Assembly (NCBI GenBank): GCA_965250285.1 | Contig: OZ252299.1 | Span: 1,440,001 to 1,504,000 of the forward strand | From: Myxococcota bacterium | GTDB taxonomy: Bacteria; Myxococcota_A; UBA9160; UBA4427 | Length of the DNA: 64,000 nt | Direction of reading: 5' to 3' | Part shown: positions 1-64,000 of the stretch, in pieces | Layout of the letters: every line of letters begins with the position of its first letter | Position numbering within the stretch: position 1 is the first letter of the stretch | Notes under the pieces: model-generated | Databases searched by the model: none | Told to the model about the DNA's origin: nothing | The model's input: the letters and a program-made list of their open reading frames with translations, nothing else | Made by a program: the position numbers and the translations under genes

Positions 1-1013
1 ACCAGATCATCGAGCTCGTTGATGGCGCGCTGCGCATTCCGCAGCTGCCAGCCCACGTTGCGCAGCAGGCCGTGCACCATCAGGTAGGTCGCGATCACGT
101 AGACGGCCCCTTCGACCTGCGCACGAAACCCGGTGGCGCGGGTGAGGACGAGGGCCAGCAGCCCGCCGAGGAGCGCGAGCAGTAGCACCGACTGGACCGC
201 GCCCGCGTTCATGCTGCGCAGCCAAGAGCGCCGCGCGCGCAGGCGCCAGCGCTGGCTCACTTCGGCAAAGCGCGCGTCCTCGCGGTCTTCGGCCCCGAAA
301 GACTTGACCACGCCATTGCAGGTGATGGCGTCGGCGAGGGCGCCGCCCACCGCGGTGTCGGCATCGTTCGAAACCTGATTCGCGGGGGCGACGTAGGTGA
401 AAGACAGCCACGCGCTGATCGTCACGAAGGCGCCCACCGACGTTCCGAAGTAGATGCCGAGTGCGGGGTCGCGGAGCGACATGGCGACGGTGAAGCCGGC
501 GAGCAGCGCGAGGGTGGGCCCGAGGTCGACGACCATGGTGTCGGCGAGCGTGTCGTACGCCCAGACGCCGCGTGTGATCTTGCGCTGGGTCGAGCCGGCG
601 AAGCGATTCGTGTGCCAGTCGAGGCTGAAGCGCTGGACCTGTCGGAAGCCGTCGCCGAGCATGTTCCGCATCACCTGCGACGCGAGGTACATCCAGTTGC
701 GCAGGTAGAGCTGCTTGACGACCGACACGACGGCGAAGAGGCCGAGCAGCCAGAGCGCCGCGCGCCAGGCGGCGTCGATGGGGGCCTGGTCGAGCAGATG
801 CGCCTCGACGGCCGTCACGAGCTCGGCCGAGAGCCGCGGCACCTGGACCTCGAGGAGGACACCCGTGGCGACACCGACGGCCATGCCGGCACAGCGCCAG
901 GGCACGGTCGCCCAGTAGCGACCGACGAAGCCCAACACGGAGGCAACCGACGTGCGGTCGGCGCGCTCCTCGTCGGACTGGGCGGCGAGAGACACCTCGG
1001 CGGACTCGCTCAT
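1..1013 (-). CDS. ABC transporter permease/ATP-binding protein (exporter type), N-terminal transmembrane domain; runs off the window edge
   Basis: Absent from the ORF track because there is no stop in the window. Manual translation from ATG 1013 gives MSESAEVSLAAQSDEERADRTSVASVLGFVGRYW...QVQRFSLDWHTNRFAGSTQRKITRGVWAYDTLAD, with hydrophobic helices and a coupling-helix region typical of ABC_membrane exporters. Confidence 0.85.
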   Translation of the reverse strand, partial: MSESAEVSLAAQSDEERADRTSVASVLGFVGRYWATVPWRCAGMAVGVATGVLLEVQVPRLSAELVTAVEAHLLDQAPIDAAWRAALWLLGLFAVVSVVKQLYLRNWMYLASQVMRNMLGDGFRQVQRFSLDWHTNRFAGSTQRKITRGVWAYDTLADTMVVDLGPTLALLAGFTVAMSLRDPALGIYFGTSVGAFVTISAWLSFTYVAPANQVSNDADTAVGGALADAITCNGVVKSFGAEDREDARFAEVSQRWRLRARRSWLRSMNAGAVQSVLLLALLGGLLALVLTRATGFRAQVEGAVYVIATYLMVHGLLRNVGWQLRNAQRAINELDDL

Positions 1014-1265
1014 GTCGAGACCTCGGTGGGGCGCGCAGGGGATCGGTCCCAGGGGGCTCCGAGGGGCGCAGGACCGGAGTCTGCGGCTTCGGTCCACGTG
1101 CTGCAATGAAGCGACGCGTCATCGCCGCGATCCGCGCGACGCTGCAGCCAGGGCGGCAGACGCGGCGCGTCTGCGGCACGCTCCGCGCTCTCCCGCGCGC
1201 GCGGGCAGGACCTCACGACGACGGCTTCGGGGCCTCGCGACGGCTTCGGGCAAGGAGCGCAGCAC

Positions 1266-1988
1266 ATGGGCAAGCTCGACGGCAAGGTGGCGGTAGTGAC
1301 GGGCGGCGGCAGCGGGATCGGCAAGGCGATCACCCAGGCGTTCGCCGATGAGGGCGCGAAGGTGGTGATCGCGGCTCGCAACCTCGAGCGGCTCGAGTCG
1401 GCGGCCAAGGAGATCGGCCCGGCGGTGCATCCCGTGCAGTGCGACGTGAAGGAGGAGTCGCAGATCGAGGCGCTCTTCGACCGTGTCGATGCCGACCACG
1501 GGCCGGTCGACATCCTCGTGAACAACTCGGGTCTGGCTGCGCCGGGCCCCACCCACGAGCTCGAGGTCGAGCGTTGGAACGAGGTCATCTCGGTCAACCT
1601 GACCGGCGTCTTCCTGTGCTCGAAGCACGCGCTGCAGCGCATGATTCCGCGACAGTCGGGACGCATCCTGAACATCGGCAGCATCTCGGGGCAGAAGTCG
1701 CGCCCGCACGCGGCCGCCTACACCACGAGCAAGTTCGGCCTCGACGGCCTCACACGCTCGATGGCGCTCGACGCGCGCGAGCACGGGATCGCCGTGAGCG
1801 CCCTGCATCCCGGCAACGTCGATACCGACATCTGGCAAGGCATGCGGCAGGTGGCCGAGGCCGAAGGGCTCATCCCGCTCGAAGACATGGGCCGCGCGGC
1901 GCTCGCGATCGTCACGATGGACGATGCCGTGAACGTGCTGTCGACGATCATCCTGCCCGTGACCCAGCCCTACCTCGGTCGGGGCTAG
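1266..1988 (+). CDS. Short-chain dehydrogenase/reductase (SDR)
   Basis: TGGGSGIG, NNSG and YTTSK (YxxxK) motifs; AAGGAG RBS upstream. Confidence 0.95.
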   Translation: MGKLDGKVAVVTGGGSGIGKAITQAFADEGAKVVIAARNLERLESAAKEIGPAVHPVQCDVKEESQIEALFDRVDADHGPVDILVNNSGLAAPGPTHELEVERWNEVISVNLTGVFLCSKHALQRMIPRQSGRILNIGSISGQKSRPHAAAYTTSKFGLDGLTRSMALDAREHGIAVSALHPGNVDTDIWQGMRQVAEAEGLIPLEDMGRAALAIVTMDDAVNVLSTIILPVTQPYLGRG

Positions 1989-1994
1989 GCCGAC

Positions 1995-2104
1995 GGTCCA
2001 CGGGGCTCCATCGCCGGCACGGCCAACTGGATGGGTCCACCGGGCTTCACATCGCCGGAGAAGCCCGATCGGGGCGTCAGGCGGGCTCCATCGCCGGCAC
2101 CGCC
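1995..2104. repeat. Three degenerate ~40-bp direct repeats; the last overlaps the 3' end of the minus-strand SDR
   Basis: GGGCTCCATCGCCGGCAC exact at 2003-2020 and 2083-2100; degenerate GGGCTTCACATCGCCGG at 2042-2058. Confidence 0.75.
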
Positions 2105-2814
2105 TGGCCGACGAGGCTGTCGTCTCGGATCACGTCGAGCACGACCTTCGCGATGTCGGAGGGCTGAAGCAGCCCGCTGGCGTCGATGACGGGCTGGAGC
2201 CAGTCGGCGATCTCGCCGCCACCCGCTTCGTACATCATCGGCGTGTCGGTGAGGCCGGGGCAGACGCAGTTGACGCGTACGCCGTGGCTCTCGGCCAGGG
2301 GCACGCACGATGCGGCGAAGTGGATCACGCCGGCCTTGGTCGCCGCGTAGACGGCCTGGTGCGGCACCGGCATCTGGCCCGCGCCGGACGAGGTCGCCAC
2401 CACGACGCCGCCTCCATCGCGCTGCAGCAGGTCGAGCGCGAGCCGCGTCCCGATCACGACGCCGCCGAGATTGACGGCGACGATCGCGGCGGCGCGCTCG
2501 GGTGCGACGTCGGGCCAGCCGGCCTCGGCCTCGCCCATGCCCGCGTTCGCGTGGAGCACGTCGAGGCGGCCGAAGCGCGCCTCGATCGCCTCGAGGCAGC
2601 GCCGGGTATCGTCGACCGACGACGCGTCGGCTTCGAGGGGCAGGGCTTGCGCGCCCGCCTTCTCGACGCGTCCGACCGTGTCGGCGAGGGCGTCGCCGCG
2701 CACGTCCGACACCGCCACCCCGGCGGCGCCGGCTTCGGCGAGGGTGACCGCGGTCGCCTGACCGATGCCGCTCGCGGCGCCCGTGACCCATGCGATCTTG
2801 CCTGCGATCTCCAC
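2077..2814 (-). CDS. Short-chain dehydrogenase/reductase (SDR)
   Basis: TGAASGIG, ANAG and YAATK motifs; start re-picked at GTG 2814 behind AAGGAGG. Confidence 0.93.
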   Translation of the reverse strand: MEIAGKIAWVTGAASGIGQATAVTLAEAGAAGVAVSDVRGDALADTVGRVEKAGAQALPLEADASSVDDTRRCLEAIEARFGRLDVLHANAGMGEAEAGWPDVAPERAAAIVAVNLGGVVIGTRLALDLLQRDGGGVVVATSSGAGQMPVPHQAVYAATKAGVIHFAASCVPLAESHGVRVNCVCPGLTDTPMMYEAGGGEIADWLQPVIDASGLLQPSDIAKVVLDVIRDDSLVGQAVPAMEPA

Positions 2815-2931
2815 GGCGATCCTCCTTGGAGCGTCAAGCATAGGCGGAGGGACGGCGCTCGCGAAACGGCCCGGTCGCAGTCACGTCGACGGATCGCTGC
2901 CGAATCGACGGGTCGCTGCTAGGTTCGCCTC

Positions 2932-4077
2932 ATGCCCGGGGCGCGCCGCCGTCGATTCGATACGCCCGACGAACAATCGTCCGAGATCATCGACGCGCTG
3001 CTCGCGCGCTCGGCCGAAGTCGACGGCCTCGATCTCGAATCCCCGGCGGCCGAACAGATTCGACAGATGATCGTCACTGCGCTGCGCCTGGCCGGGGATC
3101 AGACGCCCGACGGCGACGTGCGCCTGCTGAATGCGTCGCTCAAGGAGCTGCGGCATGCGCTGCGCGTGTTCGCTCCGTATGAGCATCGCCGCAAGGTCGC
3201 CGTGTTCGGCAGCGCGCGGACCGCGCCCGAGCATCCGGCGTACCGGCAGGCCGTCGCCTTTTCGGAGCGCATCACCCGGGCCGGGTGGATGGTGATCACC
3301 GGCGCCGGCGACGGGATCATGGGCGCGGCGCAGGAGGGGGCCGGGCGCGACGACTCGTTCGGTCTGAACATCCGGCTGCCCTTCGAGCAGCAGGCGAACG
3401 AGACGATCCGCGGCGACGAGAAGCTCATCAACTTCCGCTACTTCTTCACGCGCAAGGTCATGTTCGTCAAGCCGTCTCATGCGATCGCGTTGATGCCCGG
3501 CGGCTTCGGGACCCACGACGAGGGGTTCGAGACCCTCACGCTCATCCAGACGGGCAAGGCCGAGATCGTGCCCGTCGTCTGTCTCGACGAGCCGGGCGGC
3601 AGCTACTGGCGCGACTGGGAGCAGTACGTCGTCGAGCACCTCGCAGCCCGGCATCTGATCTCCGAAGACGATCTCGCGCTCTTCGATGTCACCGACGATG
3701 TCGACGACGCCGTGCACACGGTGATGAACTTCTACAGCAACTATCACTCGAGCCGATTCGTGCGCGACCGCATCCTGATGCGGGTCTGGCAGGCCCCCGA
3801 CGAGGCGCAGCTCGCCGAGCTGAACGACCGCTTCGCCGACGTCGTGAAGGAAGGATCGATCGAGGTCATCGAGGCCGCGCCGCCCGAACGACACGAGGTG
3901 CCGGGGCTCCCGCGCCTGTCGTTCTGCTTCGACCGACGCAAGGTCGGTCGGCTGCGGCAGCTCATCGACTTCGCGAACTCGTGGGTATCCGTCGCGGCGT
4001 CGTCGCCCGAGGAGGCATGCGCGCACGAACTCGTCCCGGGCGAGGTGCCCGAGGATTTCGACGACGTCATCTGGTAG
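2932..4077 (+). CDS. LOG-family (TIGR00730-like) nucleotide phosphoribohydrolase, extended form
   Basis: VAVFGSART, ITGAGDGIM, FRYFFTRK and PGGFGTHDE motifs. Confidence 0.9.
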   Translation: MPGARRRRFDTPDEQSSEIIDALLARSAEVDGLDLESPAAEQIRQMIVTALRLAGDQTPDGDVRLLNASLKELRHALRVFAPYEHRRKVAVFGSARTAPEHPAYRQAVAFSERITRAGWMVITGAGDGIMGAAQEGAGRDDSFGLNIRLPFEQQANETIRGDEKLINFRYFFTRKVMFVKPSHAIALMPGGFGTHDEGFETLTLIQTGKAEIVPVVCLDEPGGSYWRDWEQYVVEHLAARHLISEDDLALFDVTDDVDDAVHTVMNFYSNYHSSRFVRDRILMRVWQAPDEAQLAELNDRFADVVKEGSIEVIEAAPPERHEVPGLPRLSFCFDRRKVGRLRQLIDFANSWVSVAASSPEEACAHELVPGEVPEDFDDVIW

Positions 4078-4223
4078 CTCAGGTGGTCGCTCAGGCGCTG
4101 GCCGCCGCTGGCCGATGAGCCCAGGGCCTGTCCAGATCTCCGGGGCAGGCGCGACCCGTCCGTCGACGCGGTAATCTGGCCAGCCGAGCGCCGTCGGATC
4201 CGCGCCTGAGAGGAGTGCAGCCC

Positions 4224-5477
4224 ATGTCGTCCAAGCCGCTCACCACCGGCTACGAACTCGTCCACCCCGACTACTACGCCGAGCATGGCCCGCCCTACGC
4301 GCACTGGGATCGCCTGCGCGCTGAGTCGCCGGTGCACTATTGCGAAGTCGAGAACGTCGAGCCCTTCTACGCGATCACGCGTCAGGAGGAGATCAAGACC
4401 ATCTCGAAGACGCCCGAGCTCTTCCTCTCGGAGCCCGGCATCACCCTGCTGCCCACCGACCGTGAGATCGACCGCGACTCGGGCATCGGCGCGATGAAGG
4501 TCGTCATCAACACCGACCCGCCCGAGCACCGGGATCTACGCAAGGTGGCGAGCCCCTGGTTCACGCCGCGAGCCCTGCAGAGCATGGAGGCGGCAATCGA
4601 GGAGAGCGCCAAGCAGCTGGTCGACGATCTCGCGAAGGACGGCAGTGAGCAAGAGACCGACCTCGCGATGGGGATCGCCGTCAGCCATCCGCTGCGCGTG
4701 CTGTGTCGTGCGATCGGTGTTCCGGTCGAGCAGGAGCGCGACATCCTCGAGCTCTCGAATCGACTCTTCGCGCCCGACGACGAAGAACTCGGCGGCGGCA
4801 AGAACACCAGCGAAGACTTCGCCGAGCTCGGCCAGCGCTTCATGGAGCTCTTTCTGCCGATCGTGCAGGATCGCCGCGCGAACCCGACCGGCGACCTGGC
4901 GAGCATCATCGCGAACGCGCAGATCCATGGCGAAGCGATGGGGCCGATGGAGACACTCGGCTACTACCTGATCGTCTTCAATGCGGGGCACGACACGACC
5001 AAGAACTCGCTCGGCGGCGGCTTCTGGCAGCTCATCGAGAACCCGGCCGAGTTCGCGAAGATCCAGGCCGACCCCTCGAAGGTGCCCGACGCCGTCGAAG
5101 AGATGATCCGGTGGGCGTCACCCGTGAACTACATGAAGCGGACCGTCGCCGAGGACACCGAGGTCGCCGGCCAGCGCCTGAAGAAGGACGACGTGCTCGT
5201 CATGTTCTATGCGTCCGCCAACCGGGACGAGGCGGTGTTCGAGAACCCGTACACGTTCGACGTAAGCCGGCGCCCGAACCGCCACATCGCCTTCGGCTAC
5301 GGCGAGCACTTCTGCATGGGCGCGCACTTCGCGCGGCGCAGCATGGCGGCCATCGTGAATCAGCTGGCCCGGCGCGTCGAGCATTGGGAGATGGTCGGCG
5401 AGCCCGACTGGATCCGAGCGAGCTTCGTCGTGGGCTTGAAGCACTGCCCGGTGCGCTACCGGATCCGCCCCGAGTAG
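4224..5477 (+). CDS. Cytochrome P450
   Basis: AGHDTT I-helix, EEMIR (ExxR) and FGYGEHFCMG haem-thiolate motif; GAGGAG RBS before ATG 4224. Confidence 0.97.
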   Translation: MSSKPLTTGYELVHPDYYAEHGPPYAHWDRLRAESPVHYCEVENVEPFYAITRQEEIKTISKTPELFLSEPGITLLPTDREIDRDSGIGAMKVVINTDPPEHRDLRKVASPWFTPRALQSMEAAIEESAKQLVDDLAKDGSEQETDLAMGIAVSHPLRVLCRAIGVPVEQERDILELSNRLFAPDDEELGGGKNTSEDFAELGQRFMELFLPIVQDRRANPTGDLASIIANAQIHGEAMGPMETLGYYLIVFNAGHDTTKNSLGGGFWQLIENPAEFAKIQADPSKVPDAVEEMIRWASPVNYMKRTVAEDTEVAGQRLKKDDVLVMFYASANRDEAVFENPYTFDVSRRPNRHIAFGYGEHFCMGAHFARRSMAAIVNQLARRVEHWEMVGEPDWIRASFVVGLKHCPVRYRIRPE

Positions 5478-5503
5478 CTGCGGCGCCAGCCCGGCTGCAC
5501 GAC

Positions 5504-5947
5504 GTGCCCGCCCTCCGCATCGAGGCCTTCGCGCGCGAAGACCAGGCGGCGGCGCGCGCGCTCGTGTTGCAGGGCCTCGGCGAGCACTGGGGGCAGATCG
5601 ACGAGAGGCTGAACCCCGATCTCGACGACATCTCGGCGAGCTATGCCGACGGATGCTTCGTGGTCGCCCGCTGCGGTGACGCGCTCATCGGGACCGGCGG
5701 ATTCCGGCCGCACGACGCGAGCAGCGTACAGATCCACCGCGTGTCGGTGGCGGCGGCCCGCCGTGGGGAGGGGATCGGCGAAGCGATCGTGCGGCGTCTA
5801 CTCGACGAGGCGCGTCGTCTGGGCTTCGAACGCGCGGTCCTCGAGACGACGGCCAGCTGGCGTGGCGTCGTCGCCTTCTGGAAGACCCTCGGTTTCGTGC
5901 CGACCCACGTCGTTGGCGGCGATCAATACTTCGAGCTTCGGCTCTGA
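5504..5947 (+). CDS. GNAT family N-acetyltransferase
   Basis: C-terminal part of ORF 4703..5947 from GTG 5504; VAAARRGEGIG acetyl-CoA motif and FWKTLGF. Confidence 0.85.
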   Translation: MPALRIEAFAREDQAAARALVLQGLGEHWGQIDERLNPDLDDISASYADGCFVVARCGDALIGTGGFRPHDASSVQIHRVSVAAARRGEGIGEAIVRRLLDEARRLGFERAVLETTASWRGVVAFWKTLGFVPTHVVGGDQYFELRL

Positions 5948-5948
5948 T

Positions 5949-7349
5949 CTAGGTCGGCGTCGACTCGTCCTGCGCACTCGCTCGAAGGTCGAGCGCGGCC
6001 TGGATGCGCTGGTGCTCGGCTTCGTCGAGCGAGAAGCGCGCGAAGAGCAGGGCGCCGATCCCGTAGCAGACGAACGGGAACAGCGAATAGAGGCCGAGGA
6101 TCGAGCTGCGCGCGAGCGGCGTCTGCTCGACGTTGGGCGTGAAGCCGGACCACTCGAGCACCAGACCCGTCAGCATGAGCGTGACGCCGGTCGCGCTCTT
6201 GAACGTGAAGTTCCAGGCAGCGAAGTACGAGCCTTCCTTGCGCTGCCCGGTCTCGAACTCGTCGTAGTCGATGATGTCCGACTGGATCGACGGACTCATG
6301 ATCGACCCGCAGCCGTTTGCGGTGCCCGCGATCGCGGCGAGTACGCTGATCAGCACGATCGCGCCCTCGCTGATGAAGAACATGCCGCCGAACGCCAGCC
6401 CGGTCACGACCATCGAAGCCAGCCAGAGGTTCTTCTTGCCGAACCGGCGCGCGAGCGGCGGCCAGATCGGCGTCGAGAGGACGTTGGGCGCCATGTAGAA
6501 CGCGATGAACACGGCGGTCAGGTCGGGGCGGCCGACGATGTACTCGGCCACGTAGGGTGTCAGGATCGCGATGGTCGCGCCGCCCAGGCTCTCGATCAGG
6601 AACACCGCCAGTAGGAGCCGCGCGTGCCGATTGCGCCAGACGTCGCCGTAGGCCGAGAGCGGGTTCGAAGCCCCGCGCCCCTGGTACTCGGATCGCTCAC
6701 GAAGCCGCACGACTGCCCAGAGGATCAGCAGCCCGGTGCAGGCCGCGACGGCGATCGCCATCGTGTGCGCTGCGGCGCGCGGCGATGCGGCGTTGATCAT
6801 CAGCTGCATCAACACGACGGCGACGATCGAACCCAGGCTCCAGATGATGTGGCGCCAGGCGAAGACCCGGGAGCGCCCGTGGTAGTCGCTCGTCAGCTCG
6901 GCGCCGAGCGACTGGTGCGGGACGATGAAGACCGTCATCGCGGTGTAGAACCCGATCACGGCCACCGCCATCCAGAGGGTCGTCGCCGACGCCGAGAGAT
7001 CCGACGGCGGGCTCCACATCAAGAAGAACGCGAGCGCGACGAGCGGCGCCGCGGCGAGCAGCCACGGTCGACGTCGGCCGAGGGGGGACGTCGTCCGGTC
7101 GCTCAAGAAGCCCGCCACGGGGTCGGAGATCGCATCCCAGACGCGCGAAATGAAGAAGATCGTCCCCATCGCCGCCGGTGACAGAAGCAGCGCGTCGGTC
7201 GCGAACTTCATCATGTACAGCGACACGAGCAGGAACATCAGCCCGACGCCAAAGGTCGGCATCGCGTACGCGACGACCGTGCCGAGCCCGACGTCGCCGC
7301 CGGAGCGGGCGTTCGAGGGGGGCAGGTCGGTCGTGGGCGCAGTGGCGAT
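5949..7349 (-). CDS. MFS glycoside-pentoside-hexuronide (MelB-like) cation symporter
   Basis: SRVWDAISDPVAGFLSDRT..GRRRPW and SDIIDYDEFETGQRKEG motifs, many TM segments. Start uncertain: ATC 7349 behind AGGA, or ATG 7262. Confidence 0.9.
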   Translation of the reverse strand: MATAPTTDLPPSNARSGGDVGLGTVVAYAMPTFGVGLMFLLVSLYMMKFATDALLLSPAAMGTIFFISRVWDAISDPVAGFLSDRTTSPLGRRRPWLLAAAPLVALAFFLMWSPPSDLSASATTLWMAVAVIGFYTAMTVFIVPHQSLGAELTSDYHGRSRVFAWRHIIWSLGSIVAVVLMQLMINAASPRAAAHTMAIAVAACTGLLILWAVVRLRERSEYQGRGASNPLSAYGDVWRNRHARLLLAVFLIESLGGATIAILTPYVAEYIVGRPDLTAVFIAFYMAPNVLSTPIWPPLARRFGKKNLWLASMVVTGLAFGGMFFISEGAIVLISVLAAIAGTANGCGSIMSPSIQSDIIDYDEFETGQRKEGSYFAAWNFTFKSATGVTLMLTGLVLEWSGFTPNVEQTPLARSSILGLYSLFPFVCYGIGALLFARFSLDEAEHQRIQAALDLRASAQDESTPT

Positions 7350-7378
7350 AAGGTCGGGTCCTGGGCGGGCGGGTCGGG

Positions 7379-8440
7379 CTACGAGGCCGTGGCGGGCGCG
7401 TGATCGGCGATCTGCTCGAAGAGTCTGCGTTCGATGCCGGCCACGCGGCTCGCGATCTTCGAAGCCCGGTCCCAGACGCCGTCGGGCGCGCCCTCTTCGC
7501 TCACCTGGGCGAGCTCGGCCGAGATCGCGGTCCAGCCGTCGGCTGCCTCCCAGGCGAGCCCCGGGGCCGTCTCGGGCACGAGCTTCTCGTCGAGTGCGCG
7601 CGCCCACTCGAGGAAGCCCGCGTAGAGCCGCCTGAAGTTGCCGCCGCCGTTGCCAAACTTCTCGATCGCGCGGGCGTTGAAGCTGGCGAGCCAGGCGGAC
7701 TTCGGGTGGTCACCCCAGCCCGGCAGGTCTTCGGCGAACGCGACGATGGCTTCGATGCCGCCGTGAACGCCAGGCGCGTTCGCAAAGGACGGCTTGTCGT
7801 CGGGGCCGGGCGGCGGCTCGGCCGGTGCCAGGCCGAGCATCTGCTCCGCACACATCGAGAGCGCCCGCGCCGCCGACTCGGGCAGGTCGTAGCCGAGCTC
7901 GGTGCCGTGAAAGCGACCCCAGAGGTTGTACGTCGACATGCCCTCCGGCGGGTTGCGACTCGTGCGCAGGGCGCCATACGAGCAGGCCTCGGGCACGTCC
8001 CGGATGCGGTCGGCGATGAAGGCCTTCTCGGTCTCGTCGTCGAAGCCGAGCAGCACGAAGCGGTGCGACGGAAAGTGCACCTTGTACTCGCGGTAATCGA
8101 GGTAGAGGATGTCGCCGGTCAGCATGGTCGGCCGGCCTGCGAGCACCTCGTCGCGCGCGATCTGCCATGCGTCGTCGTCGTCGTCGACCGTCGCCTCACG
8201 GTAGTCGAGGCCGAGGTTGCGACCGAGGTCGACCTCGAGGGTGGCGGTGCGGCCGAAGATCGCCTTGGGCGGATCCATGAAATCGGAGTCGATGAACATC
8301 GCGCCGAGACCGGCGCCCAGACCGAAGACGGCCGGCTCGGGCAGCTCGAGGCCGCAGTAGTGCTCGAGCAGGCCGCGCATCGAGGCGCTGCCACAGTGCT
8401 CGCCCGGGTAGATCCGGTAGCCCTCGATCATGTGTCGCAT
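7379..8440 (-). CDS. BtrH_N / DUF4872-type papain-like (C39-related) protein
   Basis: GEHCGSASMRGLL (putative catalytic Cys), HFPSHRFVLLGFD (His) and C-terminal IEKFGNGGGNFRRLYAGFL; start ATG 8440 after GGAGG. Confidence 0.8.
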   Translation of the reverse strand: MRHMIEGYRIYPGEHCGSASMRGLLEHYCGLELPEPAVFGLGAGLGAMFIDSDFMDPPKAIFGRTATLEVDLGRNLGLDYREATVDDDDDAWQIARDEVLAGRPTMLTGDILYLDYREYKVHFPSHRFVLLGFDDETEKAFIADRIRDVPEACSYGALRTSRNPPEGMSTYNLWGRFHGTELGYDLPESAARALSMCAEQMLGLAPAEPPPGPDDKPSFANAPGVHGGIEAIVAFAEDLPGWGDHPKSAWLASFNARAIEKFGNGGGNFRRLYAGFLEWARALDEKLVPETAPGLAWEAADGWTAISAELAQVSEEGAPDGVWDRASKIASRVAGIERRLFEQIADHAPATAS

Positions 8441-8526
8441 GCGGGTGCCTCCGGTCTCGCTCGTCGGTCGTGGGATGCGGTGCCCGACAGGGCATCCGAG
8501 CTCAGGCCCGTCGCGGGTTCCGAACA

Positions 8527-9012
8527 CTACCCCCGCGGTCGCGGGGGCGCATCCGCCGGCAACGCTTCCGGTGCGAGCTCGAGTCGCATCCGGCGATGCT
8601 CGATTCCGGCCTCGAGATAGACCGGTCCCTCCGCGACGTAGCCGATGGCCTCGTAGAAGGGCAGCGCCTGGAGCTGTGCCGAGATTTCGATACGCGGGTG
8701 TCCCCGCTCGCGCGCCGCGTCGGTGAGAAACTGCATCAGCGCCGACCCCACACCGCGGCGCCGCCAGTCGGCGTGCACCGCGACGCGGCCGATATGGCCC
8801 TCCGCGTCGAGGCGAGCGGTGCCGACCGGGGTGTCGTCCGGGTCGAGTGCGATGGCGTGCGTGCAGTCCGGGTCAGCGTCGTCCTCCTCGATCTCGGGCG
8901 GGACGTTCTGCTCGTCGACGAAGACGGGCACGCGCACCGAGAGCAGGGCGCGGCGGTCACGTGACCAGTCGGCGAGGCGCACTCGAAACGGCGGGGTCTC
9001 TTCGGCGTGCAT
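8527..9012 (-). CDS. GNAT family acetyltransferase (YjcF/ElaA-like)
   Basis: VRVPVFVDEQNVP, IGRVAV..WRRRGVG, FYEAIGY and EAGIEH motifs. Confidence 0.92.
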   Translation of the reverse strand: MHAEETPPFRVRLADWSRDRRALLSVRVPVFVDEQNVPPEIEEDDADPDCTHAIALDPDDTPVGTARLDAEGHIGRVAVHADWRRRGVGSALMQFLTDAARERGHPRIEISAQLQALPFYEAIGYVAEGPVYLEAGIEHRRMRLELAPEALPADAPPRPRG

Positions 9013-9046
9013 CGGACTCCCTCTCGCGTGGAGTGCCATGCTGCCG

Positions 9047-9085
9047 AAGAAGAACAAGGGCCGCCCGGCTGCGGCCGGACGGCCC
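9047..9085 (-). terminator. Intrinsic terminator of surface-protein paralogue 1
   Basis: Minus strand GGGCCGTCCGGC-CGCA-GCCGGGCGGCCC followed by TTGTTCTTCTT. Confidence 0.75.
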
Positions 9086-9114
9086 CGTCACACGCCACGC
9101 GATCGCCTCAGGCG

Positions 9115-10134
9115 TCAGTCGCGGCGTCGCAGCGCCGAGTACCCCATGAAGGCCAAGCTGCCGCCGAGGGCACCGAGCGCGGCCAGCGGGGCGAGCGGCA
9201 CCTTGAATGCGCCGTCGGTCCAGCTCGTCGAGCCGACCAGGTTGCCGCGGATCGCGTCGCCGAAGATCAGGTTGCTGAAGATCTGGTAGTCGCCGATCGC
9301 GGACGAGGCGGGCACGGCAACGCGATTGCCGTCCGAGCTGAAGTGGAAGAGGGGGACGGGCAAGGGATTGATGAAGGCCTGCAGGCCGCTGCCCCCCGTG
9401 CCGCCCCGTTCGGCCGGCGTCCAGGCTTCTTCGAGGTAGCCGAGGACGCGTGTGCAGTAGGGATCCTCGCCCGGCAGACCGCCCTCGAGGAGCTGGTCTT
9501 CCTGGGTCGTGCACGAGCCGCCGTTCAGCGCCGGGTCGCACCAGGCGTCGCAGTACGTGCCCTGACCGGGCTCGACCACGCCCGGAAAGAACTCGCCACC
9601 GTAGGGATCGTTGTTCAGATTCGGGAACTGAACGGCGTAGCCATTCTTGAACACCGTCTCGTCGGGCGTGATGCTGAGTGCGACGACCGGGAGACCCGAG
9701 AGGACGGCCTCGTTGTACGTGTCGGACTGAATCAAGACGCGGCAGCCGGCGATCGGGTCGAACGTGCCGTTGGTGGCGGCATTCGACGTCGTCGCGCACG
9801 AGAACTCCTGGCTGAGCAGGCTGTGCGTGATCGAGACCTTGAGGACGGGCAGGTCGGTGCCGAAGTTGCCGCCGGGATCGGGATCGATCACGAGTTCGGA
9901 GTCGGGCCCCTCCCACGGCGACGTGCCGATCTCGCAGCCGGTCTTCGGGTCCTGGTCTCCTACCGGCGTGGGCGGCGTGACCGGGTAGAACACGGAGCAG
10001 TTGTTGAAGACGGCGCTCGGCGACGTGATCACCAGGATCGACCCGCCGTTGTTGTAGGTGCGATCGGCTGCCAGCGTCGGTCCCGCCGCGAGGCTGGCGG
10101 CGATCAAGAGCAGCAGTGAGAGTCGAAGCTTCAT
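9115..10134 (-). CDS. Secreted Cys-containing acidic protein with C-terminal VPLAP-TM-RRR sorting-like tail, paralogue 1 (339 aa)
   Basis: Signal peptide MKLRLSLLLLIAASLAAGPTLA; 8 Cys; ends KVPLAPLAALGALGGSLAFMGYSALRRRD; AGGAG RBS. Confidence 0.9.
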   Translation of the reverse strand: MKLRLSLLLLIAASLAAGPTLAADRTYNNGGSILVITSPSAVFNNCSVFYPVTPPTPVGDQDPKTGCEIGTSPWEGPDSELVIDPDPGGNFGTDLPVLKVSITHSLLSQEFSCATTSNAATNGTFDPIAGCRVLIQSDTYNEAVLSGLPVVALSITPDETVFKNGYAVQFPNLNNDPYGGEFFPGVVEPGQGTYCDAWCDPALNGGSCTTQEDQLLEGGLPGEDPYCTRVLGYLEEAWTPAERGGTGGSGLQAFINPLPVPLFHFSSDGNRVAVPASSAIGDYQIFSNLIFGDAIRGNLVGSTSWTDGAFKVPLAPLAALGALGGSLAFMGYSALRRRD

Positions 10135-10262
10135 CGAGAGGGTCTCCTGTCTCGAGATTCGGTTGCTTGGTCTTCCCCGTTTCGCTCGTCGTGACAGCGC
10201 TTTGCGACACGGCCCGGGCGCGCTGAACCGGCGCGTCCGAACGCTGAACAGCTCACGTGAAG

Positions 10263-10278
10263 AGCAAGCGCCGTGCCA
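10263..10278 (-). promoter_or_regulatory. Sigma54 (-24/-12) promoter of paralogue 1
   Basis: Minus strand TGGCACGGCGCTTGCT matches TGGCAC-N5-TTGCW. Confidence 0.85.
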
Positions 10279-10433
10279 CGCGTGCGAGGTGAAGCGCACC
10301 GATTTAACGAGGCGGGGCGGGGACTTGGGGGCACCCAGGCGTTGGGCGATGTTTCAATCGCGAGGCATTTTGTCACAGCGGATGTGCGGGAGACCTCCCG
10401 CAGCAGCCCGCTGGCGGCGCCAAACACACGAAT

Positions 10434-10486
10434 TTTCAAGAGTTTCTCAGACTCGGGGCAATCTGCTCCATGGGGCAGGATGCTCC
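10434..10486. promoter_or_regulatory. Putative IHF-like site plus tandem palindromic enhancer-like sites upstream of paralogue 1
   Basis: TTTCAAGAGTTTC at 10434-10446, then GGGGCA-N3-TGCTCC at 10455-10469 and 10472-10486. Confidence 0.55.
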
Positions 10487-10596
10487 GCGGTGTCGGTGCC
10501 CCACCCGGATCGCCGCGGCCACCTCGAGTGGGCTGTTGGCGCGGCCCTGAGTCGATCGGTTCGAAGCGTGCTCAGGCGCGAGCGTCGCCCGGGCCC

Positions 10597-10634
10597 AAAG
10601 AGAAAGGGCCGCCCAGCGCATGCTGGACGGCCCT
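10597..10634 (-). terminator. Intrinsic terminator of paralogue 2
   Basis: Minus strand AGGGCCGTCCAGC-ATGC-GCTGGGCGGCCCT followed by TTCTCTTT. Confidence 0.8.
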
Positions 10635-10661
10635 GTCTTGGAGCTTGTTGCGTCTCTGGAT

Positions 10662-11681
10662 CTACTCGCGGCGTCGCAGCACCGAGAAGCCCATGAACGC
10701 GAGGCTGCCGCCGAGGGCACCGAAGGCCGCGAGCGGGGCCAGCGGCACCTTGAAGGCGCCGTCGGTCCAGACCGTGGTCCCGATCAGGTTGCCGCGGATG
10801 GCGTCGCCGAAGATCAGGTTGCTGAAGATCTGGTAGTCGCCAATGGCGCTCGAAGCCGGCACCGCGATGCGGTTGCCGTCCGAGCTGAAGTGCCAGACCG
10901 GGACAGGCAGCGGGTTGATGAAGGCCTGAAGGCCATCACCACCGGTGCCGCCCCGCTCAGCCGGGGTCCACGCCTCTTCGAGGTAGCCGAGGACGCGCGT
11001 GCAGTAGGGCAGCTCGCCGGGCAGGCCACCTTCGAGCAGCTGGTCTTCCTGGGCCGTGCACGAGCCACCGTTGGCGGCCGGGTCGCACCAGGCGTCGCAG
11101 AACGTGCCCTGGCCGGGCTCGATGACGCCGGGGAAGAACTCACCGCCGTAGGGGTCGTTGTTCAGGTTCGGGAACTGAACCGCGTAGCCGTTCTTGAACA
11201 CCGAGCTGTCGGGCGTGATGCTGGTCGCGGCGACCGGCAGGCCGGTGAGCACGGCGTCGTTGAAGGTGTCGGCCTCGATGAACACGCGGCAGCCGGGGAC
11301 CGGATCGAAGGTGCCGTTGGTGGCCGCATTCGAGGTCGTGGCGCAGGAGAACTCCTGCGTCAGGTTGCTGTTCGTGACCGAGGTCGTGATGATCGGCAGA
11401 TCGGTGCCGAAGTTGCCGCCCGGATCGGGGTCGACGACGAGCTGCGAGCCCGAGCCTTCCCAGGGCGAGATGCCGATTTCACAGCCGGTCTTCGGATCCT
11501 GCTCGCCGACCGGGGTGGGCGGCGTGACGGGGTAGAAGACCGAGCAGTTGCCGAACTGGGCGCTCGGCGAAGTGATGACCAGAACCTGGCCGCCGTTGGT
11601 GTAGTCACGATTCGCGGCGAAGGCCGGCATCGCGATCAGGCTGCTCAGGGCGACGAGCAGCAGCGCATTACGAAACTTCAT
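10662..11681 (-). CDS. Secreted Cys-containing acidic protein with VPLAP-TM-RRR tail, paralogue 2 (339 aa)
   Basis: Signal peptide MKFRNALLLVALSSLIAMPAFA; colinear with paralogues 1 and 3; ends KVPLAPLAAFGALGGSLAFMGFSVLRRRE. Confidence 0.9.
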   Translation of the reverse strand: MKFRNALLLVALSSLIAMPAFAANRDYTNGGQVLVITSPSAQFGNCSVFYPVTPPTPVGEQDPKTGCEIGISPWEGSGSQLVVDPDPGGNFGTDLPIITTSVTNSNLTQEFSCATTSNAATNGTFDPVPGCRVFIEADTFNDAVLTGLPVAATSITPDSSVFKNGYAVQFPNLNNDPYGGEFFPGVIEPGQGTFCDAWCDPAANGGSCTAQEDQLLEGGLPGELPYCTRVLGYLEEAWTPAERGGTGGDGLQAFINPLPVPVWHFSSDGNRIAVPASSAIGDYQIFSNLIFGDAIRGNLIGTTVWTDGAFKVPLAPLAAFGALGGSLAFMGFSVLRRRE

Positions 11682-11790
11682 TGAGTGTTTCTTCTCCATC
11701 GGTTTCCATCATCGGGCAACGCCCGCTCTGCCGAGCCGACGCGTGCAACGCACTCGCAGGGTCGCGAGGTGTCGCGATGGCCTCGCTAGG

Positions 11791-11806
11791 AGCAAGACGC
11801 GTGCCA
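11791..11806 (-). promoter_or_regulatory. Sigma54 promoter of paralogue 2
   Basis: Minus strand TGGCACGCGTCTTGCT. Confidence 0.85.
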
Positions 11807-11843
11807 CATGTTGCGATTGTGTCGCGCCCTGAAAACGCAATGA

Positions 11844-12017
11844 AATCGGCTATTTGGGTCCTTCTGTGACAAGTTCGGGGCGATGCCTCTACGGAGCATA
11901 ATGCCCCGGATTCACCGTTCGCATCCCATCTGCTCGTACGCAGGCGGGGAGAAAATCCAGCAAAAACAAGCACTTGGCGATTTCGGGTGAATTCGCCCCA
12001 GTGCGGCATTCTGCGCC
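11844..12017. promoter_or_regulatory. Putative IHF-like and enhancer-like sites upstream of paralogue 2
   Basis: AATCGGCTATTTG 11844-11856; GGAGCA-TAA-TGCCCC 11893-11907; AAACAAGCACTTG 11964-11976; GGGTGA-ATT-CGCCCC 11985-11999; GCGGCA-TTC-TGCGCC 12003-12017. Confidence 0.5.
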
Positions 12018-12031
12018 GTGCCCGGTGGCCC

Positions 12032-12069
12032 AAACAGAGAGGGCCGCCCAGCGCATGCTGGACGGCCCT
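12032..12069 (-). terminator. Intrinsic terminator of paralogue 3
   Basis: Hairpin identical to that of paralogue 2, followed by CTCTGTTT on the minus strand. Confidence 0.75.
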
Positions 12070-12096
12070 GTCTTGGAGCTTGTTGCGTCTCTGGAT

Positions 12097-13116
12097 CTAC
12101 TCGCGGCGTCGCAGCACCGAGTAGCCCATGAACGCGAGGCTGCCGCCAAGGGCACCGAAGGCCGCGAGCGGGGCCAGCGGCACCTTGAAGGCGCCGTCGG
12201 TCCAGACCGTGGTCCCGGTCAGGTTGCCGCGGATGGCGTCGCCGAAGATCAGGTTGCTGAAGATCTGGTAGTCGCCGATGGCAGTCGAAGCCGGCACCGC
12301 GATGCGGTTGCCGTCCGAGCTGAAGTGCCAGACCGGGACGGGCAGCGGGTTGATGAAGGCCTGGAGGCCATCACCACCGGTGCCGCCGCGCTCGGCCGGC
12401 TGAAACTGCTCCTCGAGGTAGCCGAGGACGCGCGTGCAGTAGGGCAGCTCGCCGGGGAGGCCACCTTCGAGCAGCTGGTCTTCCTGGGCCGTGCACGAGC
12501 CACCGTTGGCCGCCGGGTCGCACCAGGCATCACAGAAGACGCCCTGACCCTGCTCGACGACGCCCGGGAAGAACTCACCGCCGTAGGGGTCGTTGTTCAG
12601 GTTCGGGAACTGAACGGCGTAGCCATCCTTGAAGACCGTGTCGTCGGGCGTGATGCTGGTCGCGGCGACCGGCAGGCCCGTGAGGACGGCGTCATTGAAG
12701 GTATCGGCCTCGATGAACACGCGGCAGCCGGGGACCGGATCGAAGGTGCCGTTGGTGGCCGCATTCGAGGTCGTGGCGCAGGAGAACTCCTGCGTCAGAT
12801 TGCTCTGCGTGACCGAGGTCGTGATGATCGGCAGATCGGTGCCGAAGCTGCCGCCCGGATCGGGGTCGACGACGAGCTGTGAGCCCGAGCCTTCCCAGGG
12901 CGAGATGCCGACTTCGCAGCCGCTCTTCGGATCCTGCGCACCGACCGGGGTGGGCGGCGTGACCGGGTAGAAGACCGAGCAGTTGTTGAACTGGGCACTC
13001 GGCGACGTGATGATGAGGATCTGGCCCCCATTGGTGTAGTTGCGATTCGCGGCAAAGGCCGGCATCGCGATCAGGCTGCTCATGACCAGGAGCAGCAGCG
13101 TGAATCGAAGCTTCAT
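12097..13116 (-). CDS. Secreted Cys-containing acidic protein with VPLAP-TM-RRR tail, paralogue 3 (339 aa)
   Basis: Signal peptide MKLRFTLLLLVMSSLIAMPAFA; about 27 differences from paralogue 2 by manual alignment; AGGAGAAGGA RBS region. Confidence 0.9.
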   Translation of the reverse strand: MKLRFTLLLLVMSSLIAMPAFAANRNYTNGGQILIITSPSAQFNNCSVFYPVTPPTPVGAQDPKSGCEVGISPWEGSGSQLVVDPDPGGSFGTDLPIITTSVTQSNLTQEFSCATTSNAATNGTFDPVPGCRVFIEADTFNDAVLTGLPVAATSITPDDTVFKDGYAVQFPNLNNDPYGGEFFPGVVEQGQGVFCDAWCDPAANGGSCTAQEDQLLEGGLPGELPYCTRVLGYLEEQFQPAERGGTGGDGLQAFINPLPVPVWHFSSDGNRIAVPASTAIGDYQIFSNLIFGDAIRGNLTGTTVWTDGAFKVPLAPLAAFGALGGSLAFMGYSVLRRRE

Positions 13117-13246
13117 GGCGCGTTCCTTCTCCTGTGGTTCTGGTTCGATGTGGACCCGAATCGGTCCGGTGTCTGGCGGACCCATCCGGGTCCCTGTCCG
13201 ACGCCACCACGCTGACCCGGCGGGTGGCTCCGTGGTGACACAGAAT

Positions 13247-13262
13247 AGCAAGGGCTGTGCCA
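13247..13262 (-). promoter_or_regulatory. Sigma54 promoter of paralogue 3
   Basis: Minus strand TGGCACAGCCCTTGCT. Confidence 0.85.
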
Positions 13263-13299
13263 GTCGGGCAGGCGCTATGCGACGCTAAAACATAAGCAT

Positions 13300-13364
13300 T
13301 TTCAAGCACTTGGATTCTTGTGGGGAATCTGCTGCAGAAACCGAAGCCCGGCGCAAACTGCCGC
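13300..13364. promoter_or_regulatory. Putative IHF-like and enhancer-like sites upstream of paralogue 3
   Basis: TTTCAAGCACTTG 13300-13312 (close to WATCAANNNNTTR); TGGGGA-ATC-TGCTGC 13321-13335; GGCGCA-AAC-TGCCGC 13350-13364. Confidence 0.5.
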
Positions 13365-13659
13365 GGTCCGTCCGACGTGCAGCGTTCCGCTGCAGGGGCG
13401 CCTCAGAAACCTGAACAAGTTCGATGACTTGCGCAGTAATCGGCTCAATTCACAAGGACGGTGCAGAATCCGCCGCTCGGCGAATCCCGCCCCGGCAATG
13501 CGCGCGCACACTGCGCCGTGTCGAGCGGTCTCGAGGCATGGCCGGACCCCGGCGCAGCACGTGGTGCGCAGCGCGGGTGGGCATGAGTCGGGCGGGAGGC
13601 GCGCTTCGCCATCGCGCGCAGGGCCGACCGGCCGGCGCGACGACCTCGCGCGGCGAGGA

Positions 13660-16317
13660 TCAGAAGAAGTCGGGCAGGGTGGTGATGCCGACGCGGATGC
13701 CCCAGGTGCGCGGGGGCAGGTAGAAGCCCAGTACCGGTGCGCCAATGCCGGCGGGCGACACGAACAGGAAGTTGATCACGTCCTCGTCCGTCACGTTGTT
13801 CACGAAGCCGCGCACGATGTACACGCCGTCCTCGCTCGTCCAGTCGATCGACAGGTCGAGCTTGGCAAACGGATCCTGGCTGAAGCGTTCCTCGTTGAAC
13901 ACACGGTAGTAGGTGCGGCTCTGCGTCTGCATCTGCGCGCGGGGCGAGAAGGTGCCCCAGCGCTCGAGATCCCAGTCGTACTGAACGCCGAACGAGCCCG
14001 CGAAGCGGGGCGCCTTCTCGAGCGTGTTGCCCGTCAGGTCTTCGGGCGGTCCGCCCGCGCCGTCGGTGATCGGGTTGGCGGGATCGAAGAAGGTGGGATC
14101 CCGGAGGAACAGGTTCCGCACCTTGGCGTCGAGGAAGTTGAAGTGCCCGTTGAAGGTCAGGCCATCGACCGGCATCGCCACGACCTCGAGCTCGACGCCA
14201 CGACTCAGCGCCGAGCCATTGGTCTCGCACTCGAACTGCACGCCGATGATCTGGCACACCTGGAACGGGTCGTAGTCGGTCCAGAAGAGCGTCAGGTTCG
14301 CCGAGATTCGGCCATCCCAGAGCGCGTTCTTCGAGGTGAGCTCGTACTGGGTCACCTCTTCGGCTTCGTAGATGTCCGGGGTGTTCTGGATCGGATTGTC
14401 GGGGTTCGCGCCCAGGGTGAAACCGCCGGGCTTGTACCCCGTCGTGAAGCCGAAGGCGAGCGAGTTCGAGTCGGTGATCTCCCAGTCGGCCCCCGCCTCG
14501 TAGGTCCAGGCGCTGAAGGTCGTACTGCCGGTCTGATCGAACGAGCCCGTAATGTCGTTGATGGCGATGTAGTTCTGCTGGTTCGCGGCGCTGATCTCAA
14601 ACAGCTCCTGGTAGTAGTCGCCGCAGGGGGTGTCGTTCGGGATCGACGGGTCGCTCGGACGCTCCCCGGGCGGGGCATTCGTGTATCGGACGTTTCGCTG
14701 GTCGGCTTCCTTCTGCTCGTTGGAGTAGCGGACGCCGCCCTTGACCTTGAGGTTGTCGAGCACGCGGTAACCGAGGTTGCCGTACCAGGCGAGGCTGCGG
14801 TTGTGCAGGCTCTGGTCGGTGAACGCATCCGTCAGCGCCAAATCCTGCTGAGTGTCGAGGCACTGCGTGCCGTCGACGTTCTCGTCGAAGAAGAAGCCGC
14901 CGGTCTTGAAATCGAAGCGTTCGACGTCGGGTCGTTCGATGAAGGCCTCGACCGAGCCCTGATCGGCGACCAGCGTCGAGCCGAAGTACGAGTGCGGCGT
15001 ATTCGTGCCGTCGACGTCGAGGCGGTTCTCGCGGTCGGTTCGCACGTAGCCGCCGATCACGCCGATGCGCATGTCGCTGAACCAGCTGCTGTTCTGGAAG
15101 AACGGCAGATCCCAGTTGAAGTGCGCGACCGCGCTGCCCTGTCGATTGTCCTGAAAGCCGATGTCGTCGGCGTAGGTCACGAACGGGTCGTCGCTCTTGC
15201 AGAAACCGGGGTTCTCATTGGTGCACCCGGGGATCAGGAGCCGCTGAAGCTCCTCGGGAATGTTCGGGTTCAGCAGTGCGCCGGTGCGATCGAGGCGCTC
15301 GCCGAGCAGGTGTCGCGACGGGCCGATGCCCTTCTGGTAGTTGTAGCCGCCGATCAGTCTGAGCTCGATGCTCTCGTCGGCGAAGAGGCTGCGCGTCTGG
15401 AAGCGCGTGATCAGATCGTCCGCGTCCGAAGCGTCGAAGTTACGCACACCGTACGTGCGGTTCTCCTGATAGCCGTCCCGGTTCTCGTAGGTGACGGTCG
15501 AGCGGGTCATCAGCAGACCATCGGGCAGGATCGGCACGTTCAGGGCGCCGCGCAGCAGGATCTGGTCGAACGAGCCGTACTGGACGTCGCCCATGAAATC
15601 GAGATCCTCGGTCGGGCGCTGGGACGAGACCGCGATGCGGCCGCCGTTCGTGTTGTAGCCGCCGTTGATGCCCTGGGGACCGCGATAGACGCGCACGTTC
15701 TCGACGTCGTAGATGCGCACGGCGGCGGCCGTCGGACGTCCCTGGTGGATGCCGTCGACTTCGAAGCCGACGCCCGGGGTGCCCACCGTCGTGAGGTTGG
15801 CCGCGCCGACACCGCGCAGGGTGATGACCGGCTGCGAACCAAAGTTGCCGACGTGGAGAGAGGGTGTGTTGAGAGAGAGCGACGCGACCTCTTCGATGCC
15901 CATCGTGTCGAGATCGCTCTGGTCGAACTCGGTGATCGCGTCTGGAATGGCCTGTGCGGTGGCCTCCGAGGCCTTGCCGGTCACGACCAGCTCTTCGACG
16001 CCGTAGCCGAGCGAAGTCGGGTCGTCGAAGTTGTAGTCGTCCTCTTCGTCGCTGACTTCTTCGTCTTCTTCGTCGTCGTCGCTGCCGCCTTCTTCGGCGC
16101 GGTCGAACTCGGCGAAGAGATCGTCCTCGTCGTCTTCCTGCGCGGCGCTCGTCGTCGGCACGAGTAGGCCGATCGGAACGATCAGGAGCAGCAACGCGAG
16201 CCACTTCATCCAGTGTGCAACGCGCCGGCCCTGCGGCGTCGCGGCCGGGTCGGGAAGCACCGCGGCTGCAATCCGCTCCGGTTCGTTGATCTGCGTCGGC
16301 ATCGTCGAATCAGTCAT
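13660..16317 (-). CDS. TonB-dependent outer-membrane receptor
   Basis: TonB box VEELVVTG, plug motifs ITLRGVG and DVENVRVYRGPQG, barrel FTTGYKPGGF and NNVTDE, C-terminal Phe; 885 aa. Confidence 0.95.
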   Translation of the reverse strand: MTDSTMPTQINEPERIAAAVLPDPAATPQGRRVAHWMKWLALLLLIVPIGLLVPTTSAAQEDDEDDLFAEFDRAEEGGSDDDEEDEEVSDEEDDYNFDDPTSLGYGVEELVVTGKASEATAQAIPDAITEFDQSDLDTMGIEEVASLSLNTPSLHVGNFGSQPVITLRGVGAANLTTVGTPGVGFEVDGIHQGRPTAAAVRIYDVENVRVYRGPQGINGGYNTNGGRIAVSSQRPTEDLDFMGDVQYGSFDQILLRGALNVPILPDGLLMTRSTVTYENRDGYQENRTYGVRNFDASDADDLITRFQTRSLFADESIELRLIGGYNYQKGIGPSRHLLGERLDRTGALLNPNIPEELQRLLIPGCTNENPGFCKSDDPFVTYADDIGFQDNRQGSAVAHFNWDLPFFQNSSWFSDMRIGVIGGYVRTDRENRLDVDGTNTPHSYFGSTLVADQGSVEAFIERPDVERFDFKTGGFFFDENVDGTQCLDTQQDLALTDAFTDQSLHNRSLAWYGNLGYRVLDNLKVKGGVRYSNEQKEADQRNVRYTNAPPGERPSDPSIPNDTPCGDYYQELFEISAANQQNYIAINDITGSFDQTGSTTFSAWTYEAGADWEITDSNSLAFGFTTGYKPGGFTLGANPDNPIQNTPDIYEAEEVTQYELTSKNALWDGRISANLTLFWTDYDPFQVCQIIGVQFECETNGSALSRGVELEVVAMPVDGLTFNGHFNFLDAKVRNLFLRDPTFFDPANPITDGAGGPPEDLTGNTLEKAPRFAGSFGVQYDWDLERWGTFSPRAQMQTQSRTYYRVFNEERFSQDPFAKLDLSIDWTSEDGVYIVRGFVNNVTDEDVINFLFVSPAGIGAPVLGFYLPPRTWGIRVGITTLPDFF

Positions 16318-17320
16318 AGTTGGGGCTCAGGCGAATGCCGATCAGGATGCTGATGTTCAGGCCGCGATCGTAGGAGTAGTCCATTCGTTCGTCCGGCCCG
16401 GGCTGGACCGGCGCAAAGCCATTGAGCAACGTCGCAGTGGCGGACGTGTCGGACAGGGCGAAGCCGACGTAGGCGTCGGTGTAGAAGCCGAACTTGACCC
16501 ACTCGTTCTCGCCGATATCGACGTCGAGACCGATCCCCGGTGCGATGCCGTGGCTGACGAGATCTTGCGTCTCGAACAGCGGCGACCAGAGGCCGTTCGC
16601 CTGGTCTTGGGTGGGTCCGTCGGCGAAGTCGTAGACGGCACCGATCCCGGCCTTCGATCGGAAGTAGTTCACCGAGGTGTTGATGCGAATGTCGTAGAGG
16701 TCGATCGGCAGCAGGAACTCGGCACCAATCCCCACGAAGAGGGTGGTCTTGGGGTCGACGGTCTGTTCGACCCGCAAGAACTTGTCCTCGCTGTTCAGGG
16801 CGCCGAGGAAGTCCTGGGCACCGAGCCAGTTGACCCGCGGTACGCCATCGCTCGCGAGCGCGCTGTTGTCCTGACGCTGCAGCACGAGCGACGCATTGAT
16901 GAACAGGCGGGGCTTTGTCGGAACGTCGAACTCGGGCATGCGCAGTCGGCCGCCGAAGTTGAGCGCGCCGCCCGCGTAGATACCGTCCCACTCCCCCGAA
17001 GAGTCGACGCACGGGAAGAGGCCCGGAGGAGGCGGGTCAGGGCAGGTCGCAAAGGGGCTGTTGAGCGCACGCGTGCGGCCACTCAGGCTCGAGCTGGCCT
17101 TGTCCCACGTGATGCCCATGCCGATGATCGCGCTGGGTTCGTAGTTTCTCCAATCGCCCCAGTCCGACGGCTCTCGCCGCTTGCGTCGCGGCTTCGGCTG
17201 GCTCTCGCTCTCCGCATCCGCGCTGTCGCCGGCCGGTTCGTCTTGGGCCCACACAGGCAGCGCGATCGCGAGCACGAGGGTCGCGATCAGCAGGCGCAAA
17301 GCCGACTGCCAGGGGTTCAT
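16310..17320 (-). CDS. Secreted, probable outer-membrane beta-barrel protein of unknown function (336 aa)
   Basis: Start re-picked at ATG 17320 (GGAG RBS); signal peptide MNPWQSALRLLIATLVLAIALPVWA; alternating amphipathic strands (LFVGIGAEF, IAPGIGLDVD, ISILIGIRL); 8-bp overlap with the TBDR start. Confidence 0.75.
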   Translation of the reverse strand: MNPWQSALRLLIATLVLAIALPVWAQDEPAGDSADAESESQPKPRRKRREPSDWGDWRNYEPSAIIGMGITWDKASSSLSGRTRALNSPFATCPDPPPPGLFPCVDSSGEWDGIYAGGALNFGGRLRMPEFDVPTKPRLFINASLVLQRQDNSALASDGVPRVNWLGAQDFLGALNSEDKFLRVEQTVDPKTTLFVGIGAEFLLPIDLYDIRINTSVNYFRSKAGIGAVYDFADGPTQDQANGLWSPLFETQDLVSHGIAPGIGLDVDIGENEWVKFGFYTDAYVGFALSDTSATATLLNGFAPVQPGPDERMDYSYDRGLNISILIGIRLSPNYD

Positions 17321-18044
17321 CGGGCGCTCTCCGGGAGATCGGGAGGGGACGTGGGCTGCGCACGTTAGCGGCATCGAGTCTCGCACGCACCGAGCCACGG
17401 CGAACCGGACGCCGAGGCGAGCAGCTGGGGCCTGCTCCCCATGGAAGTGACACGACCGGCCGGGCGCTGACCGGGTCCATGGTCGGGTCGCGATTCTGTC
17501 TGCTGGCGGCGAGGCCGGAGGGCGTGAGAGCGCGTGCTCTCGGCGATTCATGTCCCGCGCATCCCGGGATCGTGATCGCCTGCTCTGGACGGTCGGCTTT
17601 GCCGCAAGCCAAACGCCCGGGCTCGAGTGGCTGCAGGGACTCCACTCGACGTTCGGGCGCCCGCTAGCTTTAACCCATCGAGTCAGGTGCTGTCGAGCAC
17701 CACGTGTGGATTTCGTCGCAGTTCGATGTCGTTGGCCATGGTTCGAACGCTCGTTGGTCATCCCGGCGCGACGCGTACCCCGAGGCGGGCGCGTCGGCTC
17801 GCTCCGGCGGGGTGACCTCGAGTCGTGCGATGTGGTCGCTGAACACGGGACGCCGCGTCCCTCCATCGGCGACGCGCAGCATCGACGGTCATGGGCGGCT
17901 GCCTGCGCTTGTGCGTGGAGCTTCACCCCCAGCTCGGTCCGGCATGGTTCGCGACGCGGTGCGGCAGACCAACGGAAGCGTACGTGGGGGCCGTCCCCGC
18001 ACGTGCGACGTCCACCGTGCGCGGCCCGTGTGTATGCTGCGCGC

Positions 18045-19736
18045 ATGACGAACCGCCGCGGTCAGCTCTCGTTGGCGATGCTCGTCCTGTCGAGTGCCAC
18101 GATGATCGCGATGTCGGGGGCGCGGCTCGTCGCCGATGCTTCGTTCTGGGGGGACGAGGCCGCCATCGCGTACAACGTGATCTCGATGCGCCCCAGCGAG
18201 CTCATGGGCGCGCTCGACACCGGCCATCAATTTCCGCGTCTCTACCTGGGGCTGATCAACCAGCTGCGCTTGGCCGTGGGCTACGAGACGATCGTGATGC
18301 GGACGCTGCCGTTCGTGTTCTTCGTCGCCGGGGTCGTGCTCTGGCACCGACTGCTGTGGCTGCGCTTTCGGTCGAACCCGGGGCTCATCGCCCTCGGGTG
18401 CCTGCTCACCCTCGTGCCGGGCGATTGGTTCGCCTATGGCGCGATGTTCAAGCAGTACAGCCTCGACGTGCTCGTCGCACTGCTGCCCTTCCTGATCGCC
18501 GATTCGACCCTCGATCGCATGTGGCGTGACGGCGAGGGGCGCGGGCGCATCGCCTTGCAGGTGCTGCCCTGTCTCGTCTCGCTCAGCTACGGCATTGCGC
18601 TCCTCGGGCGCTGGGTCGGTTACGGGCTCGGATCGGCCCGCCGCCAGGGCGTACCGCCGACCGGGACCTGGGTGGGGCTCGCCGCGGGGCTCTCGGGTGC
18701 CATGGCGCTCAGCTATGGCATCGATCTGCGCCACGCCTTCGAGAACCGCATCGCCTTCGACTTCTGGGGCGCGCGCGGTTGCCTCGCCAGCGGCGATCCG
18801 GTCGCCGACGTCACGCTGATCGGCCGTTGGCTCGTCGACTGGTTCGTCGGCAAGAACCCGTTCGGCGGTCGCCTGCCCGTGCTCCCCGCAGTCGCGACCG
18901 GCTTGCTCGTCGCGGCGGGCGCCGGGGCCCTGCGCGTGATCGGCGAGCGGGTGCGACCGGGGGTTGGACCGGGCCCCGACCTCGAGGACGCCCGCGCCAC
19001 GTCGACGCCCCCTGGCGCTGTGGCGACGCCCCCTGGCGCTGCAGCGACGCCCCCTGGTGTCGCGTCGACGCTCCCTGGTGTCGCGGAGCGCGCCGCGTGG
19101 GGCACCCGATCGCTCTCCGCGGCCGCGACCGTGGGGGGCCTCTTCGCGGCGGGCCTGCTCCTTTCCTACCCGCTCTGCGCCAACCGACTCACGCTGTTTG
19201 CCTTCTTCTCTCTACTGCTGGTGACGCTCGAGGGGGTCGCGTGGGCGGGGGAGAGCCTCGCGCGGCGCGGTCGCGGCGCGTGGGCCGAGGCGATCCCGCT
19301 GATGATCGCGCTCGCAGTGGGCCCGAGCGCGGCGGCCACGGTCGAGGCGCTCCTGACGCAGGACGCGCCCGAGAATCTGCGTCCGCTGTTGGCGCAGATG
19401 GCGCGCGCGCCGCAACGAACGGTGGTCGTGGGCTACTGCAGCGCGCCGCAGGCATTGACGCTGCCCGAGTGGATCGAGCGCGACGACATCGTCTATGCCC
19501 ACGATCGCATGGCGGAGGGTCGTTTCCCCATCCCGGTCGACCAGGACGTCTGGCTCGTGACGACCGGCGGCGGTGAAGTCTGTCGCGCCTGGACGCAGCG
19601 CGTTCGCGAGCGGGCGACCCGTTTCGACGCGGTGACGCCAGCGGGCCGGGGCGCGATGCTGTTCAGCGTGCGTGTCGACGCTGCGGCCTCGAGCGGGGGC
19701 GCAACGCCGCAACCGGGCGTCGCGCGGCGCGACTAG
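18045..19736 (+). CDS. Polytopic membrane glycosyltransferase, GT-C fold (PMT_2/ArnT/GT39-like)
   Basis: SFWGDE after the first TM, HQFPRLY, MRTLPF and FKQYSLD motifs, multiple TMs and a soluble C-terminal domain; start re-picked at ATG 18045. Confidence 0.72.
   Translation: MTNRRGQLSLAMLVLSSATMIAMSGARLVADASFWGDEAAIAYNVISMRPSELMGALDTGHQFPRLYLGLINQLRLAVGYETIVMRTLPFVFFVAGVVLWHRLLWLRFRSNPGLIALGCLLTLVPGDWFAYGAMFKQYSLDVLVALLPFLIADSTLDRMWRDGEGRGRIALQVLPCLVSLSYGIALLGRWVGYGLGSARRQGVPPTGTWVGLAAGLSGAMALSYGIDLRHAFENRIAFDFWGARGCLASGDPVADVTLIGRWLVDWFVGKNPFGGRLPVLPAVATGLLVAAGAGALRVIGERVRPGVGPGPDLEDARATSTPPGAVATPPGAAATPPGVASTLPGVAERAAWGTRSLSAAATVGGLFAAGLLLSYPLCANRLTLFAFFSLLLVTLEGVAWAGESLARRGRGAWAEAIPLMIALAVGPSAAATVEALLTQDAPENLRPLLAQMARAPQRTVVVGYCSAPQALTLPEWIERDDIVYAHDRMAEGRFPIPVDQDVWLVTTGGGEVCRAWTQRVRERATRFDAVTPAGRGAMLFSVRVDAAASSGGATPQPGVARRD
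19002..19085 (+). repeat. In-frame 21-bp tandem repeat x4 (STPPGAV/ATPPGAA/ATPPGVA/STLPGVA)
   Basis: Direct reading of repeated CGACGCCCCCTGG units. Confidence 0.9.
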
Positions 19737-20791
19737 CCGTCGCCGAAGCCCAGCTGGCGCGGGTCGAGCTCGTTGATGAAGGGCGCCCCGCGAAGCCAAC
19801 GCCCCACGTTCTCGTGCACGATCTCGAACACGTCGTCCATGTAGCGATCGACCGAGGGCGCCGAGTGCGCCGTCAAGAGAACGCGGGGGTGCGTCCAGAA
19901 GCGGCTCTCCTGTGGCAGGGGCTCGGTCTCGAAGACATCGAGGGCCGCCCACTCGATCTGGCCGGCGTCGAGGGCCGCGAGCAGCGCCGCCTCGTCGACG
20001 AGGCTGCCACGTGCGACGTTGACGATCATCGCACCGGGCTTGATGGCCGCGAGCGCCTTCGCATCGATCAGATGCCGCGTCTCGGGCGTGGCCGGCGCGG
20101 CGATGACCACGACATCGCACTCGCCCAGCATGGCGTGCATCTCGGTGGCGGGATACAGCGCGTCGGTGGCGGGCGAAGTATCCCCCGGCTTCGCGGAGCG
20201 CTTGCTGCCGAGCACACGCGCGCCGAGGGCGCGCGCGCGCTCGGCCACCGCGACGCCGATGTGGCCGAGGCCGACGATGCCGACCACCGAGCCCGAGAAG
20301 GTGCGCCCGTAGGTCTGCTTCCAAAGCCCGTCGCGCTGCAGCGCATCGCTCTCGGGGAAGCGCTTCCAGACCTGCAGAATGCGTGCGATCACGAACTCGG
20401 AGATGCTCTTGGCGCCGATGCCCGACGCGTTCGTGAGTCGCACACCGTCGGCCGCGACGCCGGCCTTTGCGAACTGCTCGACGCCGGCGCCGATGCTCTG
20501 CACCCAGCGCAGGTTCGGCATGCGCCGCGGCAGATCATCGGGCGTCTGCAGCGCGACCAGTGCGTCGCTTCGGGCGAGGATCTCGCGCCGCGCCGCAGCG
20601 CAGCCCTCGCCCCAGGGCGGCGGTTCGGGGTAGGGCTCAATGGCTGGGCCAACCAGGAACGCGCCCCCGGTGTCGCTCGGGAGCGCCAGCGGCTCGAGTC
20701 GCGGGTCGAGCGCCCGCAGGGCCTCGAGTCGCTCGGGCTCGGCGAGCGGGGGCACGGCGATGCAGAGCACGAAGCTGTCGGGGTCGGGCAT
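19733..20791 (-). CDS. D-2-hydroxyacid dehydrogenase family protein
   Basis: GLGHIG, VNVARG, ALDVFETEPLP and TAHSA motifs; start after GGAG. Confidence 0.95.
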   Translation of the reverse strand: MPDPDSFVLCIAVPPLAEPERLEALRALDPRLEPLALPSDTGGAFLVGPAIEPYPEPPPWGEGCAAARREILARSDALVALQTPDDLPRRMPNLRWVQSIGAGVEQFAKAGVAADGVRLTNASGIGAKSISEFVIARILQVWKRFPESDALQRDGLWKQTYGRTFSGSVVGIVGLGHIGVAVAERARALGARVLGSKRSAKPGDTSPATDALYPATEMHAMLGECDVVVIAAPATPETRHLIDAKALAAIKPGAMIVNVARGSLVDEAALLAALDAGQIEWAALDVFETEPLPQESRFWTHPRVLLTAHSAPSVDRYMDDVFEIVHENVGRWLRGAPFINELDPRQLGFGDG

Positions 20792-21015
20792 GATGTTCTC
20801 CATCCGGTCGGGTTCGGTCGCGAGCCCGGCAACGTTGGCACCCGCGCGGTGCGCGAGCAACGGGCCGAGCCCGACCCGGATGGCTCAGCGCGTCAGCGAT
20901 GCCGGCAGCGCGCTGGTGTGCCCGGTATCGTGCCCCTTCGCCGTGCCGATCGACTCGGCCCGCGCCGCGGGCCTGTGGCAGTCGCACGCCGAGGCATCTC
21001 AAAAGGAAGAGTCCC

Positions 21016-22356
21016 ATGCCCCGTCCGCTCGATCGTCGCGTCGACCCGAAAGCCGACTACGAGAGCCGCCTCGTCGATGCATCCGAAGCGGCCAGTCTCG
21101 TCCGATCGGGTGATCTGGTGCTGATGCCGTCGAGCCATCAGTCGCCGCAGATCCTGGCGGCCCTGGCCGCACGCGAGGACGAGCTCGAGCGCGTGACCGT
21201 GCGCAGCGTCGTGATTCCGAACATGGGCTGGTTTCGTGAGGACGCGGCCAAGGCGTGGGATCTCCAGGTGCAGTTCGCGCTGGCGCCCGACAATCGCGCG
21301 GCGCTCGGTGAGCGTCTGATCGACTTTCACCCCTTCGCGATGGTCAGTCAGCACAAGGCCACCGATCATCGTCCCGACGAGGGGCGACCGATCGACGTGC
21401 TGATCCTCGTCGTATCGCCGCCCGACGAGCATGGCTTCGTATGCATCGGCAACGCCTGCTGGGACGCGGTCACGAGCGTGGCGCGGGCCGACCGCGTGCT
21501 CGTCGAGATCTCGCCGACGACGCCGCGCACCTGCGGCGACACGACGATTCACGTGTCGCAGATCGACGCCTTCGTGATGGGCGACCGCCCGAGGCTCGGC
21601 AGTCCCGATCCCGACCGGTCGAGCTTCGGCGAGGTCGATCGCCGCATCGCCGCGAACGTCAAATCGCTCGTGCGCGACGGCGACACGATCCAGCTGGGCC
21701 TCGGCTCACACACCGGCGCGCTGCCGTTGCTCGGCGCGTTCGACGACGCGAATGACCTCGGGTTCTTCAGCGAGCTGACGGTGCCCGGCACGGTGGCGCT
21801 CGCGGAGCGCGGCATCATCACCAGCCGGCACTGCGAAGTGCACCCGGGTCGCTTCGTCGCGTCGTGCATGGGGAACAGCCTCGAAGATTTCGACACGATC
21901 GACGGCAATCCGTTCTACGAGCTGCACTCGTACGAGCACACCAATGATCCCGTCGTCATCGCGCGGCACGAGCACATGCTCACATTGAACGGGGCGCTGA
22001 TGGTCGACCTCACCGGGCAGATCGGCGTCTACGCCATGGGGCCCCACGTCTACAGCGGAACCGGCGGGCAGCTCGCGTACCATATGGGAGCAACGCTCTC
22101 GAAGCAGGGGCGCGCCGTGACCGTGATCCCGTCGACGGCCAAGGGCGGCACGATCTCGTGCATCGTGCCGAGCTTCGAAGCGGGTCAGATCGTGTCGATC
22201 CCGCGCGAGTTCGCCGACACGATCGTCACCGACCACGGCATCGCACGGCTCTTCGGCAAGAGCGTGCGCGAGCGCGCCGAGCAGCTGATCGCGGCGGCCC
22301 ATCCCGACCACCGAGATGCTCTCGAGCAGGAGGCGCGCCGCCTGTACTGGCCGTAG
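21016..22356 (+). CDS. Acetyl-CoA hydrolase / 4-hydroxybutyrate CoA-transferase family protein
   Basis: DGDTIQLGLG, FSE, VDLTGQ, SGTGGQ and VTDHGIA motifs. Confidence 0.92.
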   Translation: MPRPLDRRVDPKADYESRLVDASEAASLVRSGDLVLMPSSHQSPQILAALAAREDELERVTVRSVVIPNMGWFREDAAKAWDLQVQFALAPDNRAALGERLIDFHPFAMVSQHKATDHRPDEGRPIDVLILVVSPPDEHGFVCIGNACWDAVTSVARADRVLVEISPTTPRTCGDTTIHVSQIDAFVMGDRPRLGSPDPDRSSFGEVDRRIAANVKSLVRDGDTIQLGLGSHTGALPLLGAFDDANDLGFFSELTVPGTVALAERGIITSRHCEVHPGRFVASCMGNSLEDFDTIDGNPFYELHSYEHTNDPVVIARHEHMLTLNGALMVDLTGQIGVYAMGPHVYSGTGGQLAYHMGATLSKQGRAVTVIPSTAKGGTISCIVPSFEAGQIVSIPREFADTIVTDHGIARLFGKSVRERAEQLIAAAHPDHRDALEQEARRLYWP

Positions 22357-22368
22357 GCCGGAACCGGC

Positions 22369-23505
22369 TCAGATGACGAATGCGAAGGCGTCGCGAAAGA
22401 CCTCGCGCGCGTCTCGCTCGACGAGCTTGCCGTGCGCGAGCACGATGCGTTCGAACTTCCACGCATGGATCGGCTCGAGGGATCGCGCCAGGGCTTCTCG
22501 ATCGACGCCGAGCTTGAAGTCGGTCGGCGGCGTCGGGCGCTGACTCATCTGCGCCAGATCCATCAGCAGCCGCGCGGATCGGGACAGTGCCTGCTCGGGA
22601 TGCCCGAGATTGATGAGCATGTCCGCGAGCACGAGCGTCGCCGAGCGGGGGTGGTAGACGGCGAGCTCCCCGTGCATCGGGTGGCCCTCGAAGGGCGCGA
22701 TCTCGACGTCGTGCGCGTCGAAGCCGAGCTGCTCGGGCTCGGCCGGCCACTCGAGAGCCGGTGCGAGATCGGGGCGTCGCGCCAGCAGGCCCGGGCCGGC
22801 GAGCAGCGCCGCGTCGGGGAACGCCTCGCGCCATGGGGACGCCCAGAGATGATGGAAAGGGTTCGGCGCGACGATGCATCGCGGCTCGCCGAGCTGCCGC
22901 ACCGACGCCTCGAGCGCGGGGTCGAGCGCGACCGGAGAGTGCAGCAGGAGCCCGCCGTCGCTGAGCCGAAGCACGGTCATGCGCGTCCCGAATTCGACGC
23001 CATAGAAGGTGAGCGGGCGTTCGACGAGCCACACCTCGTCCTTCACGTACTCGAAGAGCGGTGCGTCTTCGGCCGGCGGGCGGCTCGGCCGCGCCGCCCC
23101 GTTCGGGAGGGTGTCTTCTTCGCACTGCGGCCGACGCGGCGGCGGCAGGGTGCGCGCGACGGCGGCCGCGATGGCGATCGCGAGGGCCGAGATCGCTCCG
23201 AGCACCAGCACACCGAGCCACAGCAGTGCGCCGACGAAGGCGCCCGGGGTCGAAGTCGCGAGCAACAGGCCACACGCGATGGCCAGCACGAGCGGGGGCA
23301 GCAGCCACGGCAGCCAGACCCGGAACGTGCCCGGCGCAGCCTTGCCGATCCGCCGAGCGCCGGCGGGGCGTCCGTGCAGCAGCCACGCGAAGGCATGGCT
23401 CAAGACGTGGCCGACCACCGGCTGGTCGGTCAGCTCGGGCACCCGGTTGTCGGCGCTCGGCAGAGCGACGCCGGGCTTCGGACGGTCGGACGGATCGCGG
23501 CGCAT
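22369..23505 (-). CDS. DUF4336-domain (metallo-beta-lactamase-like) protein with N-terminal TM segments
   Basis: GTRMTVLRLSDGGLLLHSPV, IVAPNPFHHL and IVLAHG; two hydrophobic helices upstream; start uncertain. Confidence 0.8.
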   Translation of the reverse strand: MRRDPSDRPKPGVALPSADNRVPELTDQPVVGHVLSHAFAWLLHGRPAGARRIGKAAPGTFRVWLPWLLPPLVLAIACGLLLATSTPGAFVGALLWLGVLVLGAISALAIAIAAAVARTLPPPRRPQCEEDTLPNGAARPSRPPAEDAPLFEYVKDEVWLVERPLTFYGVEFGTRMTVLRLSDGGLLLHSPVALDPALEASVRQLGEPRCIVAPNPFHHLWASPWREAFPDAALLAGPGLLARRPDLAPALEWPAEPEQLGFDAHDVEIAPFEGHPMHGELAVYHPRSATLVLADMLINLGHPEQALSRSARLLMDLAQMSQRPTPPTDFKLGVDREALARSLEPIHAWKFERIVLAHGKLVERDAREVFRDAFAFVI

Positions 23506-23740
23506 CGCTTCGATCGCTCCCGCATCGGTGAGGCTCGGGACACCTTGGCCGACGACTGCAGGCCGGTCAACGCAGAACGGCGACACAAGATGCGGCCGCG
23601 CAATTCGTTGCACCCCGGGGCGAGGGCGGCGTGTGGGTCGTCACACGGCGCGTGGGGTTCGGCGTCGATGCACGCCCGAGGGAAGACCCGCGTCGATTCG
23701 GGCGCGTCATCGTCGTGAGGGAGCTGCGTTGGGTCATTGG

Positions 23741-24457
23741 ATGCAGGTACAGGAAGACCGCCGAAGACAGCTCTTCACCGAAGCGAATCGAGCCCGCTCG
23801 AAGGGGCGCGTGCAACGCGCGATCGGGATGTTCCGCGAGCTGCTCTGCGAGGATCCGGGCGATCTCGATGTTCTGCTCCGACTGGCGCCGCTGCTCGCGC
23901 GAGAAGGCGAGGGCTTCGAGGCCTGGTCTCTCTATCGGCGCGCCTGCAAGTCGCTGCTGAGCGCCGGCCGTCATGAGGCCTGTCTGGCGGCGTTTCGGGA
24001 AGCGAACCGGGTGCTGCCCTTCGAGTTCGAAGGCTGGCGACTGACGTCGGAGCTCGAGCGCAAACTCGGCCGAGACCGCGAGGCATTCGAGACCCTGCTC
24101 GAAGGACGTCGCCAGTTCAGGACCCGATTCGTGCGCGCCCAGGCGATCGCGCTGCTCGAGCTCGCGCGTGAGATCCACGCGTGGGATCACGACGTCGTGC
24201 TCGACCTCGCGCGGCTCTACGTGCAGACCGGGCAGATCGCCCAGGCCCTGCGGCTGCTCGACGGCGCACTCGCGCAGGCGACGCCGACGCAGATGGCGGA
24301 CGTCCGCTGGGCGCAGCTGCAGGCGACGCGCTCCCCCCGCTACTTCTGGCTGTGGCTTCGGCACGCGATCCACCGGGGCGCGGCGCGCGACGCGGGCGAT
24401 GAGTCGAACCTGGCGAACCCGTCGGCGGATCCACCGGTCCTCGCGCGCGTGCCCTGA
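23741..24457 (+). CDS. TPR-like helical repeat protein
   Basis: Repeated A-x-x-x-F/Y and LA..Y...G....A helical patterns; start re-picked. Confidence 0.65.
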   Translation: MQVQEDRRRQLFTEANRARSKGRVQRAIGMFRELLCEDPGDLDVLLRLAPLLAREGEGFEAWSLYRRACKSLLSAGRHEACLAAFREANRVLPFEFEGWRLTSELERKLGRDREAFETLLEGRRQFRTRFVRAQAIALLELAREIHAWDHDVVLDLARLYVQTGQIAQALRLLDGALAQATPTQMADVRWAQLQATRSPRYFWLWLRHAIHRGAARDAGDESNLANPSADPPVLARVP

Positions 24458-24508
24458 CTCGGCCGGGGCGTTCATCTTCCTTTGCGATCGGTCAATCGTC
24501 GACGTGCG

Positions 24509-24568
24509 CGGCGCCGATCCGGTAGGGCCGGCGCCGATCCGGTCGGGCGGGCGGCGACCGGGCCGGCG
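24509..24568. repeat. 20-bp tandem repeat (2 copies plus a degenerate third) upstream of the PQQ dehydrogenase
   Basis: GCGCCGATCCGGTAGGGCCG at 24511-24530 and GCGCCGATCCGGTCGGGCGG at 24531-24550. Confidence 0.7.
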
Positions 24569-24582
24569 ACTATCCTGTTCGC

Positions 24583-26625
24583 ATGCACGGAGTCGATCGC
24601 CGCCCTCCGCGCCGCGCGCGCTCGCTCGGCCTTTTAGGCGGTCTGCTTGTGGCCGCACTCGCTTCGCTCTGGGTCGCCTGCGGCGACGGCCCGCCCGCCG
24701 CTGCGACCCGCGGCGGCGTGCTCGCGCCGCCGGCCGGCTGGAGAACAGTCGGCGGTGACCCCGGCGGCCGACGCTACTCGCCGCTCGACGATGTCACACC
24801 CGACAACGTGCACCGCCTCGAGCGGATCTGGACCGCGCGCATCGGTCGTCCGACGATCGACGGCGCGCTCGAGGGCAAGACCGCGCTGCAGACGACTCCG
24901 ATCCTGCACGGGGATCGCCTCTTCCTTTGTACGCCCGACAATCGGATCCTCGCGCTCGACGCGGCGACCGGCGATGAGATCTGGCGCTTTTCCGCCGATC
25001 CGGTGTTCGAGAGCGGCTGGACCGCGACGTGCCGCGGCGTGGCCCTGTGGGAGGGGGCGGCGGCGCCGGCCGCGCGACGCTGTCGCACGCGCGTCTTCAT
25101 GGGAACGATCGACGCGCGCCTCGTGGCCGTCGACGCCGAGACCGGTGCAGCCTGCGACGACTTCGGTGAGGGCGGCGCAATCTCACTGTTGACGGGGCTC
25201 GGTGACGTTTTGCCGGGCGAGTACTACATGACGTCGGCGCCGACGGTGGCGGGCGACGTCGTCATCACCGGGGCGCTGGTCGCCGACAACCGGCGCGTCG
25301 ATCCACCGGGCGGCGTGGTGCGCGCATTCGATGTGCAGACCGGGGCGCTCGTCTGGGCCTTCGACCCCGTGCCGCCGGGAACGCCGCCGCTGCCGGCGGG
25401 TGAAGCGGGCGAGCCGAGCTTTCACCGCGGCACGCCCAACGTCTGGTCGATGCCTTCGGTCGACGTCGAGCGCGAGCTCGTCTTCTTGCCGTTCGGCAAC
25501 CCGAGCCCCGACTTCTACGGCGGTTTGCGGCAGGGCTTCGATCACTACGGCAGCTCGGTCGTCGCGCTCGACGCGCGCAGCGGCGACGTGGTCTGGCACT
25601 TTCAGACCGTGCACCACGATCTGTGGGACTACGACGTTTCGTCGCAGCCCATGTTGATCGACGTTCCGGTCGACGGCACCCGCCGACCCGCGGTGGTGCA
25701 GCTCACGAAGATGGGCCACGTCTTCGTCCTCGATCGCGAGACCGGCGTGCCGTTGTTCGCGGTCGAGGAACGTCCGGTGCCCCAGACCGACGTGCCCGGT
25801 GAGACGACGTCGCCGACGCAGCCCTTTCCGACGCATCCGCCGCCGCTGCATCCCGAGCCACTGACGGCCGACGATCTGTTCGGCTTCACGCCCTTCGATC
25901 GGGCCGGTTGCCGGGCGCGGCTCGCGTCGCTGCGCAACGAGGGCATCTTCACGCCGCCGAGTATCGCGGGCAGCGTGCTGTACCCGGGCACGGCGGGTGG
26001 CAACAATTGGGGCGGTGGGGCGTGGGACCCCGAGCGCGGACTGCTGGTGGTCACGCAGAATCGGATCGGTCAGTCGATCCGATTGATCCCCCGCGAAGAG
26101 GCGCCCTCGAAGAAGGATCGCCAGGGCGTCGGGCTGCAAGAGGGCGCGCCGTTCGCGGCGAAGAGTGAGGTGCTCATGTCGCCCTTCGGCGCGCCGTGCT
26201 CGCCGCTGCCGTGGGGATCGATTCTCGCCGTCGACCTCGAGGCGGGTGAGGTCGTGTGGGAGCGGCCCTTCGGAACGACCCGCGACATGACGCCGCTGCC
26301 CGTCGGGCTCGAGGTCGGGCTCCCGAGCATGGGTGGGCCGATCGTGACCGCAGGTGGGGTGGTGTTCATCGGCGCCGCAATGGACGACTACCTGCGCGGC
26401 TACGACGTCGAGACCGGTGAGGAGGTCTGGCGCGAACGATTGCCTGCCGGCGCCCAGGCGACGCCGATGACGTACCGGCTCGAGCCCGGCGGGCTGCAGA
26501 TGCTCGTGATCGCGGCGGGCGGGCACGCCACCATGGGCACGACGCTCGGCGACCATGTCATCGCGTGGGCGCTGCCTGAAGACGCAGTCGAGGCGGCTGG
26601 GGTTGCTCCGGGACAGGCCCCGTGA
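24583..26625 (+). CDS. PQQ-dependent dehydrogenase (glucose/quinate/shikimate family), probable lipoprotein
   Basis: RYSPL, TCRGV, WHFQTVHHDLWDYD, TKMG and QATPMTY motifs; N-terminal LWVAC lipobox-like. Confidence 0.93.
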   Translation: MHGVDRRPPRRARSLGLLGGLLVAALASLWVACGDGPPAAATRGGVLAPPAGWRTVGGDPGGRRYSPLDDVTPDNVHRLERIWTARIGRPTIDGALEGKTALQTTPILHGDRLFLCTPDNRILALDAATGDEIWRFSADPVFESGWTATCRGVALWEGAAAPAARRCRTRVFMGTIDARLVAVDAETGAACDDFGEGGAISLLTGLGDVLPGEYYMTSAPTVAGDVVITGALVADNRRVDPPGGVVRAFDVQTGALVWAFDPVPPGTPPLPAGEAGEPSFHRGTPNVWSMPSVDVERELVFLPFGNPSPDFYGGLRQGFDHYGSSVVALDARSGDVVWHFQTVHHDLWDYDVSSQPMLIDVPVDGTRRPAVVQLTKMGHVFVLDRETGVPLFAVEERPVPQTDVPGETTSPTQPFPTHPPPLHPEPLTADDLFGFTPFDRAGCRARLASLRNEGIFTPPSIAGSVLYPGTAGGNNWGGGAWDPERGLLVVTQNRIGQSIRLIPREEAPSKKDRQGVGLQEGAPFAAKSEVLMSPFGAPCSPLPWGSILAVDLEAGEVVWERPFGTTRDMTPLPVGLEVGLPSMGGPIVTAGGVVFIGAAMDDYLRGYDVETGEEVWRERLPAGAQATPMTYRLEPGGLQMLVIAAGGHATMGTTLGDHVIAWALPEDAVEAAGVAPGQAP

Positions 26626-26721
26626 GAATCGAGTCGCAACGACCAGGGGCGTGGTCGGGTGGTGTTCGGGGGCCGATGGAGGCGCGGCGAGCTCGGCGCC
26701 GCCGCTAGAATGCGCTTTGTG

Positions 26722-29400
26722 ATGACTCGACGATCTCGATGGGTGCGGCGCCTCGGCCTGGGCGCGCTCTGCATGGCCTTGGGCCTGTTCCTCTTCGCCC
26801 TGCCGGCGTCTTCGCAAGACGCGGCGCCGGCCAACGGGGGCTCCGCCGCGCCGTCCCCGGCGCCGTCTTCCGAGCCCGAGATCCTGCCCATCGCCGTCGA
26901 GCAGATCGGCGTCGAGAGCGAGAAGCAGAAGCGGCAGATCGCCGAGGCCCTGGCTTCCCAGGAGCCGACCGAGGCCATCGCGGCGGTCACGGCCGAGATC
27001 CCCGAGCGCGCGGCCGACGTCGAGCGCTTGCTAGCCGTGTCGAACGAGCTGCTCAGCCGCGACCCGAACCTCGTCGAGGTCGATCAGATCCGTCAGGAGT
27101 GGCGGGCGCTGCTCGAGCAGCTCGACGAGATGCAGGACGAGCTCGGCGAGCGTGCGTCGTACATCGGGCGCATGCGTGATTCGCTCGAGGAGAAGCGCGA
27201 GATCTGGCTGCTGACCGCCGAGGCGGCGGCCGAGGCCGGCGAAGAAGCCTCGGTGCAAAAGCAGATCTCGGCGGTCCTGGCCCAGGTCGATGCGGCCCTC
27301 GACGCAGCGAAGGCGCGGCAGGGTGAGGTCTCGTCGCTGCAGAGTGAGGTGGCGGGTCTCTCCGAGGCGGCGCGCGCCGACATCGGCCAGTTGATGAAGG
27401 TGCGGCGCACACTCGTCGGTCGCGTGTTCGAACGAGATCGGATCCCGATGTGGGAGCCCGCGTTCTTCGAGATCCTGACCTTCGAGGAAGTTCGCGACCG
27501 ACTGAAAGACCACTGGGGTCGCGAAGTCGCTGCGCTCAGCCGCTTCGCCGATCAGCATCGCGAGCGGCTGATCGTGCACTTCATCGGCACGCTGGCGCTC
27601 TGTGCCTTCACGGTCGCGGCCCGGCGTCGCATCCGGCGATTCCACGACCAGGTCGACGATGCCGACGACGATCCGGCGCTCGACCACATGGACGCCGTCT
27701 TCGAGCATCCGATCGCCCTCGCGTTCCTGCTCTCGCTGTTCGTCGGGCTGTGGGGCTACCGCGAGATCCCGCCTCTGGCTGCACCCGTCGTCGGCGCGAC
27801 GGCGCTGCTCCCGGCCGTGGTCATCCTGCGCGGTCTGGTGCCGCCGCCGGTGCGACCGGTGCTGTACGTGCTGCTCGCGCTCTACTTCATCGGTCGGCTG
27901 AACGAGGCAGTGGCGCCGCTGCCGGGGCTGCCGAGGCTCGTCTTCATCGCCGAGATGGCGGTGTTCCTCTCGCTCGTGATGTGGTGGCGACGCCCGGCTC
28001 GATTGAAGGACGTGCCCGCATCGCTGCGTGGCTCGGCTCCCTTCCGCTGGCTGGCGTTCGGTCTTCGGCTCGCCGTGTTCGCGGCGCCGGCGGCGATCCT
28101 GGCCGAGATCGCGGGGTACACCGCGCTCGCGCGTCTGCTCGGGGGCACGCTGCTCACTGCAGGCTACGCGGGCATGATGCTGTACGGATCGGTCGTCGCG
28201 ACCGACGGCCTCGTCGCCTTCCTGCTCCGCGTCCGGCCGCTGGCGATGACGGGGATGGCCCAGCGACATCGACTCCTGGTCGCTCACTACGTCGAGCGCA
28301 TCGTTCGCTGGCTCGCGGTGGGCCTCTTCGTGTGGGTGCTGCTCGTGCGGCTCGAGATCGTCGACACGGTCTGGGAGGCGATCGTCACGATCTGGGATTT
28401 CGCGATCCCGCTGATCGCGATCCAGATCACGGTCGGATCGATCATCGAGTTCATCGTGATCGTTCGGCTCACGTTCCTGGCCGCGCGCTTCATCGAGTTC
28501 ATGCTCGACGAAGAGGTCTACACCCGCGTGCGGATGGCGAAGGGACAGCCCTATGCCGTCTCGACGCTCACCCGCTACATGGTCCTCTTTGCGGGCTTCA
28601 TGCTGGCGATCTTTGCGCTCGGGATCGACGTGAATCGCTTCACGATCCTGGCCGGTGCGTTCGGCGTGGGCATCGGCTTCGGTCTCCAGACCGTCGTCAA
28701 CAACTTCGTCTCGGGGATCATTCTGCTGACGGAGCAGCCCGTTCAGGTCGGCGATACGATCGAGCTCGAGGGCGTGTTCGGCGAGGTGCAGCGGATCGGG
28801 ATCCGTTCGAGCACCGTCCGAACGTGGCAGGGCGCCGAAGTCATCGTGCCGAACGCACAGCTCGTGAGCGAGCAGGTCACGAACTGGACGCTCTCGGACG
28901 ATCGCCGCCGCATCGAAGTGCCGATCGGCGTGGCGTACGGCACCGATCCCGAGCGGGTCATCGCGATCCTCGAACAGGTCGCCTCGGGCCACGAGCACGT
29001 GCTCGTCGACCCCGCGCCGCTGGCGCTCTTCACGGCGTTCGGAGACAGCGCGCTCGAGTTCGAGCTGCGCTGCTGGACCGATTTGACCGGGCGCTACATG
29101 CAGATTCGAAGTCAGATCGCGGTCGCGGTCGATCACGCGCTCGCCGACGCCGGCATCACGATCCCGTTCCCCCAGCGCGATCTGCACATCGCGAGCGTGC
29201 GCCCGGCCGCGGTCGACGGTCTCGCGCGCTTGAGCGAGGCGCACGGGCAGGCCGACGGCGTCACGGCGGCCGACGCCGCGCGCGAGGGCGAGGGCGGGGG
29301 CGAGGGCGCCGCCGGTCGCGACGCCCCGCGGCGGTCCGCGCCGCGCGGGTCCCAGGCGCCCTCGGCCGCGTGGGACGGCGACGAGGGCGACATGGAGTGA
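26722..29400 (+). CDS. Large MscS-family (MscK-like) mechanosensitive channel
   Basis: Signal peptide, periplasmic coiled coil, many TMs, GVGIGFGLQTVVNNFVSGIILL and IPFPQRDLH. Confidence 0.95.
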   Translation: MTRRSRWVRRLGLGALCMALGLFLFALPASSQDAAPANGGSAAPSPAPSSEPEILPIAVEQIGVESEKQKRQIAEALASQEPTEAIAAVTAEIPERAADVERLLAVSNELLSRDPNLVEVDQIRQEWRALLEQLDEMQDELGERASYIGRMRDSLEEKREIWLLTAEAAAEAGEEASVQKQISAVLAQVDAALDAAKARQGEVSSLQSEVAGLSEAARADIGQLMKVRRTLVGRVFERDRIPMWEPAFFEILTFEEVRDRLKDHWGREVAALSRFADQHRERLIVHFIGTLALCAFTVAARRRIRRFHDQVDDADDDPALDHMDAVFEHPIALAFLLSLFVGLWGYREIPPLAAPVVGATALLPAVVILRGLVPPPVRPVLYVLLALYFIGRLNEAVAPLPGLPRLVFIAEMAVFLSLVMWWRRPARLKDVPASLRGSAPFRWLAFGLRLAVFAAPAAILAEIAGYTALARLLGGTLLTAGYAGMMLYGSVVATDGLVAFLLRVRPLAMTGMAQRHRLLVAHYVERIVRWLAVGLFVWVLLVRLEIVDTVWEAIVTIWDFAIPLIAIQITVGSIIEFIVIVRLTFLAARFIEFMLDEEVYTRVRMAKGQPYAVSTLTRYMVLFAGFMLAIFALGIDVNRFTILAGAFGVGIGFGLQTVVNNFVSGIILLTEQPVQVGDTIELEGVFGEVQRIGIRSSTVRTWQGAEVIVPNAQLVSEQVTNWTLSDDRRRIEVPIGVAYGTDPERVIAILEQVASGHEHVLVDPAPLALFTAFGDSALEFELRCWTDLTGRYMQIRSQIAVAVDHALADAGITIPFPQRDLHIASVRPAAVDGLARLSEAHGQADGVTAADAAREGEGGGEGAAGRDAPRRSAPRGSQAPSAAWDGDEGDME

Positions 29401-29422
29401 CGCGCCGACGCCCCGGCCCGGC

Positions 29423-29833
29423 CTAATCGCGCCGCTTCGGCTCCATGCCCGGCGCGAAACCGGCGTGCTGCGGCGCTTCGTCGCAGATCTCGTACCACGG
29501 CGCCTTCGACTCGAGGTTCAGGTGCATGGCCGGTGCGACGGTCGGTTCGTCGTCGAGCGTGGTCACGATCAGCATCGTGACGCCGGGGTGTTCTTCGGAG
29601 CGATTGAAGAGCCGGGTCCCGCAAGCTCGACAGAAGTAGCGTCCGACGTGGCGCGCGACCTGGTCTTCGCCCCGGCGAATCTCGAAGGCCGCATCGGGCA
29701 CCGGCGTCGTGGTGACGAACGCCGCGCCATGGGCCTTTCGGCAGAACCGGCAGTGGCAGTTGATCAGCAGCGCCGCCTCCGTATCGACTTCGATCTCGAC
29801 GGCATCGCAGATGCAGCGAGCAGTGCGCGGCAT
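29423..29833 (-). CDS. GFA/CENP-V family Zn-binding protein
   Basis: CIC, CHCRFCRK and FCRACG; GAGGAG RBS. Confidence 0.92.
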   Translation of the reverse strand: MPRTARCICDAVEIEVDTEAALLINCHCRFCRKAHGAAFVTTTPVPDAAFEIRRGEDQVARHVGRYFCRACGTRLFNRSEEHPGVTMLIVTTLDDEPTVAPAMHLNLESKAPWYEICDEAPQHAGFAPGMEPKRRD

Positions 29834-30062
29834 GACGGGCTCCTCCTCGGCCGATCTCTTCGCGATGAGGCGGCCGTGCGCTCGCGCTCGCCGCATCGGG
29901 GTGAGGCGGTTGCGCGTCTTCGCGTGGCCTCGCCGTGATGAGGCGACCGTGCGTTCTCGCGCGGCGCGGCGCGATCGTGCTCGACGTCGCGCTAGCATGG
30001 CAGTCTGCGAGCACGCCCGCCGCCACCGCGAGTCGGGCCTGGCGCCGAGAGGGGACCCCCGC

Positions 30063-30989
30063 GTGGCCTTCGATTACGTTGCGCTCGGACTCACACTGCT
30101 CGACGTCCTGGGGCGGCCGATCGACGCGGTGCCGGCGACGGGTGAGGTCACGCTGGTCGACGAGATTCGCCTGACGCCGGCTGGGACGGCCGCCGGGCCG
30201 GCGATCGTCGCGGCCGGCCTCGGCCTCGAGACGGCGCTGGTCGGCGCCGTCGGGCGCGACGATCTGGGCCGGATCCTCATCGAGCTGCTCGAGGATCGGG
30301 CGGTCGATCTGGGGGCGATTCAGCACGTCGACGCGCTGCGGACCTCGGCCACGATTCTCACGATCCGCAGCGACGGCGAGCGGCCGGCCTTTCATGCGCC
30401 CGGCGCCAGCCTGCTGCTCGAGCGCGACGCAGCGGTCGACCGCACGTTGGGCGGGGCGCGCTGCCTGCACGTCGGCGGGATCGGGACGCTCCCCAAGCTC
30501 GATGGGGCCCCCCTCGCTGCGCTCCTCGCCGACGCTGTGCCCGACGATGCGATCGTGACCTGTGATCTGATCTCACCCGGCCCGGGGACGGCGGCCGCGC
30601 TCGAGCCGATCCTGGAGCACCTCGATTGGTTCATGCCGACCCTCGATGAGGCGCGCGCCCTGTCGGGGCAGCACGAGCCGCTTGACGTCGCCTCCTGGTT
30701 CGGCGATCGCGGCGTGGGCGGCTGCGTCTTCAAGGCGGGCCGAGAAGGCGCATGGCTCGCGACCGATGGCGCCCTGACGAAGATTGCCGCCCGGTCCGTC
30801 GAGGTGGTCGATACCACCGGGTGCGGCGACGCGTTCTGTGCCGGCTTCGGTGCAGCGCTCGTGCGTGGCTGGGATGCCGAACGTGCCGCACACTTCGGCG
30901 CAGCGACGGCGGCGACGGTGGCCACCGGGCTCGGAACCGACGCGAACATCGTTCCCTTCGATGAGCTGGTCGCGCGCTATGCGCTTTGA
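30063..30989 (+). CDS. PfkB/ribokinase-family carbohydrate kinase
   Basis: GAVGRDDLG and VVDTTGCGDAF motifs; start GTG 30063. Confidence 0.92.
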   Translation: MAFDYVALGLTLLDVLGRPIDAVPATGEVTLVDEIRLTPAGTAAGPAIVAAGLGLETALVGAVGRDDLGRILIELLEDRAVDLGAIQHVDALRTSATILTIRSDGERPAFHAPGASLLLERDAAVDRTLGGARCLHVGGIGTLPKLDGAPLAALLADAVPDDAIVTCDLISPGPGTAAALEPILEHLDWFMPTLDEARALSGQHEPLDVASWFGDRGVGGCVFKAGREGAWLATDGALTKIAARSVEVVDTTGCGDAFCAGFGAALVRGWDAERAAHFGAATAATVATGLGTDANIVPFDELVARYAL

Positions 30990-31057
30990 TGCCGTCCGGT
31001 GCACGGGCCGCAGCGAGTTCTCCCTTCCCACTCCCCCCGACAACAAGAGGGATCGAC

Positions 31058-32290
31058 TTGACCGAGATGAGAGAGGACGGGGCGCTGCGCGAGCGAGCGT
31101 TGCGCGTGATTCCGGGCGGCATGTACGGGCACGGTCATGCAGCGATGATGCCCGAGGGCTACCCGCAGTTCTTCGCACGGGGTGAGGGCTGCCGGATCTA
31201 CGACGCCGACGACAACGAGTACATCGACTTCATGTGCGGGTATGGCCCGAACCTGCTCGGCATGGGGCATCCGAAGGTCGAGGAAGCGGCGGCGCGGCAG
31301 CGCGCGCTCGGCGACGCATTCAACGGGCCCACGGCGCGGATGGTCGAGCTCGCCGAGCTGATGGTCGATCGCGTGACGGGCGCCGACTGGGCGCTCTTCG
31401 GCAAGAACGGCACCGACGCCACGACGGGCTGTCTCACCATCGCTCGCAGTGCGACGGAGCGCCGCAAGGTGCTCGTCGCGGAGCATGCGTATCACGGAGC
31501 TGCGCCCTGGTGCACGCCCTCGTCGGCGGGCGTCGTCGATGGCGACCGCGCGCATCTGCTCTACTACGAGTACAACGACCTCGAGAGCGTCGAGCGTGCG
31601 GTGGCCGAGGCCGGGGACGACCTCGCCGGCATCCTCGTCTCGCCCTTCAAGCACGACGCCTTCGACCACCAGGAGCTCGTCGAGCCGGCGTTTGCCAAGG
31701 GCTTGCGTCGCATCTGCGACGACAAGGGCGCTGCGCTGATCCTCGATGACGTCCGGGCCGGGCTTCGCATGCACCATGGCGGCAGCTGGGATCCGCTGGG
31801 CGTGATCCCCGACCTCTCGGCGATGAGCAAGTCGATCGCGAATGGCTACGCGATCGCCGCGATTCTCGGGCGGGAGCCGTATCGCGAGGCGACGAAGCGA
31901 ATCTACATGACGGGCTCGTTCTGGTACGGCGCCGTAGCGATGGCCGCGTCGCTCGCGACCTTCGAGGTGCACCGCGAGGAGGGCGTGCTCGACCGCATCG
32001 TCGCGATGGGCGAGCGGCTGCGAGCGGGGCTCGATCAGCAGGCGACGGCCCACGGCTATGCGCTTCGACAGACCGGGCCCGCGCAGATGCCGATGGTGCT
32101 CTTCGACGAAGACCCGGCCTTCGAGAAGGTGCGCGCGTTCACCGCGCGGGCGATCGGCGAAGGGGTCTACTTTCATCCCTTCCACAACATGTTCCTGTGC
32201 GCCGCCCACGGTGAAGCCGAGATCGATCAGGCGCTGACGGGTACCGACCGGGCGTTTGCGTCGATGAAGGCCGATGGGGTCGGTGCGTGA
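31058..32290 (+). CDS. Class III aminotransferase (glutamate-1-semialdehyde aminomutase-like)
   Basis: YIDFMCGYGP, NGTDAT, YHG, ILDDV and MSKSIANG (PLP Lys); start TTG 31058 or ATG 31067. Confidence 0.9.
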   Translation: MTEMREDGALRERALRVIPGGMYGHGHAAMMPEGYPQFFARGEGCRIYDADDNEYIDFMCGYGPNLLGMGHPKVEEAAARQRALGDAFNGPTARMVELAELMVDRVTGADWALFGKNGTDATTGCLTIARSATERRKVLVAEHAYHGAAPWCTPSSAGVVDGDRAHLLYYEYNDLESVERAVAEAGDDLAGILVSPFKHDAFDHQELVEPAFAKGLRRICDDKGAALILDDVRAGLRMHHGGSWDPLGVIPDLSAMSKSIANGYAIAAILGREPYREATKRIYMTGSFWYGAVAMAASLATFEVHREEGVLDRIVAMGERLRAGLDQQATAHGYALRQTGPAQMPMVLFDEDPAFEKVRAFTARAIGEGVYFHPFHNMFLCAAHGEAEIDQALTGTDRAFASMKADGVGA

Positions 32291-32976
32291 GCATACCCCG
32301 GCCTGCCCGCCAATCGGATCCGGCCCTCGAGGTGCAGACGATCGAAGACGAAGCCGAAGTCGCAGTCGACCCGCCGTTGGGAGACGCCGAGCTCGCGGCC
32401 GCGGCGGCGCATGCGCTCGACTGGCATGGCCAGCAGATTCGCAAGGGCAGCGGCGTGCCTTACGTCAGCCATCTGCTTCAGGTGGCCGGCATGGTGCTCG
32501 AGCACGGCGGCGACGTCGCACAAGCCATCGCCGGCCTGCTGCACGATGCGCTCGAAGACGCGCCGAGCCCCGCTGAGCGGGCCGCTCGCGAACGGCTGAT
32601 CCGGGAGCGATTCGGGTCATCGACGCTCGAGCTGGTGCTCGCCTGTACCGACACCGCGCCCGACGAGAGCATCGAGGACAAGGCGCCGTGGCGTCTGCGA
32701 AAGCAGCGGCTGCTCGAGCAGCTCGACCTCGCGAGCGACCGCGCACTGCTGGTCGCCGCCTGCGACCGCTGTCACAACCTGCGCTCGCTCGTGGCCGATC
32801 TACGTCGTGATGGCGATGCGATCCTCGCGCGCTTCAACGCCGGACCGGCCGAGCAGCGCTGGCTGCAGGTCGAGTGCTTGGCGCGCTTCGAAGCGCGCGT
32901 GCCCGAAGCGCTCGCGCGCGAGTACGAGACGCTCGTCGCCGACTACGCCGTGCTGACGGCCCACCTGGCCGAATAG
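32287..32976 (+). CDS. HD-domain protein (RelA/SpoT hydrolase-like, Mesh1/SAH-like)
   Basis: QIRKGSGVPYVSH, LLHDALED and DRCHN; 4-bp overlap with the upstream gene. Confidence 0.88.
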   Translation: MSIPRPARQSDPALEVQTIEDEAEVAVDPPLGDAELAAAAAHALDWHGQQIRKGSGVPYVSHLLQVAGMVLEHGGDVAQAIAGLLHDALEDAPSPAERAARERLIRERFGSSTLELVLACTDTAPDESIEDKAPWRLRKQRLLEQLDLASDRALLVAACDRCHNLRSLVADLRRDGDAILARFNAGPAEQRWLQVECLARFEARVPEALAREYETLVADYAVLTAHLAE

Positions 32977-33246
32977 CGACTTCAACGGGGGGCGGCGCCC
33001 CGACGCAGCCACGCCGTGAGGCCCTCGTGAGGGAGGTGGCGCGGGCAACGATTCGATCGGATCGCACATGGGCTCGACGGGACGCGACCGGGTAGCGTGG
33101 GCGTCCGGTGTCGGGTGCGGTGCGTGGGGTGGCGGCGCGTGGGCCGGGTGGAGCCGCTGCCCGCTCTCGCCGCCGGCGCTGGGCCCAGCGCCAGAGGCCG
33201 ACAGACCAGATACGCGAGACGAGAATCGAGAGAGGAGAACGACCAC

Positions 33247-33603
33247 GTGGGCATCATCATCATCTCGGGTTGGGTGAGCGTGAACCCGGAGAACCGCGCC
33301 CAGGCGCTCGAAGACGCGAAGCAGTACATGGAGCAGACCCGCGCCCGAGAGGGGTGTCTCGACTACACCTGGACGGGCGACATGCTGATCCCCGATCGCA
33401 TCTACGTCTACGAACGATGGGCCAGCCAAGAGGCGCTCGAGGGCCACTTCGCGAGCCAGCCCTTCGTCGACATGCGCACCGCGATCGCGGCCCACGGCAT
33501 CACGGGACTCGACGTGCAGAAGCACCGGGTCGATCTGAGTGAGGGGGTCTACGACCCGACCGGCGTCCCTCGCGCCGACTTCTTCAGCGAGGGCGAAGGC
33601 TAG
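33247..33603 (+). CDS. Antibiotic biosynthesis monooxygenase (ABM) family protein
   Basis: TRAREGCLDY and YERWASQEALEGH; GAGGAG RBS before GTG. Confidence 0.85.
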   Translation: MGIIIISGWVSVNPENRAQALEDAKQYMEQTRAREGCLDYTWTGDMLIPDRIYVYERWASQEALEGHFASQPFVDMRTAIAAHGITGLDVQKHRVDLSEGVYDPTGVPRADFFSEGEG

Positions 33604-33624
33604 AAGGCGCTGTGCAGCGCGCGC

Positions 33625-33915
33625 TCAGCTGTGCTGGTACGTCGTGTGGCGCGGGCGCCCGCGCAGGATGTTCTCGGCGCCCCAGTTCGTGACCTTCTTG
33701 AAGGCGTCGCTCGCGACGAACGCGTCGAAGGCGTCCTCGCTCGACCACTGTGAGACGATGAGATAGCTCGGCGCCTCGTGGTCGATCTGCTTGTAGATCC
33801 GGCTCTCGCCGTGGCCGTCGATGCCCTCCATGGTCTCGACGACCTTGGCGCAGGCGTCTTCGAAGACCTGCTCCTTGCCTTCGATGACGTCGTAGTTCAT
33901 GCCGATGGTGACCAT
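33625..33915 (-). CDS. ABM family protein
   Basis: YLIVSQWSSEDAFDAFVASDAF; GGAGG RBS. Confidence 0.85.
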   Translation of the reverse strand: MVTIGMNYDVIEGKEQVFEDACAKVVETMEGIDGHGESRIYKQIDHEAPSYLIVSQWSSEDAFDAFVASDAFKKVTNWGAENILRGRPRHTTYQHS

Positions 33916-34003
33916 CTCGCCTCCAGGTGGGTTGTTCCCCTGCGCGGGGCAGGCCCACGCGGGTTGCGTGCGTGGGCGGGGCGCCGAACGTAGCGATCGC
34001 GAG

Positions 34004-34103
34004 CGCGCTGCGCTTCGGGCCGCGCGACTGGATTCAGCCGCGCTGCGCTTCGGGCCGAGCGACCGCGTTCAGCCGCGGTGCGCTTCGGGCCGAGCGACCG
34101 CGT

Positions 34104-34118
<15 letters not shown>
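34004..34118. repeat. 35-bp tandem repeat, about 3.2 copies, overlapping the stop codon of the M20 peptidase
   Basis: Unit CGCTTCGGGCCGAGCGACCGCGTTCAGCCGCGCTG starting at 34011, 34046 and 34081. Confidence 0.92.
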
Positions 34119-35543
<1,425 letters not shown>

Positions 35544-35592
35544 CGAACGTTCCTTTCTCGCTCTCGGGACCCGAACGGCGCGCCTGGTCGGC

Positions 35593-35850
35593 TCAGTCGA
35601 ACATCTTCGTGATCGTCGTGATCAGGCCGATCCATGCGCCGAGGAAGGCGCCTGCGGCGATCTGGCGCGTCAGAGGCCACGTCTCGTCGAACCAGAATGG
35701 GCCGGCGACGGCGCCGACGATCGTGCAGACCCCGATGATGGCGGTGATCCACGGGTGCTGACGCACGAAGGCCAGCGGGCCTCGAGGCGAGGGTGGAGAG
35801 GTCGATTCGGGATCGGTCGTCGGGGCGTCCGCGCGACCGGGGACGACCAT
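35593..35850 (-). CDS. Small two-TM membrane protein at the end of the cox operon (85 aa)
   Basis: ATG overlaps the upstream stop; WITAIIGVCTIVGAVAG and IAAGAFLGAWIGLI helices. Confidence 0.6.
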   Translation of the reverse strand: MVVPGRADAPTTDPESTSPPSPRGPLAFVRQHPWITAIIGVCTIVGAVAGPFWFDETWPLTRQIAAGAFLGAWIGLITTITKMFD

Positions 35851-36077
35851 CAGCTTCCGTCGCGGGCGTCGAGCGCCTTGAAGCGGCGATGAATCCAGAA
35901 GATCACCCCGCCCACGATCGCCAACGGCGAGAAGGTCATGAACGCGGTCATCGCGCGGTAGGCGATCGTCGTGTCGGCGTTGCCCGTACCAATGCAGACG
36001 CTGCACGCGAGAGCGAGGCTCGGCGTCCATAGCCACATCAGGGCCACGAGGGCCACGATACCGGGTCGAATGCTCAC
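35850..36077 (-). CDS. Small cox-associated membrane protein with ACSVC motif (75 aa)
   Basis: GTGA overlap with subunit III; signal-like N-terminus, LACSVC and a C-terminal TM. Confidence 0.7.
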   Translation of the reverse strand: MSIRPGIVALVALMWLWTPSLALACSVCIGTGNADTTIAYRAMTAFMTFSPLAIVGGVIFWIHRRFKALDARDGS

Positions 36078-36664
36078 AGATACACCCTCAGGTAGAGGAA
36101 GGGCCAGATGCCGATCACGAAGTACCAGAGCACCTGCGCGGCGCCGAAGGCGCTGGGGCCGAGCCGCCGACGCGTCAGCTCGCGGTAGCAGTACCAATTG
36201 TACGCAATGGCCCCAACGGCGTGCAGGCCATGCATGCCGACGATCAGGAAGAAGAAGCTGCCGAGCTGGCTCGACACCATCGTCAGCCCCTGGTTCAGCA
36301 GCGCGACCCACTCGGCGCCCTGAAAGACGACGAAGAAGGTGCCGAGCACGATGGAGATCAGGAAGGGCGCGCGGGCGCGGCTCGGATCCTGCCGATAGAC
36401 CCGCCCGGCGCGGTAGAGGAATACGCCGCTCACCAGCAGGGCGAGGGTCGTGAGCGCCGTCGCCTCGGCGGGCAAACGGGGCTGACCGGGCGGCGGCCAG
36501 ATGTCGGCTCCGGCCCGGGCCAGCGTGAATGCGCTGATCAGGCCGAGGAACATCATCGTCTCGGCGATGACGAACGCCAGCATGCCGAGGGTGCCGTTGT
36601 TGATCACCTGGCGGCGCTGGGGCCGCAGGTTCATCTCGAGGCCGCGAACGACGTCTTGGGCCAT
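36074..36664 (-). CDS. ctaE: Cytochrome c oxidase subunit III-like
   Basis: AETMMF, QGAEW, GMHGLH and LWYFV..IW. Confidence 0.85.
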   Translation of the reverse strand: MAQDVVRGLEMNLRPQRRQVINNGTLGMLAFVIAETMMFLGLISAFTLARAGADIWPPPGQPRLPAEATALTTLALLVSGVFLYRAGRVYRQDPSRARAPFLISIVLGTFFVVFQGAEWVALLNQGLTMVSSQLGSFFFLIVGMHGLHAVGAIAYNWYCYRELTRRRLGPSAFGAAQVLWYFVIGIWPFLYLRVYL

Positions 36665-36749
36665 GGGGGATCCTCAGGCGGGCGCGATCAGGCTGTTTCG
36701 ATGCCGCCCCCAGCGCCTCGGATGCGGGCGACCGGGGCCGTCGCGGGGC

Positions 36750-37133
36750 TCAGTGGCCGCCCACGTCGTGTCCAGATTCGAGCTTCTCGTTCCAGGCCTC
36801 TTCGCGCTCGATCCACTGCGGCTTGGTCCAGTTGGTGCCCGTATCACGCTGGATGTCGGACGCGATCGCGGAGTAGAAGAGGAACATGAACACCACGCAG
36901 GTCGTCAGCATGTAGACGATGTAGCGCTTCTCGATGTTCAGATGCATGAACCGCGCGGCCACGAGATAGGCCTTGACCACGGCGATCCCGAAAGCGGAGA
37001 TCAGCGTGATTGCGATGATGTCCGTCGCCTTGCCGATCTCGGAGCCGATGAGGCTGATCAGCATGAGCCCCATCAGGATGATGTAGGTCTTGAAGTAGCT
37101 CGGGCCGTGATGCTCTGCGTGTTCTTCGGACAT
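36750..37133 (-). CDS. Cytochrome c oxidase subunit IV family protein
   Basis: AVVKAYLVAARFMHL motif; 3 TMs. Confidence 0.88.
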   Translation of the reverse strand: MSEEHAEHHGPSYFKTYIILMGLMLISLIGSEIGKATDIIAITLISAFGIAVVKAYLVAARFMHLNIEKRYIVYMLTTCVVFMFLFYSAIASDIQRDTGTNWTKPQWIEREEAWNEKLESGHDVGGH

Positions 37134-37142
37134 GTTCTTTCC

Positions 37143-37718
37143 CTACTTCGCGATGTAGAGGAGCGGGAAGAGGAAGATCCACACCAGGTCGACGAAGTGC
37201 CAGTAGATGCCGACGTTCTCGACGCGGTGGAGATGTTCGTTGCGGGCGGCGGTCCGGGCGACCCAGACCATGATGATCGCGCCGACGACGACGTGCGAGG
37301 CGTGGATACCCGCTGCCGTGTAGTAGAACGACCAGAACGTGTTGGCGGTGATCGTGTAGCCCTTGCTGATCTCCATCGTCCACTCGCCCGACTTGATGAT
37401 CAGGAACAGGCAGGCGCCACCGATCGTGAGCCAGAGCCACTTGGCGGCCTCTTTGCCGTTGCCCTCTTCGGCGTGCTTGTGCGCCGTGACGGCGAAGAAG
37501 CTCGACGTCAGCAGCACGACGGTGTTCGTCGCGCCGATGATGACGTTCGTGTGGCCCGCGTGATCGGCCCACTCGCCGTTCGCGAGGCGGAAGAGCAGGT
37601 ACGAGACCAGAACTCCGCCGAAGATCACGATCTCCGAGCCGAGCAGCCACCAGACGGCGAGCTTGCCGGTGCCGATCCCCGTGGCACTTCGATTGGTCGC
37701 AATGGGTGTCGCGCTCAT
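37143..37718 (-). CDS. ctaE: Cytochrome c oxidase subunit III
   Basis: GSEIVIFG, GIHASHV and YWHFVDLVWIFLF. Confidence 0.93.
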   Translation of the reverse strand: MSATPIATNRSATGIGTGKLAVWWLLGSEIVIFGGVLVSYLLFRLANGEWADHAGHTNVIIGATNTVVLLTSSFFAVTAHKHAEEGNGKEAAKWLWLTIGGACLFLIIKSGEWTMEISKGYTITANTFWSFYYTAAGIHASHVVVGAIIMVWVARTAARNEHLHRVENVGIYWHFVDLVWIFLFPLLYIAK

Positions 37719-37774
37719 GTGGTCCTCTTCAAGGTCGCCTCGGCCGAGAGCTGCCAGGGCGGTCCGTCAGGTGT

Positions 37775-39484
37775 TCAGTCCTTCTCGTTCTGCGGCCAGT
37801 AGTCCGAGTCACGGCCGGGCACGCTGTACTCGTAGGGGCCGCGGTAGACCGTCGGCAGCTCGCCCGGCCAGTTGCCGTGCGGCGGCGGCGACTCGGTCGT
37901 CCACTCGAGGGTGTTGGCCTTCCAGGGGTTCTTGCCGGCCGGCTTGCCGCTGATCATGCTCTTGATGAGGTTGTAGAAGAAGACCAGCTGGAACCCCAGC
38001 ATCACGACCAGCGACAGGGTGGCGAACACCCGAAGGTTCTGCAGGTCGGGGGTCGCGAGCTCGGGGAAGTGCTCGAAGTTGTAGATGCGTCGGTGCTGGC
38101 CGGCGAGACCGAGCACGAAGAGCGGCAGGAAGATGCCGTTGAACGGGATGATCGTGCCCCAGAAGTGAATCTTGCCCAGGGTCTCGTTCATCATCTTGCC
38201 CGACATCTTCGGGAACCAGTACGTCACGCCGGCGTAGAAGCCGATGATGGCGATCGGGAAGAACGTGTAGTGGAAGTGGGCGAGCACGAAGTACGTGTCG
38301 TGGAAGTAGATGTCGGCACCGCTCGCGCCCAGGAAGATGCCTGTCACGCCGCCGATCAGGAACTCGAACACGAACGCCAGGGCCCAGAGCATCGGCGTCG
38401 AAAGGATGATTCGGCCGCCGTAGAGCGTTGCGATGTAGACGAAGACCATCTCGGCAATCGGAATCGAGATGATGAGCGTCGTGATCGTGAAGATGTGGGC
38501 CATGCGCGGGTCGACGCCCGAAATGAACTGGTGGTGCGCCCACACGAAGAAGCTGATGATGCCCGTCCCGAACGCCGTGTAGAGGATGGTCTTGTGGGCA
38601 AAGATCGGCTTGCGGCTGAACACCGCGATGATCTCGGCGCAGATGCCCATGGTGGGCAGCAGCACGACGTAGACCTCGGGGTGGCCGAAGAACCAGAAGA
38701 GGTGCTGCCAGAGAACCGGGTCGCCGCCGCGATCCGGGTCGAAGAACGCGGTGCCCAGGTTCTGGTCGAACAGCAGCATGACCGCTCCTGCGATCAGCGG
38801 GCCGACCGACACCATGAACATGATGCTGGCGAGCACGATCATCCAGATGACGAGCGGGATGTCGTACATCTTCATGCCCGGCGCACGCGCGTTCATGGCG
38901 GTGGTGATGAAGTTGATGCCTCCGAGCAGGAAGGCGACGAACTCGAGCGCGACGGCCGTCAGCCACAGACTCGATCCGAGTGGTGTGAGGTTGTACTCCG
39001 ACTTCGCGGACAGCGGCGGGTAGGCGGTCCAGGCGCCGCCGAAGGGACCGCCTTCCACGAAGAACGAGCTGATCAGTACGATCACCGACACGAGGAAGAT
39101 CTGGTACGAGAGGCGGTTGAGCTTCGGGAACACCATGTCATCGCAGCCGACCATCAGCGGGATCAGGTAGTTGCCGAAGGCCGCGATCAACACGGGCATC
39201 GCTACCCAGAAGATCATGATCGCGCCGTGGTTCGTGATCAGGCCATTGTACGCGGCGGGGCTCACGAGGCCGTAGCCCGGCACGTCGATGCCCGGGAAGG
39301 CGAGCTGCATGCGGAAGGCGTAGGCGAAGTACCCGCCGATGATCGCCATCAGGGCGCCTGTCCATAGGTACTGCATCGCGATCATCTTGTGGTCCAACGG
39401 GAAGATGTACTTCTCCGTGAACGTCATCTCGTGATGCGCGTGGTCGTCGTGCGCGTGCGGTTCGGCGACGATCGTATCGGCCAT
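37775..39484 (-). CDS. ctaD: Cytochrome c oxidase subunit I (A1 type)
   Basis: DHKMI, NHGAIM, GHPEVY, WAHH and AHFHY; start ATG 39484. Confidence 0.97.
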   Translation of the reverse strand: MADTIVAEPHAHDDHAHHEMTFTEKYIFPLDHKMIAMQYLWTGALMAIIGGYFAYAFRMQLAFPGIDVPGYGLVSPAAYNGLITNHGAIMIFWVAMPVLIAAFGNYLIPLMVGCDDMVFPKLNRLSYQIFLVSVIVLISSFFVEGGPFGGAWTAYPPLSAKSEYNLTPLGSSLWLTAVALEFVAFLLGGINFITTAMNARAPGMKMYDIPLVIWMIVLASIMFMVSVGPLIAGAVMLLFDQNLGTAFFDPDRGGDPVLWQHLFWFFGHPEVYVVLLPTMGICAEIIAVFSRKPIFAHKTILYTAFGTGIISFFVWAHHQFISGVDPRMAHIFTITTLIISIPIAEMVFVYIATLYGGRIILSTPMLWALAFVFEFLIGGVTGIFLGASGADIYFHDTYFVLAHFHYTFFPIAIIGFYAGVTYWFPKMSGKMMNETLGKIHFWGTIIPFNGIFLPLFVLGLAGQHRRIYNFEHFPELATPDLQNLRVFATLSLVVMLGFQLVFFYNLIKSMISGKPAGKNPWKANTLEWTTESPPPHGNWPGELPTVYRGPYEYSVPGRDSDYWPQNEKD

Positions 39485-39495
39485 GGCGGTCCCTC

Positions 39496-40230
39496 TCAGT
39501 TCTGGTTGGTCGAGGTCGACAGGGCCTGCTGCTGCGCGGCCAGTTCGATCGAAGGTCTCAACTCGGCGGGCGTGTTCGCAGCCAGCCACGCGTTGTGCTC
39601 GTCGGGGGTCTCGACGATGATGCGAGCGCCCATGACGCCGTGGCCAATGCCGCAAATCTCGGTGCATTGCACGAGGAAGTTGCCCGTCACCGTTGGTTCG
39701 AACCAGCCGGTGATTCGGCGGCCCGGGATCGTGTCCTGCTTCAGCCGAAAGACCGGCACCGAGAAGCTGTGCATGACGTCGCGGCTCTCGAGCTCGAAGT
39801 GGTACAGGGTGTCGACCTTGACGTGCAGGTCATCGACCGTCTTCACGTCGTCCGGCGTGTCGAGTATGCCGTCGAGGCCGGGGTGGACGAAGCTCCAAGC
39901 CCACTGCTGCCCGACGATCCGCACCGTCTCCTGCGCGGGCGGCTGGTCGATCTTGACCTCCTGCCATACGCGCACGGCAGCGACGACGATGAAGACGTCG
40001 CACACCAGCACGAGGTAGTGCGGCCAGCTCACCCAGCGCTTGTGAATCGGATTCGTGCCATCGACGTACTCGGCCTCGCTGCCTTCCTTCGCGCGATATC
40101 TGAAGATCAGATAGAAGAAGGCGGCGACGCAGAGGAAGAACCAGAAGCCCGTGAGGGCCCCGATCAGGTTCACCACGCCGTCGATGTCCGCCGCGAAGGT
40201 GGAGGCCTGCGTGAGATAGCGTTCGATCAT
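39496..40230 (-). CDS. ctaC: Cytochrome c oxidase subunit II (CuA)
   Basis: GQQWAW, DVMHSF and CTEICGIGHGVM. Confidence 0.96.
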   Translation of the reverse strand: MIERYLTQASTFAADIDGVVNLIGALTGFWFFLCVAAFFYLIFRYRAKEGSEAEYVDGTNPIHKRWVSWPHYLVLVCDVFIVVAAVRVWQEVKIDQPPAQETVRIVGQQWAWSFVHPGLDGILDTPDDVKTVDDLHVKVDTLYHFELESRDVMHSFSVPVFRLKQDTIPGRRITGWFEPTVTGNFLVQCTEICGIGHGVMGARIIVETPDEHNAWLAANTPAELRPSIELAAQQQALSTSTNQN

Positions 40231-40317
40231 TGTGTTCCGTCCCGATCTCTTGGGCGTGTTTCGGTTGGCCGTCTCGCTCGTCCCATTGAGCTTCGCGAGA
40301 CGCGCCGACTTGCCGAC

Positions 40318-40422
40318 CTACCAGACGAAGAGCACCACCGCGCCCACCCACAGGACGAAGCCGGCCATCGTAAGGATGAAGGTGCGAATCGCGAGGTCAT
40401 CGGGTTCGTAGCTCTTGGCCAT
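40318..40422 (-). CDS. 34-aa single-TM microprotein in the cox operon
   Basis: MAKSYEPDDLAIRTFILTMAGFVLWVGAVVLFVW*; GGAG RBS; codons mostly G/C-ending; below the ORF track cutoff. Confidence 0.7.
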   Translation of the reverse strand: MAKSYEPDDLAIRTFILTMAGFVLWVGAVVLFVW

Positions 40423-40476
40423 TGTGTCAGCTCCGATGCGGGCCCGGCAGGGCGCGCGGGTCGCGGGCGCGCGGCC

Positions 40477-41118
40477 CTATTGAGTTCTCAGCTGCTCGAT
40501 GTACGCGATCACGTCGAGGATCGCCTGGTCGTCGGGGAGCGTGTACGACATGCCCCGCATTTGTGCGCCGAGCGCGTCGTTCGGGTTGCCGCCCCGCACG
40601 CCCGCCTTGAAGTTCGAGAGCTGCGTCTTGAGATACCAGTCGCTGCTCATGTTGAGCGGCGGTGCGTTGAGCACCTCGTTGCCCTCGCCCTTGGGCCCGT
40701 GGCACGCGGCGCAGGTGGCGTAGTACTGCTCGCCGCGCGCCGGGTCACCGCCCTCGAGCTGGGCATCGGGGTCGACCGGCGGCAGGCTGGCGACGAAGGC
40801 GGCGACGTCGGTCACGTCCTCCTCCGTGCGCAGGGTGAGCGCCATCGGCCGCATGCGCATGCCGGCAATGTCGTCGAAGTGCGTGCCGCGCAGCCCGTCG
40901 CGGAACTTGTTCAGCTGGCGCTCCGCGTACCAGGCCGGCAGGCCGGCGATGTCGGGGGCGAGGTACGTGCGGTTGCCCTGGCCATCGTCACCGTGGCACT
41001 GCGTGCAGAGAGCCCAGAGGTTCTCTCCCCGTGCCAGGTCCTGCGCGAGCGCGGGGCCTGCGAGGAGCAAGCCTCCGAGTGCCGCGGCCGTGGCGAATGC
41101 GATCAGTGACCTTCTCAA
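40477..41118 (-). CDS. Dihaem c-type cytochrome (c4/c553-like)
   Basis: Signal peptide; CTQCH and CAACH; Met ligand regions in each half. Confidence 0.93.
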   Translation of the reverse strand: MRRSLIAFATAAALGGLLLAGPALAQDLARGENLWALCTQCHGDDGQGNRTYLAPDIAGLPAWYAERQLNKFRDGLRGTHFDDIAGMRMRPMALTLRTEEDVTDVAAFVASLPPVDPDAQLEGGDPARGEQYYATCAACHGPKGEGNEVLNAPPLNMSSDWYLKTQLSNFKAGVRGGNPNDALGAQMRGMSYTLPDDQAILDVIAYIEQLRTQ

Positions 41119-41961
41119 GCCGTTGTCCTTCCCGTCCGTTGCTTCCGCGGCCCGTCGCGCCCATGCGCGCTCCGCGTTCTCTCTCGTTTCGCTGCACGTT
41201 CTCGGCGCGTTCGAGTCGCCTGCACTGCGTCGGGGCGTTGCTCCTGCTCCCGACCGGCTCGCTCCCTCTCGCGTCGATGACTTTCGCTCGTGCCCTCTCG
41301 GCTCAGTGGCGTCCCTGCCCTCGAACGTCCAGAACCCCCGCTGGCAGCTGCACCGGGTTCGATCGACGGCGGCTTCGCCCCGTCGGTCGGCGACCCGCCG
41401 ACACCGAAGAGTGCAGCAAGAACGGCGGCTTGGGTCGGTTCCTCCACGCGGGGCAGACGCGTCGGGGCGGAGGATTACCGATGGCTCCGAGACGCGTCAA
41501 GGGCGCGAAAGCGCTGGGAAACAGGGGATCCACGGCCTCGCCTGCCGACCCGATCGGGCGCCGCCCGTCGCGTCGAGATCCGGCGGTGGATGCGCGCTCG
41601 AGTCGGATCAGCGAAGGGCCGCTCGGGCCGCTCTCGCAGCCATTCCCGCCCGTTTCGTCGAGGTCGCGCACCCCGATGGCCACCGCTGTCCAGGGCGGCT
41701 CGGGCTGCGCGGCGGGCGCGCGTCCGGCCCCGGCCGGGTGATTCACGCAACGATTGGCTGCGCGAGTTGTGGCGCACCGCCGTGCGTCGGGGTGACGCCC
41801 GCGTTGCTTGCGGTGAAGCCCCATCGGTATCGTCGTGCGCCGCCCCGGGACGCGGCGCGGGCATCTGTCGAGCGCGCAGAGACCTCACCACGCGGGGCGC
41901 GCGACATCATCCAGCGATTCAGGTCGCCCGGCCTGCGCGGCAGGCCGAGGAAGTCGAGGAC

Positions 41962-42612
41962 ATGAGCGCCGAAGCACACTCCGACCGCAGCATTGAAGCC
42001 CTTGCGCATGCCACGCGCGAGCTGATCGATCGGGTCCGCCGAACGCAGGCGCCGGCAGCCGAGCTCGACGCCGCGCGGGAGACGATCGAGTCGATCACCG
42101 CCCAGCTCGACGGTTCGGCGCATCCGGGCCCTTACGCCCAGGCCGCGCTCGACGGCTCACATGGTCTCGTCGGCGAGAGCCACGACCCGATGACCATCTT
42201 TCCGTACAGCCCGCTGATCGGTCGCCGCAACCCGATCGCGCCTCCTGCCGAGTTTCGCGTCGAAGACGGTCGCGTCCTCGGTGAGGTCACGCTCGGCCCC
42301 GCGTACTGCGGCCCGCCGCATCACGTGCACGGGGGCGTCGTGGCTGCGCTGATGGACGAGCTGCTCGGCACGGTGAACGTCGTGAACGGACTCGGAGCGA
42401 TGACCGGGCGACTCACGATCCACTACCGCGCTGCGACACCGCTCGGCGTTCCGCTCTCGCTCGAGGCGAGCCACACCGGCAGTGAAGGGCGCAAGGTGTA
42501 TGCCGAGGGGCGCATCCTCGACGGCGATCGCCTGCTCGTCGAGGCCGAGGGCCTCTTCATTCAGCCGAAGGATGCGAGTCTGTTTCGCCAGAACGGGCCG
42601 GCGCCGGCCTGA
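41962..42612 (+). CDS. PaaI/hot-dog family thioesterase
   Basis: GPPHHVHGGVVAALMDE; start re-picked at ATG 41962. Confidence 0.9.
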   Translation: MSAEAHSDRSIEALAHATRELIDRVRRTQAPAAELDAARETIESITAQLDGSAHPGPYAQAALDGSHGLVGESHDPMTIFPYSPLIGRRNPIAPPAEFRVEDGRVLGEVTLGPAYCGPPHHVHGGVVAALMDELLGTVNVVNGLGAMTGRLTIHYRAATPLGVPLSLEASHTGSEGRKVYAEGRILDGDRLLVEAEGLFIQPKDASLFRQNGPAPA

Positions 42613-42633
42613 CGTCGCCCACGGCGCGCGGTC

Positions 42634-43617
42634 TCAGCCCGCGGTGACCGCCGGCATGACCTCGTCGACGATCAGCTCGAGGCTCTGCCATGCCACCTCG
42701 GGCGCGAGCCCGCCGCAGAGCGGCTGGGTCAGCAGCGGGCCCGACTGCTTGACGTAGGCGATCGCCTCTTCGACGCTGAAGATGCGGTACGGCCCGTTCT
42801 CGGCCCGCAGCGCATCCACGGCGCCGGCCGTCGACTTGGTCGAGGACTCCTGCTCGTCGCCCATCCAGGCTGCATACGCCTGCGCGTCGTGGAGCATATG
42901 GGGGCCGATCTTCTCCCAGGCGGCGTCGACGTCGCGCGCCACGAAGGCGCTCATGACCGTGCCCGGGGGCGGCAGGATGCAGGCGCCGGGCGTTTGCCCG
43001 AGCTCTTCACACGCCTCGAGGTAGTCGGTCTCGATGGTCGGGTCGCCGCCCTGCGCGATGAGGCCCATGCCGAAGCGCGCGGCGCGGCGAGCCGCGATGC
43101 GACTGTTGCCGCCCATCACGAGCATCGGTCCGCCGGGTGTGAACGGCTTCGGCGTCACGTGCACGCGCCGACCCTCGAACTCGAACGGCTCTCCGGCCCA
43201 CGCTTTCTTCATGGCTGCCAACGCCGCCTCGAGTCGCTTGCCGCGGCCTGAGAAGGGGCGCCCCAGCATCTCGGCTTCGCTCGGGACGTAGCCCACGGCG
43301 GTGATGTACGAGACGCGGCCGCGCGAGATCAGGTCGAGCACGGCCATCTGCTCGGCGAGCTCGATCGGGTCGTGCAGCGGAACGATCAGCGCAGCGACCT
43401 GAATGGGGAGCTGCTGCGTCGCCGTCGCGATGGCGCTCGCCAGAACGAGAGGCGCGGGCAGATACCCGTCGGCCGAGCCGTGATGTTCGGAGACTTGAAC
43501 CTGAAGGCAGCCTCGCGTCTCGGCCCAGGCCGACATCTCGATCGCCGCCCGGTAGAGCGCCGCGGTGCGCTCGGGGTCGAGGCCGGGGGCGCGCAGATCG
43601 AATCGCATCGTAAACAC
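42634..43617 (-). CDS. LLM-class flavin-dependent oxidoreductase
   Basis: SEHHGSADGYLP and AEQMAVLDLISRGR; GTG start behind AAGGAG. Confidence 0.92.
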   Translation of the reverse strand: MFTMRFDLRAPGLDPERTAALYRAAIEMSAWAETRGCLQVQVSEHHGSADGYLPAPLVLASAIATATQQLPIQVAALIVPLHDPIELAEQMAVLDLISRGRVSYITAVGYVPSEAEMLGRPFSGRGKRLEAALAAMKKAWAGEPFEFEGRRVHVTPKPFTPGGPMLVMGGNSRIAARRAARFGMGLIAQGGDPTIETDYLEACEELGQTPGACILPPPGTVMSAFVARDVDAAWEKIGPHMLHDAQAYAAWMGDEQESSTKSTAGAVDALRAENGPYRIFSVEEAIAYVKQSGPLLTQPLCGGLAPEVAWQSLELIVDEVMPAVTAG

Positions 43618-43935
43618 GGGCTTCTCCTTGCGTGTGCGCAGGCGCGGTCGGCCTGGGGCGGCCGCGCAAGGTATCGCGCGTGCCGCCCCCTGCCGCCCAG
43701 GGCGGTTTGGACGTTCGGGCCTCTCGTGCGTCTTGACCCGAATGGTGAAGCAGTGATAGAAAGGGTGAGGGAGTGTTCTGAAGTCCTTGAAAAGGATGGG
43801 ATTTCTTGCGTCTCGATTGCCTGTCGTCTGCGCATTTCTCACGCGCGGCACCGGGCACGCGATCGCGGGTGCAGGGCGCTCCAGCAAGTGCAGGTTCAAG
43901 TGGTAGCTGGCAACACGCTGTGGAGGTGAATCGAC

Positions 43936-44268
43936 ATGATCGATCCCCGATCGTTGCGACGCGGACGCGTCGCGTTCTTCAACATCCTCATCCTGGCCGC
44001 GCTCGCGCTGGCCTTCGCGACGCCCGGTTGGGCGGACGACGCCGAGGCGACGCCGCCCGAGGCCGAGGCACCGGAGGCGTCGGGCCCCGAGTACGTGCCG
44101 TGCGCCGAGCTCGCGCGACTGAAGTACCCGTTCCTGCGCTGCGTGCGCGGGCCGTCGGGTCGACCGGTGTTCGCAGCTGAAGGCCCCGGCATGGTGGGCG
44201 CGCGCTTGAAGCTCGGCAGCGACTTCGCGTCGGGTGCCGGTGGCTGGGGCGACTCGGGCATCGAGTAG
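43936..44268 (+). CDS. Small secreted hypothetical protein (110 aa)
   Basis: GGAGG RBS; signal peptide ending PGWA; one Cys pair. Confidence 0.65.
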   Translation: MIDPRSLRRGRVAFFNILILAALALAFATPGWADDAEATPPEAEAPEASGPEYVPCAELARLKYPFLRCVRGPSGRPVFAAEGPGMVGARLKLGSDFASGAGGWGDSGIE

Positions 44269-44549
44269 CGCTCCGCCCAGTCGCGCGCCGTGTGTCGATG
44301 CGGTGTGGGTCGTGCCGATCGCTCGCTGCCGCAGTGAGCGACCGGCACCGCTGCGTCTGCGATTCGGTCCATGCGTGATCGGCTCTTCGAGTCGGCTGCG
44401 TCGTTCACCGCGAACCGGATCCAATCGTTGCAGGCTGGCGTTCGAAGCGGCTTTCGAGAGCCCGTCGGCGTTGCGGGGCGGTTCCCACGCTAGTCTCCCG
44501 GCCCCGCAGCGCCCCGCGCCCGGCGCCGCTCCACGGGAGAGATGCCGAC

Positions 44550-45623
44550 ATGGACTTCGGCCTGAGTGAAGAGCAGGAGATGCTCCAGGACACCGTCCGG
44601 AGCTTTCTCGAGAACGAGTGCCCCCCGCCGCGTCTGCGCGAGATCTTCGACCGAGGCGACGGGCACGAGCCCGACCTCTGGAAGGGGCTCGTCGAGATGG
44701 GCCTCGCGGGTCTCGTGATCGACGAGACGTACGGCGGCGCCGGGCTCGAGCTGCTCGATCTCGCGCTCGCACAGGAGGTGATCGGCGAGGGCGGGTTGCC
44801 CGGTCCCTTCATGACACACTCGCTGGCCGGTCTCGCGATCTCGATATGCGGCAGCGACGCGCAGAAGCAGCGGTGGCTGCCCGGGCTCGCGGAGGGGCAG
44901 GTGGCGACCCTGGCGCTCTGCGAAGGCGCCGAGGGCTGGTCCCCCGAAGCCTGGCAGCTCACGGCCTCGAAGGGCGTCGTGTCGGGTGCGAAGACCTATG
45001 TGCCCCACGCCGCCGTGGCCGAGCGATTCGTGGTCGGGCTCGCGGGCGGTGCACTGGGCGTCGTCGAGGCCGACGCCGCCGGCGTGACGCTGACCGATCA
45101 GGGCGGGCTCGATCGATCGCGTCCCGTCGCCCGGGTCGAGTTCGACCAGGCGCCCGTCGAGGTGCTCGAAGGCGGCGACGACGTCGCTCGGGTGCTCGAC
45201 GCGGGGCTGTGTCTGCTCGCCGCCGACGCGTTCGGCGCCGCGACGAAGCTCATCGACATCACCGTCGAGTATGCGCAGACCCGCGAGCAGTTCGGCCGCA
45301 AGATCTCCGAGTTCCAGGCCGTGAAGCATCAGCTCGCGCGACTGGGCCTCGACATCGAACCGACGCGATCGCTCTACTGGTACGCGGCGCACGCGTTCGA
45401 TCACATCGAAGACGACGCGGCCCGGGCGGCGGCGCTCTGCAAGAGCCACGTCACCGATCGCGCGGTCGCGGCCGGCCGGATGTGCGTCGAGCTTCACGGC
45501 GGCCTCGGTTTCACGTGGGAGTGCGACGTCCAGATCTGGCTCAAGCGCGCGCTCTTCGATCGCGCATTCCTCGGCACGCCCGAATCGCTGCGGGCACGCT
45601 GCGCCGATCTGGCCGGCTGGTAA
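44550..45623 (+). CDS. Acyl-CoA dehydrogenase family protein (short partner subunit)
   Basis: MDFGLSEEQEML, REQFGRKISEFQAVKH and HGGLGFTWE. Confidence 0.93.
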   Translation: MDFGLSEEQEMLQDTVRSFLENECPPPRLREIFDRGDGHEPDLWKGLVEMGLAGLVIDETYGGAGLELLDLALAQEVIGEGGLPGPFMTHSLAGLAISICGSDAQKQRWLPGLAEGQVATLALCEGAEGWSPEAWQLTASKGVVSGAKTYVPHAAVAERFVVGLAGGALGVVEADAAGVTLTDQGGLDRSRPVARVEFDQAPVEVLEGGDDVARVLDAGLCLLAADAFGAATKLIDITVEYAQTREQFGRKISEFQAVKHQLARLGLDIEPTRSLYWYAAHAFDHIEDDAARAAALCKSHVTDRAVAAGRMCVELHGGLGFTWECDVQIWLKRALFDRAFLGTPESLRARCADLAGW

Positions 45624-45633
45624 GGAGGCTCTG

Positions 45634-46845
45634 ATGGATCTCGAATACGGAGAAGAGTACGAGGCCTACCGCCGCGAGGTGCGCGCCTTCCTCGAAGGGT
45701 GGCCGCTCACCGGAGCCGAGGCCGAGCTGCCCAAAGACGAGCAGGAGAGCCTGTTCCGCACGCGGGGCATCGAGGCCGGCTACGTCTATCGATCGATCCC
45801 CGAGGCGTACGGCGGCGCGGGGCAGGCGCCTGACGCGATCAAGGATGCGATCGTGCGGGAGGAGTACCTCGCGAAGGACGCCCCCGGCGACCTGTTCTCG
45901 CAAGGGGCCGGGTTGCTCGCACCGACGCTGCTCGATTTCGGCAGTGAGGAGCAGAAGAAGCGCTACATCCCGAAGGCGTTGACGGGTGAGGAGCGCTGGT
46001 GTCAGGGCTACAGCGAGCCCGGCTCGGGCAGCGATCTGGCGTCGCTCCAGTGCCAGGCGCGGCTCGACGGCGACGAGTGGGTGATCAACGGACAGAAGAT
46101 CTGGACCTCGAACGCCCAGGAAGCCCACATGATGTTCGGGCTCTTTCGCACCGAGCCCGACGCCAAGAAGCACGAGGGCATCAGCTATCTGCTGATCCCG
46201 ATGGATTCGCCCGGCCTGACCGTTCGGCCGCTCATCGAGATGACCGGAGGCCACGAGTTCAACGAGGTCTTCTTCGACGACGTGCGTGTGCCGGCCGGCA
46301 ATATCGTCGGCGAGCGGGGGCAGGGCTGGCAGGTGTCGCGGGCCACGCTCGTCCACGAGCGCAACCTGATCGGCAATCCCAACATGACCCGCGAGACGTT
46401 TCAGGACGTCGTCGAGCTCGCTCGCAAGACGATGCGAGGGGGTCGCCCCGCGATCGAGGATGCCGCCGTGCGGCAGCGCCTCGTCGAGATCGAGGGCTAC
46501 GTCCGAAGCCTCGAGACGTCGAACATGCGTCAGTTCACGGCCGGCGTGCGGGGGGAGCCGCTCAAGGTGATGCGGCCGATGATGATGAACAAGCTCTACT
46601 CGACCGACGTGATGCAGATGATCACGAGCGCGGCGTACGACCTGCTGGGCGGCGATGGCCTGCTGGCGCCGTCCGCCGAGGATCTCGAGGGCTGGGCGCG
46701 CACGAACTCGGCGACGGGCTGGGTCAAGGCGTACCTGTTCTCACTGGGGCCGGCGATCGCGGGCGGGGCCAGCAACATTCAGCTCAACATCATCGGGGAG
46801 CGGGGCTACGGCCTGCCGCGCGATCCGCGCCCTCCGAGCGCTTAG
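45634..46845 (+). CDS. Acyl-CoA dehydrogenase family protein
   Basis: WCQGYSEPGSGSDLASL, NGQKIWTS, FNEVFFDDV and IAGG..NIQ.NIIGER. Confidence 0.95.
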   Translation: MDLEYGEEYEAYRREVRAFLEGWPLTGAEAELPKDEQESLFRTRGIEAGYVYRSIPEAYGGAGQAPDAIKDAIVREEYLAKDAPGDLFSQGAGLLAPTLLDFGSEEQKKRYIPKALTGEERWCQGYSEPGSGSDLASLQCQARLDGDEWVINGQKIWTSNAQEAHMMFGLFRTEPDAKKHEGISYLLIPMDSPGLTVRPLIEMTGGHEFNEVFFDDVRVPAGNIVGERGQGWQVSRATLVHERNLIGNPNMTRETFQDVVELARKTMRGGRPAIEDAAVRQRLVEIEGYVRSLETSNMRQFTAGVRGEPLKVMRPMMMNKLYSTDVMQMITSAAYDLLGGDGLLAPSAEDLEGWARTNSATGWVKAYLFSLGPAIAGGASNIQLNIIGERGYGLPRDPRPPSA

Positions 46846-47065
46846 CAGGCCCCTTTTCATGCGTTTGGCACGCCCGTGTCGGCAGCGAATCGTCCTTGGG
46901 AGGGCGTCCGACTGCTAGAATGCGGAGCGTTCGGCCCGTCGGCGCCCCCGCCCGCATGGATTCAAGATGGGGGGCCGAGCGGCCGATCCCCGCCGAGCGG
47001 GCGCACCCCCGTGGACCGGTTTCGGGCACGGCACCGGGCGTCCGCGTGGCGAGAGCGGAGGCCGC

Positions 47066-50000
47066 GTGACACCTCGTTCCGAAGTCTGGGATCAGCAGGA
47101 TTCCGACCGGCATGTCACCGGGATGGCTCGCAGCCTCATCGAGGCCCCGGCGAAGGACATCAGCGGCTTCATCCGCGAGGCGATGGAGCGGGCCCGAGGC
47201 TGGGCGGCGGCGGATCGCATCGCGCTCGTCGTCTCGCACCCCGACATCGATGATGTCTCGTTTGCGTCGGCGGGCGGCGACGGGCTCGTCGATGCGTTGA
47301 GTGATCTGCTGCAGCGGGCCGATGGGCCGGGACCGTCGCCGTTCGACGCTCTCATTCGCGACGGGAAGAACGTCGTGGTGCCGAGTCGCGACGCGCTGGG
47401 TGATGCGCAGCTCGAGGAGCGCGCGGCGCTCGAAGCGTCGGGGACCCGGTCACTGGTCGCCGTGCCCGTCCTCGGCCCCGATGGGCGTCGGCTCGGCTGC
47501 CTGGCCCTCGATGCCACGTCGCGAGAGCGCGAGTGGGAGCTCGGTCTGATCGGCCGCGTCCGCATGCTGGCCGAGATCTGGACGAGCATCGTGCAGCGCG
47601 CACACATCGACCTGGCGCTCGAGCGCAGCCAGGTCCGGTTCGAAGCCCTTTCGACCTTCAGCAACGACATCGTCTGCGAGTTCTCGGAGAGCGGCGAGCT
47701 CGTCTTCGTGAGCCCGGCCGTCGAACGCGCGCTCGGCGTACCGGCGGAGCGTGTGCTCGGCCGGGCGTTCCTCGACCTGGTGCACCCCGAGGATCGCGAG
47801 CGCGCCGTCGAGTCGCTTCGATTGCGGCCGAACCTCACCTCCGACTACGTCACGCTGCGGCTACGCCGCAGCGACGGCTCGTATCTCTGGGTCGAGGCCG
47901 ACGCGTCGAGCTTCCCCGATCTCGGTGGGCCACGTCGGATCCTGGCGCTGCTGCGCGACATCTCGCACCGCTATGAGCGACAGGCGCGTCTCGAAGAGCA
48001 ACTCGCGATGGAGCGCGAGGTGACCCGACTCTCCCGTGAGTTCGTGGGGCTGCAATCGGCGAGTCTGGCGGAGGCGTTCCGCAACGCACTCGAGTCGTCG
48101 GCCACGATCGCCGGCTGCGATCAGAGCTACGTCGTGATCACGATGCCCGACCTGAACGCGGGCGAGCCCGAGATGCACGTCTGGACGCGTCCCGGGATCG
48201 AGGCGGCCCCGATCTCGTCCCAGGGCGTCGCGGGCAAGGCGTTTCGTTGGTTCGGGCACAAGCTCGTCCGCGGCGAGGCGATCGTGCTGCCGACCCTCGA
48301 TGCGCTGCCCGAGGAGGCCGCAGCCGAGCGCGAGTCGCTCGAGCGTCGCGGCATCGATTCGTACCTCGGTCTGCCGCTCATGGAGGGGGATCGCACGGTC
48401 GGCGTGCTCGGCTTCGTCACGATGGGTCGGACGGCGCTGTGGAGCGACCATCAGGTCACGATGCTGCGGCTCGTCGCCGAGCTCTTCGGGGCGGTGTTCC
48501 GCCGCGCCCGGAGCGAGGCGCAGGTGCGTGAGCGCGAGGAGCGCTTTCGCGTGCTCGCCGACCAGTCGCCCGACCCGATCATCGAGGTGGCCCGGGACGG
48601 CCGGATCCTCTTCGCGAGTCGGGGCTTTGCCGCGCTGGTCGGTGACCCCGAGGAGGACTGGGTCGGGCGCAACGTGATGGAGTTCGTCGCGAAGAAGGAG
48701 TGGCGCCGGCTGGGCGAGCTGCGTGACACCGGTATCTCGGGGCGCTCGATGCCGCCGGCGGTCTTTCGATGTCACCACGGCGACGGGCGCGACCGGTTTC
48801 TCGAGGCGAGCCTGCGCGCCCTTCAAACGGCGGGCGGCGATCGCCACGCGCTCGCGACCCTGCGCGACGTCACGGCCCGACTCGAGACCGAGCGCACCCT
48901 CGAGCAGCAGCTGCTCCTCGAGCGGCAGATCGCCAACATCTCACGCGACTTCATGACGCGCGATCTCGCGCACTTCGATTCGGATCTGCGCCGAAACATC
49001 TCGGTCGTCGCCGATCTCACGCGCGCCGATCACTGCGCGATCATCTCGTTCGAGACCGGTGAGGGCGGCGGCGCCGAAGTCTTCGAGTGGTTCAACGACG
49101 AGGTGTCCGAGTCGCAGCGCACGCCGATCGACCTCGACCCGGCCGACTTCCCGGTGCTCACCGATGCCCTTCGCCGCGGGGAGACGTTCCACGTCGATCG
49201 CGCCTCCGATCTGCCACGCTCGGCCGAGAAGGAGCGTGCCTCCTTCGAGCGCTACGGCGTGAAGACGTTCCTGGCCGTCCCCTTCATGCGGAACGGGCGC
49301 CTGGAGGGCGTCTTCGTGTTGTCGTCCCTCATCGACGAGGTGGAGTGGAACGAGCAGGACATGGCGATCCTCAGCCTCGCGGGCGACATCCTCCACGGGG
49401 CGCTCGTCCGCCGGCACGGCGCGCGGCGCCTCGAACAGAGTCAGCTCCAGCTGCTCCAGAGCCAGAAGATGGAGGCGGTGGGCACGCTGGCTGGCGGCAT
49501 CGCGCACGACTTCAACAATCAGCTCGCCGTCATGCTCGGCAACGCGCGGTTCGTCCTCGAACGCGCGCGGGAAGGCGACGAAGAGCGCGACGCCCTGCTC
49601 GATCTCGAGCGCGCAGCCGAACACTGCGCACAGCTGACCCGGTCTTTGCTCGCATTCTCGCGCCAGACCGAGCAGGCACCGCGCACACTCGACGTCGCGA
49701 GCTGGCTCGACGACGTCGCCGAGCTCGTGCACCCGCTCCTGCCGTCGAACATTCTCCTCGATCTCGACGTCGCGCCGGGTGTCGCCGCGGTGCACGCCGA
49801 CGAGACCCAGCTGCAGCAGGTCATGGTCAACCTGCTCGTGAACGCCCGCGACGCCATGCCGATGGGCGGGCGCATCGGCGTGCGAGCCGGGGTGCGGACG
49901 CTCGGGCAGAACGAGCGCGATCTGCTCGGCGTCTCGAGCGCCGAGGTGGTCGAGCTGACGGTGAGCGATACCGGGGTCGGCATGTCCGCGGAGGTGAGCG

Positions 50001-50602
50001 CCCGCATCTTCGAACCCTTCTTCACGACGAAGCCGCTGGGGGAGGGCACGGGGCTCGGGCTCGCGACGGTCTACGGCATCGTGCAGCAGTGCGGGGGCAG
50101 CGTCACCGTCGAAAGCCAGGTCGGGAAGGGGACGACGTTCCGCGTCGTCCTGCCCCGCCACGATGTCGCGGCGGCTGTGTCGCAGCGCACCCGCGATCTC
50201 GAACCGCGGCCGAGTCACAGCTTCGATACGGTGCTGCTCGTCGAAGACGAGCCGGCGGTCCGCCGCGTGGTGCGGCGCATGCTCGAGCCGCGCGCCAAAC
50301 GTGTGATCGAAGCCCGCAACGGCGACGAGGCGCTCGAGCTCGTCGGGGATCGTCTCGATCAGATCGACCTCGTCGTGACCGACATGGTGATGCCGCGCAT
50401 GGGCGGCCTCGCCCTCGCGCGCAAGATGGCCGAGCAGCGCCCCGATCTGCCGACGCTCTTCTTGAGCGGGTATCCCGATGACGACCTCGATCTCGAGCTC
50501 GATCCCGGACGGCGTCGGCTCTTTCTTCAGAAGCCGTTCACGCAGCGCGACCTCGAGCAGGCCCTCGAGGCGCTGCTGGCCTCGACCCGGCCCTCGGCAT
50601 AG
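47066..50602 (+). CDS. Cytoplasmic hybrid sensor kinase (GAF-PAS-GAF-PAS-GAF-HisKA-HATPase-REC)
   Basis: AGGIAHDFNN, NLLVNARDAM, FEPFFTTK..GTGLGL and REC VTDMVMP; no TM; GTG start after GGAGG. Confidence 0.93.
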   Translation: MTPRSEVWDQQDSDRHVTGMARSLIEAPAKDISGFIREAMERARGWAAADRIALVVSHPDIDDVSFASAGGDGLVDALSDLLQRADGPGPSPFDALIRDGKNVVVPSRDALGDAQLEERAALEASGTRSLVAVPVLGPDGRRLGCLALDATSREREWELGLIGRVRMLAEIWTSIVQRAHIDLALERSQVRFEALSTFSNDIVCEFSESGELVFVSPAVERALGVPAERVLGRAFLDLVHPEDRERAVESLRLRPNLTSDYVTLRLRRSDGSYLWVEADASSFPDLGGPRRILALLRDISHRYERQARLEEQLAMEREVTRLSREFVGLQSASLAEAFRNALESSATIAGCDQSYVVITMPDLNAGEPEMHVWTRPGIEAAPISSQGVAGKAFRWFGHKLVRGEAIVLPTLDALPEEAAAERESLERRGIDSYLGLPLMEGDRTVGVLGFVTMGRTALWSDHQVTMLRLVAELFGAVFRRARSEAQVREREERFRVLADQSPDPIIEVARDGRILFASRGFAALVGDPEEDWVGRNVMEFVAKKEWRRLGELRDTGISGRSMPPAVFRCHHGDGRDRFLEASLRALQTAGGDRHALATLRDVTARLETERTLEQQLLLERQIANISRDFMTRDLAHFDSDLRRNISVVADLTRADHCAIISFETGEGGGAEVFEWFNDEVSESQRTPIDLDPADFPVLTDALRRGETFHVDRASDLPRSAEKERASFERYGVKTFLAVPFMRNGRLEGVFVLSSLIDEVEWNEQDMAILSLAGDILHGALVRRHGARRLEQSQLQLLQSQKMEAVGTLAGGIAHDFNNQLAVMLGNARFVLERAREGDEERDALLDLERAAEHCAQLTRSLLAFSRQTEQAPRTLDVASWLDDVAELVHPLLPSNILLDLDVAPGVAAVHADETQLQQVMVNLLVNARDAMPMGGRIGVRAGVRTLGQNERDLLGVSSAEVVELTVSDTGVGMSAEVSARIFEPFFTTKPLGEGTGLGLATVYGIVQQCGGSVTVESQVGKGTTFRVVLPRHDVAAAVSQRTRDLEPRPSHSFDTVLLVEDEPAVRRVVRRMLEPRAKRVIEARNGDEALELVGDRLDQIDLVVTDMVMPRMGGLALARKMAEQRPDLPTLFLSGYPDDDLDLELDPGRRRLFLQKPFTQRDLEQALEALLASTRPSA

Positions 50603-50667
50603 CGAGGGGCGGTCGCGGCGACCTCCCACGCTGGCCGGGGCCCCGGGCACGGCGGCTGTACGCCCCG

Positions 50668-52086
50668 TCAGTCGTCGCCGATCTCTCGCCGATGGATCGT
50701 CGCAGCCGCTGCGAACGCGGTTGCGGCGGCGATGGCGCCCAGCGTGTAGCCGCCGAGGTAGGGCTCGGGATCGGTGGCCTCGGCACACAGCGCCGTCAAG
50801 AAACTGATGCCGGCGACGGCGCCCACCGATCCGGCCATGCCGAGGGCCGAGCTCGCGATGCCGAAGTGGCTCGAGGCCACGGCGTTGCCGACCACGGCCT
50901 GGATCGAGGGTTGCGTGAAGCCGAAGCCGACGCCGGCGATCACGAGGCCGAACACGAGCGCCGTCAGTGCTCCGAACGATGAGCGGTCGACGAGCGCTGC
51001 GGCGACGCAGAAGCCGATCATCGATGCGGTGATCAGGCCCGTTCCGATCACGGCCGTGCGACGCTCACCGACTCGCATCGCGACGCGACCCGAAACGGGA
51101 GACGCCAGCGCGAACGCGATCGGCCGGCAGATCACGAAGAGCGAGGTCGTCGTCGCATTGAAGCCGAAGACCTGGATCAGCAGCAGCGGGCTGATGATGA
51201 AACCGCCCATGTAGGCGAAGTTCATGGCGAAGTTCACCACCAGCGGCGAGACGAAGTTGCGCTCGCGAAAGAACGACAGCGGGAGCAGGGGGCTGTCGGC
51301 GCGGCGCTCGACCCGCACGAAGAGCGCGAGCGCGAAGGGCACTGAAGCGAGCGCGATCAGCACGCCGGGGTCGAGGGGCCCCCAGACCGGCGAGCGGTTG
51401 ATGGCGAACGTCAGGCCGAAGGCGGCGATGGCGAGCGTCGCTGCGCCGAGTCGGTCGAGCTTGACCGCCTCGCCGCGCTCACTCTCCTCGAGGACGCGCG
51501 CGGCGTAGACGATCGCCGCGACGCTGAGCACGGCCTGAACGGCAAAGATCGGTCGCCAGCCGACCGAGTCGACGAGCACGCCCCCGACCGCGAGCCCGAG
51601 GACGGGCGCTCCGGCGCTGACGAGGCTGACGTAGCTCATCGCGTGGACGCGCTCGCGCGGCGGGTATGCGTGAAAGAGCAGAGCGGTCGATGCGGGCATC
51701 GTCGCTGTGCCGGCGAGCTGGCCCAACACCCGGAAGCCGATCAGGCTGGCGGCGTCCCAGGCCAGGGTGGTCGCCGCCGCCGCGATGGCCGCGATCGCAA
51801 AGCCGATCAGATACACGCGCCGGTGCCCGTAGACGTCGCCCATGCGGCCGAGCACGGGGAGCGACAGGGCCTGGGCGAGCATCGGGCCCGTCATCACCCA
51901 GGCGATCGTCGCGACGTCGGTGCCGAGGTCGTCGGCGATCGGGCGCAGGCTGACGCCCAGAATCGTGATGGTGAAGGTGCTGGCGAAGATGCCGCCGAGG
52001 CAGGCGGCCAGGACGCGGGAGCGGCGTGCCGCGTCGGCGACGCCGGCCGGCGCGGCGACCGGGTCACGATCGGAGAGGGTGGACAA
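50668..52086 (-). CDS. MFS transporter (DHA2/EmrB-QacA-like)
   Basis: GRMGDVYGHRR, GWRPIF and SPLLPLSFF; many TMs. Confidence 0.92.
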   Translation of the reverse strand: MSTLSDRDPVAAPAGVADAARRSRVLAACLGGIFASTFTITILGVSLRPIADDLGTDVATIAWVMTGPMLAQALSLPVLGRMGDVYGHRRVYLIGFAIAAIAAAATTLAWDAASLIGFRVLGQLAGTATMPASTALLFHAYPPRERVHAMSYVSLVSAGAPVLGLAVGGVLVDSVGWRPIFAVQAVLSVAAIVYAARVLEESERGEAVKLDRLGAATLAIAAFGLTFAINRSPVWGPLDPGVLIALASVPFALALFVRVERRADSPLLPLSFFRERNFVSPLVVNFAMNFAYMGGFIISPLLLIQVFGFNATTTSLFVICRPIAFALASPVSGRVAMRVGERRTAVIGTGLITASMIGFCVAAALVDRSSFGALTALVFGLVIAGVGFGFTQPSIQAVVGNAVASSHFGIASSALGMAGSVGAVAGISFLTALCAEATDPEPYLGGYTLGAIAAATAFAAAATIHRREIGDD

Positions 52087-52446
52087 GAGGCTGCTCGGGG
52101 CGCGTTGAGCGTGGGGACCGGTGGGTCCGGGGCCCCGGGGCGGCGCAGGCTAGTCGAGCGACGGGCGGGGGGCAATCGAGCCGAGCTCGGCCGGTTCGCG
52201 GCCGCGCCGGCCATTCCCGGCAGCTGACCGGCAAGGCGGCGGCAAAACATGCGCTGCGGATCGATTGCGTCGGAATATCGGAAATCTCGGCCGTTTTCGG
52301 CGCCACGTGTGTTTGGAAAGGGCCACATAGACAAAGAGCCGCGCGGGTCCGCCCACGCGAGAGGGCTCCCCCCTCCGGGAGGGGCCTCACCGAGCGGACG
52401 GACCGAGTGGCTCACTGGGAAGGGGCGAGCGCGAGGAGTGCACGCG

Positions 52447-53088
52447 TTGCCCCGCAATTTCGACGCAAAGCTGTCCGATTCGGAAGCGTCGTCCAGCCCC
52501 GGAACGACCCTGACAGGGCTCTCCGACCAGGAGTTGCTCGAGGGCCTTCGTGCGGGCAGCGAACACCACTTCAACACCCTCTACGACCGCTACTTCCAGC
52601 GCATCTATGCGTTCGTCCACTCTCGCATTCGCAATCACGCCGATGCAGAAGAGATCGTGCAAGAGACCTTCGTCACAGTCTTTCGCTCGATCGAGAACTA
52701 CCGTGGCCAGGCATCGCTGCTCTCCTGGATCTTCGGCATCGCGAAGAACCTCGCCAACAACACGATCCGGCGGAGCAAAACCCACGAGGCCAAGCTGGGC
52801 GAAGTGCCGCGCGAGACGATCGGTCCGCGCCCGGGCCTCACATCCGGGACACCCGAAGAGAATCTGCACCTCCGGCGCTTCACCGAGGCGCTGCGCAGCC
52901 AGCTCTCCGGCGTATCCCAGTGGCAGGCCGAGATCTTCGCCATGCGTCACTTCGAGAATCTTTCGATCCCCGAGATCGCGCGCCGCACCGAACGCAGCAG
53001 CGATGCGATCCGGTCGAGCCTCTACCGCGTGAAGCGGATGGTGGTCGAGGCAGCCGAACTCGGCGGCGGGTCGGGAGGTGCAGTGTGA
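52447..53088 (+). CDS. ECF sigma-70 factor
   Basis: DAEEIVQETF, SWIFGIAKN and region 4 LSIPEIA...IRSSLYR; start uncertain (52438 or 52447). Confidence 0.92.
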   Translation: MPRNFDAKLSDSEASSSPGTTLTGLSDQELLEGLRAGSEHHFNTLYDRYFQRIYAFVHSRIRNHADAEEIVQETFVTVFRSIENYRGQASLLSWIFGIAKNLANNTIRRSKTHEAKLGEVPRETIGPRPGLTSGTPEENLHLRRFTEALRSQLSGVSQWQAEIFAMRHFENLSIPEIARRTERSSDAIRSSLYRVKRMVVEAAELGGGSGGAV

Positions 53089-53363
53089 AGCTGCCCAAGC
53101 TCTCTTTGCGGCGTGCCTGGCGATTCGGGCTCGCCCATGATGCCTTCGCGTTTCCCGACGGCCTGAGCCGAGCCGACCTCGAGGCGGCGATCGCCGACCT
53201 GCCCTCGGACGTGCCGGCCGACGAGCTTCTCGAGTTCGTCGAGGCCGAGGGCGAGCACGCGTGCCCCGTGTTCAAGGAGCGCCTGCGCGCGCTGCTGTGG
53301 GGCTGGTCGCGCCACGGCTACCCGACCGCCGCGGCACGTCGGGCCCGCTTCCACCTCAACTGA
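53085..53363 (+). CDS. Small hypothetical protein coupled to the ECF sigma (candidate anti-sigma)
   Basis: GTGA overlap with the sigma stop; GGAGG upstream; 92 aa. Confidence 0.6.
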   Translation: MKLPKLSLRRAWRFGLAHDAFAFPDGLSRADLEAAIADLPSDVPADELLEFVEAEGEHACPVFKERLRALLWGWSRHGYPTAAARRARFHLN

Positions 53364-53519
53364 GGTCGCGCGCTGACGCCGCCGCGCGCGGCGCGTTCTC
53401 GCGTCGCGCGACGATTCCGCTCCGACTGGAATCGCGGCCGCCGGGGGTTCAACCTCACGGCGGTTCTTGCCGATGACCTGCGTGTTCGAGAGGCCCTGTC
53501 GGCCTCACGGAGGACACGC

Positions 53520-54137
53520 ATGTCTCGTTCGACCCCGCTCGATCCCGATCGCGCCGCTGCCGGCGCCGACGAAGCCGCCTCGATCGGCGCGCGATTCAAC
53601 CAGCGCATGGCCGAGGATCTCCTCGAGGCCGCGTTTGCTTCGGCCGGTCACGCCGCCGGTCGACCTCGATCGATCGGCGTGCTGCAGGTTTCGCTGGCCG
53701 ACGGCGGCGAGGCGGGCCATGCGCTCACGCGGGTCGGCCCCGACATCACGCTGCGCATCCGCCAGACGCTGCCGCGCGACGCGCGACTGGTCTTCGTGAA
53801 CGGCACGCACTTCGTCATGGCCCTCCCGGGTGATCCGCTGCTCGAGGCCCTCCTGATCGTCGACCGGGTGCGCGATGCACTCGAGCGTGAGACCTGGCAG
53901 TGCGACGGCGAGGCGTTCGAGCTGGCCTTCGAGGCCGGCGTGTCGACCCAACGGGGGCACGATGAACCGCTCGCTGCCACGCTCGAGGCCGCGCAGCGAT
54001 CGCTCGCCCAGTCGCATCGCCTCGCGATCCGACGCCACACGGCAACGGAACCGGTCGACATCGACGCAAAGGCGGTCGGCGCCCGGCGTGGCTCGGCCAC
54101 GGCGGCGTGGTCGCGATCGCTTCCGACGGAAGGCTGA
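53520..54137 (+). CDS. Degenerate GGDEF-like (nucleotide cyclase fold) protein
   Basis: Pattern IGVLQVSL..D / IRQTLP.DA.LV / NGTHFVMALP / AGVS resembles GGDEF topology without the signature; GGAGG RBS. Confidence 0.55.
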   Translation: MSRSTPLDPDRAAAGADEAASIGARFNQRMAEDLLEAAFASAGHAAGRPRSIGVLQVSLADGGEAGHALTRVGPDITLRIRQTLPRDARLVFVNGTHFVMALPGDPLLEALLIVDRVRDALERETWQCDGEAFELAFEAGVSTQRGHDEPLAATLEAAQRSLAQSHRLAIRRHTATEPVDIDAKAVGARRGSATAAWSRSLPTEG

Positions 54138-54227
54138 ATTCGAGGCGCCCAGCGGGGCGCTAAGCTCGACCTCCGCGACGTGCACCGCTCTGCGGTCGCC
54201 TCAACTCGTCGCCGGGGGAAGGCTTCG

Positions 54228-56324
54228 ATGCATCGTTCGTTGTGGATGGGCGGCGTGCGTTCGCTCTCGCGGGCCCGGCCGGGCGCGCTCGCCTTTGCAT
54301 CGACCGCGGTGCTCGCCTTCGCCGGCGTCGTCGGCTGTGGTGCACCCGACATCGACTACAGCGGACCCGTCGCCGATTGGCCGGCCATCGGCGGCGATCC
54401 CGGCGGTGCAAAATACTCGCCGCTCACGCAGATCACGCCCGAGAACGTCGAGCACCTCGAGGTCGCATGGGTCCACCACCACGGCGACATCTCGGACGGC
54501 AGCGGCGACACGAAGCGGACGTCGTTCAACACCGCGCCCATCGTCGTCGACGATCATCTCTACTTCTGTACCGGCTTCAATCGCGTCTTCGCCCTCGACC
54601 CCGAGACCGGCGAGGAGCGCTGGCGCTTCGACCCGGGGCTGAAGGCCCGAGCGGGCGAGGGCCCGTATCCGCTCACGTGCCGAGGCGTGGCGTTCTGGGA
54701 TGGGCGGAGCGTCGACGACGCGCCGCCCGCAGCCGACGATGCGCCTTCGGCCGTCGACGACGCGCGTTCCGAATCCGACGACGCGCGGGCGTGCGCGACG
54801 CGCATCTTCACCGGCACCCGCGACTCTCAGCTCATCGCCCTCGACGGTCGCACGGGTCTGCCGTGCGCCGACTTCGGGGCGGCGGGGCGGGTCGATCTGC
54901 GCGAGGGCGTCGGCGATGCCGCCGACTGGGAGTACTACCCGACCTCGGCGCCGGCCGTCGTGGGAGACGTCGTCGTCGTGGGCGCGCTCGTCGCCGACAA
55001 CGTGCGGGTCGACGTGCCGAGCGGCGTCGTGCGTGCTTTCGATGCGCGCACCGGCGCGCTGCGCTGGGCCTGGGATCCCGTGCCGCCCGACTGGCCGCAC
55101 CGCGACGCCGACGGCGCACCGATCTACGCCGCGGGCACACCCAACGTCTGGGCGCCGATGTCGGTCGACGAAGCGCGTGGCCTCGTTTTCGTGCCGACGG
55201 GCAACCCGTCCCCCGATCTCTACGGCGGCGCACGCGATGGCATCGACTACTACGGGAGCTCGGTGGTCGCCCTCGAAGGCCAGACGGGAAGGGTGGTCTG
55301 GCACTTCCAGACGGTGCATCACGACGTGTGGGACTACGACGTGGCGTCGCAGCCGACGCTGTTCGAGATCCCGGGCGTGGGCGGCGGACGCCCGGGCGTC
55401 GCTCAGGCCACGAAGATGGGACACGTCTTCCTGCTCGATCGCGAGACCGGCGTGCCGCTGTATCCCGTCGAAGAGCGGCCGGTGCCCCAGGCGGGGGCGG
55501 TGCCGGGCGAGACGCTGTCGCCGACCCAGCCATTCCCCGTTCATCCACCGCCGCTTCATCCCTCGACGCTCACGCCCGACGAAGCCTGGGGCTTCACGCC
55601 ATTCGATCGCGGCGACTGCGCCCAGATCATCGCCGGGCTTCGGAGCGACGGCATCTTCACGCCCCCTTCGCTCGAGGGCTCTGTGCTGTATCCGGGCTCG
55701 GCCGGGGGGGCGAACTGGGGGGGCGTCAGCATCGACCCGGTGCGCAAGCTGCTCTTCGTGAATCAGAGCCGCATGGCGATGATCACGCAGCTGATCCCGC
55801 GCGAAGAAATGGAGGGGCTCGATCCGAGCAGCGTCGTGTATCCCGACGAGCTCTACGCGATGGCGGGCGTGCCCTACGGCGCGAAGCGCGGGCCGCTGCT
55901 GTCGAGCTTTGGGGCGCCGTGCGTGGCGCCGCCGTGGGGGACGCTCACGGCCGTCGATCTCGCGACCGGCGAGATCGCGTGGGAGTCGACGCTCGGAACC
56001 ACCCGCGACCAGGCGCCCTGGCCGCTGTGGTTCGACCGGGGGGCGCCGAACCTCGGCGCCAGTGTCGCGACGGCGACCGGTCTCGTCTTCATCGGCGCGA
56101 CCACCGACAAGTTCATCCGCGCTTTCTCCGCCGAGACCGGCGAAGAGATCTGGCGCGCGCGTCTCCCGTATACCGCGAGCTCGACGCCGGCGACGTATCG
56201 CCTCGGGCCCGACCGCCGGCAGTTTCTGGTCGTGCCTGCGGGCGGGCATGGTTGGTCGGAGCCGGGGGACGCGACGATCGCCTACGCGCTGCCCGAGTCG
56301 CGCGCGTCGGCGGGGGGCCCGTGA
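54228..56324 (+). CDS. PQQ-dependent dehydrogenase (glucose/quinate/shikimate family), probable lipoprotein
   Basis: KYSPLTQITPENV, TCRGV and WHFQTVHHDVWDYD; VVGC lipobox. Confidence 0.93.
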   Translation: MHRSLWMGGVRSLSRARPGALAFASTAVLAFAGVVGCGAPDIDYSGPVADWPAIGGDPGGAKYSPLTQITPENVEHLEVAWVHHHGDISDGSGDTKRTSFNTAPIVVDDHLYFCTGFNRVFALDPETGEERWRFDPGLKARAGEGPYPLTCRGVAFWDGRSVDDAPPAADDAPSAVDDARSESDDARACATRIFTGTRDSQLIALDGRTGLPCADFGAAGRVDLREGVGDAADWEYYPTSAPAVVGDVVVVGALVADNVRVDVPSGVVRAFDARTGALRWAWDPVPPDWPHRDADGAPIYAAGTPNVWAPMSVDEARGLVFVPTGNPSPDLYGGARDGIDYYGSSVVALEGQTGRVVWHFQTVHHDVWDYDVASQPTLFEIPGVGGGRPGVAQATKMGHVFLLDRETGVPLYPVEERPVPQAGAVPGETLSPTQPFPVHPPPLHPSTLTPDEAWGFTPFDRGDCAQIIAGLRSDGIFTPPSLEGSVLYPGSAGGANWGGVSIDPVRKLLFVNQSRMAMITQLIPREEMEGLDPSSVVYPDELYAMAGVPYGAKRGPLLSSFGAPCVAPPWGTLTAVDLATGEIAWESTLGTTRDQAPWPLWFDRGAPNLGASVATATGLVFIGATTDKFIRAFSAETGEEIWRARLPYTASSTPATYRLGPDRRQFLVVPAGGHGWSEPGDATIAYALPESRASAGGP
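54711..54788 (+). repeat. In-frame 21-bp degenerate tandem repeat (xDDAxxx, about 3.7 copies)
   Basis: Encodes VDDAPPA ADDAPSA VDDARSE SDDAR. Confidence 0.8.
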
Positions 56325-56334
56325 CCCGGCGAGA

Positions 56335-57018
56335 TCACGCCTCGCCCGGAGCGGCCGCCGCGAGCCGGTCGAGCGCGCCATCGAGGGGCTCGAGCGGCGC
56401 GTCGATCTCTTCACAGACACCGGCGAGCCAGCCGGGCCGGTTGCGCGCACATACCGCGATCGGTCGCTCGATCGGGGCGAACTGCTCGGCCTGGCGCACG
56501 TACGCCACCGCGTAGTCGACGGGTCGCAGATCGGTGGCCAGCTCGGCGAGCGCGAACGCGTCGGGCGCACCCGAGGCCGCAGGATCGGCATGTACGATGT
56601 GGGGGCTCGATGGCTGGGCGCCGCCCCCCGAGAGCCCGGGGCCATCGCACAGGATCGCACCGTGCACATCGCGCGCCCGGGCGCCGGCAATGAGCAGGGC
56701 GACGTAGGCGCCGAGCCCGCGACCGCAGACCGTGAGTGGGCCGAGGTGGGCCAGCGCCGCGTCGACGTCGCCCATCAGCACCTCGGCCGTGTACCCGCCG
56801 CCATGCGGCACGTCGGATGCGCCGTGTCCGGTGAAGTCGAGGGCGTGGACCGAGCCCGGCCAGCGTTCGAAGACGGCATCGAGCTGGTCGGGGCTTCGCT
56901 CACCGAGCCCATGCAGGAGCAGGAGCGGTCGCGCACCCGGCGTTGCGTCGGCCCGCGCGCTGCGAAGCGCGTGCAGCGCCAGGCGGATCTTCGCGTGTTG
57001 CAGCCAGGCCGTGGCCAT
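56335..57018 (-). CDS. Alpha/beta hydrolase-fold protein lacking the nucleophile Ser
   Basis: LLLLHGLG and ALDFTGHGAS; elbow reads GRGLG; ATG overlaps the upstream stop. Confidence 0.85.
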   Translation of the reverse strand: MATAWLQHAKIRLALHALRSARADATPGARPLLLLHGLGERSPDQLDAVFERWPGSVHALDFTGHGASDVPHGGGYTAEVLMGDVDAALAHLGPLTVCGRGLGAYVALLIAGARARDVHGAILCDGPGLSGGGAQPSSPHIVHADPAASGAPDAFALAELATDLRPVDYAVAYVRQAEQFAPIERPIAVCARNRPGWLAGVCEEIDAPLEPLDGALDRLAAAAPGEA

Positions 57019-57977
57019 CAGCCGAGGAACTCCAGTACGAGGTCGGCCACGCGGTGCGGCTGCTCGATATGGATGAAGTGTCCGCTCTCGTCGAACGACA
57101 CGATCCGTGCGCCCGACGGCAGGTAGGGCTCGAGATCGGCGGGCTGCGTCTCCCAGCCCATCGTCTCGGGAACGCGCGCCAGCAGGCCGAGGAGCGGAGG
57201 CGTGAGCCCCGGCAGTCGCTCCATCTCCCAGGTCGGGCGCCATGGCCCGAAGCCGCCGAAGCGCATGCTCGGGTCGATCTTCCAGCGCCAGCCGTCCGCA
57301 TCGGGGCGCGCACCCTGGGTGACCAGGAAGCACAGCCACTCGTGCGTGAGGCGTGGGTTCATCTTCGCGCGCCGTCGCGCCAGCGCTTCGAGGTCGTCGG
57401 GGCGACGGGTCTTGCCGGCGCTGCGACGCCGGTGATCGAGCCAGCCGCGCAGCTCTCCGTCGAGCAGTCGCGAGCGCTCGTGGTCGCTGACGTCGGGTCG
57501 GCGGCTGCGCGACGGCATGCCGTCGATGTTGATCAGATGCGAGGCGCGGTGGGGCAGCGCCTGGGCGAGCTGCGTGAGCAGCGAGCCGCCCTTCGAATGA
57601 CCGATGAACACGAGCGGCTCGTGGCTCACCGAGTCGAGCACGGCGGCGGCGTCGCGCAGATCTGCGCCCCATGAGTAGAGCCCGGCGTGGTCCGAATCGC
57701 CGTGACCACGCTGATCCCACGAAACCACCCGGTAGCCCGCATCGGCGAGGATCGGGGCAAACACGCTGAACGTCGCTGCGAAGTCGAAGCCACCGTGCGC
57801 GAGCGCGATCGGCGGCGCGTCGGGCTCACCCCATTCGTGGACCGCGATCGAGACGCCGTGGCTCGAAACGCTGCGCCGCCGATCGGCGAGTCGCGCACCC
57901 GGATACGCGAGCCAGCGGTTGGCTTCGGGCGGCAACGCGTCCGCAGGCTGGTCGTTCGGCTGCGTTCGGTCGCTCAC
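57018..57977 (-). CDS. Alpha/beta hydrolase
   Basis: AHGGFD, DQRGHGDS, GHSKG and GHFIHIE; GTGA overlap with the CDF gene. Confidence 0.92.
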   Translation of the reverse strand: MSDRTQPNDQPADALPPEANRWLAYPGARLADRRRSVSSHGVSIAVHEWGEPDAPPIALAHGGFDFAATFSVFAPILADAGYRVVSWDQRGHGDSDHAGLYSWGADLRDAAAVLDSVSHEPLVFIGHSKGGSLLTQLAQALPHRASHLINIDGMPSRSRRPDVSDHERSRLLDGELRGWLDHRRRSAGKTRRPDDLEALARRRAKMNPRLTHEWLCFLVTQGARPDADGWRWKIDPSMRFGGFGPWRPTWEMERLPGLTPPLLGLLARVPETMGWETQPADLEPYLPSGARIVSFDESGHFIHIEQPHRVADLVLEFLG

Positions 57978-58897
57978 TCGGTCGCCACCCGCTCGCGATA
58001 CACGTCGGGCTCGACGTAGATCGTGCAGCGCACGTCGACCGCGGCGCGGACGCGCGCTTCGAGCGCATCGATGGCCGCAGCGAGCGCCGGGAAGTCGTGC
58101 ATGCGCGCGAAGTCGACCTTCACGCCGATCAGGATGTGCTCGGGCCCGAGGTGCAGCGTGCGCAGGTGGATGATGCGCTCGACCTCGTCCGACGACACGA
58201 TGGCGTCGCGTACGGCCGATTCGGCTGCGGGGTCGGCGGCCTCGCCGATCAGCAGACTCTTCATCTCGATGGCGAGCACGACGGCGATGGCACCCAGCAG
58301 AATGCCGATGCTGATGCTGCCGATGGCGTCGTAGCGCGCATTGCCGGTCACGGCGGCGAGCCCGATGCCTACGAGCGCGATCATCAGGCCGAAGAGGGCG
58401 CCGAGATCTTCGAGCAACACGACGGGCAGCTCGGGGCTCTTGGCCTGGCGGATGTAGTCCCACCAGCTGCGCGTGCCCTTTCTCGGGCGTGCTTCGTTCA
58501 CGGCGGTCCGGAACGAGAAGCCCTCGACGATGATGCCGAACACGAGGATCGCGACCGCGATCCACGGGCTCGTGAGCGGCTCGGGGTCGGACAGCTTGTG
58601 CGTGCCCTCGTAGAGTGCGAAGAGCGAGCCGAGGGTAAAGATGACGAGCGCGACGACGAACGACCAGAAGTAGCGCTCGCGACCGAAGCCGAAGGGGTGC
58701 TCGGGGGTCGGGGGGCGCTTGGCGGCGGCGCCGCCCCAGAGCAGCAGCGCCTGGTTGCCCGAGTCGGCGACCGAGTGGACGCCCTCGGCGAGCATCGATG
58801 CGGCGCCCGTCACCGCCCAGCCGACGAACTTCGCGATCGCGATGGCGAGGTTCGCGAAGAGCGCAGCGAAGATCGCCTTGCGGCTGCCGGTGGCCAT
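57974..58897 (-). CDS. Cation diffusion facilitator (CDF) transporter
   Basis: AEGVHSVAD, HPFGFGRERY and LLEDLGA. Confidence 0.94.
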   Translation of the reverse strand: MATGSRKAIFAALFANLAIAIAKFVGWAVTGAASMLAEGVHSVADSGNQALLLWGGAAAKRPPTPEHPFGFGRERYFWSFVVALVIFTLGSLFALYEGTHKLSDPEPLTSPWIAVAILVFGIIVEGFSFRTAVNEARPRKGTRSWWDYIRQAKSPELPVVLLEDLGALFGLMIALVGIGLAAVTGNARYDAIGSISIGILLGAIAVVLAIEMKSLLIGEAADPAAESAVRDAIVSSDEVERIIHLRTLHLGPEHILIGVKVDFARMHDFPALAAAIDALEARVRAAVDVRCTIYVEPDVYRERVATE

Positions 58898-59018
58898 GGT
58901 TCCCCCGATTGCGTCGGCCACGCCACGGCGCAGCCCGAGCAGAATAGGAAGTCGTGATCCCAGCCGACAGGGGCGGAGCCCCTCGACTTGCAGCGTCGTT
59001 CAGCGACGCGCGCGGGCG

Positions 59019-60506
59019 TCAGTCGGTGTCGACCGCTCGGGCTCCACCCAGCGCCGCGATGCCGCCACTGACCGTCGCCGAGATCGGAATCCACCATGGC
59101 CACGCCACGGCGGTCGTCTCGAGCAGGAGCGGTTGCAGGAAGAGCGCGGCACCGACCGCCGCGCCGGCACCGAGCCCGGCGAGGGTCGCGCGTGGATCGC
59201 CGCGGTCGGGTCGGAGCCACGCGACGACGAACACACCGAGCAGTCCGCCATAGAGGATCGACATGGCCGACAACGCGAACTGCACCAGGTCGAGCGGAGC
59301 GGCGTCGTCGGCGGGGCCAGCCTGCAGCGCGTCCCAGTAGATCGACATCGCCCAGGCGGCCGCCATCAGCAGGCCGGTGAAGACGACGCTCGCTCGCCGC
59401 ATGCGTCGCTCGGGGTGCGCGTCGTCGGAGCGTGGGGCGACGTCGGTCACCCAGGTCGTCGCGAGTGCGCAGATCGCCGAGTCGAGGCTCGACATGGCGG
59501 CCGCGAAGAGGCCGACGAAGACGAGCGCGCGCAGACCGGGCGGCAGCAGGTCGCGGGCGATGGTCGGGACGAGTCGCTCGCTCGCTGCGACGTCGGGCAT
59601 GGCGCCCGTCGCGGCGGCGTAGGCAAGCAGGGTGCCCACCGAGAGAAAGAGCGCGGTGATCGGAAAGTTGAGCCAACCCGAACGCAACAGCGCCGCGCCG
59701 CCCGTGCGGCCATCCTTCGCCGTCAGCAGGCGCTGAACCATGTCCTGATCGGTGCCGTGCGTCGCGAGCGTCAGCGCGAAGCCGCCGAAGATCGCGGTCC
59801 CGAGCGCACGCGCGTCGCCGAGGCTGAGCCAGGGCGAGCCGTGCACGATGCGCGTGCGCCGCTCGGCGCGCGCCCACTCGAAGAGGGCGGCCACGTCGAG
59901 GTCGAGCACGGTGAGCAGACCCGTGAAGAGCGCGATGACCGCGATGAGGAAGATCGCGCCCTGGAGCACGTCGGTGCGGATCACGGCGCGGATCCCACCT
60001 CGCACCGTATAGGCCCCCGCGATCACGCCCGTGATCACGATCGCCGGCCCGCTCGCGAGGCCGGCCAGCACCGCGACGGCCTGGGCGGCGATGAACAGAC
60101 GGGCGCCCGACGCGAGCACGCGACCCGCGACGAAGGCGCTCGCCACGGCCCGCTCGGCCCTCGGCCCGTCGCGCGCGCCGATCAGCTGGTAGACCGTCGT
60201 GAAGCGCCGCCGGTAGTAGAGTGGAATCAAGTGCCGCGCGAGCACCCACTTCGCCACCAGGGCGCCGACGGCGAGCTGCAGGTAGGACCAGTCGCCGACG
60301 AAGGCGGCTTGCGGAACGCCGATGAACGTCGCGGCCGAGAGCTCGGTGGCGACCATCGAGCAGAGCACGGCCCAGCCCGGCATCGTCCGCCCGGCGAGGG
60401 TCAACTCGTCGCCCGTGGCGCGGTGCCCGCCCGACCGCAGACCGAGCCACAGCAGTCCCGCCGCATAGGCAACCAACACGCAGAGGTCGAGACTGTGCAC
60501 CTGCAC
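59019..60506 (-). CDS. Sodium:solute symporter family protein
   Basis: SMVATELSA.TF, GGIRAVIRTDVLQ, DQDMVQR and AAAMSSLDS. Confidence 0.93.
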   Translation of the reverse strand: MQVHSLDLCVLVAYAAGLLWLGLRSGGHRATGDELTLAGRTMPGWAVLCSMVATELSAATFIGVPQAAFVGDWSYLQLAVGALVAKWVLARHLIPLYYRRRFTTVYQLIGARDGPRAERAVASAFVAGRVLASGARLFIAAQAVAVLAGLASGPAIVITGVIAGAYTVRGGIRAVIRTDVLQGAIFLIAVIALFTGLLTVLDLDVAALFEWARAERRTRIVHGSPWLSLGDARALGTAIFGGFALTLATHGTDQDMVQRLLTAKDGRTGGAALLRSGWLNFPITALFLSVGTLLAYAAATGAMPDVAASERLVPTIARDLLPPGLRALVFVGLFAAAMSSLDSAICALATTWVTDVAPRSDDAHPERRMRRASVVFTGLLMAAAWAMSIYWDALQAGPADDAAPLDLVQFALSAMSILYGGLLGVFVVAWLRPDRGDPRATLAGLGAGAAVGAALFLQPLLLETTAVAWPWWIPISATVSGGIAALGGARAVDTD

Positions 60507-60865
60507 CCGTCCTCGTCATCCGGCTCGGCTGCGCCGGGTCGGACTCGCTCGGGTCGCGTTCAAGGCGACCCCTTCGGGATCTTTCGGGGGGGCGTGCGAA
60601 AGGTACTTGGCAATCGCTTCGAGACGAAGGAAAATCGAAAGGTCACGACTCGCCGACCGCCGCAGACGGCCGTTCACCGCCTGCTGCTGCCGCAGCCGGT
60701 AGCTGATGGGACCATCCGGTGCAGTCGTGGGGGTGAGTCGGTCGCATGACCAGTTCGGGGCCGGTCGGTTCCGCGAGCGCGATGCGTTCGCGGGTGGCTG
60801 AGACCGGTCCAGACGCGGGACGCCGCAGGCGATCGGGAGGCGAACCACGCCGGGCCGGAGCCGGC

Positions 60866-60914
60866 GCCTGCGAACGGACGCGCGCACGGGCCTGTGAACG
60901 GGCCTGTGAACGGG
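60866..60914. repeat. 12-bp direct repeats upstream of the CBS gene
   Basis: GCCTGYGAACGG at 60866, 60890 and 60902. Confidence 0.75.
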
Positions 60915-60993
60915 GCGGCGACATGGGCGGCGAGAGGGCGGCTCGCCTGGGTGGCGAGCGGTGCCGAGCGTGCCCACGAAGGAGGGATTCCAG

Positions 60994-61566
60994 ATGAAGC
61001 CTCATCTCAACGAGATTCAGTCGTCGGTCGTCGGCCGCGAAGAAGAGTCCTACTTCGCGTCGGACCGAAAGCGCAAGAAGCGCAAGTTCGATCGACACCT
61101 GCTCTCCGAGTCGGTCGGCGTTCTGTCGACCCGTGCACCGATCGTGCTGTCCGAGTCGACGACGATCAGCGACGCGATGAGCGCCATGCAGCGCCAGGGC
61201 AGAGGCTGTGTGCTCGTGACCGAGAACGGCACGCCGTCATCGCCTCTGATCGGCATCTTCACCGAGCGGGACGTGCTGCAGCGCGTGATCGACGGCGGTC
61301 GCAACCCGGCTCAGGTCGAGATCGGTGAGGTGATGACGCGTGAGCCCGAGACCCTGACGTGCGATGCGAAGGTCTCCTGGGTGCTCAACGTGATGTCGGT
61401 CGGCGGGTTCCGCCACGTGCCGATCGTGAACCCGAGTGGGAGCCCCGCAGCGGTCGTGTCGGTGCGCGACGTGGTCGAGTACCTCGTCGCCTCGTTCCCC
61501 GAAGAGATCTTGAACCTGCCGCCCGAGTTCGTGCAGCGGCAGGTGCTCGCGCGCGAAGGCGCCTGA
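60994..61566 (+). CDS. CBS-domain pair protein
   Basis: LIGIFTERD, VMTREP and FRHVPIV; AAGGAGG RBS. Confidence 0.92.
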   Translation: MKPHLNEIQSSVVGREEESYFASDRKRKKRKFDRHLLSESVGVLSTRAPIVLSESTTISDAMSAMQRQGRGCVLVTENGTPSSPLIGIFTERDVLQRVIDGGRNPAQVEIGEVMTREPETLTCDAKVSWVLNVMSVGGFRHVPIVNPSGSPAAVVSVRDVVEYLVASFPEEILNLPPEFVQRQVLAREGA

Positions 61567-61581
61567 GGCGCCTGGGCCGCA

Positions 61582-62754
61582 TCAGGGCGCGGGGGCCAGC
61601 GGCGCTTCGCGCCCCCCGTCGCCGGCTCCCGAGCGAGGCTCGGTCAGGGCCTGGATGCCGGCCGGGCTGCCCGCGCCGAGACTCCACTCGGTCGCGGGCC
61701 GCGCCGCGACGATGAAGGTGGCCGCGAGGGCCGCCACCGCGAGCACGCCCGCCGCCGCCCACGCCCAGCCTGCGCGTCGTGCCGATCGCTCGCCGAGCGG
61801 TCGGTCGAGCCACACCGTTTCGTTCTCTTCGGGCTCGAAGAGTCCGCGGCCCACGACGTACGCGAGGATCTCGTCGCGCGCGTCGGCTGCGGACGGGCCC
61901 CCGAGACCGCGCTCGAGCGCCAGGCGGACCTCACGCGTCGTGGCTGGGCGCCGCGCGGCCTTGCCCCGCATCAGTCGTCGCAGCAGCTTGACGAGGGGAC
62001 GCGGGATCCAGCCGTGCGCGCCCTTGGGCTTCGGATAGCTCTCCGACTGCATCTGCTTGAGCAGACTGCCGGTCGCGGGCGGCTCGTCTGCTTCTTCGTC
62101 GTCGATGCCCGGCAGCCGGTAGGGCGCGCGGCCGACGAGCATCTCGTAGACGATCACACCCAGCGCGAACAGATCGCAGCGCGCGTCGACGCGGTCGCCG
62201 AGCATCTGCTCGGGCGGCATGTAGGTCGGTGAGCCGATCATGACGCCGGGCTCGGTGAGCGACGATCCGGCCGCCTCGAGGGCCAGTCCGAAGTCGGCGA
62301 TTTTCACCTGCCCGCGTCGGCCGATCAGGATGTTCGCGGGCTTGAGGTCGCGGTGGACCGTGCCGAGACCGTGGATCTCCTCGAGCCCACGCGTGATCTC
62401 GAGCGCGATCAGGGCGGCGATGCGCCAGGGCAGGCCTCCGAGGCGCGACAGCGAGGTCTTGAGATCGACGCCGTCGACGTACTCCTGCGCGATGTACATG
62501 TTCTGGCGATGTCGAAACTGGTCGTACACCGCGACGACGTTCGGATGATGGATCTGAGCCGCCGTCCGGGCTTCGCGCTCGAACCGTCGGGCGAGGTCTT
62601 CGCGCTCGACGAGGTCGCGGCGGATTTTCTTCAGAACGGCCGGCCGATCGAGTGAGGTCTGGCGCGCGAGCAGCACCTCGCCCATGCCGCCGCGGCCGAG
62701 CTCGGCTTCGACGACGAAGGGGCCGATCTTCTGACCGATGGGGCCGGGCGCCAC
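61582..62754 (-). CDS. Hanks-type Ser/Thr protein kinase with C-terminal TM
   Basis: GRGGMG, HRDLKPAN, DFG and YMPPE. Confidence 0.95.
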   Translation of the reverse strand: MAPGPIGQKIGPFVVEAELGRGGMGEVLLARQTSLDRPAVLKKIRRDLVEREDLARRFEREARTAAQIHHPNVVAVYDQFRHRQNMYIAQEYVDGVDLKTSLSRLGGLPWRIAALIALEITRGLEEIHGLGTVHRDLKPANILIGRRGQVKIADFGLALEAAGSSLTEPGVMIGSPTYMPPEQMLGDRVDARCDLFALGVIVYEMLVGRAPYRLPGIDDEEADEPPATGSLLKQMQSESYPKPKGAHGWIPRPLVKLLRRLMRGKAARRPATTREVRLALERGLGGPSAADARDEILAYVVGRGLFEPEENETVWLDRPLGERSARRAGWAWAAAGVLAVAALAATFIVAARPATEWSLGAGSPAGIQALTEPRSGAGDGGREAPLAPAP

Positions 62755-62929
62755 GGCGATCCTCCCGAAGACGCGGCGAAGACGCGCGTCCCGGGATGCT
62801 GGATCGGGCTGGGGCCGGGTCGGCTTGAGCCCCGCTCGTCGGCCGGGTGACGTCGGTCACGCAGGTGGCCGTACAGCACGGCGAGGCCTGCGCACGCGCT
62901 GCCTGTTCCGACACGGCTGGTGGACCGGA

Positions 62930-63463
62930 TCAGGTGCGCTCGTGGCCCCTCGTCATCAGGATCTTGCCCGAGCGGATGACCTCGACGATGTCGAACTCGT
63001 CCAGCACCTCGACGATCGCATCGATCTTCTCGCTGCCCCCCGAGACCCGCATGATCAGGCTCTCGGTGCCGTAGTCGACGACGCGGGCCTTGAAGTGCTC
63101 GGCGATCTGCAGGATCTCGGTACGCTGCTCGAGGGAGCAGGCGACCTTGAGCAGCGCGATCTCGGTCTCGTACGCCCGGTCGTGGGTGTGATCCGTGGCG
63201 TGCACCACGTCGACCAGCTTGGCCAGCTGCTTGATGATCTGTTCGAGTGTCGCGGCTTCGCCCGAGCTGGTGATCGTCATGCGCGAGAAGCCTGGCTTGC
63301 GCGCGGCCGAGACCACGAGGCTCTCGATGTTGTAGCCGCGCCGCGAGAACACGAGCGCGACGCGAACGAGTACACCCGGCACGTCGTGCACGAGCAGCGA
63401 GATCGTGTGGACCGATTTCTCGGGGCTCGCCTCGGCAACGGTGATGTCGGTGGCAGCACTCAT
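62930..63463 (-). CDS. ilvN: Acetolactate synthase small (regulatory) subunit
   Basis: PGVLVRVALVFSRRGYNIESL and EQIIKQLAKLVDV. Confidence 0.96.
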   Translation of the reverse strand: MSAATDITVAEASPEKSVHTISLLVHDVPGVLVRVALVFSRRGYNIESLVVSAARKPGFSRMTITSSGEAATLEQIIKQLAKLVDVVHATDHTHDRAYETEIALLKVACSLEQRTEILQIAEHFKARVVDYGTESLIMRVSGGSEKIDAIVEVLDEFDIVEVIRSGKILMTRGHERT

Positions 63464-63464
63464 C

Positions 63465-64000
63465 TCAGGTGCTCCCCGTCGGCTTCTCGAGCCGCTCCTT
63501 GGGCTTCTCGATGATCATGCCCGAGATCGGCGCCCCGGCCGGGATCATCGGGAACACGTTGTCCTCCTGAACCACCTCGGCCACGACGACGCAGGGGCCA
63601 TCGCGGTAGGCCTCGGCCTCGGCCAGGACCCGATCGACGTCGGCGGGTCGCTTGATGCGGAGCGCCTTGATGCCGTAGGCCTGAGCCAGCTTCACGAAGT
63701 CGGGGTTGCCCTCGAGATCGACGCCCGAGAGGCGATTCTCGAAGAAGAGCTCCTGCCACTGTCGCACCATGCCCAGGTAGTTGTTGTTGATGATCAGGCA
63801 CTTCGTCGGCAGCTTGTGGATCGCCGCCGTCGCGAGCTCGCTCTGCGTCATCTGGAAACCGCCGTCCCCGACCACGGCCCAGATCGACTTCTCGGGGCAG
63901 CCGAATTGCGCGCCGATCGCCGCCGGCCAGCCGTAGCCCATCGTGCCGGCCCCACCCGAGCTGAGCCAGTAGCGGTTGCTCGTCGTGAGGCAGAACTGTG
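63465..64000 (-). CDS. ilvB: Acetolactate synthase large subunit, C-terminal part (5' end beyond the window)
   Basis: SSGGAGTMGYG, GDGGFQM...NNNYLGMVRQWQ and VFPMIP. Confidence 0.95.
   Translation of the reverse strand, partial: QFCLTTSNRYWLSSGGAGTMGYGWPAAIGAQFGCPEKSIWAVVGDGGFQMTQSELATAAIHKLPTKCLIINNNYLGMVRQWQELFFENRLSGVDLEGNPDFVKLAQAYGIKALRIKRPADVDRVLAEAEAYRDGPCVVVAEVVQEDNVFPMIPAGAPISGMIIEKPKERLEKPTGST

Follow-up and report, generated by a model that had tools for sequence, protein, structure and literature searches.

The 64,000-nt stretch of Myxococcota DNA analysed here (the window) carries a unit of five genes, not the six originally predicted: a small outer-membrane beta-barrel, a TonB-dependent receptor (TBDR) and three secreted paralogues (P1 to P3). 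Receptor and barrel belong to a divergent clade, termed W, that is new in this analysis; it is found in 10 genomes, nine of which encode proteins with uncurated VPxxPL-type tails. The block is a W-clade variant of a module found in its canonical form at C1:480-493 kb of the same genome. Tentatively, with a probability of about 0.4, the barrel-TBDR pair is read as exporting or displaying the three tagged paralogues, which would constitute a TonB-driven route for exosortase-sorted proteins. The features of the locus are listed below.

9047..9085, minus strand: GC hairpin and T run 3' of P3, likely a terminator (from reading the sequence); left edge of the indel block
9115..10134, minus strand: P3, 339-aa secreted protein with 8 Cys and a VPLAPL-TM-RRRD tail
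10264..10278, minus strand: sigma-54 -24/-12 consensus of P3
10597..10633, minus strand: hairpin and T run trailing P2, near-identical to the one trailing P1 (by eye)
10662..11681, minus strand: P2, 339 aa, 92% identity with P1
11792..11806, minus strand: sigma-54 -24/-12 consensus of P2
12032..12068, minus strand: hairpin and T run trailing P1 (by eye)
12097..13116, minus strand: P1, 339 aa
13248..13262, minus strand: sigma-54 -24/-12 consensus of P1
13660..16317 (alternative start 16209), minus strand: TBDR of divergent clade W (PF00593, PF07715; clade placement)
16310..17320, minus strand: 8-stranded outer-membrane barrel, predicted to pair laterally with the TBDR
18045..19736, plus strand: multi-TM protein with a W-x-D-E-A motif, GT-C-like, a backbone gene outside the block

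All six ORFs claimed at the locus are present in the sequence. The claimed 8-bp overlap of the barrel and TBDR genes holds for the TBDR start at 16317 only; the start at 16209, which has a signal-peptide-like stretch, leaves a gap of 100 bp. In a genome of the same genus, barrel, TBDR and the three paralogues (about 9047-18040) are missing and the flanks of the block, including the GT-C-like gene, are directly adjacent, which defines the five-gene unit without the GT-C-like gene. In base composition the block shows no clear trace of recent transfer (GC3 0.86-0.91 within it vs 0.85-0.91 in correctly framed flanking genes), and no repeats are obvious by eye at its edges. Long pieces of all five genes were matched with zero differences in public contigs of one study, possibly the source sample. 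A paralogue homologue (P0003) and a barrel homologue (P0005) are each located on a 9,467-bp Logan contig, probably the same one, and were left uncounted. The candidates P0010-P0013 were discarded as repeat-rich matches over short stretches only.

The divergent GT-C-like membrane gene is real, with 6 TM segments by hydropathy. Its assignment to GT-C is putative, coming from a motif and lacking a profile match: S33, W35, D37, E38 and A39 are invariant across 10 sequences, and W-x-D-E-A, an acidic motif after TM1, is what we take to be a sign of GT-C enzymes of the ArnT/PMT type. The family has no match in Pfam, NCBIfam or PDB sequences. That this gene glycosylates the paralogues as a dedicated sixth part is highly improbable and largely refuted by synteny. 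It is adjacent and divergent, another GT-C-like family is similarly placed in 33 of 71 barrel loci, and the Ser/Thr-rich paralogues contain 2-5 sequons. Nevertheless, it is retained where the block is missing, none of its 17 homologue loci carries a barrel, TBDR or c5 gene (c5 being the canonical sorted family), and no relation to the GT-C family of the canonical cassette was detected (hhalign 3%). It is a backbone gene and not, as had been proposed, a member of the system.

The barrel was modelled as an 8-stranded membrane barrel of the OmpW/NspA-class fold (pLDDT 64.7), with fold matches to 1p4t (NspA; Z 16.8, rmsd 2.9, 155 aligned) and 2f1t (Z 15.9, rmsd 3.1, 178 aligned), and searches of Pfam, NCBIfam and PDB sequences assigned it to no significant family. 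Of 193 genomes in the order, 96 carry the barrel family. A TBDR adjoins it in 68 of 72 sampled copies, compared to about 1% expected by chance in the host genome. Barrels and TBDRs co-diverge, their sequence identities being correlated (r=0.87, 66 pairs). Barrels from W genomes form, together with three close database homologues, one clade of 11 (support 0.975; aLRT 85) that holds even where barrel and TBDR genes lie apart.

Complex modelling, for which part of the TBDR plug was removed, gave 0.65 for barrel and TBDR vs 0.00 for the best control. Of 157 solved pairs, 116 attain this mark, as do 2 of 215 mismatched ones; with our own alignments, this calibration is roughly applicable. The value of 0.65 was obtained in two of three runs and 0.00 in the third, with contact agreement between runs of at least 0% and a partner pLDDT of at least 70. 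The modelled interface consists of lipid-facing strand residues and loops, whose conservation is barely over background (0.49 vs 0.42; 0.41 vs 0.37). The model supports a side-by-side binding of barrel and TBDR, as a 1:1 lateral complex with contacts at TBDR strands 574-647 and barrel strands 68-70, 117-120, 269-279 and 327-329. The expected conservation of the barrel-TBDR neighbourhood is borne out by the sampled copies and the predicted complex; the proposal of the barrel as export or anchoring partner of the paralogues is shifted, its predicted partner being the TBDR.

Both the plug (PF07715) and the beta-barrel domain (PF00593) of the TBDR scored over cut-off. W-TBDRs are separated by a clean score gap in nine of 193 genomes, with an N-terminal half in one more (G008). 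Proteins with VP(A/L)(L/A)PL tails, a VPxxPL type matched by no curated model, occur in nine of these 10 genomes vs two weak matches among the other 183. The W genomes are kin and not independent. The barrel, TBDR and a tailed protein are encoded side by side in G086 and G087; the W-TBDRs of G093, G059, G011 and G016 have no adjacent barrel or tailed gene. With one W-TBDR and at least 14 tailed genes each in G016 and G082, and none of 13 examined tailed-family loci adjoining a TBDR, the ratio of tailed genes to W-TBDR is many-to-one.

A somewhat unlikely alternative is uptake of a nutrient or metal complex by the TBDR-barrel pair, with the sorted proteins as surface or released binding proteins that feed it, ZepA- or TbpB-like in role. 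The nearest solved relative of the TBDR family is the small-molecule importer FyuA (4EPA, E 1.5e-49), and YncD/PqqU, also among the nearest, are importers as well. The best NCBIfam match is the siderophore receptor model TIGR01783, at 113.7 bits below its cut-off of 223.5. OmpW-class barrels let small hydrophobic molecules through, which would fit uptake. ZepA is a PEP-CTERM exoprotein mediating zinc uptake, with TBDT genes in its context (PMC10957091). Uptake is countered by the many scattered tailed genes per receptor, by mature paralogues with almost no His or Lys, and by recurrent annotated neighbours that act in envelope modification (TPR, GT-C-like, exosortase and sulfatase-fold proteins, the latter lacking the formylglycine motif) rather than as ABC importers or catabolic enzymes. 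No window gene matches the SusD or SusC family, and the paralogues carry a C-terminal tail.

Neighbours at 71 barrel loci include sulfatase-fold proteins (64), TPR proteins (61), a c5 or other sorted gene (46; c5 itself 35), GT-C-like proteins (33) and TonB/ExbB (11); an exosortase adjoins barrel loci in 4 cases. About 20% of random windows of the host genome hold a sorted gene. The predicted link to sorted proteins and membrane-modifying genes is lineage-wide at barrel loci. The sulfatase-fold neighbour lacks the C/S/T-x-P-x-R/H motif in 59 of 70 cases, which disfavours sulfate scavenging. The pair might instead move a glycan, glycolipid or envelope polymer made by GT-C-like and phosphotransferase-like enzymes, with the sorted proteins leaving via a type II secretion system (T2SS) and binding, or being linked to, the polymer outside. 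This is considered unlikely: W-TBDRs of relatives lie amid genes of the multi-TM GT-C-like, TPR-membrane and sulfatase-fold kinds also where no tailed gene is adjacent, a T2SS secretin scores over cut-off in the host genome and PEP-CTERM systems track with EPS genes (PMC1569441), but the block in the window comprises barrel, TBDR and cargo alone, without a synthesis gene, and the tail type follows the TBDR clade.

The presence of three co-oriented secreted paralogues with a VP-initiated TM segment and an RRR tail was confirmed by reading the sequence. P1, P2 and P3 share 82-92% pairwise identity, and each combines a signal peptide with a VPLAPL-hydrophobic-RRR[DE] tail. The paralogues are Cys-rich, in addition to the composition given above. 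They were rightly called unrecognised, as Pfam, NCBIfam and PDB sequence searches returned no significant family. AlphaFold on the paralogue alignment reached a mean pLDDT of 37.6, and collection scans for loci found none. Atlas matches of P2, all under 0.9, fall into PEP-/IPTL-CTERM clusters and are a lead only. The search for homology between the paralogues and the canonical c5 family was negative (hhalign 1%). For the VPALPL family the motif order is suggestive of homology between the mature domains, not significant (9.1 bits vs a shuffled maximum of 9.0; hhalign P 0.02), so that the wider tail-family profile rests mostly on the tail. This wider family likewise has no significant match in Pfam, NCBIfam or PDB sequence searches.

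The predicted sigma-54 promoters were recovered for all three paralogues, with TGGCAC-N5-TTGC at 10278, 11806 and 13262, 111-132 nt 5' of P3, P2 and P1. The interval from the barrel gene to the GT-C-like gene contains no sigma-54-like site. A single site is weak evidence, given 26 strict motifs genome-wide where chance would give about 18. Only four of the 26 precede a sorted-protein gene, namely P1-P3 and the one sorted gene in the second barrel-TBDR locus of the genome. This bears on the quite improbable case that barrel and TBDR are the sole functional unit and sorted genes lie nearby as members of the same envelope islands. Unrelated mature domains beside different TBDR clades, the frequency of sorted genes in random windows and the non-independence of related genomes speak for it. 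Against it stand the indel of exactly barrel, TBDR and paralogues, the same arrangement in G086 and G087, and the confinement to the two barrel-TBDR loci of every sorted gene that has a strict sigma-54 site (four in all).

The paralogues have exosortase-type C-termini as predicted, with signal peptide and motif-TM-basic tail read from the sequence. Membership in the PEP-, VPLPA- or IPTL-CTERM families was not upheld: neither whole paralogues nor tails match TIGR02595 or PF07589 (PEP-CTERM), and the paralogues are absent from the four weak genome matches of TIGR03370 (VPLPA-CTERM) and the nine of TIGR04174 (IPTL-CTERM). One of 13 members of family A7 matches TIGR04174 (E 0.029). The window is free of exosortase genes, as stated originally; elsewhere in the genome there are six PF09721 matches over cut-off. 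An XrtH-like exosortase at C1:1538185 reaches 76 of 86 bits on the exosortase H model (partial sequence). XrtH presumably pairs with IPTL and XrtD with VPLPA, judging from NCBIfam names. The XrtH-like exosortase was rejected as a W-genome-specific partner, as it occurs in 103 of 193 genomes. Seven other W genomes checked share a common divergent XrtH-like clade that is missing from the host genome, so the co-occurrence of tail and W-TBDR may be co-inheritance. Control by PrsK/PrsR was not corroborated genome-wide, the best matches being below cut-off (PrsK 112 of 300 bits, PrsR 430 of 503 bits). A TPR protein in a relative's cassette best-matches the PrsT model TIGR02917 (120 of 312 bits). In relatives, a two-component pair adjoins W-TBDRs; its kinase has an in-frame stop in the host genome, and expression of the block is therefore uncertain there.

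In the preferred export reading, each paralogue would be strongly expressed from its own sigma-54 site and terminated at its terminator-like hairpin, exported by Sec and tethered by its tail helix. Cleavage at VPLAPL would be by a host exosortase, the likely candidate being the XrtH-like enzyme 34 kb beyond the window end. The TPR, GT-C-like and non-formylglycine sulfatase-fold enzymes encoded next to the receptors in relatives, here supplied from elsewhere in the genome, would modify or anchor the protein. As the least certain step, the TonB-energised TBDR with its barrel subunit might transport the protein across the outer membrane or deposit it on that membrane. A more far-reaching version, possible yet doubtful, holds that TonB-powered TBDR and barrel form a translocon in the outer membrane that is dedicated to exosortase-processed proteins, that tail types and receptor clades correspond, and that the window contains its minimal portable form of barrel, receptor and cargo. 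The export reading is weakened by the T2SS of the genome, a system that exports MYXO-CTERM and GlyGly-CTERM proteins (PMC11980579), and by the importer function of the nearest solved TBDR.

If true, the translocon would be a first answer to how exosortase-sorted proteins cross the outer membrane, a route stated to be undefined for PEP-CTERM proteins (PMC12188702), and the barrel would represent a new class of TBDR accessory subunit. The 9-kb block unites a two-gene channel with its cargo, which makes the question testable by heterologous expression. In the literature searched (mostly non-subscription, without supplements), a small integral barrel as near-constant, co-diverging and predicted lateral partner of a TBDR was not found. 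TonB and PEP-CTERM are both absent from the main text of a 2026 Myxococcota preprint, and 'TonB' appears 0 times in the main text of Haft 2006 (PMC1569441), as far as available.

The PEP-CTERM/exosortase system described there shares with the block the signal peptide, the motif-TM-basic tail, single-gene sigma-54 units, novel Ser/Thr/Gly-rich mature domains, exosortases in the genome and, in the canonical cassette, a PrsT-like TPR protein; the block differs by its VPLAPL/VPALPL tail without a curated model, the lack of PrsK/PrsR over cut-off and the link to TBDR and barrel. ZepA (PMC10957091) is likewise a PEP-CTERM exoprotein with TBDT genes nearby, an interaction between them being proposed only, but is His-rich and Zur-regulated, unlike the His-poor, Cys-rich paralogues with their sigma-54 sites. 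NspA, OmpW and OprG share the 8-stranded fold of the barrel, at 8-11% identity and without its long loops and near-constant TBDR neighbour. TraA/TraB of Myxococcota (PMC11980579) also joins a surface protein sorted by its C-terminus to a barrel in the outer membrane; it relies on MYXO-CTERM with an invariant Cys, myxosortase cleavage and T2SS export, whereas the block includes a TBDR, its tails have no Cys and its barrel ends at the last strand, without an OmpA-type C-terminal domain. The one precedent found for protein export by a TBDT is Oar, which is required for PopC secretion in Myxococcus xanthus (PMC6434023). There, too, a TBDT is proposed to act outward on a protein, together with ExbB/ExbD/TonB; the accessible text mentions neither a C-terminal sorting tail nor a small barrel partner, both of which are part of the block.

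Six genes are present in the stretch under study, including three near-identical tailed paralogues (P1, P2 and P3). By the taxa of Atlas matches, the source is probably an uncultured member of the Myxococcota.

Genes of the stretch under study (window coordinates)
16310-17320, minus strand: barrel-like protein (barrel), 336 aa
13660-16317, minus strand: TonB-dependent receptor (TBDR), with PF00593 and PF07715
13116-12097, minus strand: P1, 339 aa
11681-10662, minus strand: P2, 339 aa
10134-9115, minus strand: P3, 339 aa
18045-19736, plus strand: GT-C-like gene

P1-P3 share 82-92% mutual identity. Each has a signal peptide and, as the original prediction had described, a VP-initiated transmembrane segment with an RRR tail (VPLAPL-hydrophobic-RRR[DE]) and an upstream sigma-54 site; each also contains eight cysteines. 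Since every paralogue has its own TGGCAC-N5-TTGC site and its own downstream hairpin and T run, the three are probably separate units. Genome-wide there are 26 strict sigma-54 motifs, versus ~18 expected. Of ~85 loosely called sorted-protein genes in the genome, only four are preceded by one, namely P1, P2, P3 and a VPLAS-tailed gene (C1:480179-481579). P1 and P2 are 88-98% identical in DNA along the gene body (window 10597-11400 and 12032-12800) and share ~65 nearly identical bases 3' of the stop, while their promoter regions are unrelated; this likeness may reflect recent duplication or gene conversion. Clear homologues of P1-P3 are limited to three database proteins, and a profile built from them matched nothing convincingly among the order's 192 other genomes (one hit, E 7e-4, on the tail).

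A contig (C276) from the same genus (genome G001) is collinear with window positions 1-8958 and 18102-29843 at 67-82% DNA identity. There, ~180 bp separate the GNAT gene from the GT-C-like gene, versus ~9 kb in the window. The extra ~9 kb comprises exactly the barrel with its upstream region, the TBDR and P1-P3, a block whose presence or absence is judged against this one comparator, too few to tell gain from loss. Judged from sequence, the unit is one of five genes: barrel, TBDR and P1-P3. The GT-C-like gene belongs to a separate family present in 20/193 genomes of the order. Its homologue is seen in 17 of the 20 regions taken (three are contigs <7 kb), and none of the 17 loci carries a barrel, a TBDR or a gene of the c5 or c6 families, which recur beside the barrel in relatives. 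Because G001, too, keeps the gene without the block, we read it as backbone outside the block. The proposal that it is a member of the system thus fails, and a six-gene version is hardly credible. The sole basis of the GT-C label is W35/D37/E38, invariant in this family after the first helix, which we take to be a GT-C sign; profile searches gave the label no confirmation. Nearby, a BtrH_N + DUF4872 protein (7379-8440, minus strand) is flanked by a GNAT gene and a GPH-family MFS transporter, close to a P450-like gene; the order GNAT, BtrH_N-DUF4872, GPH-family MFS is the same in G001.

The barrel protein has no family match in Pfam or NCBIfam. Its AlphaFold model is 8-stranded (pLDDT 64.7) and resembles NspA (Z 16.8, rmsd 2.9, 155 aligned) and OmpW (Z 15.9); Foldseek concurs on the fold. 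The barrel profile matches 96/193 genomes of the order: 61/67 in its own family, 33/44 in family f9 and 1/6 in f11. In a phylum sample of 201 genomes it is found only in its own family and f9, barring one weak broken match. From ~285 matches, 74 loci were examined (72 fetched, mainly strong matches on long contigs, plus two own copies) and 72 barrels recovered. A TBDR lies within 1.5 kb of 68 of these 72 (59 divergent, 7 tandem, 2 convergent), a count of relatives that are not independent; chance proximity is ~1% in this genome. Identity among the barrels tracks identity among the TBDRs (r=0.87 over 66 pairs; highest value in permutations 0.28), as shared descent alone would also yield. The barrel phylogeny is more telling: barrels of genomes that carry the window-type TBDR fall into a single clade, even when the two genes are 16-50 kb apart or sit on separate contigs. 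A model of the complex (TBDR 119-843 with barrel 60-333) scored 0.65; of three controls, the best had 0.00. Of the solved pairs 116/157 come up to the mark, and of the mismatched pairs 2/215, rates that are only approximate with the alignments used here. In one run of three the score was 0.00; agreement of contacts between runs is at least 0%, with a partner pLDDT of 70 or more. Predicted contacts involve lipid-facing strand residues and extracellular loops, and the model supports binding, short of showing it. Taken alone, the partnership is highly probable. No description of such a system was found in the literature searched, and a TBDR accessory barrel is apparently undescribed. Two further related TBDRs in the genome (G000:C1:6242304-6244838 and 3973338-3976088) have no barrel neighbour; downstream of the former, at a distance of 5-7 kb, lie two PEP-CTERM genes.

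The window TBDR belongs to a divergent clade, W (support 1.0). A search with its C-terminal part found 9/193 genomes at E <1e-57 and the rest at >1e-36; G008, with an N-terminal TBDR half on a cut contig, is the tenth W genome, and G016 and G082 are assigned by score only. The barrel and TBDR genes of G008 lie in tandem in that order, as in the window. In G086, the gene that follows a divergent barrel and the TBDR encodes a Cys-rich secreted protein of 344 aa with IPALPL-TM-RKKD at its C-terminus; G087 has the same order, its cargo gene cut at the contig end. The G086 protein leads to a ~240-aa family with VPALPL tails, whose profile, built with two P-family rows included, matches 10/193 genomes. 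Copies number at least 14 each in G016 and G082, five in G093 and four in G059; members also occur in the window's genome, G085, G086 and G011, with weak matches in G110 (PEP-tailed) and G097 (tail only). Tandem arrays are seen at L206 (G016:C1:1085548-1091359), L207 and L209-L214, and searches of Pfam, NCBIfam and PDB gave nothing significant for the family. Without signal and tail, P1-P3 have no significant similarity to it. A sigma-54-like site precedes 4/16 members, versus 0.008 expected per region. The family is present in 9/10 W-TBDR genomes, G087 counted in. The seven other W genomes checked have a divergent XrtH-like clade in common, so co-inheritance could yield this profile. That the sorted genes are only loosely co-located with the barrel-TBDR pair is very unlikely.

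The genome-wide exosortase search suggested by the original prediction returned six exosortase-family genes. One, XrtH/archaeosortase-B-like (G000:C1:1538020-1539211, L006), lies 34 kb beyond the window end, and the gene after it encodes a small membrane protein; 103/193 genomes have homologues, those of the W genomes checked forming a divergent clade. We assume that XrtH pairs with VP-type tails, and this XrtH/ArtB-like enzyme (C1:1538185) likely processes them. The anticipated cell-surface system was upheld. No curated sorting-signal model matched the tail of P1-P3, an uncurated type. PrsK/PrsR control was not borne out, with no match over cut-off in the genome. A kinase gene adjoins the W-TBDR in G011, beside a sigma-54 activator, and in G016 (by eye also in G085, G086 and G087). 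Its counterpart here, a histidine kinase with a sigma-54 activator (G000:C1:388714-391396, L219), has an in-frame stop after kinase codon 104; three public runs from a single study, possibly of the source sample, show it as well.

Neighbours in 71 barrel loci are sulfatase-fold (64), long TPR (61), c4 (50), c5 (35), c6 (33) and TonB/ExbB (11) genes; four loci carry an exosortase gene. The best NCBIfam match of the TPR gene is PrsT, under cut-off. c4 has no assigned function, c5 is a sorted family with PEP- or VP/IP-type tails, and c6 (6-9 TM, no Pfam match) is presumably GT-C-like by its motif. As the C/S/T-x-P-x-R/H motif is missing in 59/70 sulfatase-fold proteins, a phosphoester transferase or hydrolase would fit better than a formylglycine sulfatase. 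A non-formylglycine sulfatase-fold enzyme and GT-C-like enzymes, taken with a sorting tail and a transpeptidase (L108:2415-4808, L024:17308-18840 and L066:10431-12608), would by analogy resemble the set of components used in eukaryotic GPI anchoring. A canonical copy in the same genome (G000:C1:480179-493317) comprises a sigma-54-preceded VPLAS-tailed protein, c4, TPR, sulfatase-fold, TBDR, divergent barrel and GT-C-like gene. A DUF3450-ExbB-ExbB-ExbD-TonB-TPR operon lies directly 3' of the cassette in 11/71 loci (L077, L078, L088, L099, L103, L108, L110 and others), and L094 (G030:C17) carries the barrel-TBDR-sulfatase cassette twice, as a mirror-image duplication.

These neighbours are envelope-modifying, not catabolic; one receptor stands alongside numerous tailed genes at scattered sites, the type of tail goes with the clade of the receptor, and what is portable is the channel together with its cargo. 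All four points favour a tentative reading (probability roughly 0.4) in which the TBDR-barrel pair would export or display exosortase-sorted proteins at the cell surface. An uptake system with the sorted proteins as surface binding proteins, for which FyuA, the structure nearest to the TBDR, and ZepA (PMC10957091) offer comparisons, is doubtful. It is improbable that the pair moves an envelope polymer while a T2SS exports the sorted proteins (PMC11980579). For export or display by the pair, Oar-PopC would be a precedent of TBDR-linked protein export (PMC6434023), and the outer-membrane passage of PEP-CTERM-type proteins is stated as undefined in PMC12188702. The predicted cell-surface system is retained: the block is real, has five genes and represents a variant, restricted to this lineage, of the exosortase-type surface systems.
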